IMG/VR virus record: IMGVR_UViG_3300025018_000001
From: a virus
Lineage: Duplodnaviria > Caudoviricetes
Reading direction: 5' to 3' (one strand)
Length of the DNA: 64,000 nucleotides
The position numbers and the translations under genes are program-made. A model generated the notes under the pieces. The model did no database searches and was not told where the DNA came from. It saw only the letters and a program-made list of their open reading frames with translations. Of the stretch, positions 1 to 64,000 are shown piece by piece; position 1 is the first letter of the stretch, and every line of letters starts with the position of its first letter.

Positions 1-44
1 TGAGTGATTCATTTAGTATTGACTTTTCTAGTGATAACCCTTGG

Positions 45-602
45 ATGAAACTGTATGCTTTCTTATTGTATAGAGAGTCTTGTAAAGGTATATGGTTAGA
101 TATTTCTCCGAAAGACTGGGATACTTTTATATTTGATTATGGTACCAGTGTTAAAGTAGATAGGTACTGGGATTCAGGTGGTGGACAGTCTGACGGATTA
201 CGTTTAGATATGCATAAATATGATGAACAATTACATGATTTTTCGTGTTCTTACTACATTAATGGTTCTAAAGTCTATATGGAACATTTGGCTGATGTAG
301 TTAGCTATATGAAATCTTATATGTCTGACCCTAAAAATGTTACAAGTTTTAATAACTTTGAGCGTACTTTTGGTGTTAGTCACGATATGATACCTACAGT
401 GTTAAGTATTGTAGCAGGTCATTCTATATCAGGTCTATTCTTCGCTGCCAAATTAATGGCTGTAATGTACGAAGCTGATCAAGAGGGAGAGCCACTAAAT
501 ATAATTGCTAAAACATATACAGCAAAGGAGATAAAAGCATTAAAAGGTTATGCTTTTCTAGCTTGGTTGGATATGGAACGTAGAAACTATACTGGTTGTT
601 AA
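45..602 (+). CDS. Hypothetical protein; frame is open to the window edge, so the true start is probably at or before position 1
   Basis: ORF track; no stop in this frame between positions 3 and 45. Confidence 0.7.
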   Translation: MKLYAFLLYRESCKGIWLDISPKDWDTFIFDYGTSVKVDRYWDSGGGQSDGLRLDMHKYDEQLHDFSCSYYINGSKVYMEHLADVVSYMKSYMSDPKNVTSFNNFERTFGVSHDMIPTVLSIVAGHSISGLFFAAKLMAVMYEADQEGEPLNIIAKTYTAKEIKALKGYAFLAWLDMERRNYTGC

Positions 603-761
603 TATATGATATTCATCGCCAGCGCCAATAAATTACAAGGAGATACACCATGAGTTGCTTTAATAAAAGAGTAGTAAATAGTTTTACCAAAAGTTTGAAG
701 AAGCCTTTAGGAAGAGGTAGACTTCGTGCCGTAACAGTAGCACCTATTAATACTTCAGTGC

Positions 762-1055
762 ATGATGTTAAGTTTACATATAATTGCTGTAGAACTATGC
801 GACATACTGGGTAATATGCCTTTATCAACAATATACAATGGAGAAGTTCTAGACTGGCATTTTAAAAAAGGTGGTCAGGATTTTATTTATAATTTCTACA
901 TTGGTGATATTTTAATCGGGCAGATATTTCACATAAAGAAATCATGGGATGCTGTATCATGGTATCCCAATAATGTTTGCCCTGTGAATGGTTTTAGAAC
1001 AAGATATGATGCTGCTGAATTCTTACTCCGCCTATGGAGAAATCAATTAGAATAG
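762..1055 (+). CDS. Hypothetical phage protein
   Basis: ORF in co-directional gene array. Confidence 0.6.
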   Translation: MMLSLHIIAVELCDILGNMPLSTIYNGEVLDWHFKKGGQDFIYNFYIGDILIGQIFHIKKSWDAVSWYPNNVCPVNGFRTRYDAAEFLLRLWRNQLE

Positions 1056-1074
1056 TAATATAAGGAGTACTATT

Positions 1075-1329
1075 ATGGCTGAGTCGATGATAAAGAAGTA
1101 CCAGAAACAAATCAGTATGGTGTTAAGTGATGCCGCTGTAATGATGTCATACAATAGTTGTAATGATATTCCTGAGTCTTTTTGGGAGGGCCTTACATAC
1201 GAAGATAAGCAAGAAATATTGAGGGAAGCTTATCGAGAAGGTGTAATTACCAAAGAAGCTTTTGACGCAGGTTGGATTGGTGATGCTAATGTTGCTATGT
1301 TATTTTCAAAATGGTTGAAAGAGTCATGA
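1075..1329 (+). CDS. Hypothetical protein
   Basis: AAGGAG RBS upstream of ATG. Confidence 0.7.
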   Translation: MAESMIKKYQKQISMVLSDAAVMMSYNSCNDIPESFWEGLTYEDKQEILREAYREGVITKEAFDAGWIGDANVAMLFSKWLKES

Positions 1330-1736
1330 AACACAACGATATATCTAAAATCTTTAGGAAATTGCTTATGTTAAGAGGCATACCTATTGACACAGGCACA
1401 TGGGACCATGTTATTTATAAATTTGCTGCAAATAATTCTTCTATGGTAAATCCTTACTTGAATGATGCTATACATATGACTATAGATGATACACTTGCTG
1501 CAATAAATAATAACAATATAATGGGTAGTAGGTCTTCAAAAGAAGAACTGACTTGGAAATCTACTATACCTTTCTCTTGTCCTAACTGTGGTGCATTGGA
1601 CAATTATGTTGTCTATCTTAATATTGAGACACTCATTTGTAATCATTGTAATCACGAAAGTGATGTAAGGTTATATTGTAAGGATGTCGAGCTTATTGCC
1701 ATCGATCCTTTAACTGAAGAGCCATTGGAAAGATAA
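1326..1736 (+). CDS. Hypothetical protein with C-terminal Zn ribbon
   Basis: CPNC...CNHC; ATGA overlap with the previous gene suggests start at 1326. Confidence 0.65.
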   Translation: MKHNDISKIFRKLLMLRGIPIDTGTWDHVIYKFAANNSSMVNPYLNDAIHMTIDDTLAAINNNNIMGSRSSKEELTWKSTIPFSCPNCGALDNYVVYLNIETLICNHCNHESDVRLYCKDVELIAIDPLTEEPLER

Positions 1737-1750
1737 CTACGGAGGCTATA

Positions 1751-2074
1751 ATGCCTAGAGATATGGAGTTTAATGCAGATAATTATTATCCAAATACAAC
1801 AAAGGATTGGATTGATCTTTTCGGCGCCGATGCAAGAATACTCTGCGTTGTACGTGATATTGGTGGTGAACAAGGAGGACCAGTAGTAATAAAACATGTA
1901 GATGAACATGGCTTTTTGGACATACATAGAAAACGCTGGGATACAGCAGCACCAATCTTTATTGATGGTAACAATAAACCTATTATGCTAATGAAGTTGG
2001 ATACCATTAGAAAGTATAATGTTTTATGGGAAAGCGTATTTATTTTTGACCCTTCTATCAAGCGTAGAAAATAA
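1751..2074 (+). CDS. Hypothetical protein
   Basis: GGAGG RBS, ORF. Confidence 0.7.
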   Translation: MPRDMEFNADNYYPNTTKDWIDLFGADARILCVVRDIGGEQGGPVVIKHVDEHGFLDIHRKRWDTAAPIFIDGNNKPIMLMKLDTIRKYNVLWESVFIFDPSIKRRK

Positions 2075-2085
2075 AAGGAATTACT

Positions 2086-2508
2086 ATGCACAAACCAAAT
2101 TTCAATGCTGGAGACCTTGTAGACCATAATGCTGTGTCTGCTATTATTAAGAATGATGCTGGTGAAGTACTAGTATTTTTTCATCATAAGTATCAGGAGT
2201 GGACAATACCTGTTGGTAAGGCTGAACAAGGTCAGACTGTTGAAGATGCTTTACGTATGGAAATTTCAGAAGAATGCGGTCTTGAACTTATCTCTTTCAA
2301 AAAGGATCTTATTAAGAAGTATGTCTACCCGCGTGAGAAAAAAGATATTAACGTGGAATTACACCAGTTTACTGTAGATAAATACTCTGGTATACCTCAA
2401 AACCTTGAACCTAAGAAGCATTCTAATATGCAGTTTATGTCTGTAAACGAGCTGCAAAAATTGGATAATAGGATGGATGTATTAGATTTATTTCTCTCTA
2501 CCCAGTAG
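2086..2508 (+). CDS. NUDIX hydrolase
   Basis: Nudix-box-like GKAEQGQTVEDALRMEISEECGL; WTIP before the box. Confidence 0.85.
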   Translation: MHKPNFNAGDLVDHNAVSAIIKNDAGEVLVFFHHKYQEWTIPVGKAEQGQTVEDALRMEISEECGLELISFKKDLIKKYVYPREKKDINVELHQFTVDKYSGIPQNLEPKKHSNMQFMSVNELQKLDNRMDVLDLFLSTQ

Positions 2509-2537
2509 ATAGTAGTAATAGTATAAGGAGTACATAA

Positions 2538-2680
2538 TGAAAACAAAGTTCAATGTAGGTAGTAATAATAAACAGGTAGGCACAGATGATACAACACAGA
2601 TTCAAGTAGGATTGCTACCTGTTGTGGCTTTAGTAGGTGCTATAATTATTGTAGTACTTGCTATTATTAAATACACGTAA
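2538..2680 (+). CDS. Small membrane protein (not in ORF track)
   Basis: AAGGAG RBS; MKTKFNVG...LLPVVALVGAIIIVVLAIIKYT. Confidence 0.55.
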
Positions 2681-2772
2681 TATGGTTACTATTTGCAAGT
2701 TGTTAGATATGTTAGAGGATGCTGTGTATATATCATACGAGTTTGTTTTAAGTATATTCAACAACCCAAAAA

Positions 2773-3201
2773 ATGATAAGGAGTAGTAAAATGGATAAGG
2801 TACAATTGGTTGTTTTTCTAAGAAAAATTGGCACTAAACTAGCCACAGGTGCTACAGAAATTTTTAATGCTAATAAACATTCGTTTACTTTATCAACATT
2901 ACCTAGCCATGATGAGATATCTCTAATATTAGATGATTTTCTCATGCTTATGCAAGAAAAACTTGAGGCTGATACGGAATATAAGCCAATGACTGTCATC
3001 AAGCTATGTACTTGGCTAAAAAGCAGTGCTGAAGAGTATAGACATAAACTAGCAAAATCAGATGTACTTGATAATGTTTTAGTTGGTCTTATTAACGAGG
3101 TTGCCGCTAGTCAATGGTTTGATTACGCTCTCAGCCCGCGAGATTTGTCAGGTAACCATAGTAAAACTAAGATAATTCCAAGTGAGTTCGGCCTTAGTTA
3201 A
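2773..3201 (+). CDS. Hypothetical protein
   Basis: ORF; start may be the second Met after AAGGAG. Confidence 0.65.
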   Translation: MIRSSKMDKVQLVVFLRKIGTKLATGATEIFNANKHSFTLSTLPSHDEISLILDDFLMLMQEKLEADTEYKPMTVIKLCTWLKSSAEEYRHKLAKSDVLDNVLVGLINEVAASQWFDYALSPRDLSGNHSKTKIIPSEFGLS

Positions 3202-3219
3202 CCTACAGGAGACACCTAT

Positions 3220-3387
3220 ATGGAAGAAGAAAAAGACCATACAATACCCTGTATAGGTGTTGATGATAAATTGCATGTGTGTTTACCATGGGAAAATGTA
3301 ACAAAATGTGGTATAAAAGTAAAGAAAAAATTAGTAAAAGATAAGGATTGGCATACTAAATACTCATGTTATGAATGTACATATTAA
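3220..3387 (+). CDS. Small Cys-containing protein (not in ORF track)
   Basis: AGGAG RBS; MEEEKDHTIPC...CYECTY. Confidence 0.5.
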   Translation: MEEEKDHTIPCIGVDDKLHVCLPWENVTKCGIKVKKKLVKDKDWHTKYSCYECTY

Positions 3388-3401
3388 CAAGGAGAAATAC
3401 C

Positions 3402-3671
3402 ATGCAAGATGCTGAAAAGAAAGAATATATTGAGTTAAAAAGTGCAGATATTCACCGTAAAAAATCTGCCTTGATATCAACAATGCTCCAGGCTATTACT
3501 GCCGGACATATGGTTGACATGCCAAAAGAAGAATATGATAAAGCTTGTAAAGAACTTGGTTATAATAAAGATACAATGGACTATAAAAAGTTTGTTGCTT
3601 TTAAATTAGCACAGGCAGATATTGCAATTGAAAAAGCAAAGAAGGAGGGTATTATACCTAAAGACTTTTAA
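3402..3671 (+). CDS. Hypothetical protein
   Basis: AAGGAG RBS before ATG 3402. Confidence 0.7.
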   Translation: MQDAEKKEYIELKSADIHRKKSALISTMLQAITAGHMVDMPKEEYDKACKELGYNKDTMDYKKFVAFKLAQADIAIEKAKKEGIIPKDF

Positions 3672-3708
3672 TAAGTATGTGTAATAATTAACAATTTTGG
3701 AGTAACTA

Positions 3709-4197
3709 ATGTATAAACCTGGGGATATAGTACCGATAAAGTTTTATGGTAAGTTGCTATTGTTTCAATTTCTTGATGAACATGAGAAGATTGATGAGCA
3801 TACTTATTATCAATCACCTTTCAATAAAATAACTCAGAAATGTCGTGAAAATTATACTGAAAATATGGCTAAATTCGACCCAGCCGACAGTATTTTTAGT
3901 TCGACATGTATAGGGGAAACTCCTTTTGAGGGGCATACACACCGTATTTATCTACGTAGACTGGGGGATAAGCTTACATTAGATCCACCAGTACGTAAGG
4001 ATATATTTATTAAAAATTATCTTCCGGGTAGTAAAATATTTACTCTGGTTACTTCTGGTGGCGAGTCATTGCAATATCAATATACCAACGTCAACAAACA
4101 TTTTATGGATAATGTTTTAGATTTGGTAAAGTATCTTGGGTATCAAGACGGTTACCACTACTGGATTTCAAACGATTACCTTGCCAAAGTAGCATAA
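3709..4197 (+). CDS. Hypothetical protein
   Basis: GGAG RBS, ORF. Confidence 0.7.
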   Translation: MYKPGDIVPIKFYGKLLLFQFLDEHEKIDEHTYYQSPFNKITQKCRENYTENMAKFDPADSIFSSTCIGETPFEGHTHRIYLRRLGDKLTLDPPVRKDIFIKNYLPGSKIFTLVTSGGESLQYQYTNVNKHFMDNVLDLVKYLGYQDGYHYWISNDYLAKVA

Positions 4198-4212
4198 AAA
4201 TTCGACATACAG

Positions 4213-4518
4213 GTGGCCACTATGTGTGATACAAACAAAAAGGTTTCAATACTGGTATTGTATACAGTAAATGGTAAGACAAGAACAGATGATTTTTCTA
4301 TAACTGTGCCCTCAAGTCATCCAGAAGGCCAACTTCCATCGGCTTTTGCAATTAACAATATGATTTTTAATAATATGCGCACGGAGATGCAGGATATTAT
4401 TAGTGGTATACCTTCAACTTCATACATGACAAACAAAGGTGAAGAAATTCCATGTAGTATGGTGTTAACAGTGCCAAGATTTGAGGTAGAGGTGAAGGCA
4501 GTACAACTCATTAAGTAA
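4213..4518 (+). CDS. Hypothetical protein
   Basis: ORF track. Confidence 0.6.
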   Translation: MATMCDTNKKVSILVLYTVNGKTRTDDFSITVPSSHPEGQLPSAFAINNMIFNNMRTEMQDIISGIPSTSYMTNKGEEIPCSMVLTVPRFEVEVKAVQLIK

Positions 4519-4549
4519 TTGATCTATCAATATTTTAAGGAGAATTACC

Positions 4550-4879
4550 ATGAAAAATACTACTGTGTTTGTTACACCAAAAATTGTACCTTTGGAAAAT
4601 CTTCCGGCCAATAACAATCCTTTTCATCATGACCAATTTAGAATGGGAACTGATGTATCAGGCGCTTGGACCGCTATGTATAGTGAATTTGCCGGGCTGA
4701 AGCAAGAGCACAACATGACAGATGAAGAGAAGTTACTTCAAAAATGTGGAAGCCTTATATTCAATGATGATCCAGACCATATCATAATGGTAAATCGTAA
4801 GACTGGTCAGCGTTTCATGATTGATTTTTCCCCCGAAAATATGGAGAACTTAGGTGAGACTGGAAAAAAGAACGCCTGA
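4550..4879 (+). CDS. Hypothetical protein
   Basis: AAGGAG RBS. Confidence 0.7.
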   Translation: MKNTTVFVTPKIVPLENLPANNNPFHHDQFRMGTDVSGAWTAMYSEFAGLKQEHNMTDEEKLLQKCGSLIFNDDPDHIIMVNRKTGQRFMIDFSPENMENLGETGKKNA

Positions 4880-5052
4880 AGTAGGTGAACTATTAGTATG
4901 TAAACTAACTGCTGGTACATTGGACCCTATAATCCGAGGCAAAAAATACTGTGTAGATGATGTCGATTGTGATGAAAACGGTAACATCTCCTTACATGTT
5001 AAAGGTTCTTGGTACCATAGTAGCTGCTTTAACTTAAACTAAGGTAATCACT

Positions 5053-5310
5053 ATGAATGTGACTTTAAAATTATTAGGCGTGGCCAAATTTGTATTCGCT
5101 TTGGCATCTTTATTGGTGTTACTTATATCACTGATTGAAATGTTCAATCTTACCAAACGTATACGTGATAAAGTAGGTCAAGGCTTTATAGATGAAACAA
5201 ACGCCGAGATATCAAGAATATTTGGTGTGATACTGCCGTGTATACTGCTTTTATATTTAGTAACTGATGGCATAATTATACTTATTAAATTAGCAATTGG
5301 AGGTACTTAA
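5053..5310 (+). CDS. Membrane protein with two TM segments
   Basis: Two hydrophobic stretches. Confidence 0.6.
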   Translation: MNVTLKLLGVAKFVFALASLLVLLISLIEMFNLTKRIRDKVGQGFIDETNAEISRIFGVILPCILLLYLVTDGIIILIKLAIGGT

Positions 5311-5524
5311 AGCAATGTTTAGCACATTTATTAAGTGGTTATTTAACATAAGTGATCGTTCCTCTTGTTTTAATAATTGCCTGTTTTATAAGAAAAATGA
5401 ATGCCATATGTATGGTAAAGGCCATAGAGCAGCGCATCCATGTGATGAATACTATTGCCATAAACCATGCGTTTCCGAGGCTTTAAAAAAGATAGAGGAA
5501 GATGATTTATCTGAAGAAGTATAA
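5297..5524 (+). CDS. Small Cys/His-rich protein
   Basis: CFNNCLFY...ECH...HPCDEYYCHKPC. Confidence 0.55.
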   Translation: MEVLKAMFSTFIKWLFNISDRSSCFNNCLFYKKNECHMYGKGHRAAHPCDEYYCHKPCVSEALKKIEEDDLSEEV

Positions 5525-5557
5525 CCTATTAGAATTAAAGGAGTAATCAAGTAAGTT

Positions 5558-5899
5558 ATGTCGTCATACATCACATTTTTAGAGTTACTTGTTAAAGCAA
5601 ATGATATGGAGGCTGCCTATAAACGTATGTTAAAAGGTAAAGACCTTAAAAAATCAGGCGAACAAGTAAAAAAGTATATCAAACAATATGGGAGAATGCA
5701 TTACAATCCTATATATGAAAACAGTAGATATTATGAAAAAGGTGGCACTAAAGTACAATCTGTGGCATATTATATATTCCCGTTTGTTACTCAAGGGCCG
5801 TTAAGAAATATTGACAATCTTATAAGTTTGTACAAGTTTTTCTTTGTGCCTTCTAAGGTAGTCGTAACTACGGAGTATTCTTATGAGTCCGGTAAGTAA
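5558..5899 (+). CDS. Hypothetical protein
   Basis: ORF track. Confidence 0.65.
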   Translation: MSSYITFLELLVKANDMEAAYKRMLKGKDLKKSGEQVKKYIKQYGRMHYNPIYENSRYYEKGGTKVQSVAYYIFPFVTQGPLRNIDNLISLYKFFFVPSKVVVTTEYSYESGK

Positions 5900-6119
5900 A
5901 CCTACAATACCACCTAGAAGTAAGTTCTCAAAGTACTCTGGGAGTAAATCCAGGGAAGTTGCAAAAAATAGTATCTTACTTGGTGCTGTCATTGTTGGCG
6001 TGATTGTAGTAATATTGGTAATAGGTACCATGCTTAAGAAAGCTAATTATTATATGTTCTATGAGAGTGAGGTAAAGCAAACGATTCAAGAACTCGTTAA
6101 ATCTTCCTCACTTAAGTAG
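5883..6119 (+). CDS. Single-TM membrane protein
   Basis: Hydrophobic ILLGAVIVGVIVVILVIG segment. Confidence 0.6.
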   Translation: MSPVSKPTIPPRSKFSKYSGSKSREVAKNSILLGAVIVGVIVVILVIGTMLKKANYYMFYESEVKQTIQELVKSSSLK

Positions 6120-6149
6120 TTCTAAAGCTATAAATGGGGAGGGTTTGTT

Positions 6150-6407
6150 ATGGAAGAGCAGAATGTGGTAAGTAAAAAGAAGGTAAGAGTTAAATTTACA
6201 TGTCGTGGTGTAATCTATGAGCATGATTGTAAAGCTTTTTTAAATCAGCATAATAAACTGCTCACAGGGGAACCATTGAAGCAGTTAAAACTTAACCTAT
6301 TCACGGCACTAATACGGGCTGGTTATGTCAGTAGAGAAGACATTAAAAAGAACGATAAAGATGTCTTTAATATGATCTCAAATGTCGAGGTTTCTGTGTT
6401 GGTTTAA
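6150..6407 (+). CDS. Hypothetical protein
   Basis: GGGAGG RBS. Confidence 0.65.
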   Translation: MEEQNVVSKKKVRVKFTCRGVIYEHDCKAFLNQHNKLLTGEPLKQLKLNLFTALIRAGYVSREDIKKNDKDVFNMISNVEVSVLV

Positions 6408-6641
6408 GTGCCCTTTTAAGACCTATTTTTATAAAAAGGTATCAAGCTTAACATAACTATTTGTTATCAAATCTAGGTACCTTTTTACTCTTTCTACTAA
6501 TAATCTAATAGGCGCTTAAAGAATCTTAAATTAGCAAAAACTACCCATTAATTGCAATAAATTAAATTTGCAATGTATTTTTAGAAGTATGATAGTATAA
6601 AAAAATAGTAAAATTGTACTCTCATGTATCTATGACACTAA

Positions 6642-6688
6642 TTACACTATTTATTACAGTAGTGTAACGCCGTGTTACACAGTGTAAC
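6642..6688. promoter_or_regulatory. Array of alternating GTGTAAC/GTTACAC half-sites (operator-like)
   Basis: TTACAC 6642, GTGTAAC 6662, GTTACAC 6674, GTGTAAC 6682 at the end of a 300-nt AT-rich intergenic gap. Confidence 0.4.
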
Positions 6689-6707
6689 AATTAAAAAAGA
6701 GAAGCTT

Positions 6708-7298
6708 ATGTTTAAAAAACTTTTAATAGCTATACCTATACTACTCACAGTTTTTTTATGTGGTGTAGCATTAGCAACTGTAAGAACAGTGCAAGTTGAA
6801 TTTGCATTCACTAAACCTCAAGAACCTCCACCAGCACCACAGTTGCTGGGCTATAAACTTTACAGAGAAGGTGAATTTGTTTGCTCGTCTTATAAAACAA
6901 CCGTCTTTGTCATGGACTGCAGAGTTGACGTAACAAAACCTAATACATTATTCACCATGTCGGCTTACTATTCAGACGGTACTGAAGGGCCTCAATCACC
7001 TACTTATAATTTTGAATATTCAGAAGTAGTAACACCATCTAAATTCTTTATGATTAAAGATATAGAAAATTCTGATAAAAAGTTGGTAACTTTAACATTG
7101 ACCGCTCCAGTAAATGCAAATGTTGTTGGATATAATGTATATGCAAATAACTTATTAGTATGCGAGGATAGAGATGTTAAAGACTTAACAATAAATTGTG
7201 TAATGAATATCTCTGGTACAACAACATTCGCATTAACTGAAGTATTTGCTGATAATACTGAGAGTTCTTTTTCTAACCCTATTACTTATGCTCCGTAG
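6708..7298 (+). CDS. Secreted protein with two fibronectin-III/Ig-like repeats
   Basis: Signal peptide MFKKLLIAIPILL...ALA; duplicated GY(K/N)(L/V)Y...VC...M.C...FT/A(M/L) units. Confidence 0.65.
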   Translation: MFKKLLIAIPILLTVFLCGVALATVRTVQVEFAFTKPQEPPPAPQLLGYKLYREGEFVCSSYKTTVFVMDCRVDVTKPNTLFTMSAYYSDGTEGPQSPTYNFEYSEVVTPSKFFMIKDIENSDKKLVTLTLTAPVNANVVGYNVYANNLLVCEDRDVKDLTINCVMNISGTTTFALTEVFADNTESSFSNPITYAP

Positions 7299-7304
7299 TT
7301 GGTT

Positions 7305-7331
7305 TGGGGAGTAGTGGTACTGGCGTTTTGG
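7305..7331 (+). repeat. 27-nt intergenic motif, copy 1 (TGGGGNNTAGTGGTACTGGYGTTTYGG)
   Basis: tggggagtagtggtactggcgttttgg. Confidence 0.85.
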
Positions 7332-7368
7332 GGTAGTTCGCATCATTAATCTTTAATTGGAGATACAC

Positions 7369-7872
7369 ATGAATTTCTTATCACCTGCAAGTTTACTTTC
7401 TTTTCTTATTATTTGTTTACTAATGGTCTTAGTATTCAAATTTATCAAACATAAAACAAAACCTGCAGTAAAAGTCTTAAAACGGCCTAAAGACTGGCCA
7501 CCGCCACCTTCACCAAGAGGTGCCACAACTAGTAGGTCACGTAGTACTATCATAAATAAGTCGAATACACCGAAAAGTTCTAATTTGCGTAGACGAGTTA
7601 GAAATAATGATGAGGGTGATGAAGGGCTGGATATCGTTGAAATGGCCTTGGCTGCAGAACTTATTAGTGAACTTCTGGAAGATACACCACAACAGGCTGA
7701 GTTCTATAGAGGAGGTGAATTTGGTGGGGCAGGTGCATCGGGGTCGTACAATGATGAGCCAGTTAAAACCACCGAATCCTACTCAAGTCCAAGCTACTCA
7801 AGTGGTAGTTGGGGTGGGGGATCTGATAGTTGTAGCGATAGCAGTAATTGTAGTGGCGGAAGCGACGATTAA
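7369..7872 (+). CDS. Membrane protein with Ser/Gly-rich low-complexity tail
   Basis: N-terminal TM; GGEFGGAGASGSY and SSGSWGGGSDS tail; GGAG RBS. Confidence 0.7.
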   Translation: MNFLSPASLLSFLIICLLMVLVFKFIKHKTKPAVKVLKRPKDWPPPPSPRGATTSRSRSTIINKSNTPKSSNLRRRVRNNDEGDEGLDIVEMALAAELISELLEDTPQQAEFYRGGEFGGAGASGSYNDEPVKTTESYSSPSYSSGSWGGGSDSCSDSSNCSGGSDD

Positions 7873-7929
7873 ATAAACCTAAATGTTTGGAGTCCATTGT
7901 AGGCTCCAACATTTTAAAAGGAAATTACT

Positions 7930-8202
7930 ATGCACGCATATTACACACCAAAAAGACAAGATGTTGAGGCAAGACTTCTTACCGAAGATAACATTAATGA
8001 ACTTGAAAAATGGACTGAGGGTAGTATTAAAGGTACTAAACTGCCTATCAAAGACAGAGTCCTTGATATATGGGATACTTTCACCGATAGTGAACTTCGT
8101 GTTAATATGGGCGAGGTAATTGTATATTGTGCTGGCACAAAAAGATGGGAAGTTTACACCTTAGACCAGTTTAATATGTTATTTGAAGAATTGATAGGTT
8201 AA
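7930..8202 (+). CDS. Hypothetical phage protein
   Basis: AAGGA RBS, ORF. Confidence 0.7.
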   Translation: MHAYYTPKRQDVEARLLTEDNINELEKWTEGSIKGTKLPIKDRVLDIWDTFTDSELRVNMGEVIVYCAGTKRWEVYTLDQFNMLFEELIG

Positions 8203-8325
8203 ACAAACGAATACTGAGGTAGTAATATGGAGTCACACAGTAACCTATGCAACAACAAAAGGTGAACATTGCTGCAAGTGGGGTGGTTGCAACGGCACAA
8301 TAATTATTTAATTTTGGAGTGGCTT

Positions 8326-8649
8326 ATGTCTATTAGGAGTATTTTAATAACAATAAACCGTGATATGATACCTAAAGAAGTATTTGAAAAAGAACCAAAA
8401 CTTCTATGCATACCTTATCAAGCGGTTGTAATACTTGGTACCGGTGATTCTTTTTCAGACGGTTTAAAAAAGTTCTTATACTCTTTCTACCAATCATCTA
8501 ATTGGTATAACAAAGAGATTGCGGCCAAGACATTATGTTACTTTGAGTCAATTCCTTATGAAGGTACTTGGTCAGCAACCATAGAAAAGTATAGGCAAAA
8601 AGTAAAGATAACAGGTATTTTTAAACAAATAAACTATGTTGCTTTTTGA
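8326..8649 (+). CDS. Hypothetical protein
   Basis: GGAG RBS before internal Met of ORF 8269..8649. Confidence 0.6.
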   Translation: MSIRSILITINRDMIPKEVFEKEPKLLCIPYQAVVILGTGDSFSDGLKKFLYSFYQSSNWYNKEIAAKTLCYFESIPYEGTWSATIEKYRQKVKITGIFKQINYVAF

Positions 8650-8884
8650 GGAGATTATTATGCATTGTGGAATATGTAGTGAAGAAAATCCGTGTCCAGA
8701 TTGCTTGGTTGAGGAAGTGAGGTATGCTGTAGAACGACACGATATCACCTCTGATAGAACTTACCATACTCAGGGAGGTGGTACAGTAAGATGGGATGGG
8801 AATCAGTACGTCTTCGTCGAAGTACCAGAGTGGGGAGATTTTAAAGTCGGTGATCCGTTACCTGACCAATGGTCTATAGCTTGA
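8636..8884 (+). CDS. Hypothetical protein with N-terminal CxxC...CxxC
   Basis: CGICSEENPCPDC; start may be 8660. Confidence 0.6.
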   Translation: MLLFEEIIMHCGICSEENPCPDCLVEEVRYAVERHDITSDRTYHTQGGGTVRWDGNQYVFVEVPEWGDFKVGDPLPDQWSIA

Positions 8885-8893
8885 GGTGTAAAC

Positions 8894-9175
8894 ATGAAAA
8901 AAGTAACTGTTGCTGAATCTACTAAGATAACTTGCCCTTTCATACAAAAACACGGCGAGGCAATTCAGTGCATTAACGAAAAATGTTTTGCTTGGGAAGT
9001 GGTTGATGAACGTATAGAGAGGGAAGACCACTCTGGTGCAAGAGAAATGATGTATAAGATAAGACTGGAGAGAAAACAGGAAATAACAAGAAAGGGTCCG
9101 CCTGGTTCTTGTGGATATTTAATCTTAGAGGAACGTGGCACATGTGTTAGACTATTCCCTACATCTGGGGCATAG
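8894..9175 (+). CDS. Hypothetical Cys-containing protein
   Basis: GAGG RBS; CPF...C...C. Confidence 0.65.
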   Translation: MKKVTVAESTKITCPFIQKHGEAIQCINEKCFAWEVVDERIEREDHSGAREMMYKIRLERKQEITRKGPPGSCGYLILEERGTCVRLFPTSGA

Positions 9176-9192
9176 TGGTACTGGTGTTTCGG
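9166..9192 (+). repeat. 27-nt motif, copy 2
   Basis: tggggcatagtggtactggtgtttcgg. Confidence 0.85.
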
Positions 9193-9224
9193 GTCCTTTG
9201 ATAAGTTTTTATAAGGAATAATAA

Positions 9225-9464
9225 ATGCAAAGTGCTTCAATAAAATTAGAATACCATAAATATAGACAGAATGTACAGTCTTTATTGCATAGGTATAGAG
9301 GGTTACGAGAGGAGGATCTAAATGAATTAAATCCAGCGTTCTCTTGTGTTTTATGTGGTTACTACACATGTAAACACCACAATCAACCTAAAAAAGGATG
9401 CTTTAGTCAGCGACCTATAGTAGAAAATGAATGGGCAGAATTCTATCTCTTTAATAATGGGTGA
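9225..9464 (+). CDS. Hypothetical protein
   Basis: AAGGA RBS. Confidence 0.6.
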   Translation: MQSASIKLEYHKYRQNVQSLLHRYRGLREEDLNELNPAFSCVLCGYYTCKHHNQPKKGCFSQRPIVENEWAEFYLFNNG

Positions 9465-9844
9465 ATGTTATGGAAAAAAGTGACAATTTATTTATTACTG
9501 GTTTTCAATCTCTGCAAGAGTGTAGACAGTCTATAGTAACATTAGCAAAGAATATAGAGGGTGATATATCCTCTACTATTGTAAATGCTGCTCGTATTGC
9601 CAGTATGCGTTCATTGCTTGAATTATTTGAGAAGTATAATGATATGCTGGTTGCAATGAAAACTGGTGTAAATACACCGCAAGAAGTAGAAAAGCTTAAT
9701 CATATGGCATATGAACATGTCATGAATGTAGAGGAACCTGCTTATCCAGAAAATACTATCTACATTGAGAAGTACAATTTCTGGAGAGGTATAGCAGGTG
9801 AAAAGCATTTTGACCCTTATTTTGATGCAGAAGGAAGAAATTAA
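9461..9844 (+). CDS. Hypothetical protein
   Basis: ORF overlapping its neighbours. Confidence 0.65.
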   Translation: MNVMEKSDNLFITGFQSLQECRQSIVTLAKNIEGDISSTIVNAARIASMRSLLELFEKYNDMLVAMKTGVNTPQEVEKLNHMAYEHVMNVEEPAYPENTIYIEKYNFWRGIAGEKHFDPYFDAEGRN

Positions 9845-9951
9845 TGAAGAAAGATAGTAACTATGGCTGGTTTAATACAACAATTCAGCTTATAATTGTA
9901 GCTGTGGTAACGGTTGGAATAATTGGTCTATCGTTAATACGTTATACATAA
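9844..9951 (+). CDS. Small membrane peptide (not in ORF track)
   Basis: TAATG overlap; hydrophobic IQLIIVAVVTVGIIGLSLI. Confidence 0.45.
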   Translation: MKKDSNYGWFNTTIQLIIVAVVTVGIIGLSLIRYT

Positions 9952-9982
9952 TATACAAATCTTTATTTAGGAGAAGTTAATC

Positions 9983-10426
9983 ATGTCTAATAGATACGTA
10001 CCAGAAACGGGTTTTGAAGTTGACACTGACCTTGTATATAACCTCAAACAAAGTACAAATAGGAATGGTATAATTAGCTATAGAGATGGTAAACCTCAAA
10101 TGGGTAATGATATTTCAATTCGTCTATTAAAAGCACACGATTCCAAGATGTCAACGGAAGAGTTGCACGATTTCGCAAAGTACATTGCCAAATGTGCCAA
10201 TGACTACCTGTTTATTGAGTTTAACGCAAGCTTTGACAAAGCCGCCGATGAAAATTTGGTTGGGCGTACCGTTATGGCTGCTGAAGGTATGTATAGTCAG
10301 CGTGTTGGTATTATTGAGCATCAATTTCCAGCAGGAGAACTTGATACAGAAATTATTTACAATGTTCGTTTTTCTACCCAACATATGGGACAATATAAAA
10401 TTGACCAGTTTGATATTCTAGACTAA
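9983..10426 (+). CDS. Hypothetical protein
   Basis: AGGAG RBS. Confidence 0.7.
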   Translation: MSNRYVPETGFEVDTDLVYNLKQSTNRNGIISYRDGKPQMGNDISIRLLKAHDSKMSTEELHDFAKYIAKCANDYLFIEFNASFDKAADENLVGRTVMAAEGMYSQRVGIIEHQFPAGELDTEIIYNVRFSTQHMGQYKIDQFDILD

Positions 10427-10437
10427 AGGAGTCTATC

Positions 10438-10764
10438 ATGCAAGATGCATCATCAGCTGTCTTTATTCCTCAGCAAAAGATAACTACGCGTTTCTGGTTA
10501 ACAAACCCATCTACCTTTCCAAAAGTTCTTGATGATTTGAAAGAGTTCGGACCGTCTATCATACCATATAAAGGTACTGTTGACCCATATAGACATTATG
10601 ATGGAAGAATTCTTTTTGTATTCAAAGGCACCGAGCTTGAAAAATTTCATAAAGCCCTTGCTATAGCTCAGAAACACTCTGCCCTTACAGAATTGCTTGT
10701 AAGCGATGAATGGATGCAAATCAAATTACCAGTAAGAACTGTGCAAACCAAAACTGTTTGGTAA
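10438..10764 (+). CDS. Hypothetical protein
   Basis: AAGGAG RBS. Confidence 0.7.
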   Translation: MQDASSAVFIPQQKITTRFWLTNPSTFPKVLDDLKEFGPSIIPYKGTVDPYRHYDGRILFVFKGTELEKFHKALAIAQKHSALTELLVSDEWMQIKLPVRTVQTKTVW

Positions 10765-10797
10765 TTATATTATATTATATTATATAAGGAGACAGTT

Positions 10798-11199
10798 ATG
10801 ATGGGTGTAAAGGTAGGATATCAAATGTGTAAAGCATGTAGAAGAAAAGCTTATAGAAGTTATAAGGCTTGGACTGATTTTTCAGAAGCCTTGGCAACTA
10901 AAGGGGACACTTTAAAACCACCATACATAGGCTGTCCGGGACCTATAGTGGATGATTATCATGCTAAAATGGTACGTCAGGTAGAAGACTATGTAAGGGT
11001 TAATATACCAGAAGCATTTGGTGTAAAATTGTCTTACCCCGAAAAGAAATTATATGAACTTGGTGAAGATGTACCTGTATGGTGTCCATATAAAGACACT
11101 GGATGGAAGCCAGAAGATGATATGAAAATGATTTGGCTTAATGGTGAACATGTACAAGATTTTGCACAAAGAGGAAAAACATACGAGTTTACTGAGTAA
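10798..11199 (+). CDS. Hypothetical protein
   Basis: AAGGAG RBS. Confidence 0.7.
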   Translation: MMGVKVGYQMCKACRRKAYRSYKAWTDFSEALATKGDTLKPPYIGCPGPIVDDYHAKMVRQVEDYVRVNIPEAFGVKLSYPEKKLYELGEDVPVWCPYKDTGWKPEDDMKMIWLNGEHVQDFAQRGKTYEFTE

Positions 11200-11227
11200 G
11201 TTGACTAAATATCGCTGAGGTTATTCG

Positions 11228-11845
11228 ATGGAAGAATTAGAGCTACGTGTTAAAGATCTACAAGATCTTATGGCTAGTACAGATGATTTTTGTACTAAAG
11301 TATGTAAACTCTGCAAAGGTTCAGATGTACCATGTAAAGAAAGACTATTAGTTGCTTTAATAGATAAAGATGCTAAAATAGCAGGACTATCTTCATCTTA
11401 TCGCAAAGTAAAAATGGAATTGGAGGAATTAAAACGTACCAATGCAGCTAAATATGTACCTAAAAAGAAAAAGGGTCCTTATAATAAACTCAAAAAGTTC
11501 AATATAGCTGAAGTACTACCAAAAATAGGAGGGCATAAAAAATTTATAGTGACTCCTGAGGTGAGCGTCAACACATACAGTGTACGATTACGTACATTTA
11601 AACGGAGTACTATATGTGTTAGATGTGGTCTAAAAGGTACACACTTTTGGGCAGAAAGTAATCACAATATGAATAATTATCATCTAAATCTCTACGCAAC
11701 AAATGAACACGGCCATGAGGTGCTGATGACTAAAGATCATATTATACCTAAGTCTAAAGGTGGGGCGGACACATTGGCTAACATGCAGACAATGTGTACT
11801 AAATGTAACTTAAAGAAAGGCAACCAATTGGATGGCACCTGGTGA
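11228..11845 (+). CDS. HNH endonuclease domain protein
   Basis: CVRC...DHIIPKSKGGADTLANMQTMCTKCNLKKG. Confidence 0.9.
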   Translation: MEELELRVKDLQDLMASTDDFCTKVCKLCKGSDVPCKERLLVALIDKDAKIAGLSSSYRKVKMELEELKRTNAAKYVPKKKKGPYNKLKKFNIAEVLPKIGGHKKFIVTPEVSVNTYSVRLRTFKRSTICVRCGLKGTHFWAESNHNMNNYHLNLYATNEHGHEVLMTKDHIIPKSKGGADTLANMQTMCTKCNLKKGNQLDGTW

Positions 11846-12360
11846 ATAAAATAGCAAAAGCATTGGTCCAAGTCGATGAGCATGATTCCGAAATACTTAT
11901 ACGTCCATGTTTTCCAGTAAATATTAGGCTGATGAAAACAAACGTAGGGTATTTTAATGTAGTTGAACAAGCAATTAATCATATGAAAGGAGTAATTCAA
12001 ACTAAATTTTCCGACTACGCCGCTCTGCAAGGCATATCAGGCGCTAATGTGGGAATACCTTTCAATATTATCATTATATATTATGATGGTAAGCTATTGA
12101 CAATGTTAAATCCAGTGGTAATAAGTAAGTCAAAAGAAACAAAGACTGCTTTTTCAAATTGTGGGTCTATAAACTTGAAAGAGTCCATAAAAGTAACTAG
12201 ACATGCTTCAGTTACTGTACGTTATGTACCGTTTACGGATGCAAGTTGTCTGGAGTACGAGGAAAAAGTATTTAAGTCAGGCACTGTTCAACATGAAATT
12301 GAACATAATTTAGGTATTCTAATAACAACCAAAAAGGAAAACAAAAATGAATCCGTTTAG
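11842..12360 (+). CDS. def: Peptide deformylase-like protein (divergent)
   Basis: Three PDF motifs in order: GISGANVG, SNCGS (metal Cys), QHEIEH. Confidence 0.75.
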   Translation: MNKIAKALVQVDEHDSEILIRPCFPVNIRLMKTNVGYFNVVEQAINHMKGVIQTKFSDYAALQGISGANVGIPFNIIIIYYDGKLLTMLNPVVISKSKETKTAFSNCGSINLKESIKVTRHASVTVRYVPFTDASCLEYEEKVFKSGTVQHEIEHNLGILITTKKENKNESV

Positions 12361-12538
12361 AGTAGACGATCGTGTAAGAGTAGCAGGTGATGCAGAAGAC
12401 TGTTGCGCTGCAGAAGATGCTGGGCAGGTAGGTATTGTAGTTAAAGTAAAAAACCCTGAGCATATTATTGTAAAATCTCAGGCAGGTGAATGGGCGCACT
12501 GTAGTCAGTGCATTGAACATTTTGATGAACAAAAATAA
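12347..12538 (+). CDS. Small KOW/SH3-like protein
   Basis: FRVDDRVRV...GQVGIVVKV pattern. Confidence 0.5.
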   Translation: MNPFRVDDRVRVAGDAEDCCAAEDAGQVGIVVKVKNPEHIIVKSQAGEWAHCSQCIEHFDEQK

Positions 12539-12547
12539 GGTAATCTA

Positions 12548-13558
12548 ATGATTCGCTTATACTCTGGTAAATTTAATTTATTAATTGACGGGCAGTTTGG
12601 TAGCACTGGTAAAGGTTTACTCGCAAACTTTATTGGTGTATTTAACCATGTCGATATTGCCGTAAGTAATGCCAGCTCTAATGCGGGTCATACCTTTTAT
12701 GACGCTGATGGGAAGAAAATTATTGTGAAACATCTACCTGTCAGCGGCATAGTAAACAAACGCAGCTTAATTTATTTATGTGCTGGGTCTATAATTGATC
12801 TCGAAATTCTATTAAAAGAAATAGAGGAAAACAATATCGACCATGCCAGAATAGCTATACACCCACGAGCTGCAGTGATTTCCAAGAAGGACATTGAAGA
12901 AGAGAAGTTAAACAACAATGGTGTAAAGAAAATTGCATCCACAATGAGTGGGGTAGGTAGTGCATTAGTTAACAAAATAAATAGAGCCGCTAAGCTTGCT
13001 AAAGATATACCAGAACTTAGTAGATATATTTCAGAAGTTGACCTGCATTATTATATGCAACAAGGATGTACGGTACTAATGGAGGTACCTCAAGGTCTTG
13101 ACTTATCATTAAATCATGGCTTAGCTTATCCATACTGTACAAGTCGTGATATTACAATAGCAGCTGCTATGAATGACGCCGGTGTCCACCCTAAATGGTT
13201 AGGAAAGGTTGCTGTATCAATACGGACCTTTCCAATAAGGGTTGGTAATGTAGTCGAGAATGGTATTGAAGTTGGTTACTCAGGTCCATTTTATCCAGAT
13301 AGTGTTGAAACATCTTGGGAAAAATTAGGCTTACCAAAAGAATTTACCACTCGTACTAATCGTGTCAGAAGAGTTGCTACATTCTCACATATTCAGTATA
13401 AAAGAATGTTAGATTTACTATCGCCTGATTATGTATTCCTTAATTTCTGTAATTATTTAACAAGAAAAAAGATTGATGATATGTTAAAAATATTACCAGA
13501 GGTTACACATGTAGGTTTTGGTCCTACTATTAATGATATTCTACCTGTTAACAGGTAA
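12548..13558 (+). CDS. purZ: PurZ-like 2-amino-deoxyadenylosuccinate synthetase (PurA paralogue)
   Basis: DGQFGSTGKG (PurA Asp replaced by Ser19), NAGHT, QG..LSLNHG.YPYCTSRD, RTFPIRVGN, SGPFYPDS, FLNFCNY in place of TKLD. Confidence 0.8.
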   Translation: MIRLYSGKFNLLIDGQFGSTGKGLLANFIGVFNHVDIAVSNASSNAGHTFYDADGKKIIVKHLPVSGIVNKRSLIYLCAGSIIDLEILLKEIEENNIDHARIAIHPRAAVISKKDIEEEKLNNNGVKKIASTMSGVGSALVNKINRAAKLAKDIPELSRYISEVDLHYYMQQGCTVLMEVPQGLDLSLNHGLAYPYCTSRDITIAAAMNDAGVHPKWLGKVAVSIRTFPIRVGNVVENGIEVGYSGPFYPDSVETSWEKLGLPKEFTTRTNRVRRVATFSHIQYKRMLDLLSPDYVFLNFCNYLTRKKIDDMLKILPEVTHVGFGPTINDILPVNR

Positions 13559-13567
13559 GGAGGATGA

Positions 13568-13978
13568 ATGAAAAGTCTTAGAACATTTTTTGCTATGTTA
13601 TCTGTTGCTTATTTTACAATTTATTGGATGCTAATTATCTTTATACCCTACTTGTCTATTAAAAGTACCGGTAATGTAGCAATGGATATGGCGCCAGCTA
13701 CTATCTTTATCTTTATGCACCCAGCAATGGTAGGAGGTATGTTAGTTATACTTGCTATATCTATGTTAATGTTAGGTAAAAGCTGTGCAGTTGATGATGT
13801 AGCTACAGCAGAACAACGTGCTTTGGCCCGAATAGACGACAGGGCACAAGAACTTGTTACTATGGTCAAGCTCGGTAGGTCTATATTGAAAGATGATACC
13901 GATGCGATAGTTAAGAAATTTATTGACCGCATCAAGGCCGAAGAAAGTTTCCATGAATCAGGACAACTTAAGAGGTAA
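13568..13978 (+). CDS. Membrane protein
   Basis: Two N-terminal TM segments. Confidence 0.65.
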   Translation: MKSLRTFFAMLSVAYFTIYWMLIIFIPYLSIKSTGNVAMDMAPATIFIFMHPAMVGGMLVILAISMLMLGKSCAVDDVATAEQRALARIDDRAQELVTMVKLGRSILKDDTDAIVKKFIDRIKAEESFHESGQLKR

Positions 13979-13980
13979 TT

Positions 13981-14169
13981 ATGGGCGGCTGGCAAATAAC
14001 CCTAACGGTTTGGATACTTATACAAACTGTAGTAAAGATGTGGATGATACCACCACTGTATAAACAATTAGCCATACCAAACGGTGGAAGAAATGGCGCT
14101 ATGGTAGGCACTTTTCTTTGGGGTGCTACAACTATATTTATACTTTATATGGCTGGTTTTTACAGTTAA
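13981..14169 (+). CDS. Small membrane protein
   Basis: GAGG RBS, hydrophobic. Confidence 0.55.
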   Translation: MGGWQITLTVWILIQTVVKMWMIPPLYKQLAIPNGGRNGAMVGTFLWGATTIFILYMAGFYS

Positions 14170-14182
14170 TTGGAGAAATACA

Positions 14183-15331
14183 ATGTATGAACACTTGCAT
14201 AAACCATTTATTACTACTTATGGGAAGCCCTTTGTTAACTATGCTCAAATGTTAGAACAAGGGGCTGCAGAACAAATGTCTGAAGTACTGAGACATGATT
14301 GGGTTATAAAAGGCGCTCTCATGCCAGATGCTCATCAAGGGTATACATTACCGATAGGTGGTGTAATAGCATGTAAAAATATGATAAGCGCCGCTTGTGT
14401 AGGTGTTGATATAGGTTGTGGTGTATGTGCACAACTTACATCTATGGACCCAGATATACTTAAAGATAACAAATTTGCAATAAGAGATGCAATACTTAAA
14501 GCAATACCGCACGGTTTTAATCACCAACTTTCTGCGCAAAAATGGCCTGAGTATTATACACTTGACAAAACTGATTGGTTTGATGGTTTCTTCCATGCAA
14601 AAAATGGTTTTAATCAACTTGGTACCCTTGGTGGAGGTAACCACTTCATCGAAGTTGGTATTGATGAGATGAATGAAGTGTGGATTGTGATACATTCAGG
14701 TAGTAGAGGTGTAGGCAATAACACCGCAGAAAGTTACATAGCAGAAATGAAACCAGTTAATGCACCAAAAAACGGTATGTATGGTGTACCATTTGATAGC
14801 GACCTTGGCCAGGCTTATTACAAAGATATGAATGTTTTGCTAGCTTTTGCCCTTGAAAATCGTGTACAAATGATTACAAAAGTCATGGAAGTGCTTACTA
14901 CTTTTGATCCAAAAATCGGCAAGTCCGAGTTATTTATCAATCGTACGCATAATCATGCCGAAGCTAAAGGAGACATAGTAATTCACAGGAAAGGTGCTAC
15001 ACATGCTGAAAAAGGTATGTATGGTGTTGTACCTGGAAACATGTTACATGGTTCTTATATTGTAATTGGAAAAGGTAATCCAGACTCATTATGCTCTTCT
15101 TCTCATGGCGCTGGTAGAGTTCTTGGAAGAAAAGCAGCGGAACGAGAACTTGACTTAGATGAAATGCGTAAACAAATATCGGACAGTGGTGTTGCAGCTA
15201 GTGCTGAAAAAGTATCTGACCTACAAGAAGCACCAGATGCTTATAAACCCCCTGCTGATATAATGGAATTACAAAAAGATTTAGTTGATGTAGTTCACCA
15301 CATTAAACCTTGGGTAAACGTTAAAGGATAA
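14183..15331 (+). CDS. rtcB: RNA ligase RtcB
   Basis: MPDAHQG..LPIG, VGVDIGCG, LGTLGGGNHFIE, HSGSRG, HNHA, HRKGAT, PGNM, SSSHGAGR, EAPDAYK; GGAG RBS at 14172. Confidence 0.95.
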   Translation: MYEHLHKPFITTYGKPFVNYAQMLEQGAAEQMSEVLRHDWVIKGALMPDAHQGYTLPIGGVIACKNMISAACVGVDIGCGVCAQLTSMDPDILKDNKFAIRDAILKAIPHGFNHQLSAQKWPEYYTLDKTDWFDGFFHAKNGFNQLGTLGGGNHFIEVGIDEMNEVWIVIHSGSRGVGNNTAESYIAEMKPVNAPKNGMYGVPFDSDLGQAYYKDMNVLLAFALENRVQMITKVMEVLTTFDPKIGKSELFINRTHNHAEAKGDIVIHRKGATHAEKGMYGVVPGNMLHGSYIVIGKGNPDSLCSSSHGAGRVLGRKAAERELDLDEMRKQISDSGVAASAEKVSDLQEAPDAYKPPADIMELQKDLVDVVHHIKPWVNVKG

Positions 15332-15335
15332 CTCG

Positions 15336-15665
15336 ATGTCCACAATGCCTTTTAGATTGGCAAAGTTTTTTATTGATAGATTGATAATTAGAGAGATGGC
15401 TATTAATAGAATTAGCTCTGTGTCTTTCTTCAATAGAAAACCTTCGAAAGCTGTACCAGTAGAACCTGAGGAGCTTGAAGATATAGATGAAGATGAAAAT
15501 AGCGAAGAAAAAGAGGAGGTTGAAGAAGATGATTTTGATGCTGCAATGGTAGTAAATGAGTATTTAATACCACCTGAAATCATTCACGAAGTAATCTTTC
15601 ATTATGATAGTCTCTATTTTATATGGGTACAAAAAGATGACTACATAACCATATCTTGGACATAA
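15336..15665 (+). CDS. Hypothetical protein with acidic tract
   Basis: ORF track. Confidence 0.6.
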   Translation: MSTMPFRLAKFFIDRLIIREMAINRISSVSFFNRKPSKAVPVEPEELEDIDEDENSEEKEEVEEDDFDAAMVVNEYLIPPEIIHEVIFHYDSLYFIWVQKDDYITISWT

Positions 15666-15892
15666 CTATTATGTTTAATACAATAAAAACGCAGTTCATA
15701 CAGGAAGGTAAACCTTATGGGCTGCGCCTCGGTCAGTACTTCTGTGTAAAATACATTAAGCAGTCTTATCCAGAGCTGTTCTACACTCAAGATGAGGCTA
15801 AAGCTGAGAAATTAATAAGAAAATACCTAAATGATTATCAATATTTTGATACATTACCAAAGGTATTATTCGAAATACCTGTAAAGGAGTGA
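15656..15892 (+). CDS. Hypothetical phage protein
   Basis: GLRLGQYF...PELFY motif common in phage small proteins. Confidence 0.65.
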   Translation: MDITIMFNTIKTQFIQEGKPYGLRLGQYFCVKYIKQSYPELFYTQDEAKAEKLIRKYLNDYQYFDTLPKVLFEIPVKE

Positions 15893-16161
15893 GTATGGTA
15901 TTAGAATTAATTGGTAAAACTTTGGCTGGAAAAAATAAAGTAAGAAATGCAATGCTGAAGATTGCTGAAAATTCTTGGGCCATAGTAGAAACACGCGATA
16001 AGGTGCAATTCAGTCAGGAGAAAGGTCCTTGGGTAAAGATTAGACCAATAGAGGCAGATAGAGTTACAGCTGACCTTCTTTCACGTTGGGTTCACCTTAC
16101 TGACGATAAGGATTTAAAACTTGTGCAATCAAAATGCAACTTCACGGAGAATTATGACTAG
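15889..16161 (+). CDS. Hypothetical protein
   Basis: AAGGAG RBS. Confidence 0.65.
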   Translation: MSMVLELIGKTLAGKNKVRNAMLKIAENSWAIVETRDKVQFSQEKGPWVKIRPIEADRVTADLLSRWVHLTDDKDLKLVQSKCNFTENYD

Positions 16162-16579
16162 TGATCTTACCAGACAAACATTACAACATGATTCGTTCTT
16201 TGGTAGACAGCTAATATCATTCAGTGTTAGTTCTAAAATGGATGGTAAGTACCAAGCAGTAGCAGGTTATTGGTATATAGCAAAAAATAAAGACGGTATT
16301 TATGGTATGATTGGCGGAGGAAATAATGGTATTGGTGCTTTTATAGGCTGGTGTACTGGGCTTTCTTCATGGTGTTTTAACCCTATTAATTTAGATGACT
16401 ATGTATGGAGTATTATTAATAACGCCTACATAAGCAAAGATTTTACATTTTTAAGGGACATTCGTATAGTTCCTGGAGAATTCTATTACTATCAAGAAGA
16501 CAGTAATTATGAAATTATTGAATTCTACAAAACAGAACGTTGCTTTGACAAAATATCCTTGTGGACTAAAAAATCTTAA
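16154..16579 (+). CDS. Hypothetical protein
   Basis: GGAG RBS before internal Met. Confidence 0.6.
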   Translation: MTSDLTRQTLQHDSFFGRQLISFSVSSKMDGKYQAVAGYWYIAKNKDGIYGMIGGGNNGIGAFIGWCTGLSSWCFNPINLDDYVWSIINNAYISKDFTFLRDIRIVPGEFYYYQEDSNYEIIEFYKTERCFDKISLWTKKS

Positions 16580-16593
16580 ACAAAGGTGAACTT

Positions 16594-17112
16594 ATGTCTC
16601 TTTTCCAATGCCCAAAATGTGAACGTTACTTTCAACTTTCCTCTAATCATGATAAATATATTAGCGATATGTGTGCTACTGATAGATGTTTTGGCGAGGC
16701 TGTAGTTGTATGTTCATGCGGTGCCAAACATGTATCAGGCGGTGAAGATTACAACGATGGTTATCTGAAAGGAATCATGTGTTTTGGTAGAGATTTTAAA
16801 GAAGACAAAGATAAAGACTTACTTGTTTTCGACGCAGTTATGCTTGAAGAATGTGAAGAAGATGATAAGTTATCGACAGCTTCTACATGGCACGCGAAAC
16901 ATCACATGGACCATGAGGGAAGAACAATACACCTTCGTCCTGAACAGCCTAAAACAGGTATGGCAAGAGCGATTGAGATATACAAAGAGCTTTATACAAT
17001 AGGTGCTGAATTTAATAAACCTAAAACTAAAATGGTTATGGAGTGCCTTCACGAAGCTTGTAATAAAATCAGTTCTGCTAAAATGTTATTAGATAGACTG
17101 GCAAAATCTTAA
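16594..17112 (+). CDS. Zn-finger-containing protein
   Basis: CPKC...C..CSCG. Confidence 0.65.
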   Translation: MSLFQCPKCERYFQLSSNHDKYISDMCATDRCFGEAVVVCSCGAKHVSGGEDYNDGYLKGIMCFGRDFKEDKDKDLLVFDAVMLEECEEDDKLSTASTWHAKHHMDHEGRTIHLRPEQPKTGMARAIEIYKELYTIGAEFNKPKTKMVMECLHEACNKISSAKMLLDRLAKS

Positions 17113-17128
17113 TTTGGGGTGTTACACC

Positions 17129-18112
17129 ATGGTTAATAAATTTAAACGTTTCACAAGAGACCATTTTGATTGGTATATACCATTAGTAATATGGATATTA
17201 GGTGCACTATTCTTAATAGTATTAATGAGATGGTTTGAAAACAGGTCTATATTTGAAGCGCTGTACTATTGTGTAGTTACTGCAAGTACTACAGGCTTTG
17301 GCGATATAGCACCAATAACGATAATCGGTCGAATAGGTACAATGATATATATGCTTACAGCTATCACAGCTATGGGTATATTCATAAACGCACTATTGGC
17401 TAGGTCTAAATCTCTTAATAGAAAGAAGAGGCTCGGTATGGTACAGATAAAGAAAAGTCCTAAGCTTGTTATAATTGGTTACCCTTCAAAAAGTAAAGTA
17501 CTTGGTATCGTGGAGTCAGTACGAGCTTACTGGGAAGATTGTGAAATAGTGTGTATATGTGAAGCTGAGGAAAAACCTTCCTGGATGTACGACTACAACG
17601 TGCACTTCGTAAGAGGTAGAGGTTCTCAAATAGAGATACTGGAACGTGCAAACATACTGAATGCAGAAAACATACTGATACTGGCAGAAAATCCTGCTGA
17701 TTTAATATCAGATGAACAAACATTCTCTGTAGTTACTCTATGTGAGCAAATGAATCAGGCAGCACATACAGTAGCAGAAAAGGTGCACTCCGGTATGAGC
17801 TTACTAAATCACTCTTTATGTGATAAAGTAGTAGCCGTATGCAGACCAAATGAGCTGGCTTCAGAAATAATTGACGCTGGTATTATAGATTTTATTGACA
17901 GTATTGTGTCACCCTTAACAAATGAGAGGCAAAAGAACGTATCTTCCGGTAATACTACTAAGCTGTGGCAAGATCTAGTTGTAGAGTTTTTACTTGATAA
18001 TGATATAGCCTTAGGTTTCTCTGTGGATAAAGGTAAATCTTTTGTCTTTGCACCGCCAGCAAATGAAAACATTCCTGCCAATTCAATCATTAAAGTCTTA
18101 ACACGTAAATAG
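17129..18112 (+). CDS. Two-TM potassium channel with RCK/TrkA-N domain
   Basis: Pore helix and filter VVTASTTGFGDIAP; Rossmann VIIGY and RANILNAENILIL. Confidence 0.9.
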   Translation: MVNKFKRFTRDHFDWYIPLVIWILGALFLIVLMRWFENRSIFEALYYCVVTASTTGFGDIAPITIIGRIGTMIYMLTAITAMGIFINALLARSKSLNRKKRLGMVQIKKSPKLVIIGYPSKSKVLGIVESVRAYWEDCEIVCICEAEEKPSWMYDYNVHFVRGRGSQIEILERANILNAENILILAENPADLISDEQTFSVVTLCEQMNQAAHTVAEKVHSGMSLLNHSLCDKVVAVCRPNELASEIIDAGIIDFIDSIVSPLTNERQKNVSSGNTTKLWQDLVVEFLLDNDIALGFSVDKGKSFVFAPPANENIPANSIIKVLTRK

Positions 18113-18121
18113 GAGTAGAAC

Positions 18122-18526
18122 ATGTCAGAAAGTACTTTCAAAACGGGTGACCCTATTATATGTAGTGACCATCACCCAGTGGTTTCAGCTAGTACAAGGA
18201 TGATATATCTATGTACTGTTGGTGTAGGTAAACATCTGTGTGTAACTCCAACTGAGTGGGAGGAGGAAGATTTTGAAAACGTATGTGAATACCAATATAT
18301 TGACAAGCCCAGAGTCTATTATATTGTAAAACAAGCCAATGAAATAGTAAAATGGCTGGAAGAACATGGGTATAAACCAACCTCACAGGGTAGTTGGGTA
18401 CCAAAACATCCAGAGATGTTGGTATTCAGCAGAACAATGTTTGTTGAATGTGGTAAAGATTTAAGTCTTGTAAAGAAACCAAAAAGATTTATGAAAGAGT
18501 GGTTGAAAGAAGAAATTTTATGTTAA
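18122..18526 (+). CDS. Hypothetical protein
   Basis: AGGAG RBS. Confidence 0.7.
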   Translation: MSESTFKTGDPIICSDHHPVVSASTRMIYLCTVGVGKHLCVTPTEWEEEDFENVCEYQYIDKPRVYYIVKQANEIVKWLEEHGYKPTSQGSWVPKHPEMLVFSRTMFVECGKDLSLVKKPKRFMKEWLKEEILC

Positions 18527-18535
18527 AGGAGACTT

Positions 18536-18871
18536 ATGGGCGACGGCGCTGATATGGCTTTAGATAATGCTTGGGATGATTGGGAACAGCATGAAGAATG
18601 GGTCAGTAACGGACGAGATCCACAAAAGGGTTACGACCTTGGTATACTTAACGAGCTAGGTGGTGAAGAAGGAGATACACGATTGCCTGGAAGATCTTCT
18701 AAATCTAGTTATACTAAGACAGGAAAAAGAAAAGCATCCAGTTATGTTTGTAAGCATTGTGGTAAGAAAAACTTGAAATGGTCAGAAGTTGATGGTAAAT
18801 GGCGTCTTTTCGATAAGAAGAACCCTCATATATGTGAAGAATATAGAAAGGAGAACCATGGGGATATGTAA
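18536..18871 (+). CDS. Hypothetical protein with C-terminal Zn ribbon
   Basis: CKHC...H.C; AAGGAG RBS. Confidence 0.7.
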   Translation: MGDGADMALDNAWDDWEQHEEWVSNGRDPQKGYDLGILNELGGEEGDTRLPGRSSKSSYTKTGKRKASSYVCKHCGKKNLKWSEVDGKWRLFDKKNPHICEEYRKENHGDM

Positions 18872-19151
18872 ACTGGAAGTTAATAATGGTAAGAAACTGT
18901 ACGTTATATGCCACAGGGTTAGTTATAAGTTGTTTGGTGAGAATGAAAAGAGACATATGGATATGGCTACCAATCTCACTGAAGATCTCACTGAAGAACC
19001 TTTGGTAATACCAGAAGAGGTAGTAAAAACTGCAGAAGAAGCTATTGCTATCATGCATCAAGAGTACTTTGAGGAACAGATACCATATGTCAAAGTACCA
19101 TTCGTTATACATGGCTATACTCGTATATCAGATAGGGGTGAAGTATTATGA
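18858..19151 (+). CDS. Hypothetical protein
   Basis: AAGGAG RBS. Confidence 0.65.
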   Translation: MGICKLEVNNGKKLYVICHRVSYKLFGENEKRHMDMATNLTEDLTEEPLVIPEEVVKTAEEAIAIMHQEYFEEQIPYVKVPFVIHGYTRISDRGEVL

Positions 19152-19324
19152 ATATGGCCTTGATTATTATACTTGGAATACTTATAGTATTAGTATTGTT
19201 GCATACAGCAGGGGTATTAATAATGGGGTTTCTTTGGTTGTGTGTAAAATACGCTATACCTATTTTTCTTCTCTATGTTGTCTATAGGGGTGTTACTACC
19301 AGATAGGTTACAGACTTCTATTTG

Positions 19325-19351
19325 TGGGGTGTAGTGGTACTGGTGTTTTGG
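19325..19351 (+). repeat. 27-nt motif, copy 3, followed by a G/T-rich tract
   Basis: tggggtgtagtggtactggtgttttgg. Confidence 0.85.
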
Positions 19352-19723
19352 TGGTGGTGATGGGGTGGGGTGGTTGTTAAACAATTTTTTAATGGTGTAC
19401 TTTATGACTGTACAAGAAAAAGATATTCAAGCTTTCAATGATGTATTAGGGTTTTATGGACCATTATTAACAGCAGATGCTGAATATATGGCGTTGTATG
19501 GTTACTGGTTGAATGTACTTGCTGTAAGAGCAGATTAATAAAGGTGACTGTGTGCGCAAAAAAGAAAGAAAACCCTCAAAACTGGTACTAATTTTATTTA
19601 TAGCTTCGACTATACTAACCTTTTATCTAATTCATAATATTAGTGAGATGGAGACCTATTTAACAAATTTAATAAATATGCAGGAGATACTATCCAAACC
19701 TGGCGTATTACAACAGGAGGTTT

Positions 19724-20044
19724 ATGACTAAAAATAATAAAAAACAATTTGGTGGTATTATCAAGGACTGGCAAGTACACACCCTTACTGTAACAAAGAA
19801 AGCAATTGATAAAGTATATCCTGGGGAAGACTTACAGCCAATGATTATTTCCGGTACTGTGGTTAAAGATGAGCTTGGTAGGTGGTATCCTGGCTATCAT
19901 ATGCGCACATCCTTGGTTAAAAAGCTTGATAGAAAAAAAGGAGAAGTAGAAACAAGGAACACAATCTACAAACTTGAAGGTAAGGAAGGTGCTGATGTCC
20001 TACCTAACATGGGAAATGATATATTAAAAGTTACTTATGATTGA
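19724..20044 (+). CDS. Conserved-looking hypothetical phage protein
   Basis: GGAGG RBS; RTSLV...ETRNTIYKL motif. Confidence 0.7.
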   Translation: MTKNNKKQFGGIIKDWQVHTLTVTKKAIDKVYPGEDLQPMIISGTVVKDELGRWYPGYHMRTSLVKKLDRKKGEVETRNTIYKLEGKEGADVLPNMGNDILKVTYD

Positions 20045-20160
20045 ATGAGGAGATAAGTATGAAAATATATGATGATAGTAGTTAGTATTTAGCCACAAGC
20101 TATAGCACAACACTTAATTGTATATAAAACTATTTATTAATCTAATTTAAGGAAATTGTC

Positions 20161-21846
20161 ATGTTTAAACGAATTACACTACTGAGTACAATCCTACTGG
20201 TAGTTCTTTCTCTGAGTTGCGGTGATGTATTTAGTAAAGGTTTCTCTGGGGGAAGTAGATCATCAGGGAGTTCTTTCAGGTCATCTTCATCGTCATCCTC
20301 AAAATCATCCTTTAAGTCACCATCATACAAATCTACATCATCCAGCTCGGTTTTTAAGTCAAGTTCATCAAAACCAGCTGTAAAATCTGCTTCGTCATCC
20401 TCATCGTCTTCGTTTTGGAATACATCAGGTAGTAAAAGTTCAGTACCTTCTAAAAGTTTTAAAGGTACTTCTAGTTTTGATAAGAAGCAAGCGTCTTCAA
20501 TGAAGGCAGCTAAAGCAGCCTCATCAAAGCAGGATTATAAAACATCTGTAAGCAAGTTCTCAAAACCTGCCGCACCTGTTTATAAGTCAACAGCTGCTGT
20601 TAAAGCAAATCCAGTATTTAAAAATGTACGTGTAAGAAGTACTGATAACTACAGTACATATTCACGAAGTAGAAGTAATTACTATGGTAGTCGTGGGTGG
20701 AACGCACCTTCTTATGCTTACCAATCAAGTCCTTCTTTTGGTATGTGGGATGGTATGATGCTTTGGATGATGCTCGACAATATGAATGATGCTAAGTATG
20801 CACGTATGGCTTACAATCAATCAAATGATCCTGGTATGCAACAATGGCGAGCAGAGGCTAACAAACTTGCAGAAAGTAATACAGAATTGAAAGCAAAACT
20901 TGCTGCAATGGATGCTAAAGTATCTGGTATGACCGGTGAAAAAGATGCATCATATATGCCTGAAGGTATTCCAGCGGCTGTTGTATTATCATCAGAGGTA
21001 CTTGCTGTAGCAAATAAAGACATAGTTCCTTTTAGAATTGCTACCGGTGGACAAGGCAATAACTATGCCCGTACAGGTAATCTGTTGAAAAAGTCTGCTG
21101 AGTCTACAATCGCTGTTGATGTTAAATATACTGCGGGTACAGGTGAGAATCTTGGTTTGTTTTCAAAAGGTGTTGTTGATGGCTTCATTGCACAAAATGA
21201 TGTAATGGATAGTATGGCACTTACAAGTGCTTCCTCAGTAGCAAAGATGAAAACAAAATGGATGGTACTATTTCAAGAACCCGTCCAAATGATTTCAAGT
21301 ACACGTGGTAGTGTTAAGAATATTCAAGATCTTTCGAATGACAATATTTTATATGTTGGTCCGGCGGGTTCAGGTACCGAAAGTACCTGGAATAGAATGA
21401 AAATGGTGGACAGAACCTATGCCAAGATTCCTACAGCTAATGCAAGCTATGCTGATGCCCTTGATATAGTGGCTAAAAATCCAAAAGCTGTAATGATGTT
21501 TGTATCAGGATTAAATTCAGGTACATTAACTGCAGCTGAAGCACGGGCTGAGAAAGACGACTTACGCCTTGTAAGTATTGATGACAGTGGTCTTCTTGAC
21601 ATACTGGATGTTGACGGTAATCAACTTTATGAAGAAACTGAAATACCATCAGAAGTTTACCCAAAACTGCAGAAAGGTTTCTTTTTGAATAAAGATATTA
21701 CAACAATCGCATGTAAAGCAGTATTCGTAGTCAATCCAGAGTGGGTAGAAAAGAATGGTGAAGAAGCTCTTACAGACTTGACTGCTGCTGCTACTGAGGC
21801 GCGTGGAACAATGAACGGCATCCTTGCCAGAACATCGGAGAATTAA
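20161..21846 (+). CDS. Exported Ser-rich protein fused to a TAXI-type (TRAP) solute-binding domain
   Basis: Signal/TM; Ser/Lys-rich region; GMWDGMMLWMMLD; FRIATGGQGNNY, YTAGTGENL, VGPAGSGTESTW. Confidence 0.7.
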   Translation: MFKRITLLSTILLVVLSLSCGDVFSKGFSGGSRSSGSSFRSSSSSSSKSSFKSPSYKSTSSSSVFKSSSSKPAVKSASSSSSSSFWNTSGSKSSVPSKSFKGTSSFDKKQASSMKAAKAASSKQDYKTSVSKFSKPAAPVYKSTAAVKANPVFKNVRVRSTDNYSTYSRSRSNYYGSRGWNAPSYAYQSSPSFGMWDGMMLWMMLDNMNDAKYARMAYNQSNDPGMQQWRAEANKLAESNTELKAKLAAMDAKVSGMTGEKDASYMPEGIPAAVVLSSEVLAVANKDIVPFRIATGGQGNNYARTGNLLKKSAESTIAVDVKYTAGTGENLGLFSKGVVDGFIAQNDVMDSMALTSASSVAKMKTKWMVLFQEPVQMISSTRGSVKNIQDLSNDNILYVGPAGSGTESTWNRMKMVDRTYAKIPTANASYADALDIVAKNPKAVMMFVSGLNSGTLTAAEARAEKDDLRLVSIDDSGLLDILDVDGNQLYEETEIPSEVYPKLQKGFFLNKDITTIACKAVFVVNPEWVEKNGEEALTDLTAAATEARGTMNGILARTSEN

Positions 21847-21848
21847 TT

Positions 21849-22568
21849 ATGTTTTCTGCACTTAAGAAGTCAATTTCTAATGCACTTAGAGCCAAAAAAG
21901 CCCCTAAAGAAGCCAACAAAATCAAGTTTGATTATGCTGGTTTGTGCGTAAGAGTTGGTAGTGAACTGGTAGTAAGCAACAATAATATGCTTATCTATGA
22001 TTCAGTTTGTACAAAACCAACAAGAACTGCTATCACTAATATAAGTATAACGTCTGTACAAAGAAGTACTATGTACAGATTATACCTTGGACCAGACCAT
22101 TTTGTGCAGATTCTCATCAATGCTAAAAATGAGGTGGAAGAGTGCCGATTGTTCAGTCTTGTACGTGTTATCCAACCAAGTACTAGTGGTGAGTGGTTGC
22201 TGTATCTGCAAGATCGTAATTATGACCCTGAGAATCTCCCTATTATTGGGCGTGATGAGGTATTCCTGGATGACGTATCGTACTGTAGATTGGAATCTTG
22301 GGCAAGTCCCGAACCACCATGGGTAGAGCCATTGAACCTACTTGAAAAACGGTATGGCGTAGATGGTGATGTATATAATATTGACAACGTTATCATGGCT
22401 TACGGTAGGTGGCTTCACGAAGGTGAAGAGATTGCAGAGTATCTGCTTATATCTTCAGAAGAGGTTGTACTGGATGGGCCTGTTGAATTTGAAGCACCAA
22501 TGGATTGTGCAGTAAGATACTATGTAGGTCTGGACATTTCTATCGACGAGCTGTCAAGTAGTTTCTAA
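21849..22568 (+). CDS. DUF2491/YjfK-like protein
   Basis: YRLYL..DHFVQI, W...L, YCRL.W...P, MAYGR...EYLLISSEE; directly upstream of pspA-like gene. Confidence 0.65.
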   Translation: MFSALKKSISNALRAKKAPKEANKIKFDYAGLCVRVGSELVVSNNNMLIYDSVCTKPTRTAITNISITSVQRSTMYRLYLGPDHFVQILINAKNEVEECRLFSLVRVIQPSTSGEWLLYLQDRNYDPENLPIIGRDEVFLDDVSYCRLESWASPEPPWVEPLNLLEKRYGVDGDVYNIDNVIMAYGRWLHEGEEIAEYLLISSEEVVLDGPVEFEAPMDCAVRYYVGLDISIDELSSSF

Positions 22569-22617
22569 TTTTATTAATTAAACCAAAAATATAAAACAAT
22601 TTTAAGGAGAAATAATC

Positions 22618-23397
22618 ATGGGAATTTTTTCACGTAAGAAATCTTTCGGCGTTAACTATGCAGCAGTAAAAGTTGGTAATGTATTTGCTAACTTGAAGAA
22701 TACTGTTGATAGCTGGGACCCAGAAGGTTCCAGTGAGGCCGACATCTTGGGTATTGACCAGCAGCTGAATGAGTTAGCCCTGGAAGCAGGACAAGTAGAA
22801 CAGAAAGTAGCCAAAGAGATGGCAGATGTAGTACGAGTACGTGCCGACTATAATCGTAAAGTGGGTGGTCTGGAAGTACTTCAGAATAAACTCGACACCA
22901 CTACCGATGAAGCGCTTAAAGCACAAATTGAAACCGTAATGGAAGAAGAACTCACCAACCTTGCCGAGTTAGAGGCACAGCTTGTTGTGGAAGAGCAAGA
23001 AGAAGTGGAAGCTGTTGAAGAGCTGGCACAAATCAAAGACCTCTGTAAGATCGTTGCAGAGAAACTCAAAACTGCGCGTAAGACTATTGAGCAGGGTAAA
23101 GCTGCTGCGGCTAAAGCTGAACGTCGTGAACAGTTGGCCTCTGAGAAAGAACAAAGAGCGAAGAAAGTTGCCGGTATTACTCAGGATATGGGGGCTGTTA
23201 CTGGTGCTCTTAATGCTTACTCAAAGAAGGCTGATGCTGCCAATGCTCGTGCTAATGCGCTGGAACTTAAAGCCAGCCTACTTGCACCAAAGGCTGCCAG
23301 CAATCTTATGGAAGAAGCTATGAAAGCTGCTGATGCTGGGTCTGCTGCTCCAAAGATGAGTATTCAGGAACGTATGGCTGCACTGAAGAAGAAGTAA
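22618..23397 (+). CDS. pspA: PspA/IM30 (YjfJ-like) coiled-coil protein
   Basis: MGIFSR amphipathic start, DPE, long coiled coil, C-terminal SIQERMAALKKK. Confidence 0.8.
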   Translation: MGIFSRKKSFGVNYAAVKVGNVFANLKNTVDSWDPEGSSEADILGIDQQLNELALEAGQVEQKVAKEMADVVRVRADYNRKVGGLEVLQNKLDTTTDEALKAQIETVMEEELTNLAELEAQLVVEEQEEVEAVEELAQIKDLCKIVAEKLKTARKTIEQGKAAAAKAERREQLASEKEQRAKKVAGITQDMGAVTGALNAYSKKADAANARANALELKASLLAPKAASNLMEEAMKAADAGSAAPKMSIQERMAALKKK

Positions 23398-23404
23398 TGT
23401 AACC

Positions 23405-23440
23405 TATAGCAGTACCTCTATTCATAGGGGTACTGCTATA
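23405..23440 (+). terminator. Strong hairpin after pspA-like gene
   Basis: tatagcagtacc / ggtactgctata 12-bp stem; no clear U tract. Confidence 0.55.
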
Positions 23441-23636
23441 ATTACTATACAAATGGAGTACAAAGTGTACATCATTCAAGCAGTGAGGCGCCTTGTTGTA
23501 CGAATGATCTGGCCCCTGGTAACCAAGGGAAGAGCGAAATGGGCTTACCGGACTGGAAAGTACTGTGCACACGAAACTAGTCTATCAGATTGCTTTGTAC
23601 TCCATTTGTATGTTAATTATAATATAGGAGAAAATA

Positions 23637-23846
23637 ATGTTTGACAACAAATATATATTTATGTTAATAATTATAGTAAATAGTTTTTCAATTGGTAGGA
23701 TGTTTGATCATATCAACGAAAGCAACGACCCATCAACCATGTTTGTTGTAGCTATAATGTTTGTTGCTATACTAATAGCTTCTTATGGGGTAGTAAGAAA
23801 AAAAAAGATAATGCCTGAAAAGGTGTGTACAAAGGAGATAATATAA
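23637..23846 (+). CDS. Small membrane protein
   Basis: AGGAG RBS, two hydrophobic segments. Confidence 0.6.
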   Translation: MFDNKYIFMLIIIVNSFSIGRMFDHINESNDPSTMFVVAIMFVAILIASYGVVRKKKIMPEKVCTKEII

Positions 23847-24568
23847 TGCAAGTATTTGCTTGTGGAGATACGCATTGTCCAATAGACATTCATAAATTGA
23901 GTGTGAAAAATTGGCCAGAGCAAAAGGAAATAGAGTTCACTAAAGAAGATATACTCATGGTAACTGGTGATTTTGGTTTATTATGGGCACCAGACTGGGA
24001 TAATGAAGAATTGTATTGGGCTAAATGGCTCACAGAAAAACCATTCACTACCTGTTTCGTAGATGGTAATCATGAAAACTTCACAAGGCTTGCGGCACTA
24101 CCTGAGATTGACTTCCACGGTGGTAAAGTAGGTGTAGCTTATGAAGATGCTAATGGTAGAATTTTACATATGAAGCGTGGTGAAATATTTATATTCGATG
24201 ACAAAAAGATATTCACCTTTGGTGGAGCAACATCTACAGATAAAGAACGTCGGTTGCTTAATATCAGCTGGTGGCCTGAAGAGGTACCTAACCATGCTGA
24301 ATGTGAATATGCTTTGAGCAACCTTGAAAAACATGGTAATGAAGTAGACTTTATCATTACTCATACAGCACCAAATACTATTATACATGCGCTAGGTTTT
24401 GATAAGTATTCCAGTAATAGGTTTAATGATCCAACAGCTGCTTTTCTGGAAGAAATTAAAAAGATTACACTATTTAAACAATGGCATTTTGGTCATTTTC
24501 ATGCTAGTGTACATAAAGATCAAAAATTTATATGTCATTATAACTGGGAACCATACAAACTTTTTTAA
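23846..24568 (+). CDS. Calcineurin-like metallophosphoesterase
   Basis: GDTH, GDFG, DGNHEN, ITHT, HFGHFH. Confidence 0.9.
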   Translation: MQVFACGDTHCPIDIHKLSVKNWPEQKEIEFTKEDILMVTGDFGLLWAPDWDNEELYWAKWLTEKPFTTCFVDGNHENFTRLAALPEIDFHGGKVGVAYEDANGRILHMKRGEIFIFDDKKIFTFGGATSTDKERRLLNISWWPEEVPNHAECEYALSNLEKHGNEVDFIITHTAPNTIIHALGFDKYSSNRFNDPTAAFLEEIKKITLFKQWHFGHFHASVHKDQKFICHYNWEPYKLF

Positions 24569-24579
24569 CAGGTGACACA

Positions 24580-25044
24580 ATGGATCAATTTGAAGGACAT
24601 TCTTTACATGTATATGGCAATGAGTTTTTAGAAAAATGTGGATTAAATGATGAGTCTACTTTTGCAGAAGTAAAAGAACAAATGTTGTGGGGTACTTATG
24701 GTAAACCTGCAAGTTTTCTTAACTTTACATGGAAGAAATTAAAAGACTGCTCCGAAGACCATCTAGAGGCAATCATGCTTCAACAGCATATTCCTGAGTT
24801 AACTCGTGTAATTATACGAAGTATTCTCGAAGATAAATATAAGCAAAAAATAGAAAATTTGCGCTATACAAGATGGTGCCGTAAAGATTATGATCCGAAT
24901 AAAGGAAATTATAACGGTTACACAGTCGTAACTATAACTAATACTGCCAACAGACATCCTGAGCAAGTAGTATACAAAGGTGACAATGGAAATATATGGA
25001 GTATACCGTTAGCTGATTGGCCAGGAAATTTAATACCTGAGTAG
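24580..25044 (+). CDS. Hypothetical protein with C-terminal DUF1653-like domain
   Basis: YTVV...EQVVYKGDNGNIWSIPL. Confidence 0.55.
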   Translation: MDQFEGHSLHVYGNEFLEKCGLNDESTFAEVKEQMLWGTYGKPASFLNFTWKKLKDCSEDHLEAIMLQQHIPELTRVIIRSILEDKYKQKIENLRYTRWCRKDYDPNKGNYNGYTVVTITNTANRHPEQVVYKGDNGNIWSIPLADWPGNLIPE

Positions 25045-25093
25045 TCATTATTAAGTAAATAACAAGAGTTAACTATAACTAAACGGAGAAGAA

Positions 25094-25897
25094 ATGCAAC
25101 GTTTATTTTGGACACTTGAAGAAGACACCTTATTGGAAAACTTGTATTTAAAAAATGCATCAGCAGAACAATTTATTTCTGCACTACCTAAAAGGTCATT
25201 ATCCGCTATAAGAAGTAGAACACACGTACTTATAAAAGAGGGCATGTTTGCAAAACGTCGCCTAAAACAAAAACCTATAAATACTGCTAATTTTTCAAAC
25301 AAGTATACAAAGAGACAATTAGAGAAAGATGCAGTTAAGGTAGTGGATAAAACAGGTGGATGGTTTGGTATACCTGGGCCAGCGATAATAGAGCATTGGG
25401 ATGTTTTTAAAAGTATTTTACGAGATAAATCACCATTCATTGCTGTTGAAGAGAATAAAAGCCAATACAATAAAATGTCACGACTGTCAGAAAATATTAA
25501 CGGTCTTACTCTTGTAAATGGTGAATTATTTAATGTATTAAAAAGTTTTGGTCAACTGTATCCATCACCAAGAGTACCATTATTTGCTTACGGTCATCTT
25601 GATTTTTGTAAAACAGCTAGAATATTATTACGTGATTATGAATTGTATTCTAATCTCATGTGGTTAGCACAATGGAATCAAATAAAATCAGTTTTTTATC
25701 TAGATGTGTCAGTATCTAGAAGACCTGATGATGATATAATATTTACTAAGTTATTTCAAGATCTTATACCATTTATATTCTCATTAAATGGATGGAATGT
25801 AACAGATCCACGAAATTTACAAAATAAGTATATAAAAACATATAGTGATGGTAACCCAATGGTTAATGCACTATTTAAAATGACTAAGATTAAATAA
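25094..25897 (+). CDS. Myb/SANT-like HTH fused to a possible Rossmann/methyltransferase-like domain
   Basis: WTLEEDTLL...LPKRSLSAIRSR; C-terminal FGIPGP...AVEE...HLDFC pattern. Confidence 0.5.
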   Translation: MQRLFWTLEEDTLLENLYLKNASAEQFISALPKRSLSAIRSRTHVLIKEGMFAKRRLKQKPINTANFSNKYTKRQLEKDAVKVVDKTGGWFGIPGPAIIEHWDVFKSILRDKSPFIAVEENKSQYNKMSRLSENINGLTLVNGELFNVLKSFGQLYPSPRVPLFAYGHLDFCKTARILLRDYELYSNLMWLAQWNQIKSVFYLDVSVSRRPDDDIIFTKLFQDLIPFIFSLNGWNVTDPRNLQNKYIKTYSDGNPMVNALFKMTKIK

Positions 25898-25916
25898 TTA
25901 AAAAGGAAGGAGTAAA

Positions 25917-26177
25917 ATGATTAAAAGAAAAGTATTGTTTTTACTTTCACTTATTCTATTATTACTATGCACTGCAGTACATAAATCCAGTATTTTGGAT
26001 AGTGTACGAGCATCCATAGCGGTAAATCAGGTGAGTGATGATGTAGTAATAAACTCTCTATCAAGAGCAGTAGCTACAGGTTCAGCACCAGAAACAATTG
26101 TAACAGTATTATTTTTAATGGCCCTAGTCGGCATAACCCTAAGTTTCTTTAAAAAGAAGGAGAAGTACAATGATTAA
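25917..26177 (+). CDS. Small membrane protein
   Basis: AAGGAG RBS, two TM segments. Confidence 0.65.
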   Translation: MIKRKVLFLLSLILLLLCTAVHKSSILDSVRASIAVNQVSDDVVINSLSRAVATGSAPETIVTVLFLMALVGITLSFFKKKEKYND

Positions 26178-27204
26178 GTTTTCTACAGCTTTTATTTGCG
26201 CAATTTTACTGGTATTATCCGGTACACTAACTGGATGCGGTCCCGCAAAAACTGATGTATTTATTGAAGTTGCCCCGAATGAGACTGCTTTTGTTATCCC
26301 TCTTGAAGGAAGTACGGAAGATCAGAAGAGAGTTCTGTCAGTTGATTATCTGAACAAGTCAAAGATTGCCACCAAAAGGATATTCCTTCCTTTACGTAAG
26401 GTAGACACAGGCAGATGGTGGTTTAATTACCAATATGTACCAACAATGCGTGTTATCACAGTTGATAGAAAACCTATCAGACTTATTTGGGAAGCTCTTG
26501 ATGGTCCGAACGGCACCAAAAATGCTGGAACAGGTATCCGTGTTGAATCACGTGATTCTATTGGCTTTACTGTAGGTATTGATATTACTGCACACATAAC
26601 TGAAGAAGATGCTGCTCTATTTTTGTATAGTTTTCCTACAGGAGACTTGAGTAAAATTCTTAACGACACCATCAAATCTAAATCAACTGAAATTCTTTCA
26701 AGAGAGTTCGCAAAATATAATCTTGAAGGACAAAAAGTTGTATATGATAAAGATGGTAAACTAGTAAAAGAAGCAGAAATGGGCGCCAGGGAACAAAAAG
26801 GTATAATAGTTGATGTAGCCAGAGCAGAACTTGTAGACTACTTTAAGAGCCAAGGTGTCACAATTGATACATTTGGTCTAGTCGGTGGTTTATGGTATGA
26901 CGACAATGCTATTCAGGAAGCAATCAATGCAAACTTTGCGAGTGCCTTGGATGTTGAGAACAAGCGTAACCTTAAAGTAGCACAGGAACAAGTTAACGCT
27001 ACTAAGTTATCTATTGCAATTAATGACAAGAACGAAGCTCTTGAATTTGCAAAAGCTGCCGAAGCTAGAACTGTACAGATTGAGTTAGAAATCAAGCGTA
27101 CATTGGCAGAAGCCGAACTTGTTAAGGCAAATAAATGGTCTGGTAATCTTCCAGCTAATATCATGCCTTCAGGCGGTGGATTTATTTTGAACACAGGTAA
27201 GTAA
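26170..27204 (+). CDS. SPFH/band-7 domain lipoprotein
   Basis: Lipobox LTGC; VESRDSIGFTVGIDITA; C-terminal coiled coil and KWSGNLP end. Confidence 0.75.
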   Translation: MIKFSTAFICAILLVLSGTLTGCGPAKTDVFIEVAPNETAFVIPLEGSTEDQKRVLSVDYLNKSKIATKRIFLPLRKVDTGRWWFNYQYVPTMRVITVDRKPIRLIWEALDGPNGTKNAGTGIRVESRDSIGFTVGIDITAHITEEDAALFLYSFPTGDLSKILNDTIKSKSTEILSREFAKYNLEGQKVVYDKDGKLVKEAEMGAREQKGIIVDVARAELVDYFKSQGVTIDTFGLVGGLWYDDNAIQEAINANFASALDVENKRNLKVAQEQVNATKLSIAINDKNEALEFAKAAEARTVQIELEIKRTLAEAELVKANKWSGNLPANIMPSGGGFILNTGK

Positions 27205-27211
27205 TATAAAT

Positions 27212-27374
27212 TTGGATGTGGCGGAATAGGTAGACGCAGGGATAGTCATTTAGAAAAAAGTACTTCGACAGACTAATAATCTGTAGGTGGAGCTTAACGT
27301 ACTTCAATGGCGAACAAAAAGAACTCCTAGGGCATGTTAAAACCCATGTATGGTGCAGATCCATACCATCCACA
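27212..27374 (+). ncRNA. tRNA-Leu-like RNA with a 79-nt structured expansion in the anticodon arm
   Basis: TGGATG/CATCCA acceptor, GCGGAATAGGTAGACGC D arm, variable arm, GTATGG-TGCAGAT-CCATAC T arm. Confidence 0.7.
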
Positions 27375-27395
27375 AATTTAGAAAGGTAATAAACA

Positions 27396-27629
27396 ATGCG
27401 TAATATAATATTAGTAGTAGTATTATGTATAGTATTCTCAACAGTTGGTTGTGCTGTTAACCATAGAAAACCATGTCATGCTAATTATGGTTCTAATTGT
27501 TATGGTGATTTTGGCTGCCACTCTAAAGCTTTTATTATGAAACATGATAAAAGTTTAACAAGATGTGCTTTAGACCAGATTGCTACTGCTAAGATGTGGG
27601 ATGAGTATTTCAAAAGTAAGAAGAAATGA
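27396..27629 (+). CDS. Small putative lipoprotein
   Basis: Signal with TVGC lipobox. Confidence 0.6.
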   Translation: MRNIILVVVLCIVFSTVGCAVNHRKPCHANYGSNCYGDFGCHSKAFIMKHDKSLTRCALDQIATAKMWDEYFKSKKK

Positions 27630-27638
27630 AAAATGAAG

Positions 27639-27721
27639 GGGAGAGATGCTGATGGTGAGTCAGTAAGATCTTCAGTGCTAGGTGGCCGCCACACTGAGTA
27701 GCTGCGAAGCTGCCTCTCCTG
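27639..27721 (+). ncRNA. tRNA-Sec-like RNA (UCA triplet, poorly paired anticodon stem)
   Basis: GGGAGAG/CTCTCCT acceptor plus G discriminator, long D stem with TGGTG loop, CT-TCA, variable hairpin GTGG-CCG-CCAC, GTAGC/GCTGC T-like arm. Confidence 0.5.
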
Positions 27722-27747
27722 AATATAAATTAAATTAATGGAGGTTT

Positions 27748-28872
27748 ATGGATAAAGTAACATTATATAAAAAATCAACAAAAACAGATAAGATACATTT
27801 TTGGTCAGTACGTGTTGAGATGGCACCGGATTTAGTTGGAGCTATACTGATACGAGAAGCCGGTGAAATGGGTGGTAAAGTAAAAATAAATCATAAACTA
27901 ATTGACAAGGGTAATAATATTGGTAGGTCTAACGAAAAATCACCTTATGAGTTAGCAGTATTCAAAGCAAATAAAATGGTAAAAGACCACTATGAAGATA
28001 ACTATCACTTCTCATTAGATGATGTTGACAATCCCATAGAGTTTATAAAACCAATGTTGGCAGAACCATTGGACGCTACTAAGTTAGTATTTCCATGTTA
28101 TGCTCAACCAAAGATGAATGGAGTACGTTGCTTCTCTCTCAGACACTTAAATGACCCCACCATGTGGTCAAGAGAACGTAATGAGTATGCTGCTATAAAA
28201 GAAATAAAAGAAGCCGTAGGCGTGTATTTTGGAGTTAATTCGCCTGATGGAGAAATATATGATCCTGAGAAGTCATTCCAAGAAATTATAAAAGCGGTAA
28301 AGAAAAGAAGAGAAAGTACAAAAGATTTAAAGATGTGGATATACGACCTAGCTATTCCTGGTGTACCATTTGCAGAGCGTAATGCAATGATACATGATAT
28401 CTTTGAAACACATAAAGATAATGGCATACTAGATTATTTTTATGAAGTTCCTACCGTAATAGTAAACTCATTCGAAGAGTTGGATGCATTACATGACCAA
28501 TGGGTATTAGAAGGTTTTGAGGGATTAATATTAAGACTACCTTCAGGACTTTACGAATTTAATGAACGTACTTTTAGCCTTGTAAAATATAAAAAGTTTG
28601 TTGATGATGAATTTGAGATAATTGGATTTACTTCAGAAATATGGCACGATACCATAAATAATGTATTTAGAGAATTAGTTATATGGAAATGTAGAACAGA
28701 AGATGGTATGGAATTTGATGTACGCCCTGCTGGATCATTTTTACTAAGGGAGGTAGCCTATAAGTCAGCTGAGAAACAGATGGGTAAACCATACACAGTT
28801 AAATTTCAGAACTACTCTGATGACGGTATTCCAATATTCCCAATTGGTTTAGCTATGAGAGACTATGAATAA
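27748..28872 (+). CDS. lig: ATP-dependent DNA ligase
   Basis: YAQPKMNGVRC (motif I), DGEIY, YDL, EGLILR, KYKK, OB-fold end FPIG. Confidence 0.9.
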   Translation: MDKVTLYKKSTKTDKIHFWSVRVEMAPDLVGAILIREAGEMGGKVKINHKLIDKGNNIGRSNEKSPYELAVFKANKMVKDHYEDNYHFSLDDVDNPIEFIKPMLAEPLDATKLVFPCYAQPKMNGVRCFSLRHLNDPTMWSRERNEYAAIKEIKEAVGVYFGVNSPDGEIYDPEKSFQEIIKAVKKRRESTKDLKMWIYDLAIPGVPFAERNAMIHDIFETHKDNGILDYFYEVPTVIVNSFEELDALHDQWVLEGFEGLILRLPSGLYEFNERTFSLVKYKKFVDDEFEIIGFTSEIWHDTINNVFRELVIWKCRTEDGMEFDVRPAGSFLLREVAYKSAEKQMGKPYTVKFQNYSDDGIPIFPIGLAMRDYE

Positions 28873-28958
28873 GTAAAACAAGTGGAAGAAAAGTATAGGA
28901 CTTTTAGTGTAATGCTAAGTTGATTCAATTATCACTTCTTCTAAATAAAGGAATAAAC

Positions 28959-30296
28959 ATGACTATAGAGCAAGAGATTATAAAAAGGTTAGATGCAGCA
29001 GGATTCCAAGTTTTCATTGTAGGTGGTGCGATTAGAGATGAAATACTTGGTTTACCTATTAATGATATTGACTTTGCCACTAATGCAAGGCCAGAACAAA
29101 TTATTAAATTGTTCAAAGGAAAAAACATAGGGGTTGTAGGTAAAAGTTTTAAAGTTGTATTTGTAGAAGGAGTACAGATAGCCACATTCAGAAAAGATGT
29201 ACAGAACGTATTCTTTAGTGCAAAATTTTGTGAGCCTGTTTACGCAGATACAATACAAGAAGACCTTGAAAGAAGGGATCTAACTATGAACGCCATGGCA
29301 AGAGATGCCGTAACTGATGAGTTCTTTGACCTACATGGTGGTGTAGATGATATTCGTAATGGTATAATACGTTTAGTAGGCGACCCTATTGAACGAATTC
29401 AGCAAGATCCTAATAGAATAGTAAGAGCCTGTAGATTACTAGCTAAAACTGAAGGAATCTTTGCACCAGAGACTTATGCAGCATTATGTGAATGTGCTGT
29501 GTATATAAAGCGACATGTTGAAGCAGAACGCCTCTGTGATGAGATTATGAAAGCTATGGAGGTAAGGACACCTTCGCTGTTCTTTAGTGCTCTACACACT
29601 ATAGGGGCGTTAAAATATATATTTCCAGCAATGGCTGACTCGTTTGACTACAGTGGAGGGGAATACCATAAAGAAACTATTGGTGAACATCTAATGATGG
29701 CTGGTGATATTATCTCACCTAGATTTCCAGTACTTAGGTTAGCTGGATATCTGCATGATATAGGTAAACCAAAAGCATTTGATAAAGAAAAAGATGGTAG
29801 TTTTAAAGCCCATGAAGCGTATGGGGCTGAGATGGCCAATAGGTACCTACGCAAATTAAAATTCCCTAATAGTATTACAAATGAGGTTGTTGGGCTGATT
29901 GATAGCCACATGCGCGTCTGCCGTGGGTTAACACCTAAAGGTATCAGACGTTTAAGAAAACATTTAGCGGACTCAAATGTAGACCCTAGAAGCTTTCTAC
30001 GTTTGAAGTTAGCTGATAGGTCTGCAAATATGTACAGGTCACCGAGCGAAATTAAACCAATAAAAGAATTAATAATTAATGCGGGTATTCGTTGTGACCC
30101 TAATGAAGTATCTGTGGTATCCTTGAAAGACTTAGCTATATCTGGTGGAGAATTAATGAAAGAATTCAATTTACCACAGGGTGCTATAATAGGTGAAATA
30201 CATAGGGCATTGTTGGAATTTATTATAGAAGAAGGCGATGAATTCAATACCTATGATATATTGAGAAATAAAGCGAAAGAGTTACTACAACAGTAA
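28959..30296 (+). CDS. cca: CCA-adding/poly(A) polymerase-family nucleotidyltransferase with HD domain
   Basis: VGGAIRD, DIDFAT, DLERRDLTMNAMA, DPNRIVRA, ERL, LHDIGKP, H. Confidence 0.9.
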   Translation: MTIEQEIIKRLDAAGFQVFIVGGAIRDEILGLPINDIDFATNARPEQIIKLFKGKNIGVVGKSFKVVFVEGVQIATFRKDVQNVFFSAKFCEPVYADTIQEDLERRDLTMNAMARDAVTDEFFDLHGGVDDIRNGIIRLVGDPIERIQQDPNRIVRACRLLAKTEGIFAPETYAALCECAVYIKRHVEAERLCDEIMKAMEVRTPSLFFSALHTIGALKYIFPAMADSFDYSGGEYHKETIGEHLMMAGDIISPRFPVLRLAGYLHDIGKPKAFDKEKDGSFKAHEAYGAEMANRYLRKLKFPNSITNEVVGLIDSHMRVCRGLTPKGIRRLRKHLADSNVDPRSFLRLKLADRSANMYRSPSEIKPIKELIINAGIRCDPNEVSVVSLKDLAISGGELMKEFNLPQGAIIGEIHRALLEFIIEEGDEFNTYDILRNKAKELLQQ

Positions 30297-30300
30297 CATG

Positions 30301-30419
30301 TTACCTTAACCCACAGCAGGTGCAGTGGTCAGAAACACTTCAGATCTCGACGGTTCAACTCCGGTCAATGTCGGTACGTGAGGATGTGAAGGTTCTTGGT
30401 TCAATTCCAGGATAGGTAA
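30301..30419 (+). ncRNA. tRNA-like RNA with two T-loop hairpins
   Basis: TTACCT/AGGTAA terminal stem; CTTGG-TTCAATT-CCAGG and GACGG-TTCAACT-CCGGTC; D-like AGTGGTCAG loop. Confidence 0.55.
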
Positions 30420-30446
30420 TATAATAAAACAATGAGGTAGTTAAAT

Positions 30447-30797
30447 ATGGAAGAAAATTCAAAAGTACTAACTGACGCACAGTTTCAAGGATTTAGAGAT
30501 CAAGTAAAGGATTCAACCAATAGAATGCTACATAATTTTATTACTATGTTTCTTTTTCTTGGTGTGTATGAAAGAAGTGATAAAGCAACAAAAGATAAAA
30601 TTGCTGAGTTCATTAGTATAATCAGAGAAGATATTACAACAGTTCATACTAAAAAAGCAGTAGCAACATTTGAATTGTCACAAGATCAGATAGACCTAAT
30701 CCAAAAAGAAATGACTATCATACTTGATGGATGCTTGGCACCTATGACAAAACTCATAGAAAGAGATAAGGAAAAAGTAGATGAACAGAAAGGTTAA
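30447..30797 (+). CDS. Hypothetical protein
   Basis: GAGG RBS. Confidence 0.7.
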   Translation: MEENSKVLTDAQFQGFRDQVKDSTNRMLHNFITMFLFLGVYERSDKATKDKIAEFISIIREDITTVHTKKAVATFELSQDQIDLIQKEMTIILDGCLAPMTKLIERDKEKVDEQKG

Positions 30798-31314
30798 TTA
30801 TTTTTGGACTGCTGATGAACACTACTTCCATTTTAACGCCATTAAGTATTGCAATAGGCCATACAGTAATACTGATGAAATGAATCATGATATGATTACT
30901 AAAAATAATGAAGTAGTTACAAATAATGATGTTGTTGTTCACGTTGGTGACTTCACCTTGGCTAACCAAACCCAAGCCGCATCAATTATAAAACAATTAA
31001 ATGGCCAACATGTATTTGTAATTGGTAGTCATGATAAGTGGTTGGGTGGTAGAGGTAAGCATATTTGGGAGAAGACTATAGAAGGACAGCATATTGTATG
31101 TTGCCATTATGCTATGTATTCTTGGCCAAGGTCACATTATGGTAGTTTTTTACTTTATGGTCATCACCACGGTAAATTTTCCATACCGTGTAAAGCTATT
31201 GATGTTGGGGTAGATACAAATAATTTTTATCCATACTCTTTTGAGCAAATGATGGCAGCTATGGTGAATAAACCTACAACTCCCGGTGTAATACGAGATA
31301 AGTATAAAAAATAG
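30781..31314 (+). CDS. Phage-type metallophosphoesterase
   Basis: ADEHYFH, HVGDF, GSHD, HY, LYGHHHG, DVGVD. Confidence 0.9.
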   Translation: MNRKVNYFWTADEHYFHFNAIKYCNRPYSNTDEMNHDMITKNNEVVTNNDVVVHVGDFTLANQTQAASIIKQLNGQHVFVIGSHDKWLGGRGKHIWEKTIEGQHIVCCHYAMYSWPRSHYGSFLLYGHHHGKFSIPCKAIDVGVDTNNFYPYSFEQMMAAMVNKPTTPGVIRDKYKK

Positions 31315-31328
31315 GTATTGTGGTGTTG

Positions 31329-31355
31329 TGGGGGATAGTGGTACTGGTGTTTTGG
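31329..31355 (+). repeat. 27-nt motif, copy 4
   Basis: tgggggatagtggtactggtgttttgg. Confidence 0.85.
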
Positions 31356-31402
31356 GTGGGTGCCCTTAAGATACATTATAAACTAAAGGAAGTTTAACTA
31401 AA

Positions 31403-32182
31403 GTGATGGATACTAAATTAATTGTTAACAATTTTCGTACTAGTAGTTACTACTCATGTGGAGTGCAGTGGGCGTTTGTTGGTAAAGTTGAAAAAGATTA
31501 TGAGTTACTGCATGAACCTTTGACATGTAAAGATTATACACATGAAATAATCTGCAATACCATTCATGGGAAAAGTCTATATTCTAATGGTGTTTCAAGA
31601 GTGCTACCGCTTGACTTGGAAAAATTACAGGTAGTTCTTGTAGTACCAGTTGCAAAAGTTACTGCAAGTAAAGATACTGTAAAAAATATAGTCTATGGTG
31701 CTAAAAAAGTATTTAGTGCTCTAGAAACAGCTGGAGGATTACCCAAGACATTAATAAAAGAAGTAACTCCAAGTAAGGCTGATAATGGTCAAAGATTTTT
31801 TATCCTAACAATGAAAAAACACATGACAGAGTCTCCTGTATTATTTCATTCTTTGATAGCTTTAATTAGGACCGCTGTGGTACTTGGTAAAGAATTGAAA
31901 GAAGATAATGTAGAGAATGCTTTTCTTGGGCGATATGAAAAAGACTCTGAAATACTAACTAATTTGTTTCAATCCGGTACACTAAAATTACTGCTCAAAG
32001 AACACAAGACAATTTTTGCAGGTGATGTGGATCTTAAAGTAATATATCCACAAAAGAGTGAGTCTGATGCAAGTTATCACAGTGGCTTCGGCCCAGTAGC
32101 CTTACAAAGAAAGCAGCTATGCTCTAAATGGTACGGGGACAATTTATACAAACTTTTAAAAAATAATAACATAGAATTCTAA
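31403..32182 (+). CDS. Hypothetical protein; paralogue of the repeated domain in 34154..35737
   Basis: WAF...CKDY...SPVLFHSLIALIR...SGFGPVAL. Confidence 0.7.
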   Translation: MMDTKLIVNNFRTSSYYSCGVQWAFVGKVEKDYELLHEPLTCKDYTHEIICNTIHGKSLYSNGVSRVLPLDLEKLQVVLVVPVAKVTASKDTVKNIVYGAKKVFSALETAGGLPKTLIKEVTPSKADNGQRFFILTMKKHMTESPVLFHSLIALIRTAVVLGKELKEDNVENAFLGRYEKDSEILTNLFQSGTLKLLLKEHKTIFAGDVDLKVIYPQKSESDASYHSGFGPVALQRKQLCSKWYGDNLYKLLKNNNIEF

Positions 32183-33024
32183 TGATTGAAAATACTGACT
32201 TTATATTAAAAGAACCCAAAAATCCTTCATACTCCGTTACGTATGGTCTATACACAGATAAAGAAAAATATCCGTGGAATAGTATTAAAAATCCGTATAT
32301 AGATGAGACAGAAAGTACAATAGAAGGTGTATTGTCTAAAGCTAACGTAGCTAAATGGCACGCATGTTTTTCCAGTTTAGGTGATAGATTAAGTAATAAA
32401 GACTATACAAGAATAGTTTATTATTTTAAACCACATGATACAATGTCAAAGAAAATAAGTTTGCGTTGGTTAATATTAGCAAAACAACACAAGCTTCTAC
32501 CAAGATATGTTAATGTGAAAAAAATAATAGAAAAGAATAATGTAGTCTTTGATTTAACAAAAGGTAGTTTTAATTTACTGTATGCCTATTTAGCTACAGT
32601 ACGAATGATTGTAGAAGAACCTGCCTATGTTAAAAATGCACTAATGTTGGTGGATAAATATAAAATTGACTACTATGTTGCAGTTGTTGCAGCTTCTTAC
32701 TTCTGTTTCAGAAACTTTGGTCATTCTTTTTTTAATCCTGGTAATACTTACCCAGGTTTACATTCACCAGATAAATTAACTAAATTATCACTTAAGACAG
32801 TTTTAGGTGTGTATAGATTTGTTAATAAAGATGTTAATACTATAGTAAACGATAGTAAACATTTTTCTGCTACTAGCGAAGTTAGTGGGCTTTCCAAAAC
32901 AAATGCTGTACTTGATATAAATAAGTGCATTGGTGTAAACGTCCTTAATGTATTAAAAGCAAAAAATGATACGGAGGCGGAAAAAGAGCTTAAAAATATA
33001 TGGGGGGTGATTAATGCAACGTGA
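32182..33024 (+). CDS. Hypothetical protein
   Basis: TAATG overlap, ORF. Confidence 0.7.
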   Translation: MIENTDFILKEPKNPSYSVTYGLYTDKEKYPWNSIKNPYIDETESTIEGVLSKANVAKWHACFSSLGDRLSNKDYTRIVYYFKPHDTMSKKISLRWLILAKQHKLLPRYVNVKKIIEKNNVVFDLTKGSFNLLYAYLATVRMIVEEPAYVKNALMLVDKYKIDYYVAVVAASYFCFRNFGHSFFNPGNTYPGLHSPDKLTKLSLKTVLGVYRFVNKDVNTIVNDSKHFSATSEVSGLSKTNAVLDINKCIGVNVLNVLKAKNDTEAEKELKNIWGVINAT

Positions 33025-33466
33025 AGATTTAGTGCATATACTACCTGGGGTAACTCAGGTACTTTTTGATGATGATGAAAACCCAGAGTATGGTTGGGTA
33101 GATGACGACATGGATGATATGATTGGTGGAACCTTTTTAGTGCAGGAAGTATTAAGTGAGGGTGTTATTCTAAAACATCCTTCTGGAAAAAAATATTCGT
33201 TTCATTACTCTACAATTACTTTAGTTAAAAGTGTACCATACTTTGATACACACATAGAAAACGTTCCAGTAAGTTGCATTAACAAACTGGAACTATCATT
33301 TTTTGAAAGACATTGCAATTATAATGACTATGCAGCAATCAAAAAAATGCTTAAAGCTAAAAGAGTATTGGAGTTTGATAAGGACACCTTGAATCAAATA
33401 CAGCAGCAGTACCCAAGAGTTATTGGTGCTATGCTAAGTAATAAAAAATTAAAAAAAGTAGGATAA
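33014..33466 (+). CDS. Hypothetical protein
   Basis: ORF track. Confidence 0.65.
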   Translation: MQREDLVHILPGVTQVLFDDDENPEYGWVDDDMDDMIGGTFLVQEVLSEGVILKHPSGKKYSFHYSTITLVKSVPYFDTHIENVPVSCINKLELSFFERHCNYNDYAAIKKMLKAKRVLEFDKDTLNQIQQQYPRVIGAMLSNKKLKKVG

Positions 33467-33467
33467 A

Positions 33468-33686
33468 ATGCAAGATGACATGGATAATGATGATAATAGC
33501 CGTAGATACGAATTAAACAAAAAATATCCAAAGGCTAGAGATCAAGATAAGAAAATAAGAAGTCCAGTCAGTAAAGGAAGTGTCAGATCACAAGGCAAAA
33601 AAGCATTGAGAAGATATGTAGATATCTTTACAGCTAAAGGAATTGACGACGACGAAGACTTCGACGATTTTGCTGAATGTGATTGA
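33468..33686 (+). CDS. Small hypothetical protein
   Basis: ORF track. Confidence 0.55.
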   Translation: MQDDMDNDDNSRRYELNKKYPKARDQDKKIRSPVSKGSVRSQGKKALRRYVDIFTAKGIDDDEDFDDFAECD

Positions 33687-33717
33687 TATATTATAGTGCT
33701 CATTTAAAGGATTAGAA

Positions 33718-34149
33718 ATGTACGAATTATTATCTAAAGAAGAGGAAGAAGAATTTAGAAGTGATGTTTCGCCAATAGTAAAGCGAGATACTAAAATTCC
33801 TCCTGTCAGAGAAGAAAAACCATTTAATGTGTATGTTGGTAAATACAACAGAGCGGTGAGTAACGACTCATTAATATTGAGTGGCGTATATGTAGAGCAC
33901 CTTAAAACTGGTATAGTAAAATTTTTAATATCACAAGCTCCAGAAAGAATAAAAAGTGAGCAAGGTGCTTACATAGTATTTTGTGAGATGTTGTTGGATC
34001 ATTTTGTAAAATTAACTAAAGAAAAGAGTTTGCAGTCATTGCTGATGCATACTAGTGACTTAACAGTTTTGGAAGTGTTATTAAAAAATAAATTTGAAAT
34101 AACAAAAACAAAAAATAACTTTTATAGGGCGTTTAAAGTATTAAACTGA
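33718..34149 (+). CDS. Hypothetical protein, possibly GNAT-like
   Basis: Weak pattern ...LLDHFVK...LLMHTS...LLKNKFEI. Confidence 0.55.
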   Translation: MYELLSKEEEEEFRSDVSPIVKRDTKIPPVREEKPFNVYVGKYNRAVSNDSLILSGVYVEHLKTGIVKFLISQAPERIKSEQGAYIVFCEMLLDHFVKLTKEKSLQSLLMHTSDLTVLEVLLKNKFEITKTKNNFYRAFKVLN

Positions 34150-34153
34150 CGAT

Positions 34154-35737
34154 ATGAAACAATCAAAAATAAAAATAGAGCCATTCGTAACAGATAAAAA
34201 CTTAAGTGAAATTTATCAAACTTCAAAAATTACATTTGCTTTTCTATCAGCACCGCGAGATGGTAATAAACAATGCCATCAATTTGTTAAATGTAGAGAC
34301 TTTCTTCAAGACGCCTTAAGAACATCTTTAACAGGTGTAGCGTCAAAGATATACGGGTTTGAATTTGATGTAAAAAAGAACCCACCAATTGATAATAGAA
34401 AGACAAGAATGATTATTCGCAGTAACATGGCAGACAAAGAGTTTGAGAAAGTTATACTCAAAGCTGAGAAATTGCTGCATCATTACGAACATATGGCAGG
34501 TGTAGTATCAACGTCGATATCTAAAAATGGGAAAGATTATATCCTTTGTAGTTCCAATTTCTGGATGTTTTCTCCTGTATTAATATCGTTATATACGTTG
34601 CTAATTCGTTTAGGTGAATACGATTTAAATTTTACAAAATTCGATAACGTAAGTCTTTTAAAAGCTTACGACACTTTAGCAAAGTCTACAAAGACAGACA
34701 ATGAGGTAAGTTACGTACGAAGTGTAAAAGCTTATATTCATAAGATAGTTATAAATAGTCATTATGTTTTTACAACATTACGTAAGAATAACTATGACGA
34801 TATCTATTTTAAAGATGCCACAATCCACACATTCCACAATGACTCAGGTATAGTTGCATTATGTACTGCCACAGACGCCTCTAAAATACATCATAATAAT
34901 TATAAACGTCTTCAAGACACTTTAAAAGATGATGTAGAAAAAATCAGTGATTTACCTGTTGTATTTTGTCCTGGTACTTATGACATCAGTAAATACTATG
35001 CTCCTAACGGTTGGAACTTTGCGGTTGTTGATATGGTAGATGATGTACATAAAGTCATAACACAATTTGCAAAATGCAGAGAACAGCTTACTGCTAGATT
35101 TGGTAAAGAGTGCAAAAACAAAACATTTGATAAATTCAATATGTGTGTAGTAGTAGATGGTACGTTAGATGACTCTGCAAGAATGATGCGTCACAAAAGA
35201 GAGCTGTTCCTTGCCAAAAGGGTCCTCAATTTTATTGAGGCAAAGTATGATATAAAAAAGACTACAATATCCACAGTGTGTCTAAAGATTGCTAAAACGC
35301 GTCGTAGATATTACAGTTGGTTGTTTTCTGGCAGTACTGAGTGGTTAAATAGTCCAGTAATGTTAAGTCTTTACTCTCTTATTATTAGAGCTGTTGCGAA
35401 CTATTGCTCATACTCTGGTAAAGATCCAAAGAATATTAATGATGACGTACTTGATGAAATCTATTCTTACAGACGAGGTACGAATTCTTACTCGAATAAA
35501 GATTTATTATTATTGAAATCTTTTTGTAAACAGATTGATAAGATATTACAAAATAGGAAAGAGTTATTTGCTAATGATACTACTATGGCAGATAATTACT
35601 TTGTGTCCGAGAAAAAAGTTAAGGAATTGGTTTATGCAAACGCTCCTTTTAGTACGATTGGTGTGGCTTCACTTGTTAACAATCAACATATAGATCATGA
35701 ATTACAGAAAAAATTTAAGGAGTTAAAAGCATGTTAA
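34154..35737 (+). CDS. Hypothetical protein with two copies of an uncharacterised domain
   Basis: KCRDF/KCREQ, SPVLISLYTLLIR/SPVMLSLYSLIIR, SGIVAL/IGVASL. Confidence 0.75.
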   Translation: MKQSKIKIEPFVTDKNLSEIYQTSKITFAFLSAPRDGNKQCHQFVKCRDFLQDALRTSLTGVASKIYGFEFDVKKNPPIDNRKTRMIIRSNMADKEFEKVILKAEKLLHHYEHMAGVVSTSISKNGKDYILCSSNFWMFSPVLISLYTLLIRLGEYDLNFTKFDNVSLLKAYDTLAKSTKTDNEVSYVRSVKAYIHKIVINSHYVFTTLRKNNYDDIYFKDATIHTFHNDSGIVALCTATDASKIHHNNYKRLQDTLKDDVEKISDLPVVFCPGTYDISKYYAPNGWNFAVVDMVDDVHKVITQFAKCREQLTARFGKECKNKTFDKFNMCVVVDGTLDDSARMMRHKRELFLAKRVLNFIEAKYDIKKTTISTVCLKIAKTRRRYYSWLFSGSTEWLNSPVMLSLYSLIIRAVANYCSYSGKDPKNINDDVLDEIYSYRRGTNSYSNKDLLLLKSFCKQIDKILQNRKELFANDTTMADNYFVSEKKVKELVYANAPFSTIGVASLVNNQHIDHELQKKFKELKAC

Positions 35738-36636
35738 AGCGTAACACGATAGGTACAGATCCTGAGTTTTTCATTCGTTCAGATAAAGGTAAATATCTGA
35801 ATGCAGAAACAATGTTCCCAGGCACTAAGGATGAACCTTTTCCTATGAATAGTGGAGCTGGGTTACAGACGGATAATGTGGCTGTGGAGTTTGCTAGCCC
35901 AGTGGGTAAAGATGGTGGGGATTTAGTTACTAAGCTCAGAAATACTTTTAAAGAGCTTTTTCTTATGATGCCCGCCAATACCGTACTTGACTTATCACCA
36001 GCAGCATTGTTTGATAATGATCAGTTACAAACAGAACAAGCGCAGTTGTTTGGTTGTTCTCCAAGTTACTGTGCGTGGGATTTGGTTGAAAATGAAAGAC
36101 CGAATGCAACAGTAAGTAATTTAAGAAGCGTAGGTGCTCATATTCACATTGGTAAAGCAGATGGGGATGGTAATGACTTCCTACTAGATCCGTATGGTAA
36201 AATCAATACCGTACGTATGTGTGATGCTTTTCATGGTATTATTAGTGTTGTTTTAGATACCTCAAAAGAAAGTGTAATGAGAAAAGCACTTTATGGTAAG
36301 GCTGGAGAACACAGACCAAAAGAGTATGGGGTAGAATATAGAACACTATCCCCATTCTGGATGAAAAGCCCAAGCCTAGTAATGCTTATTGATGCATTGA
36401 CAACAGATGCGCTCAGGTTCGTAAGAGAAGAGCGTCATGAAGAATTAATAGCTGAACTTGGTGGGGCCGAAGTTATACGTAATATAATTAACAACGGCGA
36501 TGTTGACAAAGCTAGAGAAGTGATTGAGAATGTATTGTTTAATCACATGTCTGAAGATTCTAAACATTTCTTCAAAGAATGTAGCGATGCTATAGCACAG
36601 TATGATTTTAAGAAAGAATGGCAACTAACTGCCTAA
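35731..36636 (+). CDS. phiEco32-like COOH-NH2 ligase type 2 (copy 1)
   Basis: IGTDPEFF, DNVAVEF, GCSPSY, RSVGAHIHIG, LYGKAGEHR.K.YGVEYRTLSPFW. Confidence 0.9.
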   Translation: MLKRNTIGTDPEFFIRSDKGKYLNAETMFPGTKDEPFPMNSGAGLQTDNVAVEFASPVGKDGGDLVTKLRNTFKELFLMMPANTVLDLSPAALFDNDQLQTEQAQLFGCSPSYCAWDLVENERPNATVSNLRSVGAHIHIGKADGDGNDFLLDPYGKINTVRMCDAFHGIISVVLDTSKESVMRKALYGKAGEHRPKEYGVEYRTLSPFWMKSPSLVMLIDALTTDALRFVREERHEELIAELGGAEVIRNIINNGDVDKAREVIENVLFNHMSEDSKHFFKECSDAIAQYDFKKEWQLTA

Positions 36637-36664
36637 TTACAAAATAATTTCACAGAGGAAAAAC

Positions 36665-37444
36665 ATGAAAATTGCACTACCTATATTTGATGGCGGTACC
36701 AGATTGGGAATTAATTCCGTGTATGTTCATTTTATTAGCAATGCTGGATTTGAACCATTTTTGGTAACAAGCGCAAATGATTTCAAAAAAGTAGCTACGG
36801 AATGTGATGGCTTACTATTACCTGGGGGTATTGACGTAGAACCTACTTTTTACGGGGAAGACAACTTCGGTAGTGAAAACTGTGACCCAGAGAAAGATGA
36901 TTTTGATAGAAGATTACTTCATGCATTCATTGCTGAAGGTAAAAAAGTATTTGGTATTTGTAGAGGGCACCAACTTATTGTTAAAGAGTTCTTGCACGTG
37001 TTTCATGATGCCTGTCAAGGTATGTCATTTTGGCAACACATTAATAACCATGCTTTAGCTACGGCTAGAAGTGCTAAACGTTCAACACCTACTCATAGCG
37101 TTACTGTAAATCCCGCAATTCTGTATGGTTTACATGATGGGCAGAAGCTTAGTAATATTTTCACAAATTCCATGCATCATCAAGCATTGTTGGTGGATGG
37201 TACTAAGAACTTATCAAAAGTTATTGATGCGAATAATTTCATCAAATGCATTGGTGTTACCCCTTTCGGTGCACCAACATCAAAAGAGAACGATTGGTTA
37301 GTTGTTGAAGCTGTTGATATAAAGCTGAATGGTGTTTTAATGCGCGGCGTACAATGGCATCCAGAAGAGCTTATGGATATCGGCTTGCTAACTCATTATT
37401 TTGCGGGGGTAGCAAAGGCAGATGGAGTCAAATTATACAGGTAA
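36665..37444 (+). CDS. Class I glutamine amidotransferase / peptidase C26 family (copy 1)
   Basis: LLPGGIDVEP..YGE, GICRGHQ, NSMHHQA, VQWHPE. Confidence 0.9.
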   Translation: MKIALPIFDGGTRLGINSVYVHFISNAGFEPFLVTSANDFKKVATECDGLLLPGGIDVEPTFYGEDNFGSENCDPEKDDFDRRLLHAFIAEGKKVFGICRGHQLIVKEFLHVFHDACQGMSFWQHINNHALATARSAKRSTPTHSVTVNPAILYGLHDGQKLSNIFTNSMHHQALLVDGTKNLSKVIDANNFIKCIGVTPFGAPTSKENDWLVVEAVDIKLNGVLMRGVQWHPEELMDIGLLTHYFAGVAKADGVKLYR

Positions 37445-37670
37445 AATATTCTGGTCTGCTGAGATAGGCTTCGGAGATAATTCGATACATTTTCGCAGAG
37501 TTACAAGGGTTGACTTAAAGGAGTACATTGCTAGTGCTCCTGAGAGTATCAAATCAATAAAAGACGTAGATATCATAAACAAGTATGTAGTTCCTTTTGT
37601 TTATGATATGTATAAACTCCGCAAACATAATATACAATATGTAATCGTAAAGAGGGCTGCAATAGAATGA
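37422..37670 (+). CDS. Hypothetical protein
   Basis: ORF overlapping its neighbours. Confidence 0.5.
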   Translation: MESNYTGKIFWSAEIGFGDNSIHFRRVTRVDLKEYIASAPESIKSIKDVDIINKYVVPFVYDMYKLRKHNIQYVIVKRAAIE

Positions 37671-38050
37671 GTAAAGAATTGAAAGTATTTGTATATGGTA
37701 CGTTGAAAGTTGGTGGTAGATTTTCAACACGTTTTGATGCATCAAGAATAACTTCAAGAGTCGGTAGAATTAGAGGTGAATTGTACGACTTAGGTAGTTT
37801 TCCAGGTGTGAAGTTACAAGGAGATTCTGAAGTAATAGGAGAAGTGCATACATACAAAAATGCTGAAGAAGTAGAAAAGTCTTTTGATAGAATTGAAGGC
37901 TTCAGCGGAGCAGGTAAACCTCATAATCTTTATGAGAAACGTGTAGTAACTGCCTTCACTGACGATGGTGAGGAGTCATGTATTATGTATGAGTTTGCAC
38001 GTCCAATTGAAGCAGATAGAAAAATAAAGGAAGGAGTATGGCAGATATGA
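37667..38050 (+). CDS. Gamma-glutamylcyclotransferase (GGCT/AIG2-like)
   Basis: VFVYGTLK, LYDLGSFPG, GEV, FDRIEG, LYEK. Confidence 0.9.
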   Translation: MSKELKVFVYGTLKVGGRFSTRFDASRITSRVGRIRGELYDLGSFPGVKLQGDSEVIGEVHTYKNAEEVEKSFDRIEGFSGAGKPHNLYEKRVVTAFTDDGEESCIMYEFARPIEADRKIKEGVWQI

Positions 38051-38316
38051 AAATATTTGGATTAGTCACCAACGACTTTGAAATTGAAATAGGTAAAAAG
38101 TTTGATGACGCTGGTGAAGCTCATGTAGTAAAAGAAATAAAATATTTTGAGTCCTCTCAAGTGTACAACAGGTTCATACACGAACCTATTTACGTAGTAG
38201 AGTATACTGAAGGTACAATGAAAACAGTAATACCAGTAAGAGCTGTAACAGCGCTACAAATAGATACTAAAAAAGAAGAGGCAATTAAGCCTGACTTAGC
38301 TGGACTCGGTGAATAA
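38038..38316 (+). CDS. Hypothetical protein
   Basis: AAGGAG RBS. Confidence 0.65.
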   Translation: MADMKIFGLVTNDFEIEIGKKFDDAGEAHVVKEIKYFESSQVYNRFIHEPIYVVEYTEGTMKTVIPVRAVTALQIDTKKEEAIKPDLAGLGE

Positions 38317-38999
38317 TGAAGATTTTAATTGTTGGTGGTTATGATGGTTATGAAACTCCTTTCGTAGGTTTAGGGGACATAACATTCGACGAAGACGAAT
38401 TCTTGGCCGCACCAGAAGATTTTGGTTTGTTGGTATTTGCCGGTGGTGAGGATGTGAATCCTGCATTTTACGGACATACCTCACCAAAACATATGTGTGG
38501 TTATAATACACGAAGAGACGTTGCAGAAAAAGAACTTTACGACATTGCAGCAAAGTATAATATTAAAATGACTGGTATATGCCGTGGAAGTCAATTTCTT
38601 AATGTAATGGCTGGTGGTGTGATGATGCATCATATTACTAATCATGGTGTGAGTCACTTAATGACTACCATAGATGGTAAAGATATTCAAGTTACATCAA
38701 CGCATCATCAGATGTGTATGCCAGCACAACACGGGCATATAATGGCGTGGTCTTCTGAACGTAGGTCTACTGTTTACTACGGCGATAAAGATGAGCAAGT
38801 AAAATATACTGGAAGAGAAGTTGAAAGTATATATTACCCAAAAGAAAATATATTTGCTGTACAATTTCATCCAGAATATATGAACCGCGAGAGTGCTGGC
38901 TTTAATTGGTATAGGAGTACAGTAGTTGATTTTTTGCAGTTGTCCGAAGAAGAGTTTACAAAGAAATATTTAACTAAATCTTTGGAAGCTACTGTATAA
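38316..38999 (+). CDS. Class I glutamine amidotransferase / peptidase C26 family (copy 2)
   Basis: FAGGEDVNP..YG, GICRGSQ, STHHQM, VQFHPE. Confidence 0.9.
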   Translation: MKILIVGGYDGYETPFVGLGDITFDEDEFLAAPEDFGLLVFAGGEDVNPAFYGHTSPKHMCGYNTRRDVAEKELYDIAAKYNIKMTGICRGSQFLNVMAGGVMMHHITNHGVSHLMTTIDGKDIQVTSTHHQMCMPAQHGHIMAWSSERRSTVYYGDKDEQVKYTGREVESIYYPKENIFAVQFHPEYMNRESAGFNWYRSTVVDFLQLSEEEFTKKYLTKSLEATV

Positions 39000-39004
39000 A
39001 TACT

Positions 39005-39035
39005 AAGGGTAGTTGGTAATATATCAGCTACCCTT
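39005..39035 (+). terminator. Hairpin, possible terminator
   Basis: aagggtagttg / cagctaccctt 11-bp stem. Confidence 0.5.
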
Positions 39036-39054
39036 ACTAATGTGAGATACATAG

Positions 39055-39567
39055 ATGACTAAATTTATAGAGAATGTAGGAAAACAAGTGTTCATGGTGG
39101 CAGAAGAGAAACGTAGTGCTACTCTTCTAACTTTTTATAATAAACCTGAGGAGGTTATTTCCTTATTTAATAGTAGTATAGCTGGAAGTATTTCAGAGAT
39201 GTCACTATTTCATGGGACACTTACTAAAGCAATAAGTATACCTGAGGATATTAATACAAATATTGACATAACTATTATAGTAAGGCAAAATAAAAATAAC
39301 AGCGCTGTATTAATACCCTGTGTTAATTTAGACTATGCTCAAGAAGTAATATCTGCATTAGTAGGGTCATCCGTATCAGACGATGATAAATACAGTGAAG
39401 AAGTTATTGAAGACATAATTGGACTAAGTCAAAAGAATATTGATAACATCTTTATATTTTATGGTTACGAGGTTGAGTTGCACTACTCTTTTGATAAAAC
39501 AGAGCTTGACGAAGAAATATTAGAAGGGAGCAAAGAAATTTATGAGCAAATCTCCTCCGAACAATGA
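39055..39567 (+). CDS. Hypothetical protein
   Basis: ORF track. Confidence 0.65.
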   Translation: MTKFIENVGKQVFMVAEEKRSATLLTFYNKPEEVISLFNSSIAGSISEMSLFHGTLTKAISIPEDINTNIDITIIVRQNKNNSAVLIPCVNLDYAQEVISALVGSSVSDDDKYSEEVIEDIIGLSQKNIDNIFIFYGYEVELHYSFDKTELDEEILEGSKEIYEQISSEQ

Positions 39568-39907
39568 TAAATTCACATTGTACTACCATACTGGAATATA
39601 TCATCTGTTTTCCGGTAGAGTAATTGGGTACATTGATGATAAACAATTTGCAGCACTGTTAACATCTCCACAGATATTAGCAAGAAAATTAAGTACTATG
39701 CCTCCATTAGACTTTTATGATGTTATTAGTCCTAAAGCGGTGAAGTTACGTCTAGCTTTTTTAGCAAGAGACAGTAACAATAATAGGCACCTAATACTAT
39801 CAGGAGTAATAAAAGAAATAGAAAGTTCATTATCATATGGTTACGGCGAAATAGCCTATGTGGATGAATGCAATAATATGTTTTGTTTAGAAACGGAGGT
39901 AGAATAA
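39542..39907 (+). CDS. Hypothetical protein
   Basis: ORF track. Confidence 0.6.
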   Translation: MSKSPPNNDKFTLYYHTGIYHLFSGRVIGYIDDKQFAALLTSPQILARKLSTMPPLDFYDVISPKAVKLRLAFLARDSNNNRHLILSGVIKEIESSLSYGYGEIAYVDECNNMFCLETEVE

Positions 39908-39913
39908 ATTAAT

Positions 39914-40648
39914 ATGTTAACTACATCATTACTACCTGTAAATAAATGTATTGTTACAGACTATTTACAGTCAACAAAGTTAGCCCATTATACCTCTGGT
40001 TATCTGGTGTACATAGAGGGTATTCAAAATGATATAGATGTACTTTGTTCAATGCTAGTAACCAGTGCTGGAGGGAAGTTGTCTCATAGGCCTTCTTTAA
40101 CTAAAATACGCACACCTGTAGTATTCTTTGATGATTTAGTTAAAACAGGTGTGTACGGAAAAAGTAGTTGCTTTCTTTTGGTTGACACAACTAATGTATC
40201 TTATTTAGACCTAAAAGGTGTTGACTTTATAAATATGTTGTATGCTAGAATAGTTAGTTTAAATAGGATTAGTTGTAATTATTTTAATAACAACGTCTTA
40301 GTAAATAACAATCCTACTATAAAAAAATTCTTCCAGGATTATAACGCAGCAGCTAAAGTACATAGTAAAGCAATGGTAGAAAAAGTAAATACCTCTGAAA
40401 AAAGGGTAAATCTAATACATAATATGTTATTATTAGAAAGTTTTATAAAAAAGAATCTTCCTCAACCAGTACAAAATATGAATTTTTTACAGAGGGCTTA
40501 TACAGTTGCAAGAGATTACGAGCGTAAGGCAACACATAAAAAGATTGAGGCTCTTTTAAAAAACAAGGACTGCGCAAAAATATTAAGCGATAACCAGGAG
40601 AACAAAGATGCTTTACATAGGTACAAAAATAGTGGTTATTGGCTCTAA
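39914..40648 (+). CDS. Hypothetical protein
   Basis: GGAGG RBS. Confidence 0.7.
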   Translation: MLTTSLLPVNKCIVTDYLQSTKLAHYTSGYLVYIEGIQNDIDVLCSMLVTSAGGKLSHRPSLTKIRTPVVFFDDLVKTGVYGKSSCFLLVDTTNVSYLDLKGVDFINMLYARIVSLNRISCNYFNNNVLVNNNPTIKKFFQDYNAAAKVHSKAMVEKVNTSEKRVNLIHNMLLLESFIKKNLPQPVQNMNFLQRAYTVARDYERKATHKKIEALLKNKDCAKILSDNQENKDALHRYKNSGYWL

Positions 40649-41429
40649 CGTAAAGAGAAAAGCTGGTCCCCGTATAGGCAGTATAGGTTTCATAGTAGAT
40701 ATAATGACTAATAAACGTATGACTTTATTAGGTAATAATCTTGTATGTGATGCCTATATACTATTTATTCAATATGGTTTTCAAAAGCAGCAACGGTATG
40801 AGTTAAAAAGAGTAATGGTTGCTATACCTAGGTTAGAAAATTGGCCTTGTGATATAGATAAAGTACTTACTAAAACAGTCAAGTCAGTGAAAACAGACGC
40901 ATCAATCAGGCTACCCCTTTTAATGATATGCCCTGTTACACAATTTAATGATAAGGACTTACAGCATAAGGTACATAGCCATCTATTGAATGGCACCATG
41001 CGTTATAAATTACAAAATGTAGCGTATGTACAAAATTCTAAGCGTTTTCCTAACACAGAGCGCCTACATGCAACACTGCCTGAAGGTGCCAAAACGTTTT
41101 TACGTGTAAGTACCGTAGGTATAAACCCAAATGCTTTGAATATTTTATTGTCAAAAGTATTTGAGAAGGACAAATATGTTTTAAGGGAGGTACTTGAGCT
41201 TGTTTTAAAATTGGATGCTCTTCGTAATATAACCGAAAAACAGTCAAAAGCACCGATAGGACCTAAAGGTAATGACATTATATTTAATAGTTTATTCAAA
41301 CCTTACGAATTTAGGAGATGTATTATAGAGTCCGGCAAATATGCCCCAAAGGAACTCTTTGCTTTCTGTGTACAACTTAGTAATAGTCTTATAATCGAAG
41401 GAATTAAAGTTGTAAATAAACATGTATAA
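40608..41429 (+). CDS. Hypothetical protein
   Basis: AGGAG RBS. Confidence 0.7.
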   Translation: MLYIGTKIVVIGSNVKRKAGPRIGSIGFIVDIMTNKRMTLLGNNLVCDAYILFIQYGFQKQQRYELKRVMVAIPRLENWPCDIDKVLTKTVKSVKTDASIRLPLLMICPVTQFNDKDLQHKVHSHLLNGTMRYKLQNVAYVQNSKRFPNTERLHATLPEGAKTFLRVSTVGINPNALNILLSKVFEKDKYVLREVLELVLKLDALRNITEKQSKAPIGPKGNDIIFNSLFKPYEFRRCIIESGKYAPKELFAFCVQLSNSLIIEGIKVVNKHV

Positions 41430-41440
41430 AAGGGGATACA

Positions 41441-44400
41441 ATGTTTCATTCAAATCTGGATGTAATCGTTACTGGCTTCGTAGGACAGTTCAATTCAAGA
41501 ATTCTTACAAGAGCCAATGCTCAAACATTTTCAGCCTCTATAGCTGTAGATAATAATGAGACAGAGTTGAATTTTATAATGAAAAGGGATGATATTCAGC
41601 ATGTATTATCTATACCGAAACCTTTTATGGAGAATTCGGTTAAACTCGTAAGAGTAAATGGTATCGACAGAGCTGTTGGAAAGTATTTTTGGAAAGTACA
41701 AGAGCGTCTCATGGAATATGAAGATGTAATTTATGAGGTGCTCTTCGGCTATCCAGCACACATGTTGCCAGAGTACATGATTAAGAGTAACTCATCAGCT
41801 ATGCAACAGCTTCGCTACGCATTTGAGAATAACAAATTGGCTATAACTTTACGAAGTATTCAGAAAAGAATAAACTTCGTAATAAATAATCTTCCGATTC
41901 ATGAAACTAATCTAAATTCTTTTGTGATGAATCGAAGAATAACAATATTTGACCCGGAGTTCGATGTTCTTTCTAATCCTGAAGATCAACATGCTTATCA
42001 AGTAGAGAAAAATAAGACCTACTTTGACAAAGGATGGACATCTTTAGGTTTGTCTGACGGCTGTCTTGCAGGAAAGAACTACATGTTGGACTTTGATCTT
42101 CGTAATCTTTCACCGTTTGGAAGCAACTTTCATAACCCACAGAGAAATCTTTATTCTACTCTTGGTATGCGTGGAGATGAAGAACCTTTGGTACATTCAA
42201 CAACGACATTCGCATTAGCTAATGAAGGCTTAACAAGAAAAGGTTGGAACTTGTTTACTATCTTCGTAGACATTCCTGACGTATGGGAAGATCAATTGAT
42301 GGTAGATTCTAGCCATGCCGACAAATTCATTGAATACACAAAACGATATACGTGTTTTGGTGATGTATTGGTTAAAGAAGGTGATGAATTAGCCACCGAC
42401 GACCAGCTTTTTGTAAATAGAGCAGGTGAAATCAAAGCATTCGATATTCAATGCGATCACGCTGTAGTAACCTCTATTGAGGAGAAGGAAGATAATATAG
42501 GTGGGGTTCTCTTCCCAACAAATATTGTTACTATAACCTATAAACGTCATCTTAAAGATGGCACCAAACTTACTAATCTTGCTGCTAACAAGGGTGTTAT
42601 TAGACTGCGCGACCTTGGATATGCAATTAACCCTGCCACTGGAAAACAACAGAAGATAGACGTCATTGTATCAGCAAAGGCTGTATTAAAGAGAAAGAAC
42701 TACACTCAAATACTTGAGGCAATGCTTAACAATTTGAATGGTAATCAAACTGTTGTAGTACCTGATGGTGTTGTAGTAACAGAGGATGTTCTTTCCACAG
42801 CGTTAAAATCCATTGGGCATAATGCAGATGGTACATGGATATGCAAAACCTACGCCGGTGATTTTAGATGTATAGCTGGAAATGTGTTTTGGGGAGTAAC
42901 TCATGATGCTGATGATACTATATGGCGTCCAGGTGCTACTAAAGCTGTGAATGGTAGGGGTTTGCGTGAAGCAGGGCTTAAATTCTCAACAATTGAATTT
43001 CGTGCGCTTACTACACGTTTTGGTGAGAATAATCCTGTGGAAAAAGAAATACTCCACTATGCACAAGGTTACAAAGATGTAAAAGAGTTGCTCACTGTTC
43101 TTAAATATAAGTTAGGTAAGAAGAGTGTTGAGCACTTGACTCACAACGTAAAGGATATTAACCCTCTGCGTCAAGAAGACGGCATTATGATTCAACCAGA
43201 AGAGTTGGTTGATACTATAGTAGATCCTGATAGAGCAGAAGAAGGTTTTATGCTCAAATTGCCAGTTGAATATCAGGTAGTAATTGACCATGAATTCAAC
43301 GTATTAGCTAGTGGTTTCCCCTGTGTTGTGGGTGATACTATTGGTGACAAGAAGGTTTTCAAAGTAATATCACTGGATTCAATATACGTGCCTTACGAGA
43401 ATCTTCGGCGTTGTTGGAAACATGACATCGGGAGAGTGGGACTTAATGACATTGGTAATGCTTTAAACACCATAGTTATAATGTCTCATAATTATTTAAT
43501 TGATAATGTAGCACCACTCAATACTACGATGCTGTATAAGGCAATTGGGACTTACTTCAGTATAGTTGCAAGCAAGCTTAGTACTAAACGAGGTGAATTG
43601 AGTGTTCACGCAATGGCTGTAAGATATCCTCATTCAGCTAAAGGCGTAGCTACATTGAGTAATGAACTGGAACCTAATACTATTGAAATACATTCCAGTA
43701 TGGCAAATAGCCTTAATGTAGTAGATGGTGATATCGTATTAGTTGAACGATTCCCATGTTTAGGTTTTATGTCTATCCGCCCACAGAAGGTAAAGGTAAC
43801 TGAAGATCCTTTGTGTAAATTCACAGTAAGGGTTAGTGGTAATAGTTTAGGTTCTTTATCTCTTGACTTTGATGGTGATGTGCTATATATTGCAGCTTTC
43901 TACTCTAAAGATGCTATTGCAGCACTGAAGAGAGAATTCTATACACCAAACGAGTATTGCATAAAGCATATCAAAGCTTTCAACAGCAAGATGGGTACTC
44001 CTAGAATAATGGAGATGGCATTAGCTGACTATATGATTACTCCTTTTGAGGCTTTAACAAAGGAAAGTCATGCTGAAATAGTTAGTAAACTTACTGGTGT
44101 AAAGAGTAACACTGGTCCTGTAGTAGCATTAGCTTACAATCTTCTCAGAATTATGGAAAACTCTGACATTTCTGGTGACAGAGAGTTGGAATGCGAAGTA
44201 GAAGTGTTTATGGATACAGTTGCTAACTCTGTATTCAAACAGAAACACGGGGCTAAATCGCTTCATAAAGTGGTTACAGATGCGGTTTGTGCTGCAGACC
44301 TGGAAACCTTGATAAGTGAAGGGTTTGATCCTAAAACTTCCGAAATAATTTGTAAGCAGATTACAGAAAAAGCGGCACAGGTTGGGATAAATGACGTAGC

Positions 44401-44695
44401 TGCTTATCATAAACTAATTACAGCTAAGGGAGGAAGCAACGTAATTAATAAGATTGTACGCGAACAGAACGTACTGTACTTCACTAGTAGAGCAAGTTTG
44501 TCAAGCTGTAGGATTGTTAAGAACTTAATGGATTATCAGAAAGTTGATATTCCTAGTAAAGTTTTTAGCAAGATTATGAGTTTGAATTCATCCTTGTCTA
44601 CTGTGGATCATGAAGCTTTGAAAGGAATGCAAACACCAGAATCAATGATGTATTGTTCTGAGGTACTCAAAGCTTTGAACATGTTAATAAAATAA
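41441..44695 (+). CDS. Single-polypeptide two-barrel DNA-directed RNA polymerase (beta-like and beta'-like regions fused)
   Basis: GTKLTNLAANKGVI and IDVIVSAKAVLKRKN (RpoB-like); KRGELSVHAMAVRYPHSAKGV, LVERFPCL and DFDGD at residues 809-813 (RpoC-like). Confidence 0.85.
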   Translation: MFHSNLDVIVTGFVGQFNSRILTRANAQTFSASIAVDNNETELNFIMKRDDIQHVLSIPKPFMENSVKLVRVNGIDRAVGKYFWKVQERLMEYEDVIYEVLFGYPAHMLPEYMIKSNSSAMQQLRYAFENNKLAITLRSIQKRINFVINNLPIHETNLNSFVMNRRITIFDPEFDVLSNPEDQHAYQVEKNKTYFDKGWTSLGLSDGCLAGKNYMLDFDLRNLSPFGSNFHNPQRNLYSTLGMRGDEEPLVHSTTTFALANEGLTRKGWNLFTIFVDIPDVWEDQLMVDSSHADKFIEYTKRYTCFGDVLVKEGDELATDDQLFVNRAGEIKAFDIQCDHAVVTSIEEKEDNIGGVLFPTNIVTITYKRHLKDGTKLTNLAANKGVIRLRDLGYAINPATGKQQKIDVIVSAKAVLKRKNYTQILEAMLNNLNGNQTVVVPDGVVVTEDVLSTALKSIGHNADGTWICKTYAGDFRCIAGNVFWGVTHDADDTIWRPGATKAVNGRGLREAGLKFSTIEFRALTTRFGENNPVEKEILHYAQGYKDVKELLTVLKYKLGKKSVEHLTHNVKDINPLRQEDGIMIQPEELVDTIVDPDRAEEGFMLKLPVEYQVVIDHEFNVLASGFPCVVGDTIGDKKVFKVISLDSIYVPYENLRRCWKHDIGRVGLNDIGNALNTIVIMSHNYLIDNVAPLNTTMLYKAIGTYFSIVASKLSTKRGELSVHAMAVRYPHSAKGVATLSNELEPNTIEIHSSMANSLNVVDGDIVLVERFPCLGFMSIRPQKVKVTEDPLCKFTVRVSGNSLGSLSLDFDGDVLYIAAFYSKDAIAALKREFYTPNEYCIKHIKAFNSKMGTPRIMEMALADYMITPFEALTKESHAEIVSKLTGVKSNTGPVVALAYNLLRIMENSDISGDRELECEVEVFMDTVANSVFKQKHGAKSLHKVVTDAVCAADLETLISEGFDPKTSEIICKQITEKAAQVGINDVAAYHKLITAKGGSNVINKIVREQNVLYFTSRASLSSCRIVKNLMDYQKVDIPSKVFSKIMSLNSSLSTVDHEALKGMQTPESMMYCSEVLKALNMLIK

Positions 44696-44711
44696 AAGAG
44701 GTAAAAGTATT

Positions 44712-45089
44712 ATGGCCAAAGCAGTAGGATTAAGTTTTAACAGGGTTTGTCTTTTGGGTAGAGTAACCGGAGACCCTGTAGTAAATGGGGAATGGGTTTC
44801 TTTTCAATTTAAGACAATCGTACCAAAACTCGGCCCAGATAATAAATGGGTTGAGGCAGAAGTAATGGTACCGATTATGTCCAACGATCCCAGAAAGGTT
44901 GAAACGGTAACAAACTTTGTACAAGACGAGCGTCAATTGTACATTGAGGGTTACGTAGAAGCCTGGGATGGTGGATGTGGTGTATTTATTGGTATGATTA
45001 AGCTTGGTTCTAAAACCATGTATGATGCTGACGCTCAACAGGGTGGGTATCAAGGTGGAGGACAGAAGAAAGGAAACTTTCCAAGTTAA
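44712..45089 (+). CDS. ssb: Single-stranded DNA-binding protein (OB fold)
   Basis: FNRVCLLGRVTGDP, QLYIEG, Gly/Gln-rich tail. Confidence 0.75.
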   Translation: MAKAVGLSFNRVCLLGRVTGDPVVNGEWVSFQFKTIVPKLGPDNKWVEAEVMVPIMSNDPRKVETVTNFVQDERQLYIEGYVEAWDGGCGVFIGMIKLGSKTMYDADAQQGGYQGGGQKKGNFPS

Positions 45090-45109
45090 TAAGTAAATAA
45101 TGACGGGTA

Positions 45110-45562
45110 GTGGTAGCTACTGTAGTTACCACTACTTTGTGTTTTAACGGAGAAACTATGCAACCAGATGTTAGCTTACAGAAAGTACAAGCAGCACCAG
45201 ATATTACAATTGATAAACCGAATACACAAGAAGAACGACTACGTGAACTTGAAGCTAAGATGTCATCAATAGCACAAATGCTATATATGTTTAAAAGATC
45301 TGGCTTGCCTAAAAAGGTAGTGTGTACTAAACGTAATACTACAGCTGAGGGATTACCATACAATACCTGTTTTTTAGGGTATACTAAGGGGTCCACTTAC
45401 CCGTATATTTTAGTGGTAAGTGAAGAAGGTAAATATATGATAGGAGACAGAGAATTCGATACGCTAGACGCAGCAACTGAAATTATTTGCGGAGAAGCGG
45501 TAAATGGATTCAATTTTTGGCAAACATTCGAAGGGATGTCTTTGGAAGAGTTTATCAAATGA
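45110..45562 (+). CDS. Hypothetical protein with C-terminal RAMA/DUF4357-like segment
   Basis: FDTLDAATEIICGEAVNGFNFW; start may be 45158. Confidence 0.5.
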   Translation: MVATVVTTTLCFNGETMQPDVSLQKVQAAPDITIDKPNTQEERLRELEAKMSSIAQMLYMFKRSGLPKKVVCTKRNTTAEGLPYNTCFLGYTKGSTYPYILVVSEEGKYMIGDREFDTLDAATEIICGEAVNGFNFWQTFEGMSLEEFIK

Positions 45563-46947
45563 TTGTAGAAATATGCAATGTATTAAATGTAGATATAACT
45601 GATGAGATATTGCTGCAAATTGTTCTAGATGATCTTACATATGATAATCCATTGTATAAAGAAGCAGTCAAAGCATTTAGGTCTACTAGAGGCATTCAGC
45701 AAGTACTAAAAAACTTTACCTACTCTAATGGTTTATACCAATTACCAAGAGGGTACTTTAGTAGACTTTGTGCTATAGCACAAGAATTAAACATACCTAT
45801 AGAGTTTACCGACTCAAGGGCTGTTGTTCCATTTGATACTCAATATAATCATTCGATACAGTTGAGAGATTATCAGATGCCAGCACTTACAGCGCTATCT
45901 AAACATTCGGACGGTCTTCTTGTAGCTCCGGCAGGTAGTGGTAAAACAATTATAGGTATAGCTACTATTCTAATGTGCGGGCAAAGGAGTTTGTGGATTA
46001 CCCATACAAAACAACTATTATTTCAATTTGTTGATAGGATACAGAAATTTGTAGAGATACCAGACACTGATATAGGATTAATATATAATGGTAAATGGGA
46101 TGTAGATAAACCGATAACTGCTGCATTAGTACAAACTTTAAGAACAGATACACAAAAATTACAAGAAATATCTAAAAATTTTGGTACTATAATAACAGAC
46201 GAGTGCCATCATCAGCCTAGTTCCACGTTTACAGAAGTTATAACACAATTGAACCCTTACTACTTGTTTGGTTTAACAGCTACACCTGCAAGAAGAGATG
46301 GTTTAGAGACAGTGCTGTTTCAAAATTTAGGTCCAATAAGGCATACTATACCAAGGGCCGCTGTTACTGACGGTGTATTAACACCAATAATAAATACAAG
46401 ATATTTGGATACACCTGGTATACCTGAAGAAGTAACTTATCAAAAACTCTTACAAACACTTACAAAGAGTGCTTTTAGAAACACTATAATAACAAGAGAT
46501 GTTGTTTCGCAAGCAGTAACAGGAAACATATGTATTGTTGTGACTGAGAGAGTATCACATGCAGAAATACTATTTGCTAAAATAAAGAAGCTATGGCCAA
46601 AAACAGGAATAATGATTGGTAAAAATTCTGATAAGCTGAGGGATAAAACTTTAGATGAACTACACAATGGGGATATTACTGTACTAGTATGTACTTCCCA
46701 TTTACTTGGTGAAGGTTTCGACTACGCTCCACTCAATAGATTGTTTATTGGGTTACCTTTTCGTAATATCGCAAGATGTGAACAACTAGTAGGGAGAGTT
46801 CAACGTATTAGTGAAGGTAAGATAGATGCTATTATATTTGACTATGTTGACAACCATGGACTAACTAAACATCAATACAAAAACTTTGGTGACTCAGGCT
46901 GCCGTTATAATGTGTATAGAAAGCTAGGTTGTAAAATCTTGCAGTAG
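45559..46947 (+). CDS. Superfamily 2 helicase (DEAD/DEAH, UvsW/XPB-like)
   Basis: LRDYQ, APAGSGKT, DECHH, GLTATP, EGFD, QLVGRVQR. Confidence 0.92.
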   Translation: MIVEICNVLNVDITDEILLQIVLDDLTYDNPLYKEAVKAFRSTRGIQQVLKNFTYSNGLYQLPRGYFSRLCAIAQELNIPIEFTDSRAVVPFDTQYNHSIQLRDYQMPALTALSKHSDGLLVAPAGSGKTIIGIATILMCGQRSLWITHTKQLLFQFVDRIQKFVEIPDTDIGLIYNGKWDVDKPITAALVQTLRTDTQKLQEISKNFGTIITDECHHQPSSTFTEVITQLNPYYLFGLTATPARRDGLETVLFQNLGPIRHTIPRAAVTDGVLTPIINTRYLDTPGIPEEVTYQKLLQTLTKSAFRNTIITRDVVSQAVTGNICIVVTERVSHAEILFAKIKKLWPKTGIMIGKNSDKLRDKTLDELHNGDITVLVCTSHLLGEGFDYAPLNRLFIGLPFRNIARCEQLVGRVQRISEGKIDAIIFDYVDNHGLTKHQYKNFGDSGCRYNVYRKLGCKILQ

Positions 46948-47011
46948 TGGTTACATACTTATTTTTTGGTGGTTTGGTGATTTAGTATACATATAATAGT
47001 GAGGTAAATTT

Positions 47012-48106
47012 ATGCAAATAGAAAGATCTGAAGTAATGTCAAAACTTGCTGGTATAGAAGATAGTCTTATAAGAATTCCCGAAGGCTTGAGAAAAGAGCT
47101 TCAAGTTGATTTGGGCAATATTATTATAGTTAAGGGTTTACCCTTGCAAGTTAATAAAGCGTTCAAACAAGAGGCTATTCCGTCAGTTTTAAAGGCATTC
47201 GTATCAGACAACGTAATAAAAAAGTTAGGCATACCAACGCATAACTTGTCACTTGAACAACATATAACAATGGGCTGTGATCCAGAGTTATTTTTAGTAG
47301 ATATGAAAACAAATAGGTTGTATAATCCAGGTTTCTTAGTAAAAAAGACAGCTACTGTGGGTTACGATGGTATGTTGGCAGAGTTAAGACCAGCCCCTGA
47401 TGTAGACCCAGACGAGGTTGTAAATAATCTTTATAAACTAATAGTTGAACTAAAAAATGTACTAATAAAACATAGGCTCCATAATGTGCGTATGATTGCC
47501 AAGTCTGGTGGGTGGAATTTATTCGCCGGATTTCATGTCCATTTGGGTATACCTAAAAAATTATTAGACCCTGGAATGCCAAATTATATAAAAATATTAA
47601 GAGTAATACTAAAGTCATTAGACTACTACGTAGGTACTCTAGCAGTTTTAGCAGAAGGTAAAGACTACACTAGAAGATGTAACCCACTTGTTGCTTATGG
47701 AAAAGTAGGCGATTTCAGAGTAGATAACAGAACACTTGAATACAGAGTACCTGGTGGTGCATTATTAAAGCACCCAGATTTAACTAGGGGTCTGATAAGT
47801 GTGTCTTCTTTAGTAGCACATGATGTGATTGAAAGACTTCGAGTGTTTACAAATGATTTTGTTGGGGACATCGAAGACGAAAGTACTTTAGCAAAACAAA
47901 TCTATCCTAATTTGATAGATACACAGCACATGTTCCCTCTGATATGTGCACCTGACGTAGGGAAAGCATTTAAAGAATTGGATAACGTTCAACAAGATTT
48001 AAGTTGTATGGTCAACTACGACTATTATAGAGAGTCTCTAGAACGCTTTTATAACTTACTACATATAAAAATAGCCGATGATATTTGGCTTAATTGGAGT
48101 AAATAG
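47012..48106 (+). CDS. phiEco32-like COOH-NH2 ligase type 2 (copy 2) with extra N-terminal domain
   Basis: MGCDPELFL, DG..AELRP, GFHVHLG, YGKVGDFR...LEYRVP. Confidence 0.85.
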   Translation: MQIERSEVMSKLAGIEDSLIRIPEGLRKELQVDLGNIIIVKGLPLQVNKAFKQEAIPSVLKAFVSDNVIKKLGIPTHNLSLEQHITMGCDPELFLVDMKTNRLYNPGFLVKKTATVGYDGMLAELRPAPDVDPDEVVNNLYKLIVELKNVLIKHRLHNVRMIAKSGGWNLFAGFHVHLGIPKKLLDPGMPNYIKILRVILKSLDYYVGTLAVLAEGKDYTRRCNPLVAYGKVGDFRVDNRTLEYRVPGGALLKHPDLTRGLISVSSLVAHDVIERLRVFTNDFVGDIEDESTLAKQIYPNLIDTQHMFPLICAPDVGKAFKELDNVQQDLSCMVNYDYYRESLERFYNLLHIKIADDIWLNWSK

Positions 48107-49714
48107 ATGTATAACGATAAATGGATATTTTTTAATAACCTACCTGGAAAACCAGCACTTTCTAATGAGGAAGTAAAATACTGGCTTGGTAGTTTAAATA
48201 AAGTTTTGAAAGTAGGAGTTGAATTTGAATTCAATCTTCAAGATGCGAAAGGTTTTTGTAGAGGAGCTAGTGAAAGTTGTCCATGTGTAAATATGAATGA
48301 TGCACATGATTGTTGGAAAGCCTGTTTGAATGAAGCAGAGTGCAAGGTATTGCTTGGTAAAGATTTCGATATGCAATGTCATAAACAATTCTGCAGCGGC
48401 TTTAGAAGTGCATGTATATCGTGTAAAGACTTTAAAGTTAATTGTTTAAACTGTAAATATATGTATGACCCAAGCCATGACCCAGATTCAATTAGACAGT
48501 TTTTGCGTAATTATTTAGAGCCATCAAAAAGTTATGGTAATTTAAGTAGGACAGGTGTTCATAGTGTTGTATGTGATGGTTCTTTATTAGGTGAAGGTCA
48601 GGAGGGTAAAGGTGTAGAAATAATTACTGTTGGTAGACGTGTTGATTATTGGGAATTTTACAATATGATTAGTGATATCATAACATCCTCTATACAAAAA
48701 GGCGCTTATGTCAATGAGAGATGTTCAACACATATACATGTACTGACAGGTTATTTTGATGCACAGGAGAGAGATTCCAGATTCAATGATGTGAATGATT
48801 TGGAAAAACCACTTCCTCAAATAGTAATGGCTAACTTTCATCAATTATGTAGAAGATACCAAAATGCTCTAACTTGGATGTCTATGGGTTTAGACCAGCC
48901 TGAACAACTCACTAGGTGGGAAAAGTATAGAGTGTCATTACTCGATACTTCACCAGTGTCTATGTCTATGCCTGACATAATAAGAAGATTAGAAGAAATA
49001 TCCTATAAGCCCCGTGGTAAGTATGGTTGGGCTAACTATATGTACTCTAAATTTAATCATAACAACGATGTAACAAGATTTCATGCAGAGATGCGGGTAT
49101 TGGATGGCATGATGTCTGCAAGTGTCGTAACAGCAATGTGTTGTTTATATCAGGCACTACTGGTTAAAGCTGTTGAAATATCTAAGTATGGTCTACTTGA
49201 ACTAGGTTCTAAAGAATGGTTTGACCAAACTATAGACATTAAGCATAGACTGTTGAACAATGCCCCACAAGGATGGAGCGAAAACAGGTTTTCTAATACT
49301 GAGAACTTGAGAGAAGAGCACATGGAGATTCTTAGAATGGAGTCTTTAGATCTACTTAACCAAATAAAACATCTGTTAATGCGAACTGGTCCAGCGTTTG
49401 AAGTATTGGAGAAGTTAGCACAAAAACCTGTTGCTTTCTTTAGATGTGATGGAGAGTCATGGGAAAGTATTGAAGAACACTTTGCTGTATTTAGAGCTAG
49501 TGAAACTATTTTAGATCAAAAAATTGATGAAATTATTGATTTTAGAACTATATCTGGCTGTAAAGATGAGATGACATGGCTTGAAAAAGTAAGTGGTATG
49601 TTAGAGAAGGAAGGTATAGCTACCATTGAGCAAGTTCTAAATAATGTCGCTATCCAAAAACGGAATGGGTTATGTATTTGGTCGGATAACCTCGGAACTT
49701 TATTAAAAGTATAA
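48107..49714 (+). CDS. Amidoligase-2 family enzyme with Cys-rich insertion
   Basis: VGVEFEF, DGSL, EIIT, CSTHIHV, KYGWANY, AEMRVLDG; about 14 Cys in residues 50-120. Confidence 0.8.
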   Translation: MYNDKWIFFNNLPGKPALSNEEVKYWLGSLNKVLKVGVEFEFNLQDAKGFCRGASESCPCVNMNDAHDCWKACLNEAECKVLLGKDFDMQCHKQFCSGFRSACISCKDFKVNCLNCKYMYDPSHDPDSIRQFLRNYLEPSKSYGNLSRTGVHSVVCDGSLLGEGQEGKGVEIITVGRRVDYWEFYNMISDIITSSIQKGAYVNERCSTHIHVLTGYFDAQERDSRFNDVNDLEKPLPQIVMANFHQLCRRYQNALTWMSMGLDQPEQLTRWEKYRVSLLDTSPVSMSMPDIIRRLEEISYKPRGKYGWANYMYSKFNHNNDVTRFHAEMRVLDGMMSASVVTAMCCLYQALLVKAVEISKYGLLELGSKEWFDQTIDIKHRLLNNAPQGWSENRFSNTENLREEHMEILRMESLDLLNQIKHLLMRTGPAFEVLEKLAQKPVAFFRCDGESWESIEEHFAVFRASETILDQKIDEIIDFRTISGCKDEMTWLEKVSGMLEKEGIATIEQVLNNVAIQKRNGLCIWSDNLGTLLKV

Positions 49715-49767
49715 CATGTGTTGGGTGGTTGTACTTTGTTATAATCACTCAACACGATAAAGAGGGA

Positions 49768-50502
49768 ATGATGGGCGGAATTTTTGGATTTACCTTATTG
49801 AATAATAATAAAATGGGTAAGGATAGTATCATTACTCTAACCACTGAGCTACTAAAAAGTCAGTTAGGTCCTACAGAAGAAATTAATATAGCTATAACAA
49901 CAAGCGAAAACATACACGTAATCAAAACTAATATGTCAATTCCTCGTTTTATAGCTACTAAAGAGTTCAAAGAGTTTATGCACAACGCTCTAAAAGATAT
50001 TACTATATATTCACTAATTGGTAGTTTCAAAGATAAGGTTACATACAAAGAATTCTTAGATTTAAATGATGAGCCTATGGTTACATTTGGTGAGGTAGTA
50101 TGTGTACAAAAAGAAAAAGAATTTACAGACGTAGATTCTGGTGGTGTGGTTGTTGCTGAAATATTTGATAGATATGAATTCGCAATCGACCTAACTACTC
50201 GTATAAAAACTGCAGCTAAGGATGTTAAATTGTATGCGGCTGTACATGCTGCTTACCCATCTTGTCTGTTAATAGCAAAACACACAGCAGACCCGTTGGA
50301 ATTGTGTATGTTCGCACAATATGGTGTGTTTATTTTTTCTTCTATTTCAAAAAGTGTAGACAAGGTTACACAATTGTTGTTGCTTGGTAAACGAGAAACA
50401 GTAGAGATGTTCTCATATCAAGCCTTTTTACTTAATATGAGTACAAATACGTATAAAGTAATAAACTCTTATTCTGGAAATGTAAATTATGCAATTAAAT
50501 GA
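49768..50502 (+). CDS. Degenerate class II (Ntn) glutamine amidotransferase-like protein lacking the N-terminal Cys
   Basis: MGGIFGF start versus MCGIIG in the paralogue at 52280; similar pattern D...V.AE, YA. Confidence 0.55.
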   Translation: MMGGIFGFTLLNNNKMGKDSIITLTTELLKSQLGPTEEINIAITTSENIHVIKTNMSIPRFIATKEFKEFMHNALKDITIYSLIGSFKDKVTYKEFLDLNDEPMVTFGEVVCVQKEKEFTDVDSGGVVVAEIFDRYEFAIDLTTRIKTAAKDVKLYAAVHAAYPSCLLIAKHTADPLELCMFAQYGVFIFSSISKSVDKVTQLLLLGKRETVEMFSYQAFLLNMSTNTYKVINSYSGNVNYAIK

Positions 50503-52258
50503 AAGTTTTCTACTAGGTCATTGTAGAACACCGGGAGTAACCTATGAAGGATTAACAATACCTAAGTTACAACCTGTAATTTTTACAAATGTACCTGGTG
50601 ACTCATGTTATTTTATAAATCAATTCGGGACTAGTAATACAAGACGTCCCTGGGATGTCGGACAAGAAAGAGTTAATAGAATCTTGAAAGGCGATGTAGC
50701 TAGACATAAAGTTTTTTCTAATAGAGAAATTTCTTTTATGTTAGCGTATACAGAAACTAAACAAATCAGTATAAACTTCTTAAGGTCACTTGCAGAAGGG
50801 CATAAAAGATGTACATTTGTACTCACAGGATCACGTCTAAAAACACTTGTTGAGGATATACCTAAACTTGAGAAAGAATTTAAAACATTTTATAGAACTT
50901 ACGAGTACTATGAAGATGCCTCAAGAAGTAATGATAATTATATATTTATGTTATCTATATATGATTTGTCAACAATAGTAGCAAATTTGAAAAATAGGAC
51001 TATCGACGGTTTTGGTTTAGCGATTGAGGTATTAAATAAGTACAATACTTCAAGGTATAAAATGCCTATGCCTAGTTATTCAACATATATGATTTTTACA
51101 AACAACTATGAAGATGTTTATTTCAGAGACTGCGTAGAAATTATAAGATGTTCTCATATCGACTACGGAAATATGTCTGATATGGTTTATCAATTAGTAA
51201 AGTACCAAAAAGACGAGGATTTTATAGGTGCTGTAAGTTTTGAAAAATCTTTAAAACCGCAAATGAAGTTTAAAACACCAAGTAGCGCACGTATTTCAAT
51301 ACAAGAAATGGAAGCACATGAAAAATCTGTTATAAAAGCCAAACAATTGGATTCAGACGCTAAATTCAAGGCACGTATGTCTGCCAAACCTGTGAGAGCG
51401 GAATGGGACCCAGCATTTGATGACTTAGATACTTATGAGTTTAAAACAGTACATGCTAATGATGAGTTTCAACAAGTACCAATACCTGTACCTGCACCTG
51501 TACCTACAACAGATATGGACTTATTAAATGAATCTGAGTATGAAAAATATATGGCTTATGCTAATGATATAACTGCTAAGGCTATTAAAACAGTGACTGC
51601 TAAGGCTATTAAAACAGGCGTGTGTTTTTCTGATGGGGAGTTGGCAGCTCTCCAGAAAACAATTAAGGACGTAGGCCTTGAAGGTACTGTGGATGTTAAA
51701 CGCAAGTCTTCAGATAATACTACTAATGAAATATTACAAGTAGACCCAGATATGTATGGGACTGCTAATTTTATGCCAAAATCTGCGCCGGTTATAGATG
51801 ATGGCCCTGATTGGTGGGGTGCTATAGAAGAAGGTATCTCTGATGTTGCAGCGGTACCGCAGGTAGATAATAAACATGTGACTTCACATAAAGTTGTTAA
51901 AGCTACTAGAAGTGCTGTATCTCCTACAGGAAGGCATAAAAAAGAAGATATGTATAGAATGATGTACAGTGGAGGTGGTGGTAAAAGTAATATAGCTCCC
52001 CAGAAAAAAACTATACTCGACTACGAAGCATATGAGGTAGATGTTATTAATGAGATAGCTGAATCGGTAGAAAAGAAAAAACAACAAAATGTTAAATCAG
52101 GGCAAAAAGTGTATGTTGCTTCAAATAAAGCGCATAAATCAAAACGGAACACCAGTAAAGTAATTAGCACTAGTGCTACTGCTACTGCGACTACCACTTT
52201 TGATACTGAGTACAGTGGTGGCTTTACTACCATTAGTGATACTTTTATAAAATATTAA
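50489..52258 (+). CDS. Large hypothetical protein with low-complexity C-terminal half
   Basis: 589-aa ORF. Confidence 0.75.
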   Translation: MQLNESFLLGHCRTPGVTYEGLTIPKLQPVIFTNVPGDSCYFINQFGTSNTRRPWDVGQERVNRILKGDVARHKVFSNREISFMLAYTETKQISINFLRSLAEGHKRCTFVLTGSRLKTLVEDIPKLEKEFKTFYRTYEYYEDASRSNDNYIFMLSIYDLSTIVANLKNRTIDGFGLAIEVLNKYNTSRYKMPMPSYSTYMIFTNNYEDVYFRDCVEIIRCSHIDYGNMSDMVYQLVKYQKDEDFIGAVSFEKSLKPQMKFKTPSSARISIQEMEAHEKSVIKAKQLDSDAKFKARMSAKPVRAEWDPAFDDLDTYEFKTVHANDEFQQVPIPVPAPVPTTDMDLLNESEYEKYMAYANDITAKAIKTVTAKAIKTGVCFSDGELAALQKTIKDVGLEGTVDVKRKSSDNTTNEILQVDPDMYGTANFMPKSAPVIDDGPDWWGAIEEGISDVAAVPQVDNKHVTSHKVVKATRSAVSPTGRHKKEDMYRMMYSGGGGKSNIAPQKKTILDYEAYEVDVINEIAESVEKKKQQNVKSGQKVYVASNKAHKSKRNTSKVISTSATATATTTFDTEYSGGFTTISDTFIKY

Positions 52259-52279
52259 ACAACGAGAGGAAATTTAAAT

Positions 52280-53983
52280 ATGTGTGGGATTATAGGCGTA
52301 CTGGCTTTAGGTGCGGCAAAAGAGGATCTACGAACAGACGTTATGCGATTTCTATTTACTGAGTTACTTCAGTTGACTGAGGAACGAGGTAAAGACGCCA
52401 CAGGTGTATCAGCACTATTTTCTGATGGTATGTCTTATATACAAAAAGGACCTATAACTGCAACAGAGTTTATAGGTAATTTAGGAGATGAGGAAACCAC
52501 ATATAATAGTTTTCTAAACAATTGTGACTCATATAGTGATGCTAATGAAGCAGAACTGAAATTGTTTATGGGGCATTGTCGAAAAAGTTCGGTTGGTGGT
52601 GCTTTTGATAATGTAAACAACCATCCAATTAAGGTTGGAGAAATTGTTGGTGTACACAACGGCACATTAGAGAATCATAACAAAGTTTTTACTAATCTTG
52701 ATTGTAAGCGTGATGGTGTTGTTGATACAGAAGCTATTATGCGCTTGTTAAATCATTATACCAATTATTGTACAGACCCTTTCACGATAGAAGGTATGGA
52801 AGAGACAGCTAAACGACTTGAAGGGGCGTATAGTGTATTAGCTTATAATGCTAATAACCCCTTTCAAGTTTGTATCATGAGAAAAGAACGCCCATTTGAG
52901 ATTGCCTTAATCAGGGATTATGGTATTATGTTGATTGCTTCGGACAAGGCATTCTTTGTGAAAGCCCTGTATCAATATAATAAATTTGCATATTTGTTTA
53001 ATAACGATTTTAAACCTATTGACGTAGAAGAAGTGGAAGCATTTACACTACCTCTGGATAATGTAGGGATTATTAACTTGAATGTTGATGTAACTGACGA
53101 CACAGTAATTGAAGATCTTATTCTACGTAAAGATGTGTTTAAGTCTGAAAAATTGTGGAGAATGCCAACTAAGACCTATGGTAAAAGAACTACTTATAAT
53201 GGTCACCAACATGTGAACAATAATGTTGGTAAAAAAAACGACATTCAAAACGGAACAAAAGAAACAACAGCAACAACACAAAAAGACGTTCCAGTCAAGG
53301 ACGATTTTAAAGGTAAAGTCTTTTGCAAACGACTTAATGCTTATGTTAACCAAGAGAAAATAGATGAAAATAAATCTGCTGGTCCTAAAGTAGTAAGTAT
53401 TAATGGTGGAAAAGTACAAGATCTGAAACAAGAAGAGCTGATTGACTTTAAAGAAGTAAAAGATCTTACAATAACCGCAAAAGAACAAGCCGTTCCTATT
53501 ATTATGAGTGAGGTAAAAGCAGTGGATGCAACTTTGGCAGAGGCTATGAAAGCAGCAACGGCGCATGAGAATTTTAATACACGTTTCAGTAATAGTAAGG
53601 AAGTTATTGACGCTTTAGATATTAGATCTGAAGATACTTTGGATAGTATCCCAGCTTTTGCGCTTGTTAATAAAACTAAAGATACCGTGTACAAAGAGGC
53701 TTTTGTAGACGGTGCTTTATGGTACAAAGAGACTCATAGTGATGCAGATAATACTGTTGACCCTACCGCAGCTGTACGTATAGCCAAGCACGTTGTAGAG
53801 GTGTTTGGTAATGTTATGTGTCAGTTGGCGAATGGGCGTGAAGAGGATTATGCATCTAAGATATTAATGGAGTTAAAGAAAAAGAATATCACTGAGCTAA
53901 CCTTAGAAAATGTAAGAAGAATATTTTCAAAAGGAGATAAGATATCCTGTAAGGCCCTGGTTGCTTTGGAGGATGTAATATAG
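52280..53983 (+). CDS. Class II (Ntn) glutamine amidotransferase with long C-terminal extension
   Basis: MCGIIG, RGKDATG, GHCR, NNHP, VHNG, VDTE. Confidence 0.9.
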   Translation: MCGIIGVLALGAAKEDLRTDVMRFLFTELLQLTEERGKDATGVSALFSDGMSYIQKGPITATEFIGNLGDEETTYNSFLNNCDSYSDANEAELKLFMGHCRKSSVGGAFDNVNNHPIKVGEIVGVHNGTLENHNKVFTNLDCKRDGVVDTEAIMRLLNHYTNYCTDPFTIEGMEETAKRLEGAYSVLAYNANNPFQVCIMRKERPFEIALIRDYGIMLIASDKAFFVKALYQYNKFAYLFNNDFKPIDVEEVEAFTLPLDNVGIINLNVDVTDDTVIEDLILRKDVFKSEKLWRMPTKTYGKRTTYNGHQHVNNNVGKKNDIQNGTKETTATTQKDVPVKDDFKGKVFCKRLNAYVNQEKIDENKSAGPKVVSINGGKVQDLKQEELIDFKEVKDLTITAKEQAVPIIMSEVKAVDATLAEAMKAATAHENFNTRFSNSKEVIDALDIRSEDTLDSIPAFALVNKTKDTVYKEAFVDGALWYKETHSDADNTVDPTAAVRIAKHVVEVFGNVMCQLANGREEDYASKILMELKKKNITELTLENVRRIFSKGDKISCKALVALEDVI

Positions 53984-53989
53984 ATTAAT

Positions 53990-55318
53990 ATGCCTAAACC
54001 ATTAATTATTATACCTTCCGAGTCAATGGATGGTAATAAAAAACCTGACAGGGATGAGAATGTCCTGCTGAGAATGGCTAAAGCTACTAGAAATAGTGTA
54101 GCACTGGATGATGACAGTGTTACACTATCTGGTATAGCTAAAGATAAAAAACTCAACGTATTCAAAGCGTATACTAAGGATTTAATAAAAGTAAGAGAGT
54201 TTATCCTAAATGATACATTACAATATGATGATTCTTCAAGAGTAGCTTTTGTATCATCAAGGACGTTTAAAGAACTAGGTGGTACAGGCGACTTTTTAGA
54301 TTTAAGTAATATTCAAGCGCCACCTCCGCCACCACTTAAAAAGGTAGAAAAAGAGGTAATTGATAAATTACTTATAGGAACAGATCCAGAACTTCTTCTT
54401 ATGTTACAAGGTAAAGTAGTTAATGCTTCTGGTATTGATGGCTTCGATAAGAAAGCTAAGTTTGGTTCTGATGGTGCTATGGCTGAAATGAGACCAGATC
54501 CTGCTTTATCGGCTGAAGGTCTTGTTGCCAATATACAAAAGATTTTGAATGACCAAAAGCTACAAGAAAAAGTGTCTAAGTATGACTTGATTAGTTCTTG
54601 TTATCATGAAGAAGACGCAAGAGATTATCCAGTTGGAACACATATTCATATTGATAATCCAGCTAAGATTGCACAGTTACCTGTAGAACAAAGATATCGT
54701 TTATTCGCAGTAACAAACAAAATAATGGACGAGTTACTTACTGTACCAGCTGTGCGTTTAGATGGTCAGAAGGGCCATAATAGACGGGCTAAGTGTAGAA
54801 TGAGTACACACAATGGTTATGGTAATGATTATGGTAAAGGTTATGGCTTTTTTGGTGAGTGGCGTGAATGTCATGGTAGGTTAGAACATAGAAGTATGTC
54901 TGGGCTTGTTCTTATGAACCCCGCTGTGGCTAAAGCTGTATTTGGTACGGCGCAGGCTATTGCTGAGGCGGTATATAATGAAGCGCTTCAAAATGATTTG
55001 AATAAAGACTTTATTTTACCAAATGATTTTGATTATAAGAACATATATAAAGCAACCTTCAAAAAATGGGGAGACATACCACTTGCAGAAACTTTAAATT
55101 GTACACTATCTTCAAAAGAAATAGCAACACTGATGGACTCCAGTGATAGAAAAGTTGTATCTACTGGTTATATCAAAAAATGGCTTACTAAAATCAGAAC
55201 TTTATCAACGTATGGTAAATTTTCTGAACATATCGAAGCTTTAGGAGATATACTATCTTCTTCAGATAAAGTTATTGATGGTTTCGATACAAATATTAAA
55301 AACACATGGAAGGATTAA
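53990..55318 (+). CDS. phiEco32-like COOH-NH2 ligase type 2 (copy 3) with extra N-terminal domain
   Basis: IGTDPELLL, DG.MAEMRP, VGTHIHI, YG.FGEWR...LEHRSMS. Confidence 0.85.
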   Translation: MPKPLIIIPSESMDGNKKPDRDENVLLRMAKATRNSVALDDDSVTLSGIAKDKKLNVFKAYTKDLIKVREFILNDTLQYDDSSRVAFVSSRTFKELGGTGDFLDLSNIQAPPPPPLKKVEKEVIDKLLIGTDPELLLMLQGKVVNASGIDGFDKKAKFGSDGAMAEMRPDPALSAEGLVANIQKILNDQKLQEKVSKYDLISSCYHEEDARDYPVGTHIHIDNPAKIAQLPVEQRYRLFAVTNKIMDELLTVPAVRLDGQKGHNRRAKCRMSTHNGYGNDYGKGYGFFGEWRECHGRLEHRSMSGLVLMNPAVAKAVFGTAQAIAEAVYNEALQNDLNKDFILPNDFDYKNIYKATFKKWGDIPLAETLNCTLSSKEIATLMDSSDRKVVSTGYIKKWLTKIRTLSTYGKFSEHIEALGDILSSSDKVIDGFDTNIKNTWKD

Positions 55319-55325
55319 TTAAATT

Positions 55326-56408
55326 ATGAAAAGCACTTATGTATGGTACTCTCCGGCAACTGATGTAACTGGTAAAAAACTTCAAGAAGCTTTAGATGCT
55401 TCCGGCGGAACGGCAAAACCACCTGCTGATAAAACGCATGTTATTTGTTGGGGTACAAAAACAGATGCAGATGTAGTACTAAACAATGGTAAAGTATACA
55501 ATCATCCAAACAAAATTCGTGTTAATCGTAATAAGGTTGGTGCGTTGGGTGCATTGCGCAAAGGTGATGTTAATGTGGCTAATTTCACTGAAAACTTTAA
55601 ACTTGCTGGTAATAAGGAATACCCTTTTCCTTTGGTAGCACGTACTAAATTTCATCAGGGTGGTGCTGGTTTCTGGTTGTGCCTCTCTGCAGCTATGATT
55701 GCACAAGCAGTAAAAGAAGGTGCTCAATATATTCAGACATTCATTGATATTAAAGATGAATATCGTCTCCATGTGGTTGGTGATAATGTTATCTATGGAG
55801 TACGTAAAGTACAACGTGATAATCTTCAGGAAGCTTTTGCTGCACATTACGCGGAATATGTAGATGCCAAAGCAGTGAAGGGTAAAGTCAACCTTGACAA
55901 AGCTACCATGGATTATGTGCTGAAGAAAATTGCGCCTAAACTTGCACCAAGCCCAGATATGATAATTCGTTCTAATACGCGTGGATGGAAGTTCAGCAAA
56001 GTGGCCAATGATAATCTTGATAAAGGGCTTGTAGCTGAAGCAGTTAAAGCAGTTAAAGCACTTGGTCTAGATTATGCCGCAGTAGACTGTTGTATTGATA
56101 CCACTGGTAAAGCGTATGTTATTGAGTGTAACTCTGGTCCTGGCCTCGACGGTACATCTTTTGACGCATGGACTACTGCCTTTAAAGATTTGGTAGCTCC
56201 TCCAAAAGCGGCTGCTAAGAAGGCTGCTGCTGCTCCAATTGAACAGGCGGTTAAAGCTAATGTTGGTGTTGCTGCTGCTAAACTTGGTGGTGCTAATGCT
56301 AAACAACGTCTCAAAGAAAGAGCTGCTTTTCTCGCTCAATTGGCGGAAGTTGCTGATGATGCTGATGCAGAACTCTTGGAAAAATTGTTGAAGAAAGCAA
56401 ATATGTAA
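55326..56408 (+). CDS. ATP-grasp ligase (RimK/YheCD-like, phiEco32-type)
   Basis: VARTKFHQGGAG, YIQTFIDIKDEYRLHV, IRS, LGLDYAAVD, VIECNSGPG. Confidence 0.9.
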   Translation: MKSTYVWYSPATDVTGKKLQEALDASGGTAKPPADKTHVICWGTKTDADVVLNNGKVYNHPNKIRVNRNKVGALGALRKGDVNVANFTENFKLAGNKEYPFPLVARTKFHQGGAGFWLCLSAAMIAQAVKEGAQYIQTFIDIKDEYRLHVVGDNVIYGVRKVQRDNLQEAFAAHYAEYVDAKAVKGKVNLDKATMDYVLKKIAPKLAPSPDMIIRSNTRGWKFSKVANDNLDKGLVAEAVKAVKALGLDYAAVDCCIDTTGKAYVIECNSGPGLDGTSFDAWTTAFKDLVAPPKAAAKKAAAAPIEQAVKANVGVAAAKLGGANAKQRLKERAAFLAQLAEVADDADAELLEKLLKKANM

Positions 56409-56425
56409 TATAAAAGGTGCTTAGT

Positions 56426-56881
56426 ATGGATAAGTTCAAATTTATTATAGATGAGCAAAGTGTAGCTGAACAAATTGCTGACTTGTTGAATACTTATAAT
56501 AAACTAAAAGTTATTCATACTAAGCATACTGTTTTAGCAAACAATATTATATATTTAGTGAAACAAAAATATATAGAGGGTTCACCAAAAATTATTGGTT
56601 GTGTTGGTATAGATAAGATAGACCATTCTATGACAACATTAAGACATCTATGTGTTGATGTAAATCAGCGACAGACAGGTATAGGTTTAGAGTTGCTTAA
56701 TAATGCTCTGGCATATGTTAGTACAAAGTATGTACAAATGCATATAAGACATGATAACCTACCAAGTGTTCATTTAGCTAGTAAACTGGGATTTCTAGTT
56801 GACACTTATGACATTAAAAACGGATATTTCATATTAACAGTAAAAAAGGAAGCCCATGCTGAAACCTATAGAGTACATTGA
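56426..56881 (+). CDS. GNAT acetyltransferase
   Basis: LRHLCVDVNQRQTGIGLELL, N.PSVHLASKLGF. Confidence 0.85.
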   Translation: MDKFKFIIDEQSVAEQIADLLNTYNKLKVIHTKHTVLANNIIYLVKQKYIEGSPKIIGCVGIDKIDHSMTTLRHLCVDVNQRQTGIGLELLNNALAYVSTKYVQMHIRHDNLPSVHLASKLGFLVDTYDIKNGYFILTVKKEAHAETYRVH

Positions 56882-57569
56882 AGTAACACTGGATAAACGA
56901 GGTATTAAACAAAAAGGTTTGTTTCTTCACTATGATGAAACAACCCAAATGATTAGGCTAATTATTGATTGTAACAATACAACTGGATCTTTTTCCTTGA
57001 CATTTGCTCCTATTACAAGTATACTTATTAAAGATTCTGAAAGTACAACAAGTTCTAATTTTAGTCAGGCAGGTGAATCACAAAAACTTGCTATTGAGTT
57101 GATATTAGAAGCGAGTCATCAGTTGAAAAAAGACAATCGTCTTAATGCTTCTGGTTTTGTAAATATTGCATCATATAAAGATGTACCACACACATATAGA
57201 AAAATGGAGATGACAAATTTGCCTGTAGTAACAAATAGTAATAATTTAGTTGGTACAACAAATCACACTACTGTACAGCCACCAAAGATAAACTTTCTTG
57301 TAAGTAAGCCTACATATTATGTTAATAATTTACCGGCTAAAAAGATTGCAATTATCTTTAGAAAATCAGAGTTGCCGACAGATAAAATGCTTAAAACAAT
57401 GAGCAAGAGGGTCAGTGCGGCAAGTCTTGGTACTTATAAAATAAAAGCAAAGCCACTAAGTGAAGTTGATATTGAACCGCCAAAAACAGAAGCGCAAGAA
57501 TACTTAGACGCTTATGGTGGTGATTATGATGATTTTACTTATGCGGGAATGCATGGAAGAATGATGTAA
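56856..57569 (+). CDS. Hypothetical protein
   Basis: AAGGA RBS. Confidence 0.65.
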   Translation: MLKPIEYIEVTLDKRGIKQKGLFLHYDETTQMIRLIIDCNNTTGSFSLTFAPITSILIKDSESTTSSNFSQAGESQKLAIELILEASHQLKKDNRLNASGFVNIASYKDVPHTYRKMEMTNLPVVTNSNNLVGTTNHTTVQPPKINFLVSKPTYYVNNLPAKKIAIIFRKSELPTDKMLKTMSKRVSAASLGTYKIKAKPLSEVDIEPPKTEAQEYLDAYGGDYDDFTYAGMHGRMM

Positions 57570-58552
57570 TGATAATAGGTAATACGAATATAAAAGAGCA
57601 GATTCATGTAGCTTTAGAGTCTGCTCGAAAAAGAAACATGGCGCCACCGCATATGTTAATGTCAGGACATCCTGGTTGTGGTAAAACATCAACTGCCAAA
57701 GAAGTAGCTAAACAATTTGGGACTGACTTTATTTCGTTAATACCTGAAGCATTAAAAGACCAACGTTCTATACTCGACCTTTTGGATTCTTTAAACTTTA
57801 CAGGTTATGATGAGCTTGGTAATAGAGTAGCACCTATCCAACCTACCGTAGTATTTATAGATGAATGTCATAGGATTCCAATGTACGGCCAAGAAAAACT
57901 TGGTATGATAATGGAAAACTTTACTATGGATACTGGTAAAGTAGGAAAAGTTTACTGGGTACCTTATTTCACAGTTATAGGTGCTACTACTCTCGCTGGT
58001 AATATGTCTAAACCTTTTTTAGATAGGTTCAAGTTAAATTTCTTTTTTGAAACCTACAATATAGAGGACTCTATTGACATTGTAAGTTACCATGCAAAAA
58101 GATTAAAAGTACCAATGACTAAAAAAGCTATGGTTGATGTAGCCTCAAGAGGTAGGGGCGTACCTAGAATTATGGTAAAGTATCTAGAAAGATGTAGAGA
58201 TATGATGCTATCTATTGGGAGTGCCATGGTAACAAGTAATTTAAGTAATGCTACTTTTGAAAGTCTTGAAATAGATAAAAGAGGTTTTAATAAAATTGAG
58301 TTAAAAGTTTTACGTGCTTTATATGATTATGATAAACCACTATCATTAGAAAATTTAGTAATGATGACTGGTGAATCAAAACAAACAATACAGAGTGACA
58401 TTGAATCACACTTAATTAAAAATGGTTTGCTTGTAAGATCAGGTAAAGGTAGAACTATAACCCCTTTAGGACGAATGTATCTTGAAGAAGAAGGATATGC
58501 AGGTAGTGGTATGGGTAGAAAAACTATACCCATAAATTATGTCCGGTTGTAG
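57569..58552 (+). CDS. ruvB: Holliday junction branch-migration helicase RuvB
   Basis: IIGNTNIKEQI, GHPGCGKT, FIDECHR, FTVIGATT.AG..SKP..DRF, RG.PR, GR..TPLG. Confidence 0.92.
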   Translation: MIIGNTNIKEQIHVALESARKRNMAPPHMLMSGHPGCGKTSTAKEVAKQFGTDFISLIPEALKDQRSILDLLDSLNFTGYDELGNRVAPIQPTVVFIDECHRIPMYGQEKLGMIMENFTMDTGKVGKVYWVPYFTVIGATTLAGNMSKPFLDRFKLNFFFETYNIEDSIDIVSYHAKRLKVPMTKKAMVDVASRGRGVPRIMVKYLERCRDMMLSIGSAMVTSNLSNATFESLEIDKRGFNKIELKVLRALYDYDKPLSLENLVMMTGESKQTIQSDIESHLIKNGLLVRSGKGRTITPLGRMYLEEEGYAGSGMGRKTIPINYVRL

Positions 58553-58766
58553 TGCAACTATTTGATTTGCTGAGTGTGGTTAAATACGGTTTGTGTGGAG
58601 TGGTTGGGTGTGGATGTGGTGCTACTTGCACTAACAGCACTAACCTAGTATCATCCAAAAAGTAATATGTAATAATCTAAGTAGGATTAGCTTTGCTAAT
58701 GTTGAAAAGTATTACTAATAAGAAAATGAATATCATTATAGCTCAGGCGTAGTAATATTATCTAAG

Positions 58767-58798
58767 AAAACCCTGGTAGATGTAACCAGGTGGGTTTT
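58767..58798 (+). terminator. Hairpin with U-rich 3' side in the intergenic region after ruvB
   Basis: aaaaccc-tggt...acca-g-gtgggtttt. Confidence 0.4.
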
Positions 58799-59054
58799 GT
58801 GGGTCTTTTTTCCTCCTAAAGAAATAAAAACACCTTTGTGCATATGAGTTTTTGCGCATAAAATACTGTCTTCTTTGATTTTTTCTTCTCTACAGCAAGC
58901 AAAAAATCCAACAGATAATAGAGAACCGTTCGAATCGGTTCTATTCATGGACTTTACTTATATGGAGTACCTAGCGACAGGGGGTCAATGTGTCGCGCTT
59001 CAGCCAGTTTTACTAACAACCACTAAAATAAAAAATAACAACGAGGGAAACACT

Positions 59055-59543
59055 ATGAAACCAGAAGCAGCAAAACAACAAGAACTTAATGAAGACGACC
59101 TGAGAAGCTTTAATGAAGATATTAAATACGTTTATTTTGGTCGGCGTAAGGCATCTAACAAACACGATGGTGTTGTGTGTGTAGGATATAAAATTGATAA
59201 GTCGGGTACTGTACTCAGACTCGCTGCTGCCTTTTGTAGCCCTGAAGATATTTTTGAAAAGAGTGAAAGTCGTAAGAGAGTAAATGTACGTATTAACGCT
59301 GGAGCATTTGAAGACCTCGTAAAAGATGTTGCTGAAATTTCTGAAGATAATCCACTCTTCTCCGACATGAAGTACGAAGAGATTATCAGTCTTATTGTCG
59401 CTGCCTTAAATTCTGCTATTCCTCCATTTTGGCGTGCCAATTATAAAACATTCCTTAATAACGCAAAACCTTATCCAAAATTTGCACGTATCCCACTTCC
59501 TTGGTGGTTATCTAATGTTACTTTGGCTTCAGTAAAACAATAG
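59055..59543 (+). CDS. Hypothetical phage protein
   Basis: GAGGG RBS before Met 59055; GVVCVGY...AFCSPEDIF.K pattern. Confidence 0.7.
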   Translation: MKPEAAKQQELNEDDLRSFNEDIKYVYFGRRKASNKHDGVVCVGYKIDKSGTVLRLAAAFCSPEDIFEKSESRKRVNVRINAGAFEDLVKDVAEISEDNPLFSDMKYEEIISLIVAALNSAIPPFWRANYKTFLNNAKPYPKFARIPLPWWLSNVTLASVKQ

Positions 59544-59553
59544 TACTCTTTAA

Positions 59554-59593
59554 TAATACTACATAGGTAAATAAACTAACCTGTGTAGTATTA
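59554..59593. terminator. 15-bp hairpin upstream of tRNA-Leu
   Basis: taatactacataggt / acctgtgtagtatta. Confidence 0.5.
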
Positions 59594-59597
59594 CCAA

Positions 59598-59679
59598 GCA
59601 AGAGTGGTGTAATTGGTAGCCACCCAGGTCTTAGAAGCCTGTGCCTTCGGGTGTGAGAGTTCGAGTCTCTCCTCTTGCA
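59598..59679 (+). tRNA. tRNA-Leu (UAG), CCA not encoded
   Basis: GCAAGAG/CTCTTGC acceptor, CAGGT-CT TAG AA-GCCTG, variable arm, GAGAG-TTCGAGT-CTCTC. Confidence 0.95.
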
Positions 59680-59719
59680 TATAAAACAAATCAAATAAAA
59701 TAATTAAACATGAGGTAGT

Positions 59720-60016
59720 ATGTCAACAACAGAAAATAAATTTGGTAAATTAAGATTGTCTGTTGAAGGAACAAATAATGGTTCTGGGTTTGATATATTC
59801 TATGACTTTGGTAAATCATTAGATTTTGCTGAATTCACATCAAAACATGAATTTTATTTTATCCAACCATGGATGCAATTTCCTTCGAAAGAATATAGTG
59901 ATACTTGTAAATTAGTATCTATTGAACTAGTAAAAAGATTTAATCAATATGATGACCTAGTACGAGAAAATAAAAGGTTATTAGAATGTATTGAACATTT
60001 AAAAAAACAAGGATAA
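59720..60016 (+). CDS. Hypothetical protein
   Basis: GAGG RBS. Confidence 0.7.
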   Translation: MSTTENKFGKLRLSVEGTNNGSGFDIFYDFGKSLDFAEFTSKHEFYFIQPWMQFPSKEYSDTCKLVSIELVKRFNQYDDLVRENKRLLECIEHLKKQG

Positions 60017-60018
60017 CT

Positions 60019-60495
60019 ATGATAACTGTAATTCAGGGTTTAAAAAGAATTAAACACCTACTGCGTAAAATCGAAACAACACAAGGGCGTATTGCTCGTT
60101 GGTGCTCTTATACAAATGATGAAGAACCATTGTATACTGATATCAACGCCCTTATCCAATCTGCAAACGATATGCAAGCCGAAGTTGGTAAAATTCGTCA
60201 TGCTATTCATAAACTCAATGCAACTACAGTAGTTACTTTTAAGGATAAAGAAACCACCCTTGATGAGTTATTAATTGAGGCCACGGTGAACATTCCTGTA
60301 CGCATTGCTACATTGAAAACTCTTCGTAGGAAAGAGAAAAATGGTTACATGCATAATGCCAAGCAAGAAGTAAAGGTAATTCTACAGTACGATCCACATA
60401 AACGTGATAAAGATTTGGATGCCTTAATTGAATTGCAATCTGATATTAATGATTTTATTGATATTATGAACATTCAATTAGAACTTCCAATGTAA
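60019..60495 (+). CDS. DIP1984-like (DUF6847-like) helical protein
   Basis: Resembles the remembered family pattern: MITVIQGL, AIHKLNATT, TTLDELL, INDFID..N..LEL. Confidence 0.6.
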   Translation: MITVIQGLKRIKHLLRKIETTQGRIARWCSYTNDEEPLYTDINALIQSANDMQAEVGKIRHAIHKLNATTVVTFKDKETTLDELLIEATVNIPVRIATLKTLRRKEKNGYMHNAKQEVKVILQYDPHKRDKDLDALIELQSDINDFIDIMNIQLELPM

Positions 60496-60500
60496 TTTAA

Positions 60501-60699
60501 TTGTATGGGTAGTGATAAAGATCTATAAAAAATCTTTTAACTGATATCAGGGGCTGGACAACCAGCAAGATTAGGTTTAAGGACTAAGGTATTAGGAATA
60601 TAGGTTTTAGTTGTTATATCACAAATAAAAATCCTTGTAGTAGAATGTGGTTTTTAAAAGATTTCCCTTTAGGTGCTCACAAGGCAGCTATCTGTACAA
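60501..60699 (+). ncRNA. Structured RNA with 7-nt-periodic (T/A)AGG loop, directly after the DIP1984-like gene
   Basis: 13-bp terminal stem, perfect 11-bp inner stem, 6-bp stem, GCTGG/CCAGC hairpin. Confidence 0.7.
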
Positions 60700-60706
60700 T
60701 TAGTAA

Positions 60707-60778
60707 AGGGATGTAACTCAATGGTAGAGTACCAGGTTTTGAGCCTGGGAGTTGTAGGTTCAAGTCCTACCGTCCCCG
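60707..60778 (+). tRNA. tRNA-Gln (UUG), CCA not encoded
   Basis: CCAGG-TT TTG AG-CCTGG; GTAGG-TTCAAGT-CCTAC; 1-72 mismatch. Confidence 0.92.
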
Positions 60779-60780
60779 AA

Positions 60781-60915
60781 TAATACAACAAAGGTATACG
60801 TGTAAGAAACATAAGAGAAATAGATGGTACTCTGGCTGAGTACATACTCACTGCGCTACCCGTGCAGAGTGACATTAGGTTATATAGACTCTTAGGCCTC
60901 GTTATTGTTGTATTA
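60781..60915 (+). ncRNA. Unidentified multi-stem RNA between tRNA-Gln and tRNA-His
   Basis: taatacaacaa/ttgttgtatta, taagag/ctctta, gtactc/gagtac, tcac-tgc/gca-gtga. Confidence 0.6.
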
Positions 60916-60923
60916 GTTTTGCA

Positions 60924-60996
60924 GTGGGGTTAGCTCAATTGGTCAGAGCACCTGGTTGTGGCCCAGGAGAAGGGGTTCGAGTCCCCGCCTCACCCA
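60924..60996 (+). tRNA. tRNA-His (GUG) with a short 4-bp T stem
   Basis: GCTC/GAGC D stem, CCTGG-TT GTG GC-CCAGG, GGGG-TTCGAGT-CCCC. Confidence 0.85.
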
Positions 60997-61009
60997 ATTT
61001 AGTATAGTT

Positions 61010-61361
61010 AAGGAGGTAGGCTTAGAAGCAGCTATTGGTACAAGGAACTAAATACATTGCCAAATGTTGTAGTTTTTCAGGGCCAGCGTAGTTAAACTAG
61101 CTAAAAAACTAGGGAGAACTATTGCCTTTAAAGAGTAGATCGTGATACTTGGAACAGTATACTAGGTAGAGGAAACCTACCATAGCTGTTCCCTCTTACA
61201 GATGTGGGTCAGATCCAAAGATGAACTCTTGGGCAGGGCTGTAAGATGCGCTGCGGAGTCGTTCACCAGTGACTGTGAGTAATGAGTGGTTGCCTACTTG
61301 ATGATACACACACTGCGAAGTTAGACGCAACCATGGATTTTTTGGCGTAACAGCACACTTT
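61010..61361 (+). ncRNA. 23S rRNA GTPase-associated-centre (H43/H44, L11-binding domain) mimic split by two insertions
   Basis: AGGAGGTAGGCTTAGAAGCAGCTAT [89 nt] CCTTTAAAGAGT [208 nt] GCGTAACAGCACACTT, collinear with E. coli 23S positions ~1053-1106. Confidence 0.85.
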
Positions 61362-61388
61362 TCTATTCTAATTTTACGGAGAAACTTT

Positions 61389-61640
61389 ATGGGCAAGACG
61401 TGTAAGTTTTGTTTAAGTGAAGATTTAATACCAGTACATGATCATTACATCTTTTGTGCCAACTGTACAGCTATCTATACATCTATGATATTAATATCAA
61501 AATCTTGTGAACATATAAACGATGGTTCTATATCTGTTGATAGAGTGCCTTGGTATAAGGAACTCAGACAAACGTTCCCATATATAATAGATGATAAATG
61601 CTCTGAGTGTGGAAAAGAAGCAATCGCTGATGGATGGTAA
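61389..61640 (+). CDS. Small Zn-finger protein
   Basis: CKFC, CANC, CSECG. Confidence 0.65.
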   Translation: MGKTCKFCLSEDLIPVHDHYIFCANCTAIYTSMILISKSCEHINDGSISVDRVPWYKELRQTFPYIIDDKCSECGKEAIADGW

Positions 61641-61652
61641 ATTTATTATGAG

Positions 61653-61922
61653 GTGTTTATGGATCTTTTAGAATTTTTTGATATTTATAATATAAATCAT
61701 TTAATTGCCTACAAATATCTAACAGAAACAGGTACATGGCCGGAGGGATTTATACCCGACAAATGTATATTGTCTAATGTATGGCAGTATCAGCTAGCGG
61801 CAAAAATGGCTGTAGCTTATGTAAATCTTGGTGTAGCAGGTAAAATACCAAGTATACTAGAGGAATCTGCCAGAATGACAAAGGAAGAAGAGGATGAAAT
61901 AATAAGAAGGGGTTACTTCTAA
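61653..61922 (+). CDS. Hypothetical protein
   Basis: GAGG RBS. Confidence 0.65.
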   Translation: MFMDLLEFFDIYNINHLIAYKYLTETGTWPEGFIPDKCILSNVWQYQLAAKMAVAYVNLGVAGKIPSILEESARMTKEEEDEIIRRGYF

Positions 61923-61951
61923 CAAACTAATATAGGATTAAAGGAGAAGGA

Positions 61952-62542
61952 ATGTGGTATAATTTTTTTATTATTGGTGGTATATGGTTCTGGCTTCTGT
62001 TTGCATTAGAAATGTGCTCTTTATTTTATTATACATACAATGAGGATACTGCAGAGTCATGTATAAGTTTTGTAATCTTCCTTGCTATTATACATTTATT
62101 TGGTGACGCCTCTTTATTTACGTACATTCAGAATAATAGTATGGATACTCTACGCTATATATCATTATATCTTGGTATTGGTGTAGGTTTCTACTTTTTT
62201 TACTCTGCGTACAAAATGTTTACGTTTAAAATGTATGCTAGAGAACTTAAAGAAAAGTGGGGGAAAATTACTAATACTGATGAATCATGGGAAAAATATT
62301 TCTCTGCCGCAGTATCAGTTAAAGAAAGAAAAAAAGCCAGCTTAGACTATTACAAAGAAAGAGCACCGTTATGGATTATATGGTGGCCAGTAGTATCTAT
62401 TACCGCTTTGTTAGGCGACTTCCTGGTTAATTGTGTGAAGTATACATACACGTTATTTTTTGAACGTATAATCAAAAAGATGCATGGTGCCATTTTAGGT
62501 AACTCTATACCTCCAGAAGATCCTATGAGTAAAAGATGGTAG
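61952..62542 (+). CDS. Multi-TM membrane protein
   Basis: Four hydrophobic segments; AAGGAG RBS. Confidence 0.7.
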   Translation: MWYNFFIIGGIWFWLLFALEMCSLFYYTYNEDTAESCISFVIFLAIIHLFGDASLFTYIQNNSMDTLRYISLYLGIGVGFYFFYSAYKMFTFKMYARELKEKWGKITNTDESWEKYFSAAVSVKERKKASLDYYKERAPLWIIWWPVVSITALLGDFLVNCVKYTYTLFFERIIKKMHGAILGNSIPPEDPMSKRW

Positions 62543-62548
62543 TAAGCT

Positions 62549-62755
62549 ATGCATAAATTTCCCGAAGAAAAACCAAAAGAAAACCTATCTGTCATTGCTT
62601 ATACAAAAAATGGTGGTATTTACCTAGCTAATTACAGAAAATCACTTACATGGTCTGGTTATAAAATGCAATTTATCAATACACTTAGTAGAGGTTTTGC
62701 TATAGATCAAGTAATAGGTTGGAATAGAATTCCACAAACAACGGATACACTATGA
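62549..62755 (+). CDS. Small phage protein (DUF551-like)
   Basis: FPEEKPK...VIAYTK...VIGW. Confidence 0.5.
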   Translation: MHKFPEEKPKENLSVIAYTKNGGIYLANYRKSLTWSGYKMQFINTLSRGFAIDQVIGWNRIPQTTDTL

Positions 62756-62789
62756 CAATATAAAATATAACTTGACAAAGTAATATAAA

Positions 62790-63104
62790 ATGTATATACA
62801 GTTAAAAGATAAAGATAATTTCAAATCAGGTGTCTTGTATATTCATTGTGATACAGAAGAGTTCCTTGCTCAGATAAACAAATGGTTAGTTGAATTAAAA
62901 GACTGGGTGGCATCTACTGTATATTCTGGTATGCCACTTAGTAGATTTGACCCAGAAGTAGCTATGGTTGATTTGATATGGTATCTTTGTAAGTACTACG
63001 ATGAAACAAGTATGCTAAGAGAAAAAGGAAGGATAATTGGTACGTTTAGATTGGTACCTTACTCAGTAGCCGATAAAGATATTACTACTATACTATTGAA
63101 TTAG
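62790..63104 (+). CDS. Hypothetical protein
   Basis: ORF track. Confidence 0.6.
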   Translation: MYIQLKDKDNFKSGVLYIHCDTEEFLAQINKWLVELKDWVASTVYSGMPLSRFDPEVAMVDLIWYLCKYYDETSMLREKGRIIGTFRLVPYSVADKDITTILLN

Positions 63105-63126
63105 TTTAAAAATTTTAAGGAGTGGA

Positions 63127-63504
63127 ATGAAAACATTTAATATTTATGCAAATCCTCAGAAGCAGTATAAGGCAGTTAAAATTGGATGGTCTTGGCCAGG
63201 ATTCTTTTTTTGTATTGTTTGGGCATTGATTAAACAGATGTGGGCAGTTGCAGGAATTCTTTTTGCAGTATTTTTTGTTATTGGAATGCTTACGGCTGGA
63301 ATGCCCGAAGATGTTTCTAACGGTTTGCTTAATATTTTATCATTGGGTGCTTCTCTCCTAGTTGGTTTTCAAGGAAACAATTGGGTCAGAGCTAACTTGC
63401 TTTCTCGTGGATATGAGTTGATAGACACTGTAACAGCTACTAATAAGGAAGCAGCTATTGCCTTATTCCTTAGATCTTCATCACCAGTAGCAGTAGCAGC
63501 ATAA
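63127..63504 (+). CDS. DUF2628-like membrane protein
   Basis: KAVKIGWSWPGFFF, GNNWVRANLLSRGYE. Confidence 0.75.
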   Translation: MKTFNIYANPQKQYKAVKIGWSWPGFFFCIVWALIKQMWAVAGILFAVFFVIGMLTAGMPEDVSNGLLNILSLGASLLVGFQGNNWVRANLLSRGYELIDTVTATNKEAAIALFLRSSSPVAVAA

Positions 63505-63512
63505 AGTTGTGG

Positions 63513-63585
63513 GCGCCTGTAGCTCAGTGGATAGAGCATTTGCCTTCTAAGCAAAAAGTCGTTGGTTCGAGTCCAACCCGGCGTA
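63513..63585 (+). tRNA. tRNA-Arg (UCU), CCA not encoded
   Basis: TTTGC-CT TCT AA-GCAAA; GTTGG-TTCGAGT-CCAAC. Confidence 0.93.
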
Positions 63586-63601
63586 AATTTAAGATGTACC
63601 T

Positions 63602-63674
63602 ACTCCTATACCTCAATTGGTTAGAGGGCACGCCTTATAAGCGTGTCATATGGGTTCAATCCCCGTTGGGAGTA
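63602..63674 (+). tRNA. tRNA-Ile (UAU), CCA not encoded
   Basis: ACTCCTA/TGGGAGT acceptor; CACGC-CT TAT AA-GCGTG. Confidence 0.88.
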
Positions 63675-63693
63675 AATGATATTAAACTAACTT

Positions 63694-63720
63694 CCTATAT
63701 AGTAAATCGAACTATATAGG
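63694..63720. terminator. 10-bp hairpin after the tRNA pair
   Basis: cctatatagt / actatatagg. Confidence 0.4.
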
Positions 63721-63729
63721 AGGTGTCTG

Positions 63730-64000
63730 ATGGTATGTGAGAATTGTGGTTCAATCCATGATGGTAATTATGGCTCAGGAAGGTTTTGTTGTGAAAAATG
63801 TGCAAGAAGTTTCTCAACAAAATTTAATCGAGAAGAAACAAACAGAAAAGTAAGTAAAACTCTTGGTGGTAAATGCTATAAGCCTAAAGAGAAATATTGT
63901 TTATACTGTGGTGATAAGTTAAGCAGCACTGCTAAAAAGTTTTGTAATAACAATAGTTGTATGCATGAGTACGCATATTTATTAAATGTAAATAGTTGGT
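63730..64000 (+). CDS. Probable HNH/homing endonuclease, N-terminal part (truncated by window end)
   Basis: MVCENCGSIHDGNYGSGRFCCEKCARSFS Zn-binding N-terminus typical of phage HNH nucleases; GGAGG RBS. Confidence 0.6.
   Translation, partial: MVCENCGSIHDGNYGSGRFCCEKCARSFSTKFNREETNRKVSKTLGGKCYKPKEKYCLYCGDKLSSTAKKFCNNNSCMHEYAYLLNVNSW

What the first reader, a model, noticed from the sequence alone, without database searches (positions are those of the whole stretch)
12548..13558. PurZ-type enzyme suggests a 2-aminoadenine (Z) genome in a large AT-rich phage
Seen: GSTGKG (Ser19 where PurA has the catalytic Asp), RTFPIRVGN, SGPFYPDS, EFTTRTNRVRR and FLNFCNY where PurA has TKLD. Established: these features characterise PurZ of cyanophage S-2L-type Z-genome phages, which makes the dZMP precursor from dGMP. 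Inference: this phage may replace A with Z. No DatZ (HD dATPase) or MazZ/DUF550 is recognisable nearby; the NUDIX (2086) or metallophosphoesterases might substitute, or the partners lie outside the window. An Arg is kept at the position equivalent to PurA R303, so the substrate could still be unusual.
Basis: partly seen in the sequence, partly recalled or inferred. Interest (0 to 1): 0.8.

Follow-up and report, generated by a model that had tools for sequence, protein, structure and literature searches.

The report
PurZ gene in a jumbo phage
A 264-kb uncultured aquifer phage carries an intact, divergent copy of PurZ, the enzyme small phages use to replace adenine with 2-aminoadenine (Z) in DNA, but none of the usual helper enzymes appear in the half of the genome I could read, so Z-DNA is plausible and unproven.

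Summary
Its best solved relatives are PurZ of S-2L and phiVC8 (E about 1e-52; AlphaFold model TM 0.87). It carries the PurZ-diagnostic residues: Ser19 for PurA Asp13, Thr267, the insertion after RVG, and N299/F300/N302/Y303 where PurA has the guanine-binding TKLD. It branches inside the PurZ clade (SH-aLRT 100), apart from PurZ0 and PurA, and is under purifying selection.

The Z-genome inference is only partly supported. The closed genome is about 264 kb, and I read half of it (131.9 kb). That half holds no DatZ, MazZ, DUF550, DUF5664, dUTPase-like or NDT gene. Its four HD-domain proteins are a CCA-adding enzyme, an alarmone hydrolase and two PgpH-like enzymes. A MutT-like NUDIX is the only candidate substitute.

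The same PurZ subclade also occurs as an ordinary chromosomal gene in Micavibrio and Bdellovibrionales assemblies, so clade membership alone does not prove Z-DNA.

All cultured PurZ/PurZ0 phages found have genomes of 83 kb or less, and no searchable paper links PurZ to jumbo phages. This scan had already noted PurZ in other huge phages (362 kb) on different DNA. Verdict: a new member of a known kind, of moderate interest.

The parts
12548..13558 (+). [quoted passage not shown]
   Evidence: ORF and translation. Family and structure hits: Pfam PF00709, PHROG 1211, NCBIfam NF038379 as top family, PDB 7odx/6fm1 at E about 1e-52. PurZ-type residues. Placement in the PurZ clade with SH-aLRT 100. AF2 pLDDT 92.7 with Foldseek top hits on PurZ structures. 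pN 0.117 against saturated pS versus the L016 copy.
2086..2508 (+). 140-aa MutT/MTH1-like NUDIX hydrolase. It is only a candidate (d)NTP pyrophosphohydrolase that might supply dGMP or remove dATP in place of MazZ.
   Evidence: Pfam NUDIX E 6.5e-15. The best NCBIfam models are 8-oxo-dGTP diphosphatase MutT and pyrimidine dNTP diphosphatase, all below their cut-offs. The best PDB hits are MutT/MTH1 proteins. No link to PurZ has been shown.

Best explanation
The ORF encodes a functional member of the PurZ clade.

It most likely condenses dGMP with aspartate, using ATP or dATP as phosphate donor, to give N6-succino-2-amino-2'-deoxyadenylate. Host PurB and nucleotide kinases would then convert this to dZTP, and the phage's own family-A polymerase would put Z opposite T. 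That would make the DNA of this ~264-kb aquifer phage at least partly Z-substituted.

Shown here: family, clade, active-site residues, fold, purifying selection and genomic setting.

Inferred: substrate use, from residue identity with the crystallised PurZs; and any Z content of the DNA. How dATP is excluded is unknown. Candidates are PurZ's own dATP consumption, as shown for S-2L PurZ, a MutT-like NUDIX, or a helper in the unread half of the genome.

My odds: PurZ-type chemistry about 0.85; substantial Z in virion DNA about 0.5; complete A-to-Z replacement about 0.3.
For: Sequence: the best solved relatives are PurZ of S-2L and phiVC8 at E about 1e-52, against 3e-33 for the short archaeal PurA, 4e-27 for PurZ0 and 5e-10 for E. 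coli PurA.

Residues: S19 matches S-2L S23 and phiVC8 S14, where PurA has D13. F17 matches phiVC8 F12. T267 matches S-2L T273. C197, V232, P229, Y249, W257 and R146 are kept. N299/F300/N302/Y303 match the adenine-binding N305/F306/Q308/Y309 of S-2L, where all 7 PurA sequences and all 65 PurZ0-like sequences in the alignment keep the Asp of TKLD. The roles of these residues are taken from PMC8342488 and bioRxiv 10.1101/2025.10.22.683976. The PurZ-specific insertion after RVG is present (alignment).

Phylogeny: the PurZ clade has SH-aLRT 100. P0001 lies in the sister subclade to the S-2L/phiVC8/Acinetobacter group, together with cultured Ochrobactrum phage OH, which has an NTP-PPase, a YfbR-like HD protein and a Pol I next to its PurZ.

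Fold: AF2 pLDDT 92.7, and Foldseek ranks PurZ structures first with TM 0.86-0.87.

Selection: pN 0.117 against pS 0.795.

Links to the nucleotide pool in relatives: a MazG directly upstream in L017; Cmk upstream and Ham1 downstream in L020; a dNMP kinase 1.5 kb upstream in L016; a dimeric-dUTPase-family protein and RNR about 9 kb away in L126.
Against: No DatZ (YfbR-like/HD_3), MazZ/MazG, DUF550, DUF5664, dUTPase-like or NDT gene was found in 131.9 kb, which is 50% of the genome. This holds for Pfam annotation of called genes, pairwise searches and my own profiles in six frames.

In published Z phages these helpers lie within about 3 kb of purZ. Here the neighbours are an HNH endonuclease, a peptide deformylase, small membrane proteins and RtcB.

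Members of the same subclade sit among housekeeping genes in Micavibrio and Bdellovibrionales assemblies that also have a normal PurA, so the clade is not confined to Z-DNA phages.

The phage encodes a Dam-like N6-adenine methyltransferase and avoids GATC (obs/exp 0.56). This suggests its adenine-containing sites still matter, though it is not decisive.

NCBIfam's PurZ model is the top hit but scores 238 bits, below its cut-off of 300.

No chemistry exists for this uncultured phage.
Confidence: 0.6

Rival explanations
1. The enzyme has PurZ-type chemistry, but the phage does not build a Z genome. The enzyme would serve deoxypurine-pool management. It might drain dGMP and dATP, or feed a salvage or interconversion route like the one the chromosomal homologues of predatory bacteria may use. 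Z would then be absent or a minor component of virion DNA.
For: No dATP-removing helper was found in half of the genome. The same subclade is found in housekeeping context next to MazG, or to Cmk and Ham1, in cellular assemblies that also have PurA. A Dam-like methyltransferase and GATC avoidance imply ordinary adenine-site biology. Other jumbo-phage relatives (L126, L127, G004:C1) also lack canonical helpers near PurZ.
Against: No enzyme is known that uses dZMP or dSMP for anything other than dZTP. Once dZTP is made, polymerases incorporate it: the S-2L PrimPol takes both A and Z (PMC8065100 abstract). S-2L PurZ itself consumes dATP. Half of the genome is still unread.
Confidence: 0.27
2. It is an auxiliary copy of ordinary adenylosuccinate synthetase (PurA), making AMP from IMP and GTP to boost adenylate supply for an AT-rich genome.
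For: It hits Pfam PF00709, and source databases annotate relatives as 'adenylosuccinate synthase'.
Against: The catalytic Asp13 is Ser, and the guanine-specifying Asp333 and Lys331 are Asn and Phe. It is 336 aa with the PurZ insertion. E. coli PurA scores only 5e-10. It branches outside the PurA clade, which has support 100.
Confidence: 0.03
3. It is a PurZ0-type enzyme, the GTP-dependent evolutionary intermediate, which works with Dut-like and NDT-like helpers.
For: It has Ser in the P-loop, as PurZ0 does. There is no DatZ or MazZ, as in PurZ0 phages.
Against: The P-loop is GSTGKG, not GSE[GA]KG. The base motif is NFCNY without the Asp that all 65 PurZ0-like sequences keep. It branches in the PurZ clade, not with Ghobes and Wayne. 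No Dut-like or NDT gene was found in 50% of the genome.
Confidence: 0.03

Closest known systems
PurZ of cyanophage S-2L (PDB 7ODX) and of Vibrio phage phiVC8 (PDB 6FM1/6FKO/6TNH, 'DgsS')
   Same: The fold matches (TM 0.86-0.87) at 36-38% identity. Shared features are Ser in the P-loop, Thr267, the insertion after RVG, the adenine-type N-F-x-N/Q-Y motif (VFLNFCNYL is identical to phiVC8), and the dimer Arg146.
   Different: P0001 belongs to the sister subclade. It has A130 for Gly and R269 for Val. It sits in a 264-kb, 35% GC genome rather than one of 39-45 kb. It has no adjacent DatZ, MazZ or DpoZ (against 13-18).
PurZ of Ochrobactrum phage vB_OspP_OH (MT028492), the closest cultured phage protein
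   Same: It lies in the same PurZ subclade (support 88) at 41% identity, with the same diagnostic motifs.
   Different: OH is a 41-kb podophage. Its PurZ is followed by an NTP pyrophosphohydrolase and a YfbR-like HD protein and preceded by Pol I. None of these is near P0001.
PurZ0 of Gordonia phages Archimedes and Ghobes and Arthrobacter phage Wayne (PDB 7VF6)
   Same: It is a short PurA-like enzyme with Ser in place of the catalytic Asp.
   Different: PurZ0 has GSEAKG and keeps the Asp of the guanine-binding motif. It scores only E 4e-27 and about 25-32% identity, forms a separate clade, and works with Dut-like and NDT helpers.
Uncultured PurZ-like proteins of large contigs and of Micavibrio/Bdellovibrionales assemblies
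   Same: These are 47-87% identical to P0001 with the same GSTGKG and NF.NY motifs. Many sit on contigs of 90-282 kb.
   Different: They are not described in any paper I could find. Some are plainly chromosomal. Their function is untested.

Membership tests
PurZ (succino-amino-deoxyadenylate synthase) | Ser replaces the catalytic Asp13 of PurA in the P-loop | tested here: met
   S19 in GSTGKG. This position is Ser in all 11 Z-cluster PurZs and Asp in all 7 PurAs of the alignment. PMC12884076 reports Ser in 100% of phage PurZ sequences.
PurZ (succino-amino-deoxyadenylate synthase) | Adenine-type NTP-base pocket (S-2L N305/F306/Q308, phiVC8 F295/N297/Y298) in place of PurA's guanine-binding (T/S)K.D | tested here: met
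   N299, F300, N302 and Y303. The Asp is absent. Residue roles are from PMC8342488 and the metaGPA preprint.
PurZ (succino-amino-deoxyadenylate synthase) | PurZ-unique substrate contacts (S-2L T273, C204) and the insertion after RVG that presses Val241 towards C2' | tested here: met
   T267, C197 and V232 are present, with a 12-residue insertion at 233-244.
PurZ (succino-amino-deoxyadenylate synthase) | Branches inside the PurZ clade, apart from PurZ0 and PurA | tested here: met
   IQ-TREE on 66 rows: PurZ clade SH-aLRT 100, PurA 100, and P0001 nested in starred sets of 3, 7 and 15 rows.
PurZ (succino-amino-deoxyadenylate synthase) | Passes the curated NCBIfam PurZ model (NF038379, cut-off 300 bits) | tested here: inconclusive
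   It is the top-scoring family (238 bits, E 1e-70) but falls below the cut-off. The next family, the archaeal-type PurA model, scores 185 bits against a cut-off of 368. This is an annotation threshold and not a biochemical criterion.
PurZ (succino-amino-deoxyadenylate synthase) | Catalyses dGMP + Asp + (d)ATP to dSMP | not testable with these tools
   Needs an enzyme assay.
Z-cluster system (DatZ + MazZ/DUF550 + PurZ, usually with DpoZ) | Helper genes lie within a few kb of purZ | tested here: not met
   Within 10 kb on each side there are only an HNH endonuclease, a peptide deformylase, RtcB, an ion channel and hypothetical genes. The preprint finds the helpers within 3 kb.
Z-cluster system (DatZ + MazZ/DUF550 + PurZ, usually with DpoZ) | A DatZ-type dATP triphosphohydrolase (Pfam YfbR-like/HD_3) somewhere in the genome | tested here: inconclusive
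   None was found in 131.9 kb (50%). The four HD-domain proteins seen are a CCA-adding enzyme, a Mesh1/SpoT-like hydrolase and two PgpH-like enzymes. The other half was not readable.
Z-cluster system (DatZ + MazZ/DUF550 + PurZ, usually with DpoZ) | A MazZ, MazZ-2 or DUF550 (d)GTP/dATP pyrophosphohydrolase | tested here: inconclusive
   None was found in 50% of the genome. A MutT-like NUDIX is present as a possible analogue.
Z-cluster system (DatZ + MazZ/DUF550 + PurZ, usually with DpoZ) | A DpoZ-type family-A polymerase | not tested
My walk stopped 5.8 kb short of it.
PurA (adenylosuccinate synthetase) | Catalytic Asp13 and guanine-specific Lys331/Asp333 | tested here: not met
   These positions are Ser19, Phe300 and Asn302.
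PurZ0 | GSE[GA]KG P-loop, with the Asp of the NTP-base motif retained | tested here: not met
   P0001 has GSTGKG and NFCNY. All 65 PurZ0-like sequences keep the Asp.

The most novel reading that the evidence does not exclude
A large, undescribed PurZ lineage works without the DatZ/MazZ/DUF550 helpers. It is found in jumbo phages of aquifers and other habitats and, as a chromosomal gene, in predatory bacteria such as Micavibrio and Bdellovibrionales. Either these giant phages make Z-DNA by a different route of dATP exclusion (PurZ's own dATP use, a MutT-like NUDIX, or polymerase selectivity), or this lineage performs a deoxypurine conversion that is not tied to Z genomes at all.
Probability: 0.3. 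Interest if true: 0.75.

Novelty: new member of a known kind. Interest (0 to 1): 0.5.

Why it matters
Every PurZ or PurZ0 phage in the cultured-phage collection I searched has a genome of 83 kb or less. If this 264-kb, 35% GC phage really replaces about a third of its bases with Z, then Z-DNA extends to jumbo phages. It would also have to be made without the enzymes now thought necessary to keep dATP out, which would revise the minimal requirements for a Z genome.

The relatives matter beyond this phage. More than 2,000 uncultured homologues turned up, many closer to P0001 than any cultured PurZ. Some are ordinary chromosomal genes, which warns against reading 'PurZ present' as 'Z genome' in metagenome surveys.

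Tried and rejected
1. Whole-genome search. No genome is held for the window, and the ENA record could not be used as a handle. I walked instead with 12 exact-protein look-ups and reached 50% of the genome. The polymerase arm was not reached.

2. IMG/VR scan with P0001: no relative found. Megablast of 4 kb against cultured phages: no match.

3. The 173-aa HD protein just beyond the window as a DatZ candidate: rejected. It is Mesh1/SpoT-like (HD_4), whereas true DatZ proteins hit YfbR-like/HD_3.

4. The 240-aa and 233-aa HD proteins: the 240-aa protein matches PgpH-type Lmo1466 (4s1b, 2e-30). Neither is DatZ.

5. The 297-aa NUDIX as a MazZ analogue: rejected. It is an NMNAT-Nudix fusion next to NAMPT and PRPP synthetase, which is NAD salvage.

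6. The small ORFs directly after PurZ in relatives (L126, L127, L025) as MazZ-like: not supported by Pfam or by my profiles.

7. The 263,784-bp contig of a 'Clostridium' MAG as a relative of this phage: it shares only PurZ (48%) and two weak hits, and it contains no helper homologue.

8. Palindrome statistics as a proxy for Z: GATC and CTAG are avoided, but the 147-enzyme survey shows that sites with few dZ are poorly protected, so the result does not discriminate.

9. Sequencing runs: all holders are kept as contigs, so base chemistry cannot be seen and I did not lay reads. No RNA holder was listed.

10. The NAR 2026 sentence giving 'ATP and GTP, respectively' for PurZ0 and PurZ contradicts that paper's own introduction and the preprint. 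I therefore relied on the observed Asp/Asn difference and not on that sentence.

Full report
**The gene.** The window is 34-37% GC, and 97 of 107 called ORFs lie on the + strand. It matches Pfam Adenylsucc_synt (E 4e-27) and PHROG 1211 '2-aminooxy adenylosuccinate synthetase' (E 3e-61). Among solved structures, PurZ of S-2L (7odx, 9e-52) and PurZ of phiVC8 (6fm1/6fko, 2e-51) lead. The short PurA of Pyrococcus horikoshii follows at 3e-33, PurZ0 (7vf6) at 4e-27 and E. coli PurA at 5e-10. NCBIfam's PurZ model is the best family at 238 bits, below its curated cut-off of 300, so the protein is divergent.

**Diagnostic residues.** I took the substrate contacts named for S-2L PurZ (PMC8342488) and for phiVC8 PurZ (bioRxiv 10.1101/2025.10.22.683976) and mapped them through a 245-sequence alignment.
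- S19 corresponds to S-2L S23 and phiVC8 S14, where PurA has D13.
- F17 corresponds to phiVC8 F12, and T267 to S-2L T273, where PurA has Gly.
- C197, V232, P229, Y249, W257 and the dimer Arg146 are all of the PurZ type.
- In the NTP-base pocket P0001 has N299, F300, N302 and Y303. These equal N305/F306/Q308/Y309 of S-2L. All 7 PurAs and all 65 PurZ0-like sequences keep the Asp of the guanine-binding motif there.
- The PurZ-specific insertion after RVG is present.
It aligns with PurA R303 and phiVC8 K267, but Arg occurs at that position in 3 of 11 PurZs from canonical Z clusters, so it carries no weight.
- Two real differences are A130 (Gly in S-2L) and R269 (Val in the canonical PurZs).

**Fold and selection.** An AlphaFold2 model (pLDDT 92.7) finds the PurZ structures first (TM 0.86-0.87), then archaeal PurA, then PurZ0. 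Against the 82%-identical copy in L016, non-synonymous differences are 0.117 per site while synonymous sites are saturated (0.795). The gene is therefore maintained by selection.

**Phylogeny.** I built a 66-row IQ-TREE tree rooted on six canonical PurAs.
- All Ser-type enzymes separate from PurA with support 100.
- The PurZ clade proper (46 rows) also has support 100. It excludes the PurZ0 proteins of Ghobes and Wayne and the many GSEGKG-type chromosomal copies.
- Inside it, subclade A (support 99) holds S-2L, phiVC8, an Acinetobacter phage and every genome locus that has DatZ, MazZ and DpoZ beside PurZ.
- P0001 lies in subclade B (support 88) with Ochrobactrum phage OH, the only cultured member. 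It sits within a well-supported group of 15 uncultured sequences.

**How widespread the lineage is.** A search of 5.8 billion proteins gave 2,192 hits at E<=1e-10. The top 120 are 54-100% identical to P0001 and lie on contigs of up to 282 kb. At the 50% clustering level, 483 clusters score below 1e-30, and more than 150 representatives score above the cultured PurZs. In the cultured-phage collection the best match is 41% identical, and no PurZ or PurZ0 phage among the 100 records listed exceeds 83 kb. I found no paper that links PurZ or diaminopurine to jumbo or huge phages. This scan had, however, already flagged PurZ in other huge phages (362 kb) on different DNA.

**The genome.**
- The exact protein is encoded on contigs of 264,359 and 264,194 bp from two samples, with different start points.
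- My walk left one end of the first contig and re-entered at its other end. The amount of new sequence (67,845 unique 31-mers) equals the expected wrap-around distance (67.9 kb). The genome is therefore closed at about 264.3 kb.
- The phage is found in aquifer and cold-spring metagenomes.

**The search for partners.** Published Z phages keep DatZ (Pfam YfbR-like/HD_3), MazZ, MazZ-2 or DUF550, and DpoZ within about 3 kb of purZ. PurZ0 phages use Dut-like, DUF5664 and NDT-like (DmtZ) enzymes instead. Here purZ is flanked by an HNH endonuclease, a peptide deformylase, a 63-aa ORF, two small membrane proteins and RtcB.

I used three searches: reference helpers from six cultured phages (phmmer), my own DatZ and MazZ profiles in six frames, and the precomputed Pfam labels of called genes. 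None found a helper in the window or in the next 67.9 kb, which together are 131.9 kb or 50% of the genome. As a positive control, the same references detected the full cluster in 7 of 80 genome loci.

The HD-domain proteins that do exist are these:
- the HD domain of a CCA-adding enzyme;
- a Mesh1/SpoT-like alarmone hydrolase;
- two PgpH-like enzymes. The 240-aa one matches 4s1b at 2e-30.

A 297-aa NUDIX is an NMNAT fusion. It sits with NAMPT and PRPP synthetase, so it belongs to NAD salvage. The only enzyme with the right chemistry is the 140-aa NUDIX at 2086-2508. It most resembles MutT/MTH1-type dNTP pyrophosphohydrolases but scores below all curated cut-offs.

**A caution from relatives.** Scanning GTDB species genomes gave 555 relatives. 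Most have GSEGKG and group with PurZ0, including copies in complete chromosomes. The closest ones to P0001 (47-51% identity, GSTGKG, subclade B) include genes on a 1-Mb Micavibrio contig and a 610-kb Bdellovibrionales contig. Those genomes also have a normal PurA. There the PurZ gene sits among HflX, inositol monophosphatase, a HAD hydrolase, aminotransferase IV, ferrochelatase and a GT4 transferase, with no phage genes in the 8 kb on either side.

The immediate neighbours of PurZ in relatives are often nucleotide-pool enzymes:
- a tandem MazG in Micavibrio;
- cytidylate kinase and Ham1 in an alphaproteobacterial MAG;
- a T4-type dNMP kinase in L016;
- a dimeric-dUTPase-family protein and RNR in a 282-kb phage contig.

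The subclade is therefore tied to deoxynucleotide metabolism, but membership does not by itself show a Z genome.

**Other indirect signals.** The phage encodes a Dam-like D12 N6-adenine methyltransferase (E 3.5e-51, DPPY motif), and GATC is depleted (obs/exp 0.56, z -7.7). This hints that adenine-containing sites are still under selection. It is weak evidence, because 47% of 147 tested restriction enzymes cut dZ-DNA and sites with few dZ are the least protected.

**Verdict.** The enzyme identification is sound. The protein is a PurZ-clade member with the full set of residues that specify dGMP and (d)ATP in the crystallised enzymes. A Z-substituted genome is the simplest consequence, but it is not demonstrated, and the usual means of excluding dATP is missing from the half of the genome I could read. 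I rate it a new member of a known kind, in a new setting (a jumbo phage with no adjacent Z cluster), with moderate interest.

Noticed in passing
L017:8007-9104 (Micavibrio MAG, 1-Mb contig) and L022:7983-9029 (Bdellovibrionales MAG, 610-kb contig): PurZ-clade genes (GSTGKG, NF.NY motif, 47-51% identical to P0001) sit among housekeeping genes in assemblies of predatory bacteria that also have a canonical PurA. In Micavibrio a tandem MazG lies directly upstream. This looks like a cellular use of PurZ-type chemistry, and I found no description of it.
   Followed up: partly
L028-L095 (for example L051 Terriglobus roseus DSM 18391, L035 Lacibacter sp. MH-610, L055 Pirellulaceae SH501): A large group of PurZ0-like genes (P-loop GSEGKG, with the Asp of the NTP motif kept) occurs in many bacterial chromosomes alongside a normal PurA. 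I did not determine whether they are prophage-borne.
   Followed up: no
window 34154-56408: A dense set of peptide and amide-bond enzymes: three COOH-NH2 amidoligases, two Peptidase_C26 glutamine amidotransferases, a GGACT cyclotransferase, a GATase_6 protein and a RimK-like ATP-grasp, followed by a GNAT. They surround a 1084-aa RNA-polymerase-like protein and a helicase.
   Followed up: no
L130:12804-15577 and L132:17816-18757 (about 12-28 kb beyond the window end): An NAD+ salvage module: an NMNAT-Nudix fusion, NAMPT and PRPP synthetase.
   Followed up: partly
L128:18945-19466, L130:10884-11606, L133:7811-8512: Three stand-alone HD hydrolases: a Mesh1/SpoT-like small alarmone hydrolase and two PgpH-like (c-di-AMP phosphodiesterase-type) proteins. 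They are probably erasers of host signalling nucleotides.
   Followed up: partly
L136:21210-22049 (about 66-67 kb beyond the window end); GATC counts on window plus 20 kb: A Dam-like D12 N6-adenine DNA methyltransferase (DPPY motif) is encoded, and GATC is strongly under-represented (obs/exp 0.56, z -7.7). CTAG is also depleted (0.66).
   Followed up: partly
G004:C1 (L112-L125), 263,784 bp, 24.6% GC, binned as 'uncultured Clostridium sp.': Another very large contig carries a subclade-B PurZ (48% identical) with no DatZ or MazZ homologue detectable by pairwise search. It shares almost nothing else with this phage. I did not check whether it is a phage.
   Followed up: partly
L016:4464-4988 (7.5-kb contig binned with an Arcobacter MAG from a sulfidic cave): The closest PurZ outside this phage species (82% identical) lies in a different neighbourhood, with an ADP-ribosylglycohydrolase, a T4 Rnl1-type RNA ligase and a T4-type dNMP kinase. 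The gene therefore appears to move between large phages. The binning hints at a Campylobacterota host, but that is weak.
   Followed up: partly
window 11228-12360: An HNH endonuclease and a phage peptide deformylase lie directly upstream of purZ.
   Followed up: no

Follow-up and report, generated by a model that had tools for sequence, protein, structure and literature searches.

A phage-borne RNA family with the core of the 23S rRNA GTPase-associated centre, encoded in tRNA arrays

The window analysed here, a stretch of 64,000 nucleotides from a virus of the Caudoviricetes (IMG/VR record IMGVR_UViG_3300025018_000001), carries all of its open reading frames on the plus strand. Among its products are RtcB, a CCA-adding enzyme, an ATP-dependent ligase and an amidoligase/ATP-grasp cluster, together with a weak multisubunit RNA polymerase signal (Table 1). 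Five tRNA genes, likewise all on the plus strand, lie within 59598-63675. Inside this cluster we located a non-coding RNA gene of ~365 nt at about 61003-61367 (+), its extent set by a prolonged closing stem. It begins 8 nt 3' of tRNA-His, directly after which an earlier reading made from the letters alone (hereinafter designated the sequence-only reading) had correctly put it, given that tRNA-His ends at 60995 and the element starts at 61003/61004. It ends ~20 nt 5' of the next ORF (61389), and a Pfam scan of small phage ORFs downstream found no ribosomal-protein domain among those scanned. The window sequence of this groundwater phage is present in DNA sequencing runs of aquifer and cold-spring samples. 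Among runs labelled RNA-Seq, it is contained only in some from wastewater that are probably DNA, where the coding flanks are covered too.

Table 1. Coordinates of the RNA element, its parts and the genes referred to in the text.
Feature	Coordinates	Strand	Remark
RtcB	14123-15331	+	
CCA-adding enzyme	28920-30296	+	
tRNA-His (GUG)	60924-60995	+	upstream neighbour of the element
Closing (H42-like) stem, 5' strand	61004-61013	+	covaries across the family
H43 (E. coli 1057-1078), intact UUAGAAGCA loop	61014-61035	+	from the reading and covariance model R1
Insert 1 (89 nt), H43 internal loop (A1077/U1078)	61036-61124	+	two hairpins
H43 base 3' strand, junction and H44 base 5' strand (E. coli 1079-1090, CCUUUAAAGAGU)	61125-61136	+	
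Insert 2, structured domain at E. coli 1090/1091	61137-61340	+	208 nt when counted with the linker (61137-61344)
UUUG linker, between the closing helix of insert 2 and G1091	61341-61344	+	family signature, not in rRNA
H44 tip and 3' strands (E. coli 1091-1106, GCGUAACAGCACACUU), then 3' strand of the extended closing stem	61345-61367	+	

The core of the element is split into three plus-strand blocks, which the sequence-only reading had given as 61010-61035, 61125-61136 and 61345-61360 and which we read at exactly these positions. In E. coli numbering they correspond to A1053-U1078, C1079-U1090 and G1091-U1106, respectively, and our reading of 60400-62000 bears out the claim that, once joined, they form the 58-nt uL11-binding domain of 23S rRNA (H42-H44), the GTPase-associated centre (hereinafter GAC). 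The UUAGAAGCA loop is exact at 61022-61030 with A1067 at 61024, A1095 is found at 61349, and both loops are intact, as had been noticed. Every one of the pairs named at that time is present (G1058-C1080, G1062-U1076, U1090-A1101 and AAG/CUU), and the two inserts have the lengths given then, 89 and 208 nt. In the closing stem, AUAG at 61004-61007 pairs with CUAU at 61363-61366 and is followed by a tandem U.U mismatch; further in, A1053-A1054-G1055 pair with 61358-61360, and the stem ends in G1055-C1104 and a G1056.A1103 pair (61010-61013 with 61357-61360). The block GCGUAAYAGCACAC occupies 61345-61358 and includes A1101 (61355), a family-specific partner of U1090 at a position where rRNA has U1101. 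The 14-mer GGCTTAGAAGCAGC of H43 is unique in the window, against a chance expectation of 0.24 at up to two mismatches.

We considered and rejected the possibility that the locus is a genuine 23S gene or a fragment of one. A BLAST comparison with the E. coli rrn operon matched only the H43 14-mer in sense orientation, so that no rRNA sequence flanks the core, and on the element stretch no Rfam 15 family, LSU included, was found over its gathering score or at E≤10. The absence of flanking rRNA asserted by the sequence-only reading is thereby upheld. Two weak Rfam matches, to a preQ1 tail (E 0.45) and to sR12 (E 5.5), were judged to be chance, and a 12-mer common to an insert and the E. coli spacer (E about 0.1) was taken as chance too. 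A coding reading also fails: indels disrupt the 66-codon ORF on the minus strand (61196-61396) in the closest homologue.

This homologue, the sole close one in IMG/VR, lies on a 228-kb contig (L121/L139, hereinafter L121). Both inserts are present there, and the two elements are 78% identical. A 158-aa gene close by shares 87% identity with its counterpart in the window, and the succession tRNA-Leu, gene, tRNA-Gln, element, tRNA-Arg is preserved. Neither a blastn search of 60900-61400 against GenBank phages nor a protein-seeded scan of the metagenome collection for close relatives returned anything further.

Comparison with L121 bears directly on the nature of the inserts. Insert 2 is closed by a helix between 61137-61141 and 61336-61340 and contains inner helices at 61151-61157/61186-61192, 61165-61169/61177-61181, 61195-61201/61239-61245, 61215-61218/61229-61232 (closing the conserved loop AGAUGAACUC) and 61286-61293/61327-61334. 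The three helices of insert 2 that had been picked out from the window alone are kept in L121 by compensatory changes: ggaacag/cuguucc becomes ggaauag/cuauuc, gguag/cuacc becomes aaugg/ccauu, and cuuacag/cuguaag becomes auacgg/ccguau. Likewise, ccaa/uugg is replaced by cuga/ucag around the conserved AGAUGAACUC-type loop, a C-G pair of the guggcuugc-type helix (61286-61293/61327-61334) by A-U, and an A-U pair of the junction helix by G-C, and in the first hairpin of insert 1 three of the four inner-stem pairs are changed. Altogether, eight predicted pairs carry double compensatory changes between the window and L121. Indels of 1, 2 and 2 nt between the two break any conserved reading frame, and several single-stranded blocks of the inserts are identical. 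On this two-sequence comparison, the compensatory changes, the frame-breaking indels and the identical single-stranded blocks together indicate that both inserts are structured domains under selection and not spacers.

Two further features concern insert 1. The apical loop of its first hairpin (UGCCAAA, 61058-61064) could pair with the UUUGGCG linker region, a putative contact kept in L121 and absent from the other members that have an insert 1. The site of insert 1 in the H43 internal loop presumably lies near the contact of the uL11 C-terminal domain, with which the insert could interfere.

We also observed a perfect 14-nt antisense match between 61221-61234 and 23S 2464-2477 in H89 (E 0.006), of which 9 nt, forming the loop, are kept in L121. 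The match is probably chance, with only 9 nt kept in L121 and no other listed member sharing it.

The element turned out to be one member of a large family. An exact scan of IMG/VR with the 14-mer gave at least 119 loci, about half of which are chance hits in coding DNA; at least 59 share the architecture of the window, that is, a closing stem followed by GGAnGUnGGCUUAGAAGCAGCCAUCnUUUAAAGAGU, a variable insert and GCGUAAYAGCACAC. A second IMG/VR scan with the family-specific 3' block TTTGGCGTAANAGCACAC, which is not contained in rRNA, gave at least 120 instances. Pooled, the two scans yield at least 140 elements with at least 120 distinct insert-2 sequences. Members commonly comprise a covarying closing stem, H43, (Y)UUUAAAGAGU, a helix-closed insert at 1090/1091, the UUUG linker and GCGUAAYAGCACAC. 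Two marks set the family apart from rRNA: A1101, in Watson-Crick pairing with U1090, and the UUUG linker before G1091, with TTTG ending 109 of 120 distinct inserts among the matches listed.

Among the same matches, insert 2 ranges from 41 to ~340 nt in length with a median of ~150. It opens with a helix of its own, its ends forming a mean of 4.0 consecutive pairs compared with 1.2 when the ends of different members are combined; the window shows this arrangement as AGAUC/GAUUU followed by UUUG. An insert at 1077/1078 is found in about one in eight of the members listed and is usually a hairpin of 22-34 nt, the 89 nt of the window being the largest clear case. One member (L030) appears insert-free, and one locus (L108) carries two copies. 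The family thus tolerates insertions at two fixed sites, nearly always at 1090/1091 and in about one in eight members at 1077/1078, and the window member is unusually elaborate, with large, structured, lineage-specific domains at both. No copy of the sarcin-ricin loop was found in the window. Sarcin-ricin-like hairpins occur in about three of the 120 family inserts listed (L081, L157 and L218), in each case within a long insert, which suggests mimicry of the entire factor-binding site in some lineages.

Rfam 15 does not contain the family, and full-text literature searches returned no description of such a phage RNA. The genome papers of carrier phages found in these searches do not mention 23S, and an rRNA mimic likewise goes unmentioned in a survey of ribosomal proteins encoded by viruses. 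The family is therefore apparently undescribed. The sequence-only reading, which knew of no description of such an element, agrees with these searches, although the element is not unique to this phage.

A covariance-model search across phage loci, proposed in the sequence-only reading, was carried out with a model (R1) built from 25 short-insert members. R1 found 63 of 63 loci outside the model at E≤1e-6, mostly with 60-107 bits, and scored 78.8 bits on Xanthomonas phage XacN1. Its sole hit on the E. coli rrn operon is 23S 1052-1110, the real GAC, at 48.6 bits. Both halves of the window element are recognised as two collinear plus-strand hits, 61009-61054 (19.3 bits, E 9e-4) and 61242-61364 (24.7 bits, E 3e-5), the match being split because of the large inserts; the match on L121 is split in the same way.

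Covariation of the core is strong. In the alignment of 63 sequences, 91.6% of cells pair compared with 75.8% after shuffling, double changes are seen in 13 of 20 pairs, and the covariation score of 0.413 compares with 0.121 for shuffled alignments, none of 500 shuffles scoring as high, and with 0.04-0.16 for slid controls. As this alignment was fitted to R1 the numbers lean to the structure, and they agree with an independent hand count. In the hand-numbered core, the closing stem shows all four Watson-Crick types at each position and has 5.4 of 6 positions paired compared with 3.3 after shuffling. Among the matches listed, the pair 1058-1080 is UA in 51, GC in 34 and AU in 23, and the tertiary pair 1082-1086 covaries in a similar manner (UA 56, CG 37, AU 19). 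Rare variants of the H43 stem change in concert (GGG/CCC, GGA/UCC, AGC/GCU), and the nucleotides of the GAC tertiary fold are invariant (G1056.A1103 or A.A, U1060-A1088, G1093.A1098). The core of the family is a selected RNA structure that reproduces the 23S GAC (H42-H44, E. coli 1051-1108). The claim that the element is a purposely kept rRNA mimic and no stray fragment is borne out by the size of the family, the covariation of its core, the retention of the tertiary-fold nucleotides and the recognition of the E. coli GAC by the model.

These data also bear on whether the locus could be a decaying, functionless relic of captured rRNA into which mobile DNA had been inserted. A 6-nt direct repeat, CTATTG, does flank insert 1 (61032-61037 and 61119-61124), which speaks for such an insertion. 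The repeat is lost in L121, where the element itself is kept with compensatory changes, and the family-wide covariation and the family-specific A1101 and UUUG contradict decay, making a relic scarcely credible.

Thermodynamic folding on its own says little about this core: the nearest-neighbour calculation gives no preference to the GAC fold (-77.3 kcal/mol constrained compared with -97.5 kcal/mol free; z-score -0.14). The fold of the natural GAC also depends on uL11, on ions and on tertiary contacts. In an alternative proposed by RNAalifold, the UG of the linker pairs with C1102/A1103 instead of forming the GAC-like base of H44; the columns concerned are invariant.

Conservation within the core is uneven. 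The instances located through the 3' block form a sample free of bias for H43. Of the 120 listed, 56 match the 19-nt H43 segment exactly, 28 differ at one position, 16 at two and 8 at three; in the remaining 12 there are more mismatches or no segment was found. The changes concentrate at 1067-1070, and A1067 is G, C or U in about one tenth of the members listed. The H43 loop is replaced entirely in five near-identical contigs that are related to L079. Both factor-contacting loops are kept in most members. Fold-determining positions are thus more constrained than the adenine contacted by factors and thiostrepton, a pattern closer to recognition of the uL11 type than to a strict copy of the factor contacts; contacts of the factor or thiostrepton type are thus under weaker constraint than in ribosomes. 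Binding of uL10 by the element is doubtful, because the H42-like stem covaries freely without conserved sequence.

The association with tRNA genes extends to the family. Of the 120 distinct members listed, 65 lie no more than 500 nt from a tRNA and 76 no more than 2 kb, in all 76 cases on the strand of the tRNA; for the chance-hit control loci the figures are 3 and 4 of 62, respectively. Many carrier contigs exceed 100 kb. When the ORFs lying up to 4 kb from the elements were compared all against all, no protein family proved common to more than five of the 120 loci listed. In GTDB genomes the 3' block occurs at 57 places, ~30 of them with the full architecture and none inside an rRNA operon; most lie on MAG contigs, and gut Clostridia isolates account for three. 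Unannotated copies are also present in GenBank genomes of cultured phages, namely Aeromonas phage 4_4572; Pseudomonas phages Astolliot, Milchi, pf16 and UNO-G1W1; Xanthomonas phage XacN1 as well as XbC2 and XaC1; Serratia phage BF; the Erwinia pEa_SNUABM series; Cronobacter phage GAP32; Pectobacterium phage CBB; Yersinia phage fHe-Yen9-04; and Vibrio phage 2.275.O. CBB, GAP32 and XacN1 are jumbo phages, and in XacN1 the element comes after a 2'-5' RNA ligase gene. We conclude that the element is a free-standing, phage-borne, tRNA-array-associated structured RNA with a GAC core and with no dedicated phage protein nearby.

This setting raises the question of whether the RNA acts in cis, as a sensor that would bind a ribosomal protein and thereby control processing of the tRNA array or translation of the next gene (ORF 61389). 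Mimicry of rRNA is known in regulatory leaders, the element adjoins the ribosome-binding site of that ORF, and no terminator was found 3' of the element. However, downstream neighbours vary across the family and are most often tRNAs, no ribosomal-protein leader family matches the element, and no ribosomal-protein gene is nearby. We consider a cis-acting sensor quite improbable.

Five genomes that carry the family, of which three are at least 99% complete, were searched for proteins that might work with the RNA: the L121 contig, CBB, GAP32, XacN1 and a 518-kb contig. Each carries one copy of the element. Neither a uL11 gene nor RtcB was found in any of the five, and the positive controls performed as expected in both searches.

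The lack of RtcB speaks to a suggestion of the sequence-only reading, namely that the element is a precursor whose inserts are cut out and whose ends are joined by the phage RtcB to give a 58-nt GAC. The window phage does encode both RtcB and a CCA-adding enzyme, and the terminal U of the 5' piece and the terminal G of insert 2 resemble the boundaries of group I introns. But inserts can be as short as 41 nt, their helices and loops are conserved, no group I match was obtained (RF00028, E≤10), and the family has a three-way junction with its invariant UUUG linker in place of a bulge-helix-bulge; the group I and bulge-helix-bulge readings of it were both rejected on anatomy. An apparent joint of 61042 to 61125 comes from a single contig, at low stringency and with one side of 29 nt, and is most simply a member without insert 1. 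With structured inserts, this junction and five other family genomes devoid of RtcB, we regard splicing to 58 nt as a very improbable account. A back-joint running from 61358 through 16 nt to 61014 was also considered as circularisation and is most simply attributed to other members, as tandem copies.

The lack of uL11 points in another direction. As these five genomes encode no uL11 and no neighbouring protein is conserved, the partner of the element is probably a universal one encoded by the host. One way of using such a partner would be to remove it: the RNA might titrate free or exchangeable host uL11, or bind RelA or GTPases, so that infected cells would resemble relC mutants and mount no (p)ppGpp response. 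RelA activation requires uL11, the features of the uL11-binding fold are the best conserved of the core, beyond the factor-contacting A1067, and no uL11 is encoded in the five genomes searched. Titration would, however, call for near-stoichiometric amounts of RNA, and the phage's own translation would slow on removal of uL11. We regard this account as unlikely.

Our preferred reading, which we hold to be about evenly balanced, is that the phage-borne GAC mimic would be stabilised by host uL11 and serve, acting in trans, as a decoy for the site on the ribosome. The tRNA-array transcript would yield the RNA, and tRNA-processing enzymes would release it. Its core would then fold like the ribosomal GAC and be stabilised by uL11, which would be the host's since these phages encode none. 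In vitro, L11 and thiostrepton bind the 58-nt domain in isolation, and EF-G is bound by oligonucleotides that mimic this domain and the sarcin-ricin loop. The resulting small RNP would be a competitor of ribosomes for whatever acts at the GAC, and the inserts would provide added binding surfaces or stabilise the fold. Against tens of thousands of ribosomes, decoy action would need a very abundant RNA.

As to what the decoy would attract, we rank first a host enzyme or toxin directed against the GAC, and second RelA, translational GTPases or a titration of uL11 that would blunt the stringent response. Phage tRNAs replace or shield host tRNAs under attack by defences such as anticodon nucleases. 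We favour a GAC-directed host activity because the RNA sits among phage tRNAs and because a toxin aimed at the same loop, Tre23, exists. Tre23 ADP-ribosylates 23S H44 at 1095-1098 and impairs the GTPase activity of EF-G (PMC8661411). That a portable, uL11-loaded GAC copy draws GAC-directed toxins or defence enzymes, RelA or translational GTPases off ribosomes, with the extra domains adding partners in the window phage, is a tentative proposal whose chances we put slightly short of even.

If the proposal is true, phages manipulate translation by means of a detached functional centre of the ribosome, beyond tRNAs and ribosomal proteins, a strategy undescribed in the literature we searched. It would also mean that host activities aimed at the GAC are common enough to select for a copy of it in hundreds of unrelated large phages. 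With carriers among cultured phages, the question is directly testable. The window member adds that both insertion sites accept large, conserved, structured domains, which marks the faces of the GAC that must stay free.

Among known systems, the closest is the bacterial 23S GAC itself (H42-H44, the 58-nt uL11/thiostrepton domain), with which the element shares its secondary structure, the 1067 and 1095 loops and the tertiary-fold nucleotides. Unlike the 23S GAC, the element is free-standing in a phage tRNA array, has A1101 in place of U and an insert with UUUG inside the H44 stem, and carries a second insert in the H43 internal loop; its H42-like stem varies freely, and the uL10 site is probably not copied. 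The target of the Rhs ADP-ribosyltransferase Tre23, 1095-1098 of H44, is the loop copied at 61347-61352 (PMC8661411). Tre23 is an interbacterial type VI toxin, and its likeness to the element lies in the target loop only. Operon leaders of ribosomal proteins such as rplJ (L10) imitate an rRNA protein-binding site outside the ribosome, as the element does. The rplJ/L10 leader imitates the neighbouring L10(L12)4 site. Such leaders are cellular, cis-regulatory and loosely rRNA-like and stand upstream of ribosomal-protein genes, whereas the element is phage-borne, has a core near-identical to rRNA, lies among tRNAs and matches no Rfam leader. Phage tRNA arrays share compartment and strand with the element and are likewise phage copies of a translation component. 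In contrast to a phage tRNA, a piece of rRNA is not simply swappable into the ribosome, so the element would be a decoy and not a spare part.

Loci L122, L123, L126, L127 and L138 each have, ~200 nt upstream of their match to TTTGGCGTAA, an element nearly identical to the one at locus L079 except for the H43 stem-loop, in which GGCUUAGAAGCAGCC is replaced by GGGAUUAAUGGCGUCC. Set against L079, these loci have a naturally exchanged A1067 loop, with the rest of the RNA unchanged.

UGCCAAA, the apical-loop sequence of insert 1 in the window's element, and UUUGGCG in the linker region complement each other; the loop reads CGCUAAA in the close homologue on contig L121. The two segments could form a loop-linker pseudoknot or, alternatively, a different fold that opens the tip of H44. 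No such complementarity was seen in the other family members bearing insert 1. A loop motif of the YUUGAGMA type is common to the short insert 1 hairpins at A1077/U1078 of unrelated members (L008, L051, L107 and L184).

The intergenic stretch 5' of tRNA-Gln shows ~93% identity between the window and L121, exceeding in conservation both the GAC element (78%) and the adjoining gene (87% amino-acid identity). The two ends of the stretch pair as a 14-bp stem, and between them lies a run of (U/A)AGG repeats; an Rfam search of the stretch matched no family. It may represent a second non-coding RNA or a platform for protein binding. The 145-nt spacer from tRNA-Gln to tRNA-His, together with tRNA-His itself, lacks an L121 counterpart, and only a T-arm-like remnant lies at the corresponding position of that contig.

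The window phage is equipped with a toolkit for RNA repair and modification that includes the enzymes tabulated below, from RtcB to the RimK-like ATP-grasp enzyme. The element of Xanthomonas phage XacN1 immediately follows a gene annotated as a 2'-5' RNA ligase and is not within the terminal-repeat tRNA arrays. One wastewater contig joins the 3' block of the family to the 5' block via a 16-nt hairpin-like spacer, and this joint, along with the two copies in the L108 phage, indicates that some phage has the element either in tandem or in circularly permuted form.

Coordinates of family members and of features in the window
Feature	Sequence	Position	Remark
Family copies	L108	5129-5360; 5446-5706	Two in one phage, tRNA-Pro between them
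XacN1 family member	L224	2501-2729	Unannotated; cultured jumbo phage
XacN1 family member	AP018399.1	~150358-150586	Same element; minus strand
RtcB	Window	14123-15331	
CCA-adding enzyme with HD domain	Window	28920-30296	
Two phiEco32-like COOH-NH2 ligases, glutamine amidotransferase, RimK-like ATP-grasp enzyme	Window	47012-56408	
Conserved intergenic stretch	Window	60496-60706	
14-bp stem	Window	60500-60513 with 60688-60701	
(U/A)AGG repeat run	Window	~60568-60610	
tRNA-Gln to tRNA-His spacer	Window	60779-60923	
Insert 1 apical loop	Window	61058-61064	
H89 antisense match	Window	61221-61234	
Linker region	Window	61341-61347	

Insert 2 of the window's element contains a perfect 14-nt antisense match to E. 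coli 23S 2464-2477 in H89, a helix adjoining the factor-binding site. The match spans the conserved apical loop AGAUGAACUC and the 3' stem of that loop, and is probably due to chance, because L121 retains only 9 of the 14 nt. The inserts 2 of L022, L068, L180, L194 and L203, otherwise different, share a motif resembling CACCCCGUAAnUGGUAAGG, and a separate subfamily (L049, L053, L059, L168, L176, L182 and L199) has the insert 2 blocks GUGCGAAAUGUAU and GUAUGAUGUG in common. The sarcin-ricin-loop sequence, which is absent from the window's element, occurs as AGUACGAGAGGA or a close variant in hairpins within the long insert 2 (313-343 nt) of L081, L157 and L218. By their sequence, these three members appear to copy both halves of the ribosomal factor-binding site.
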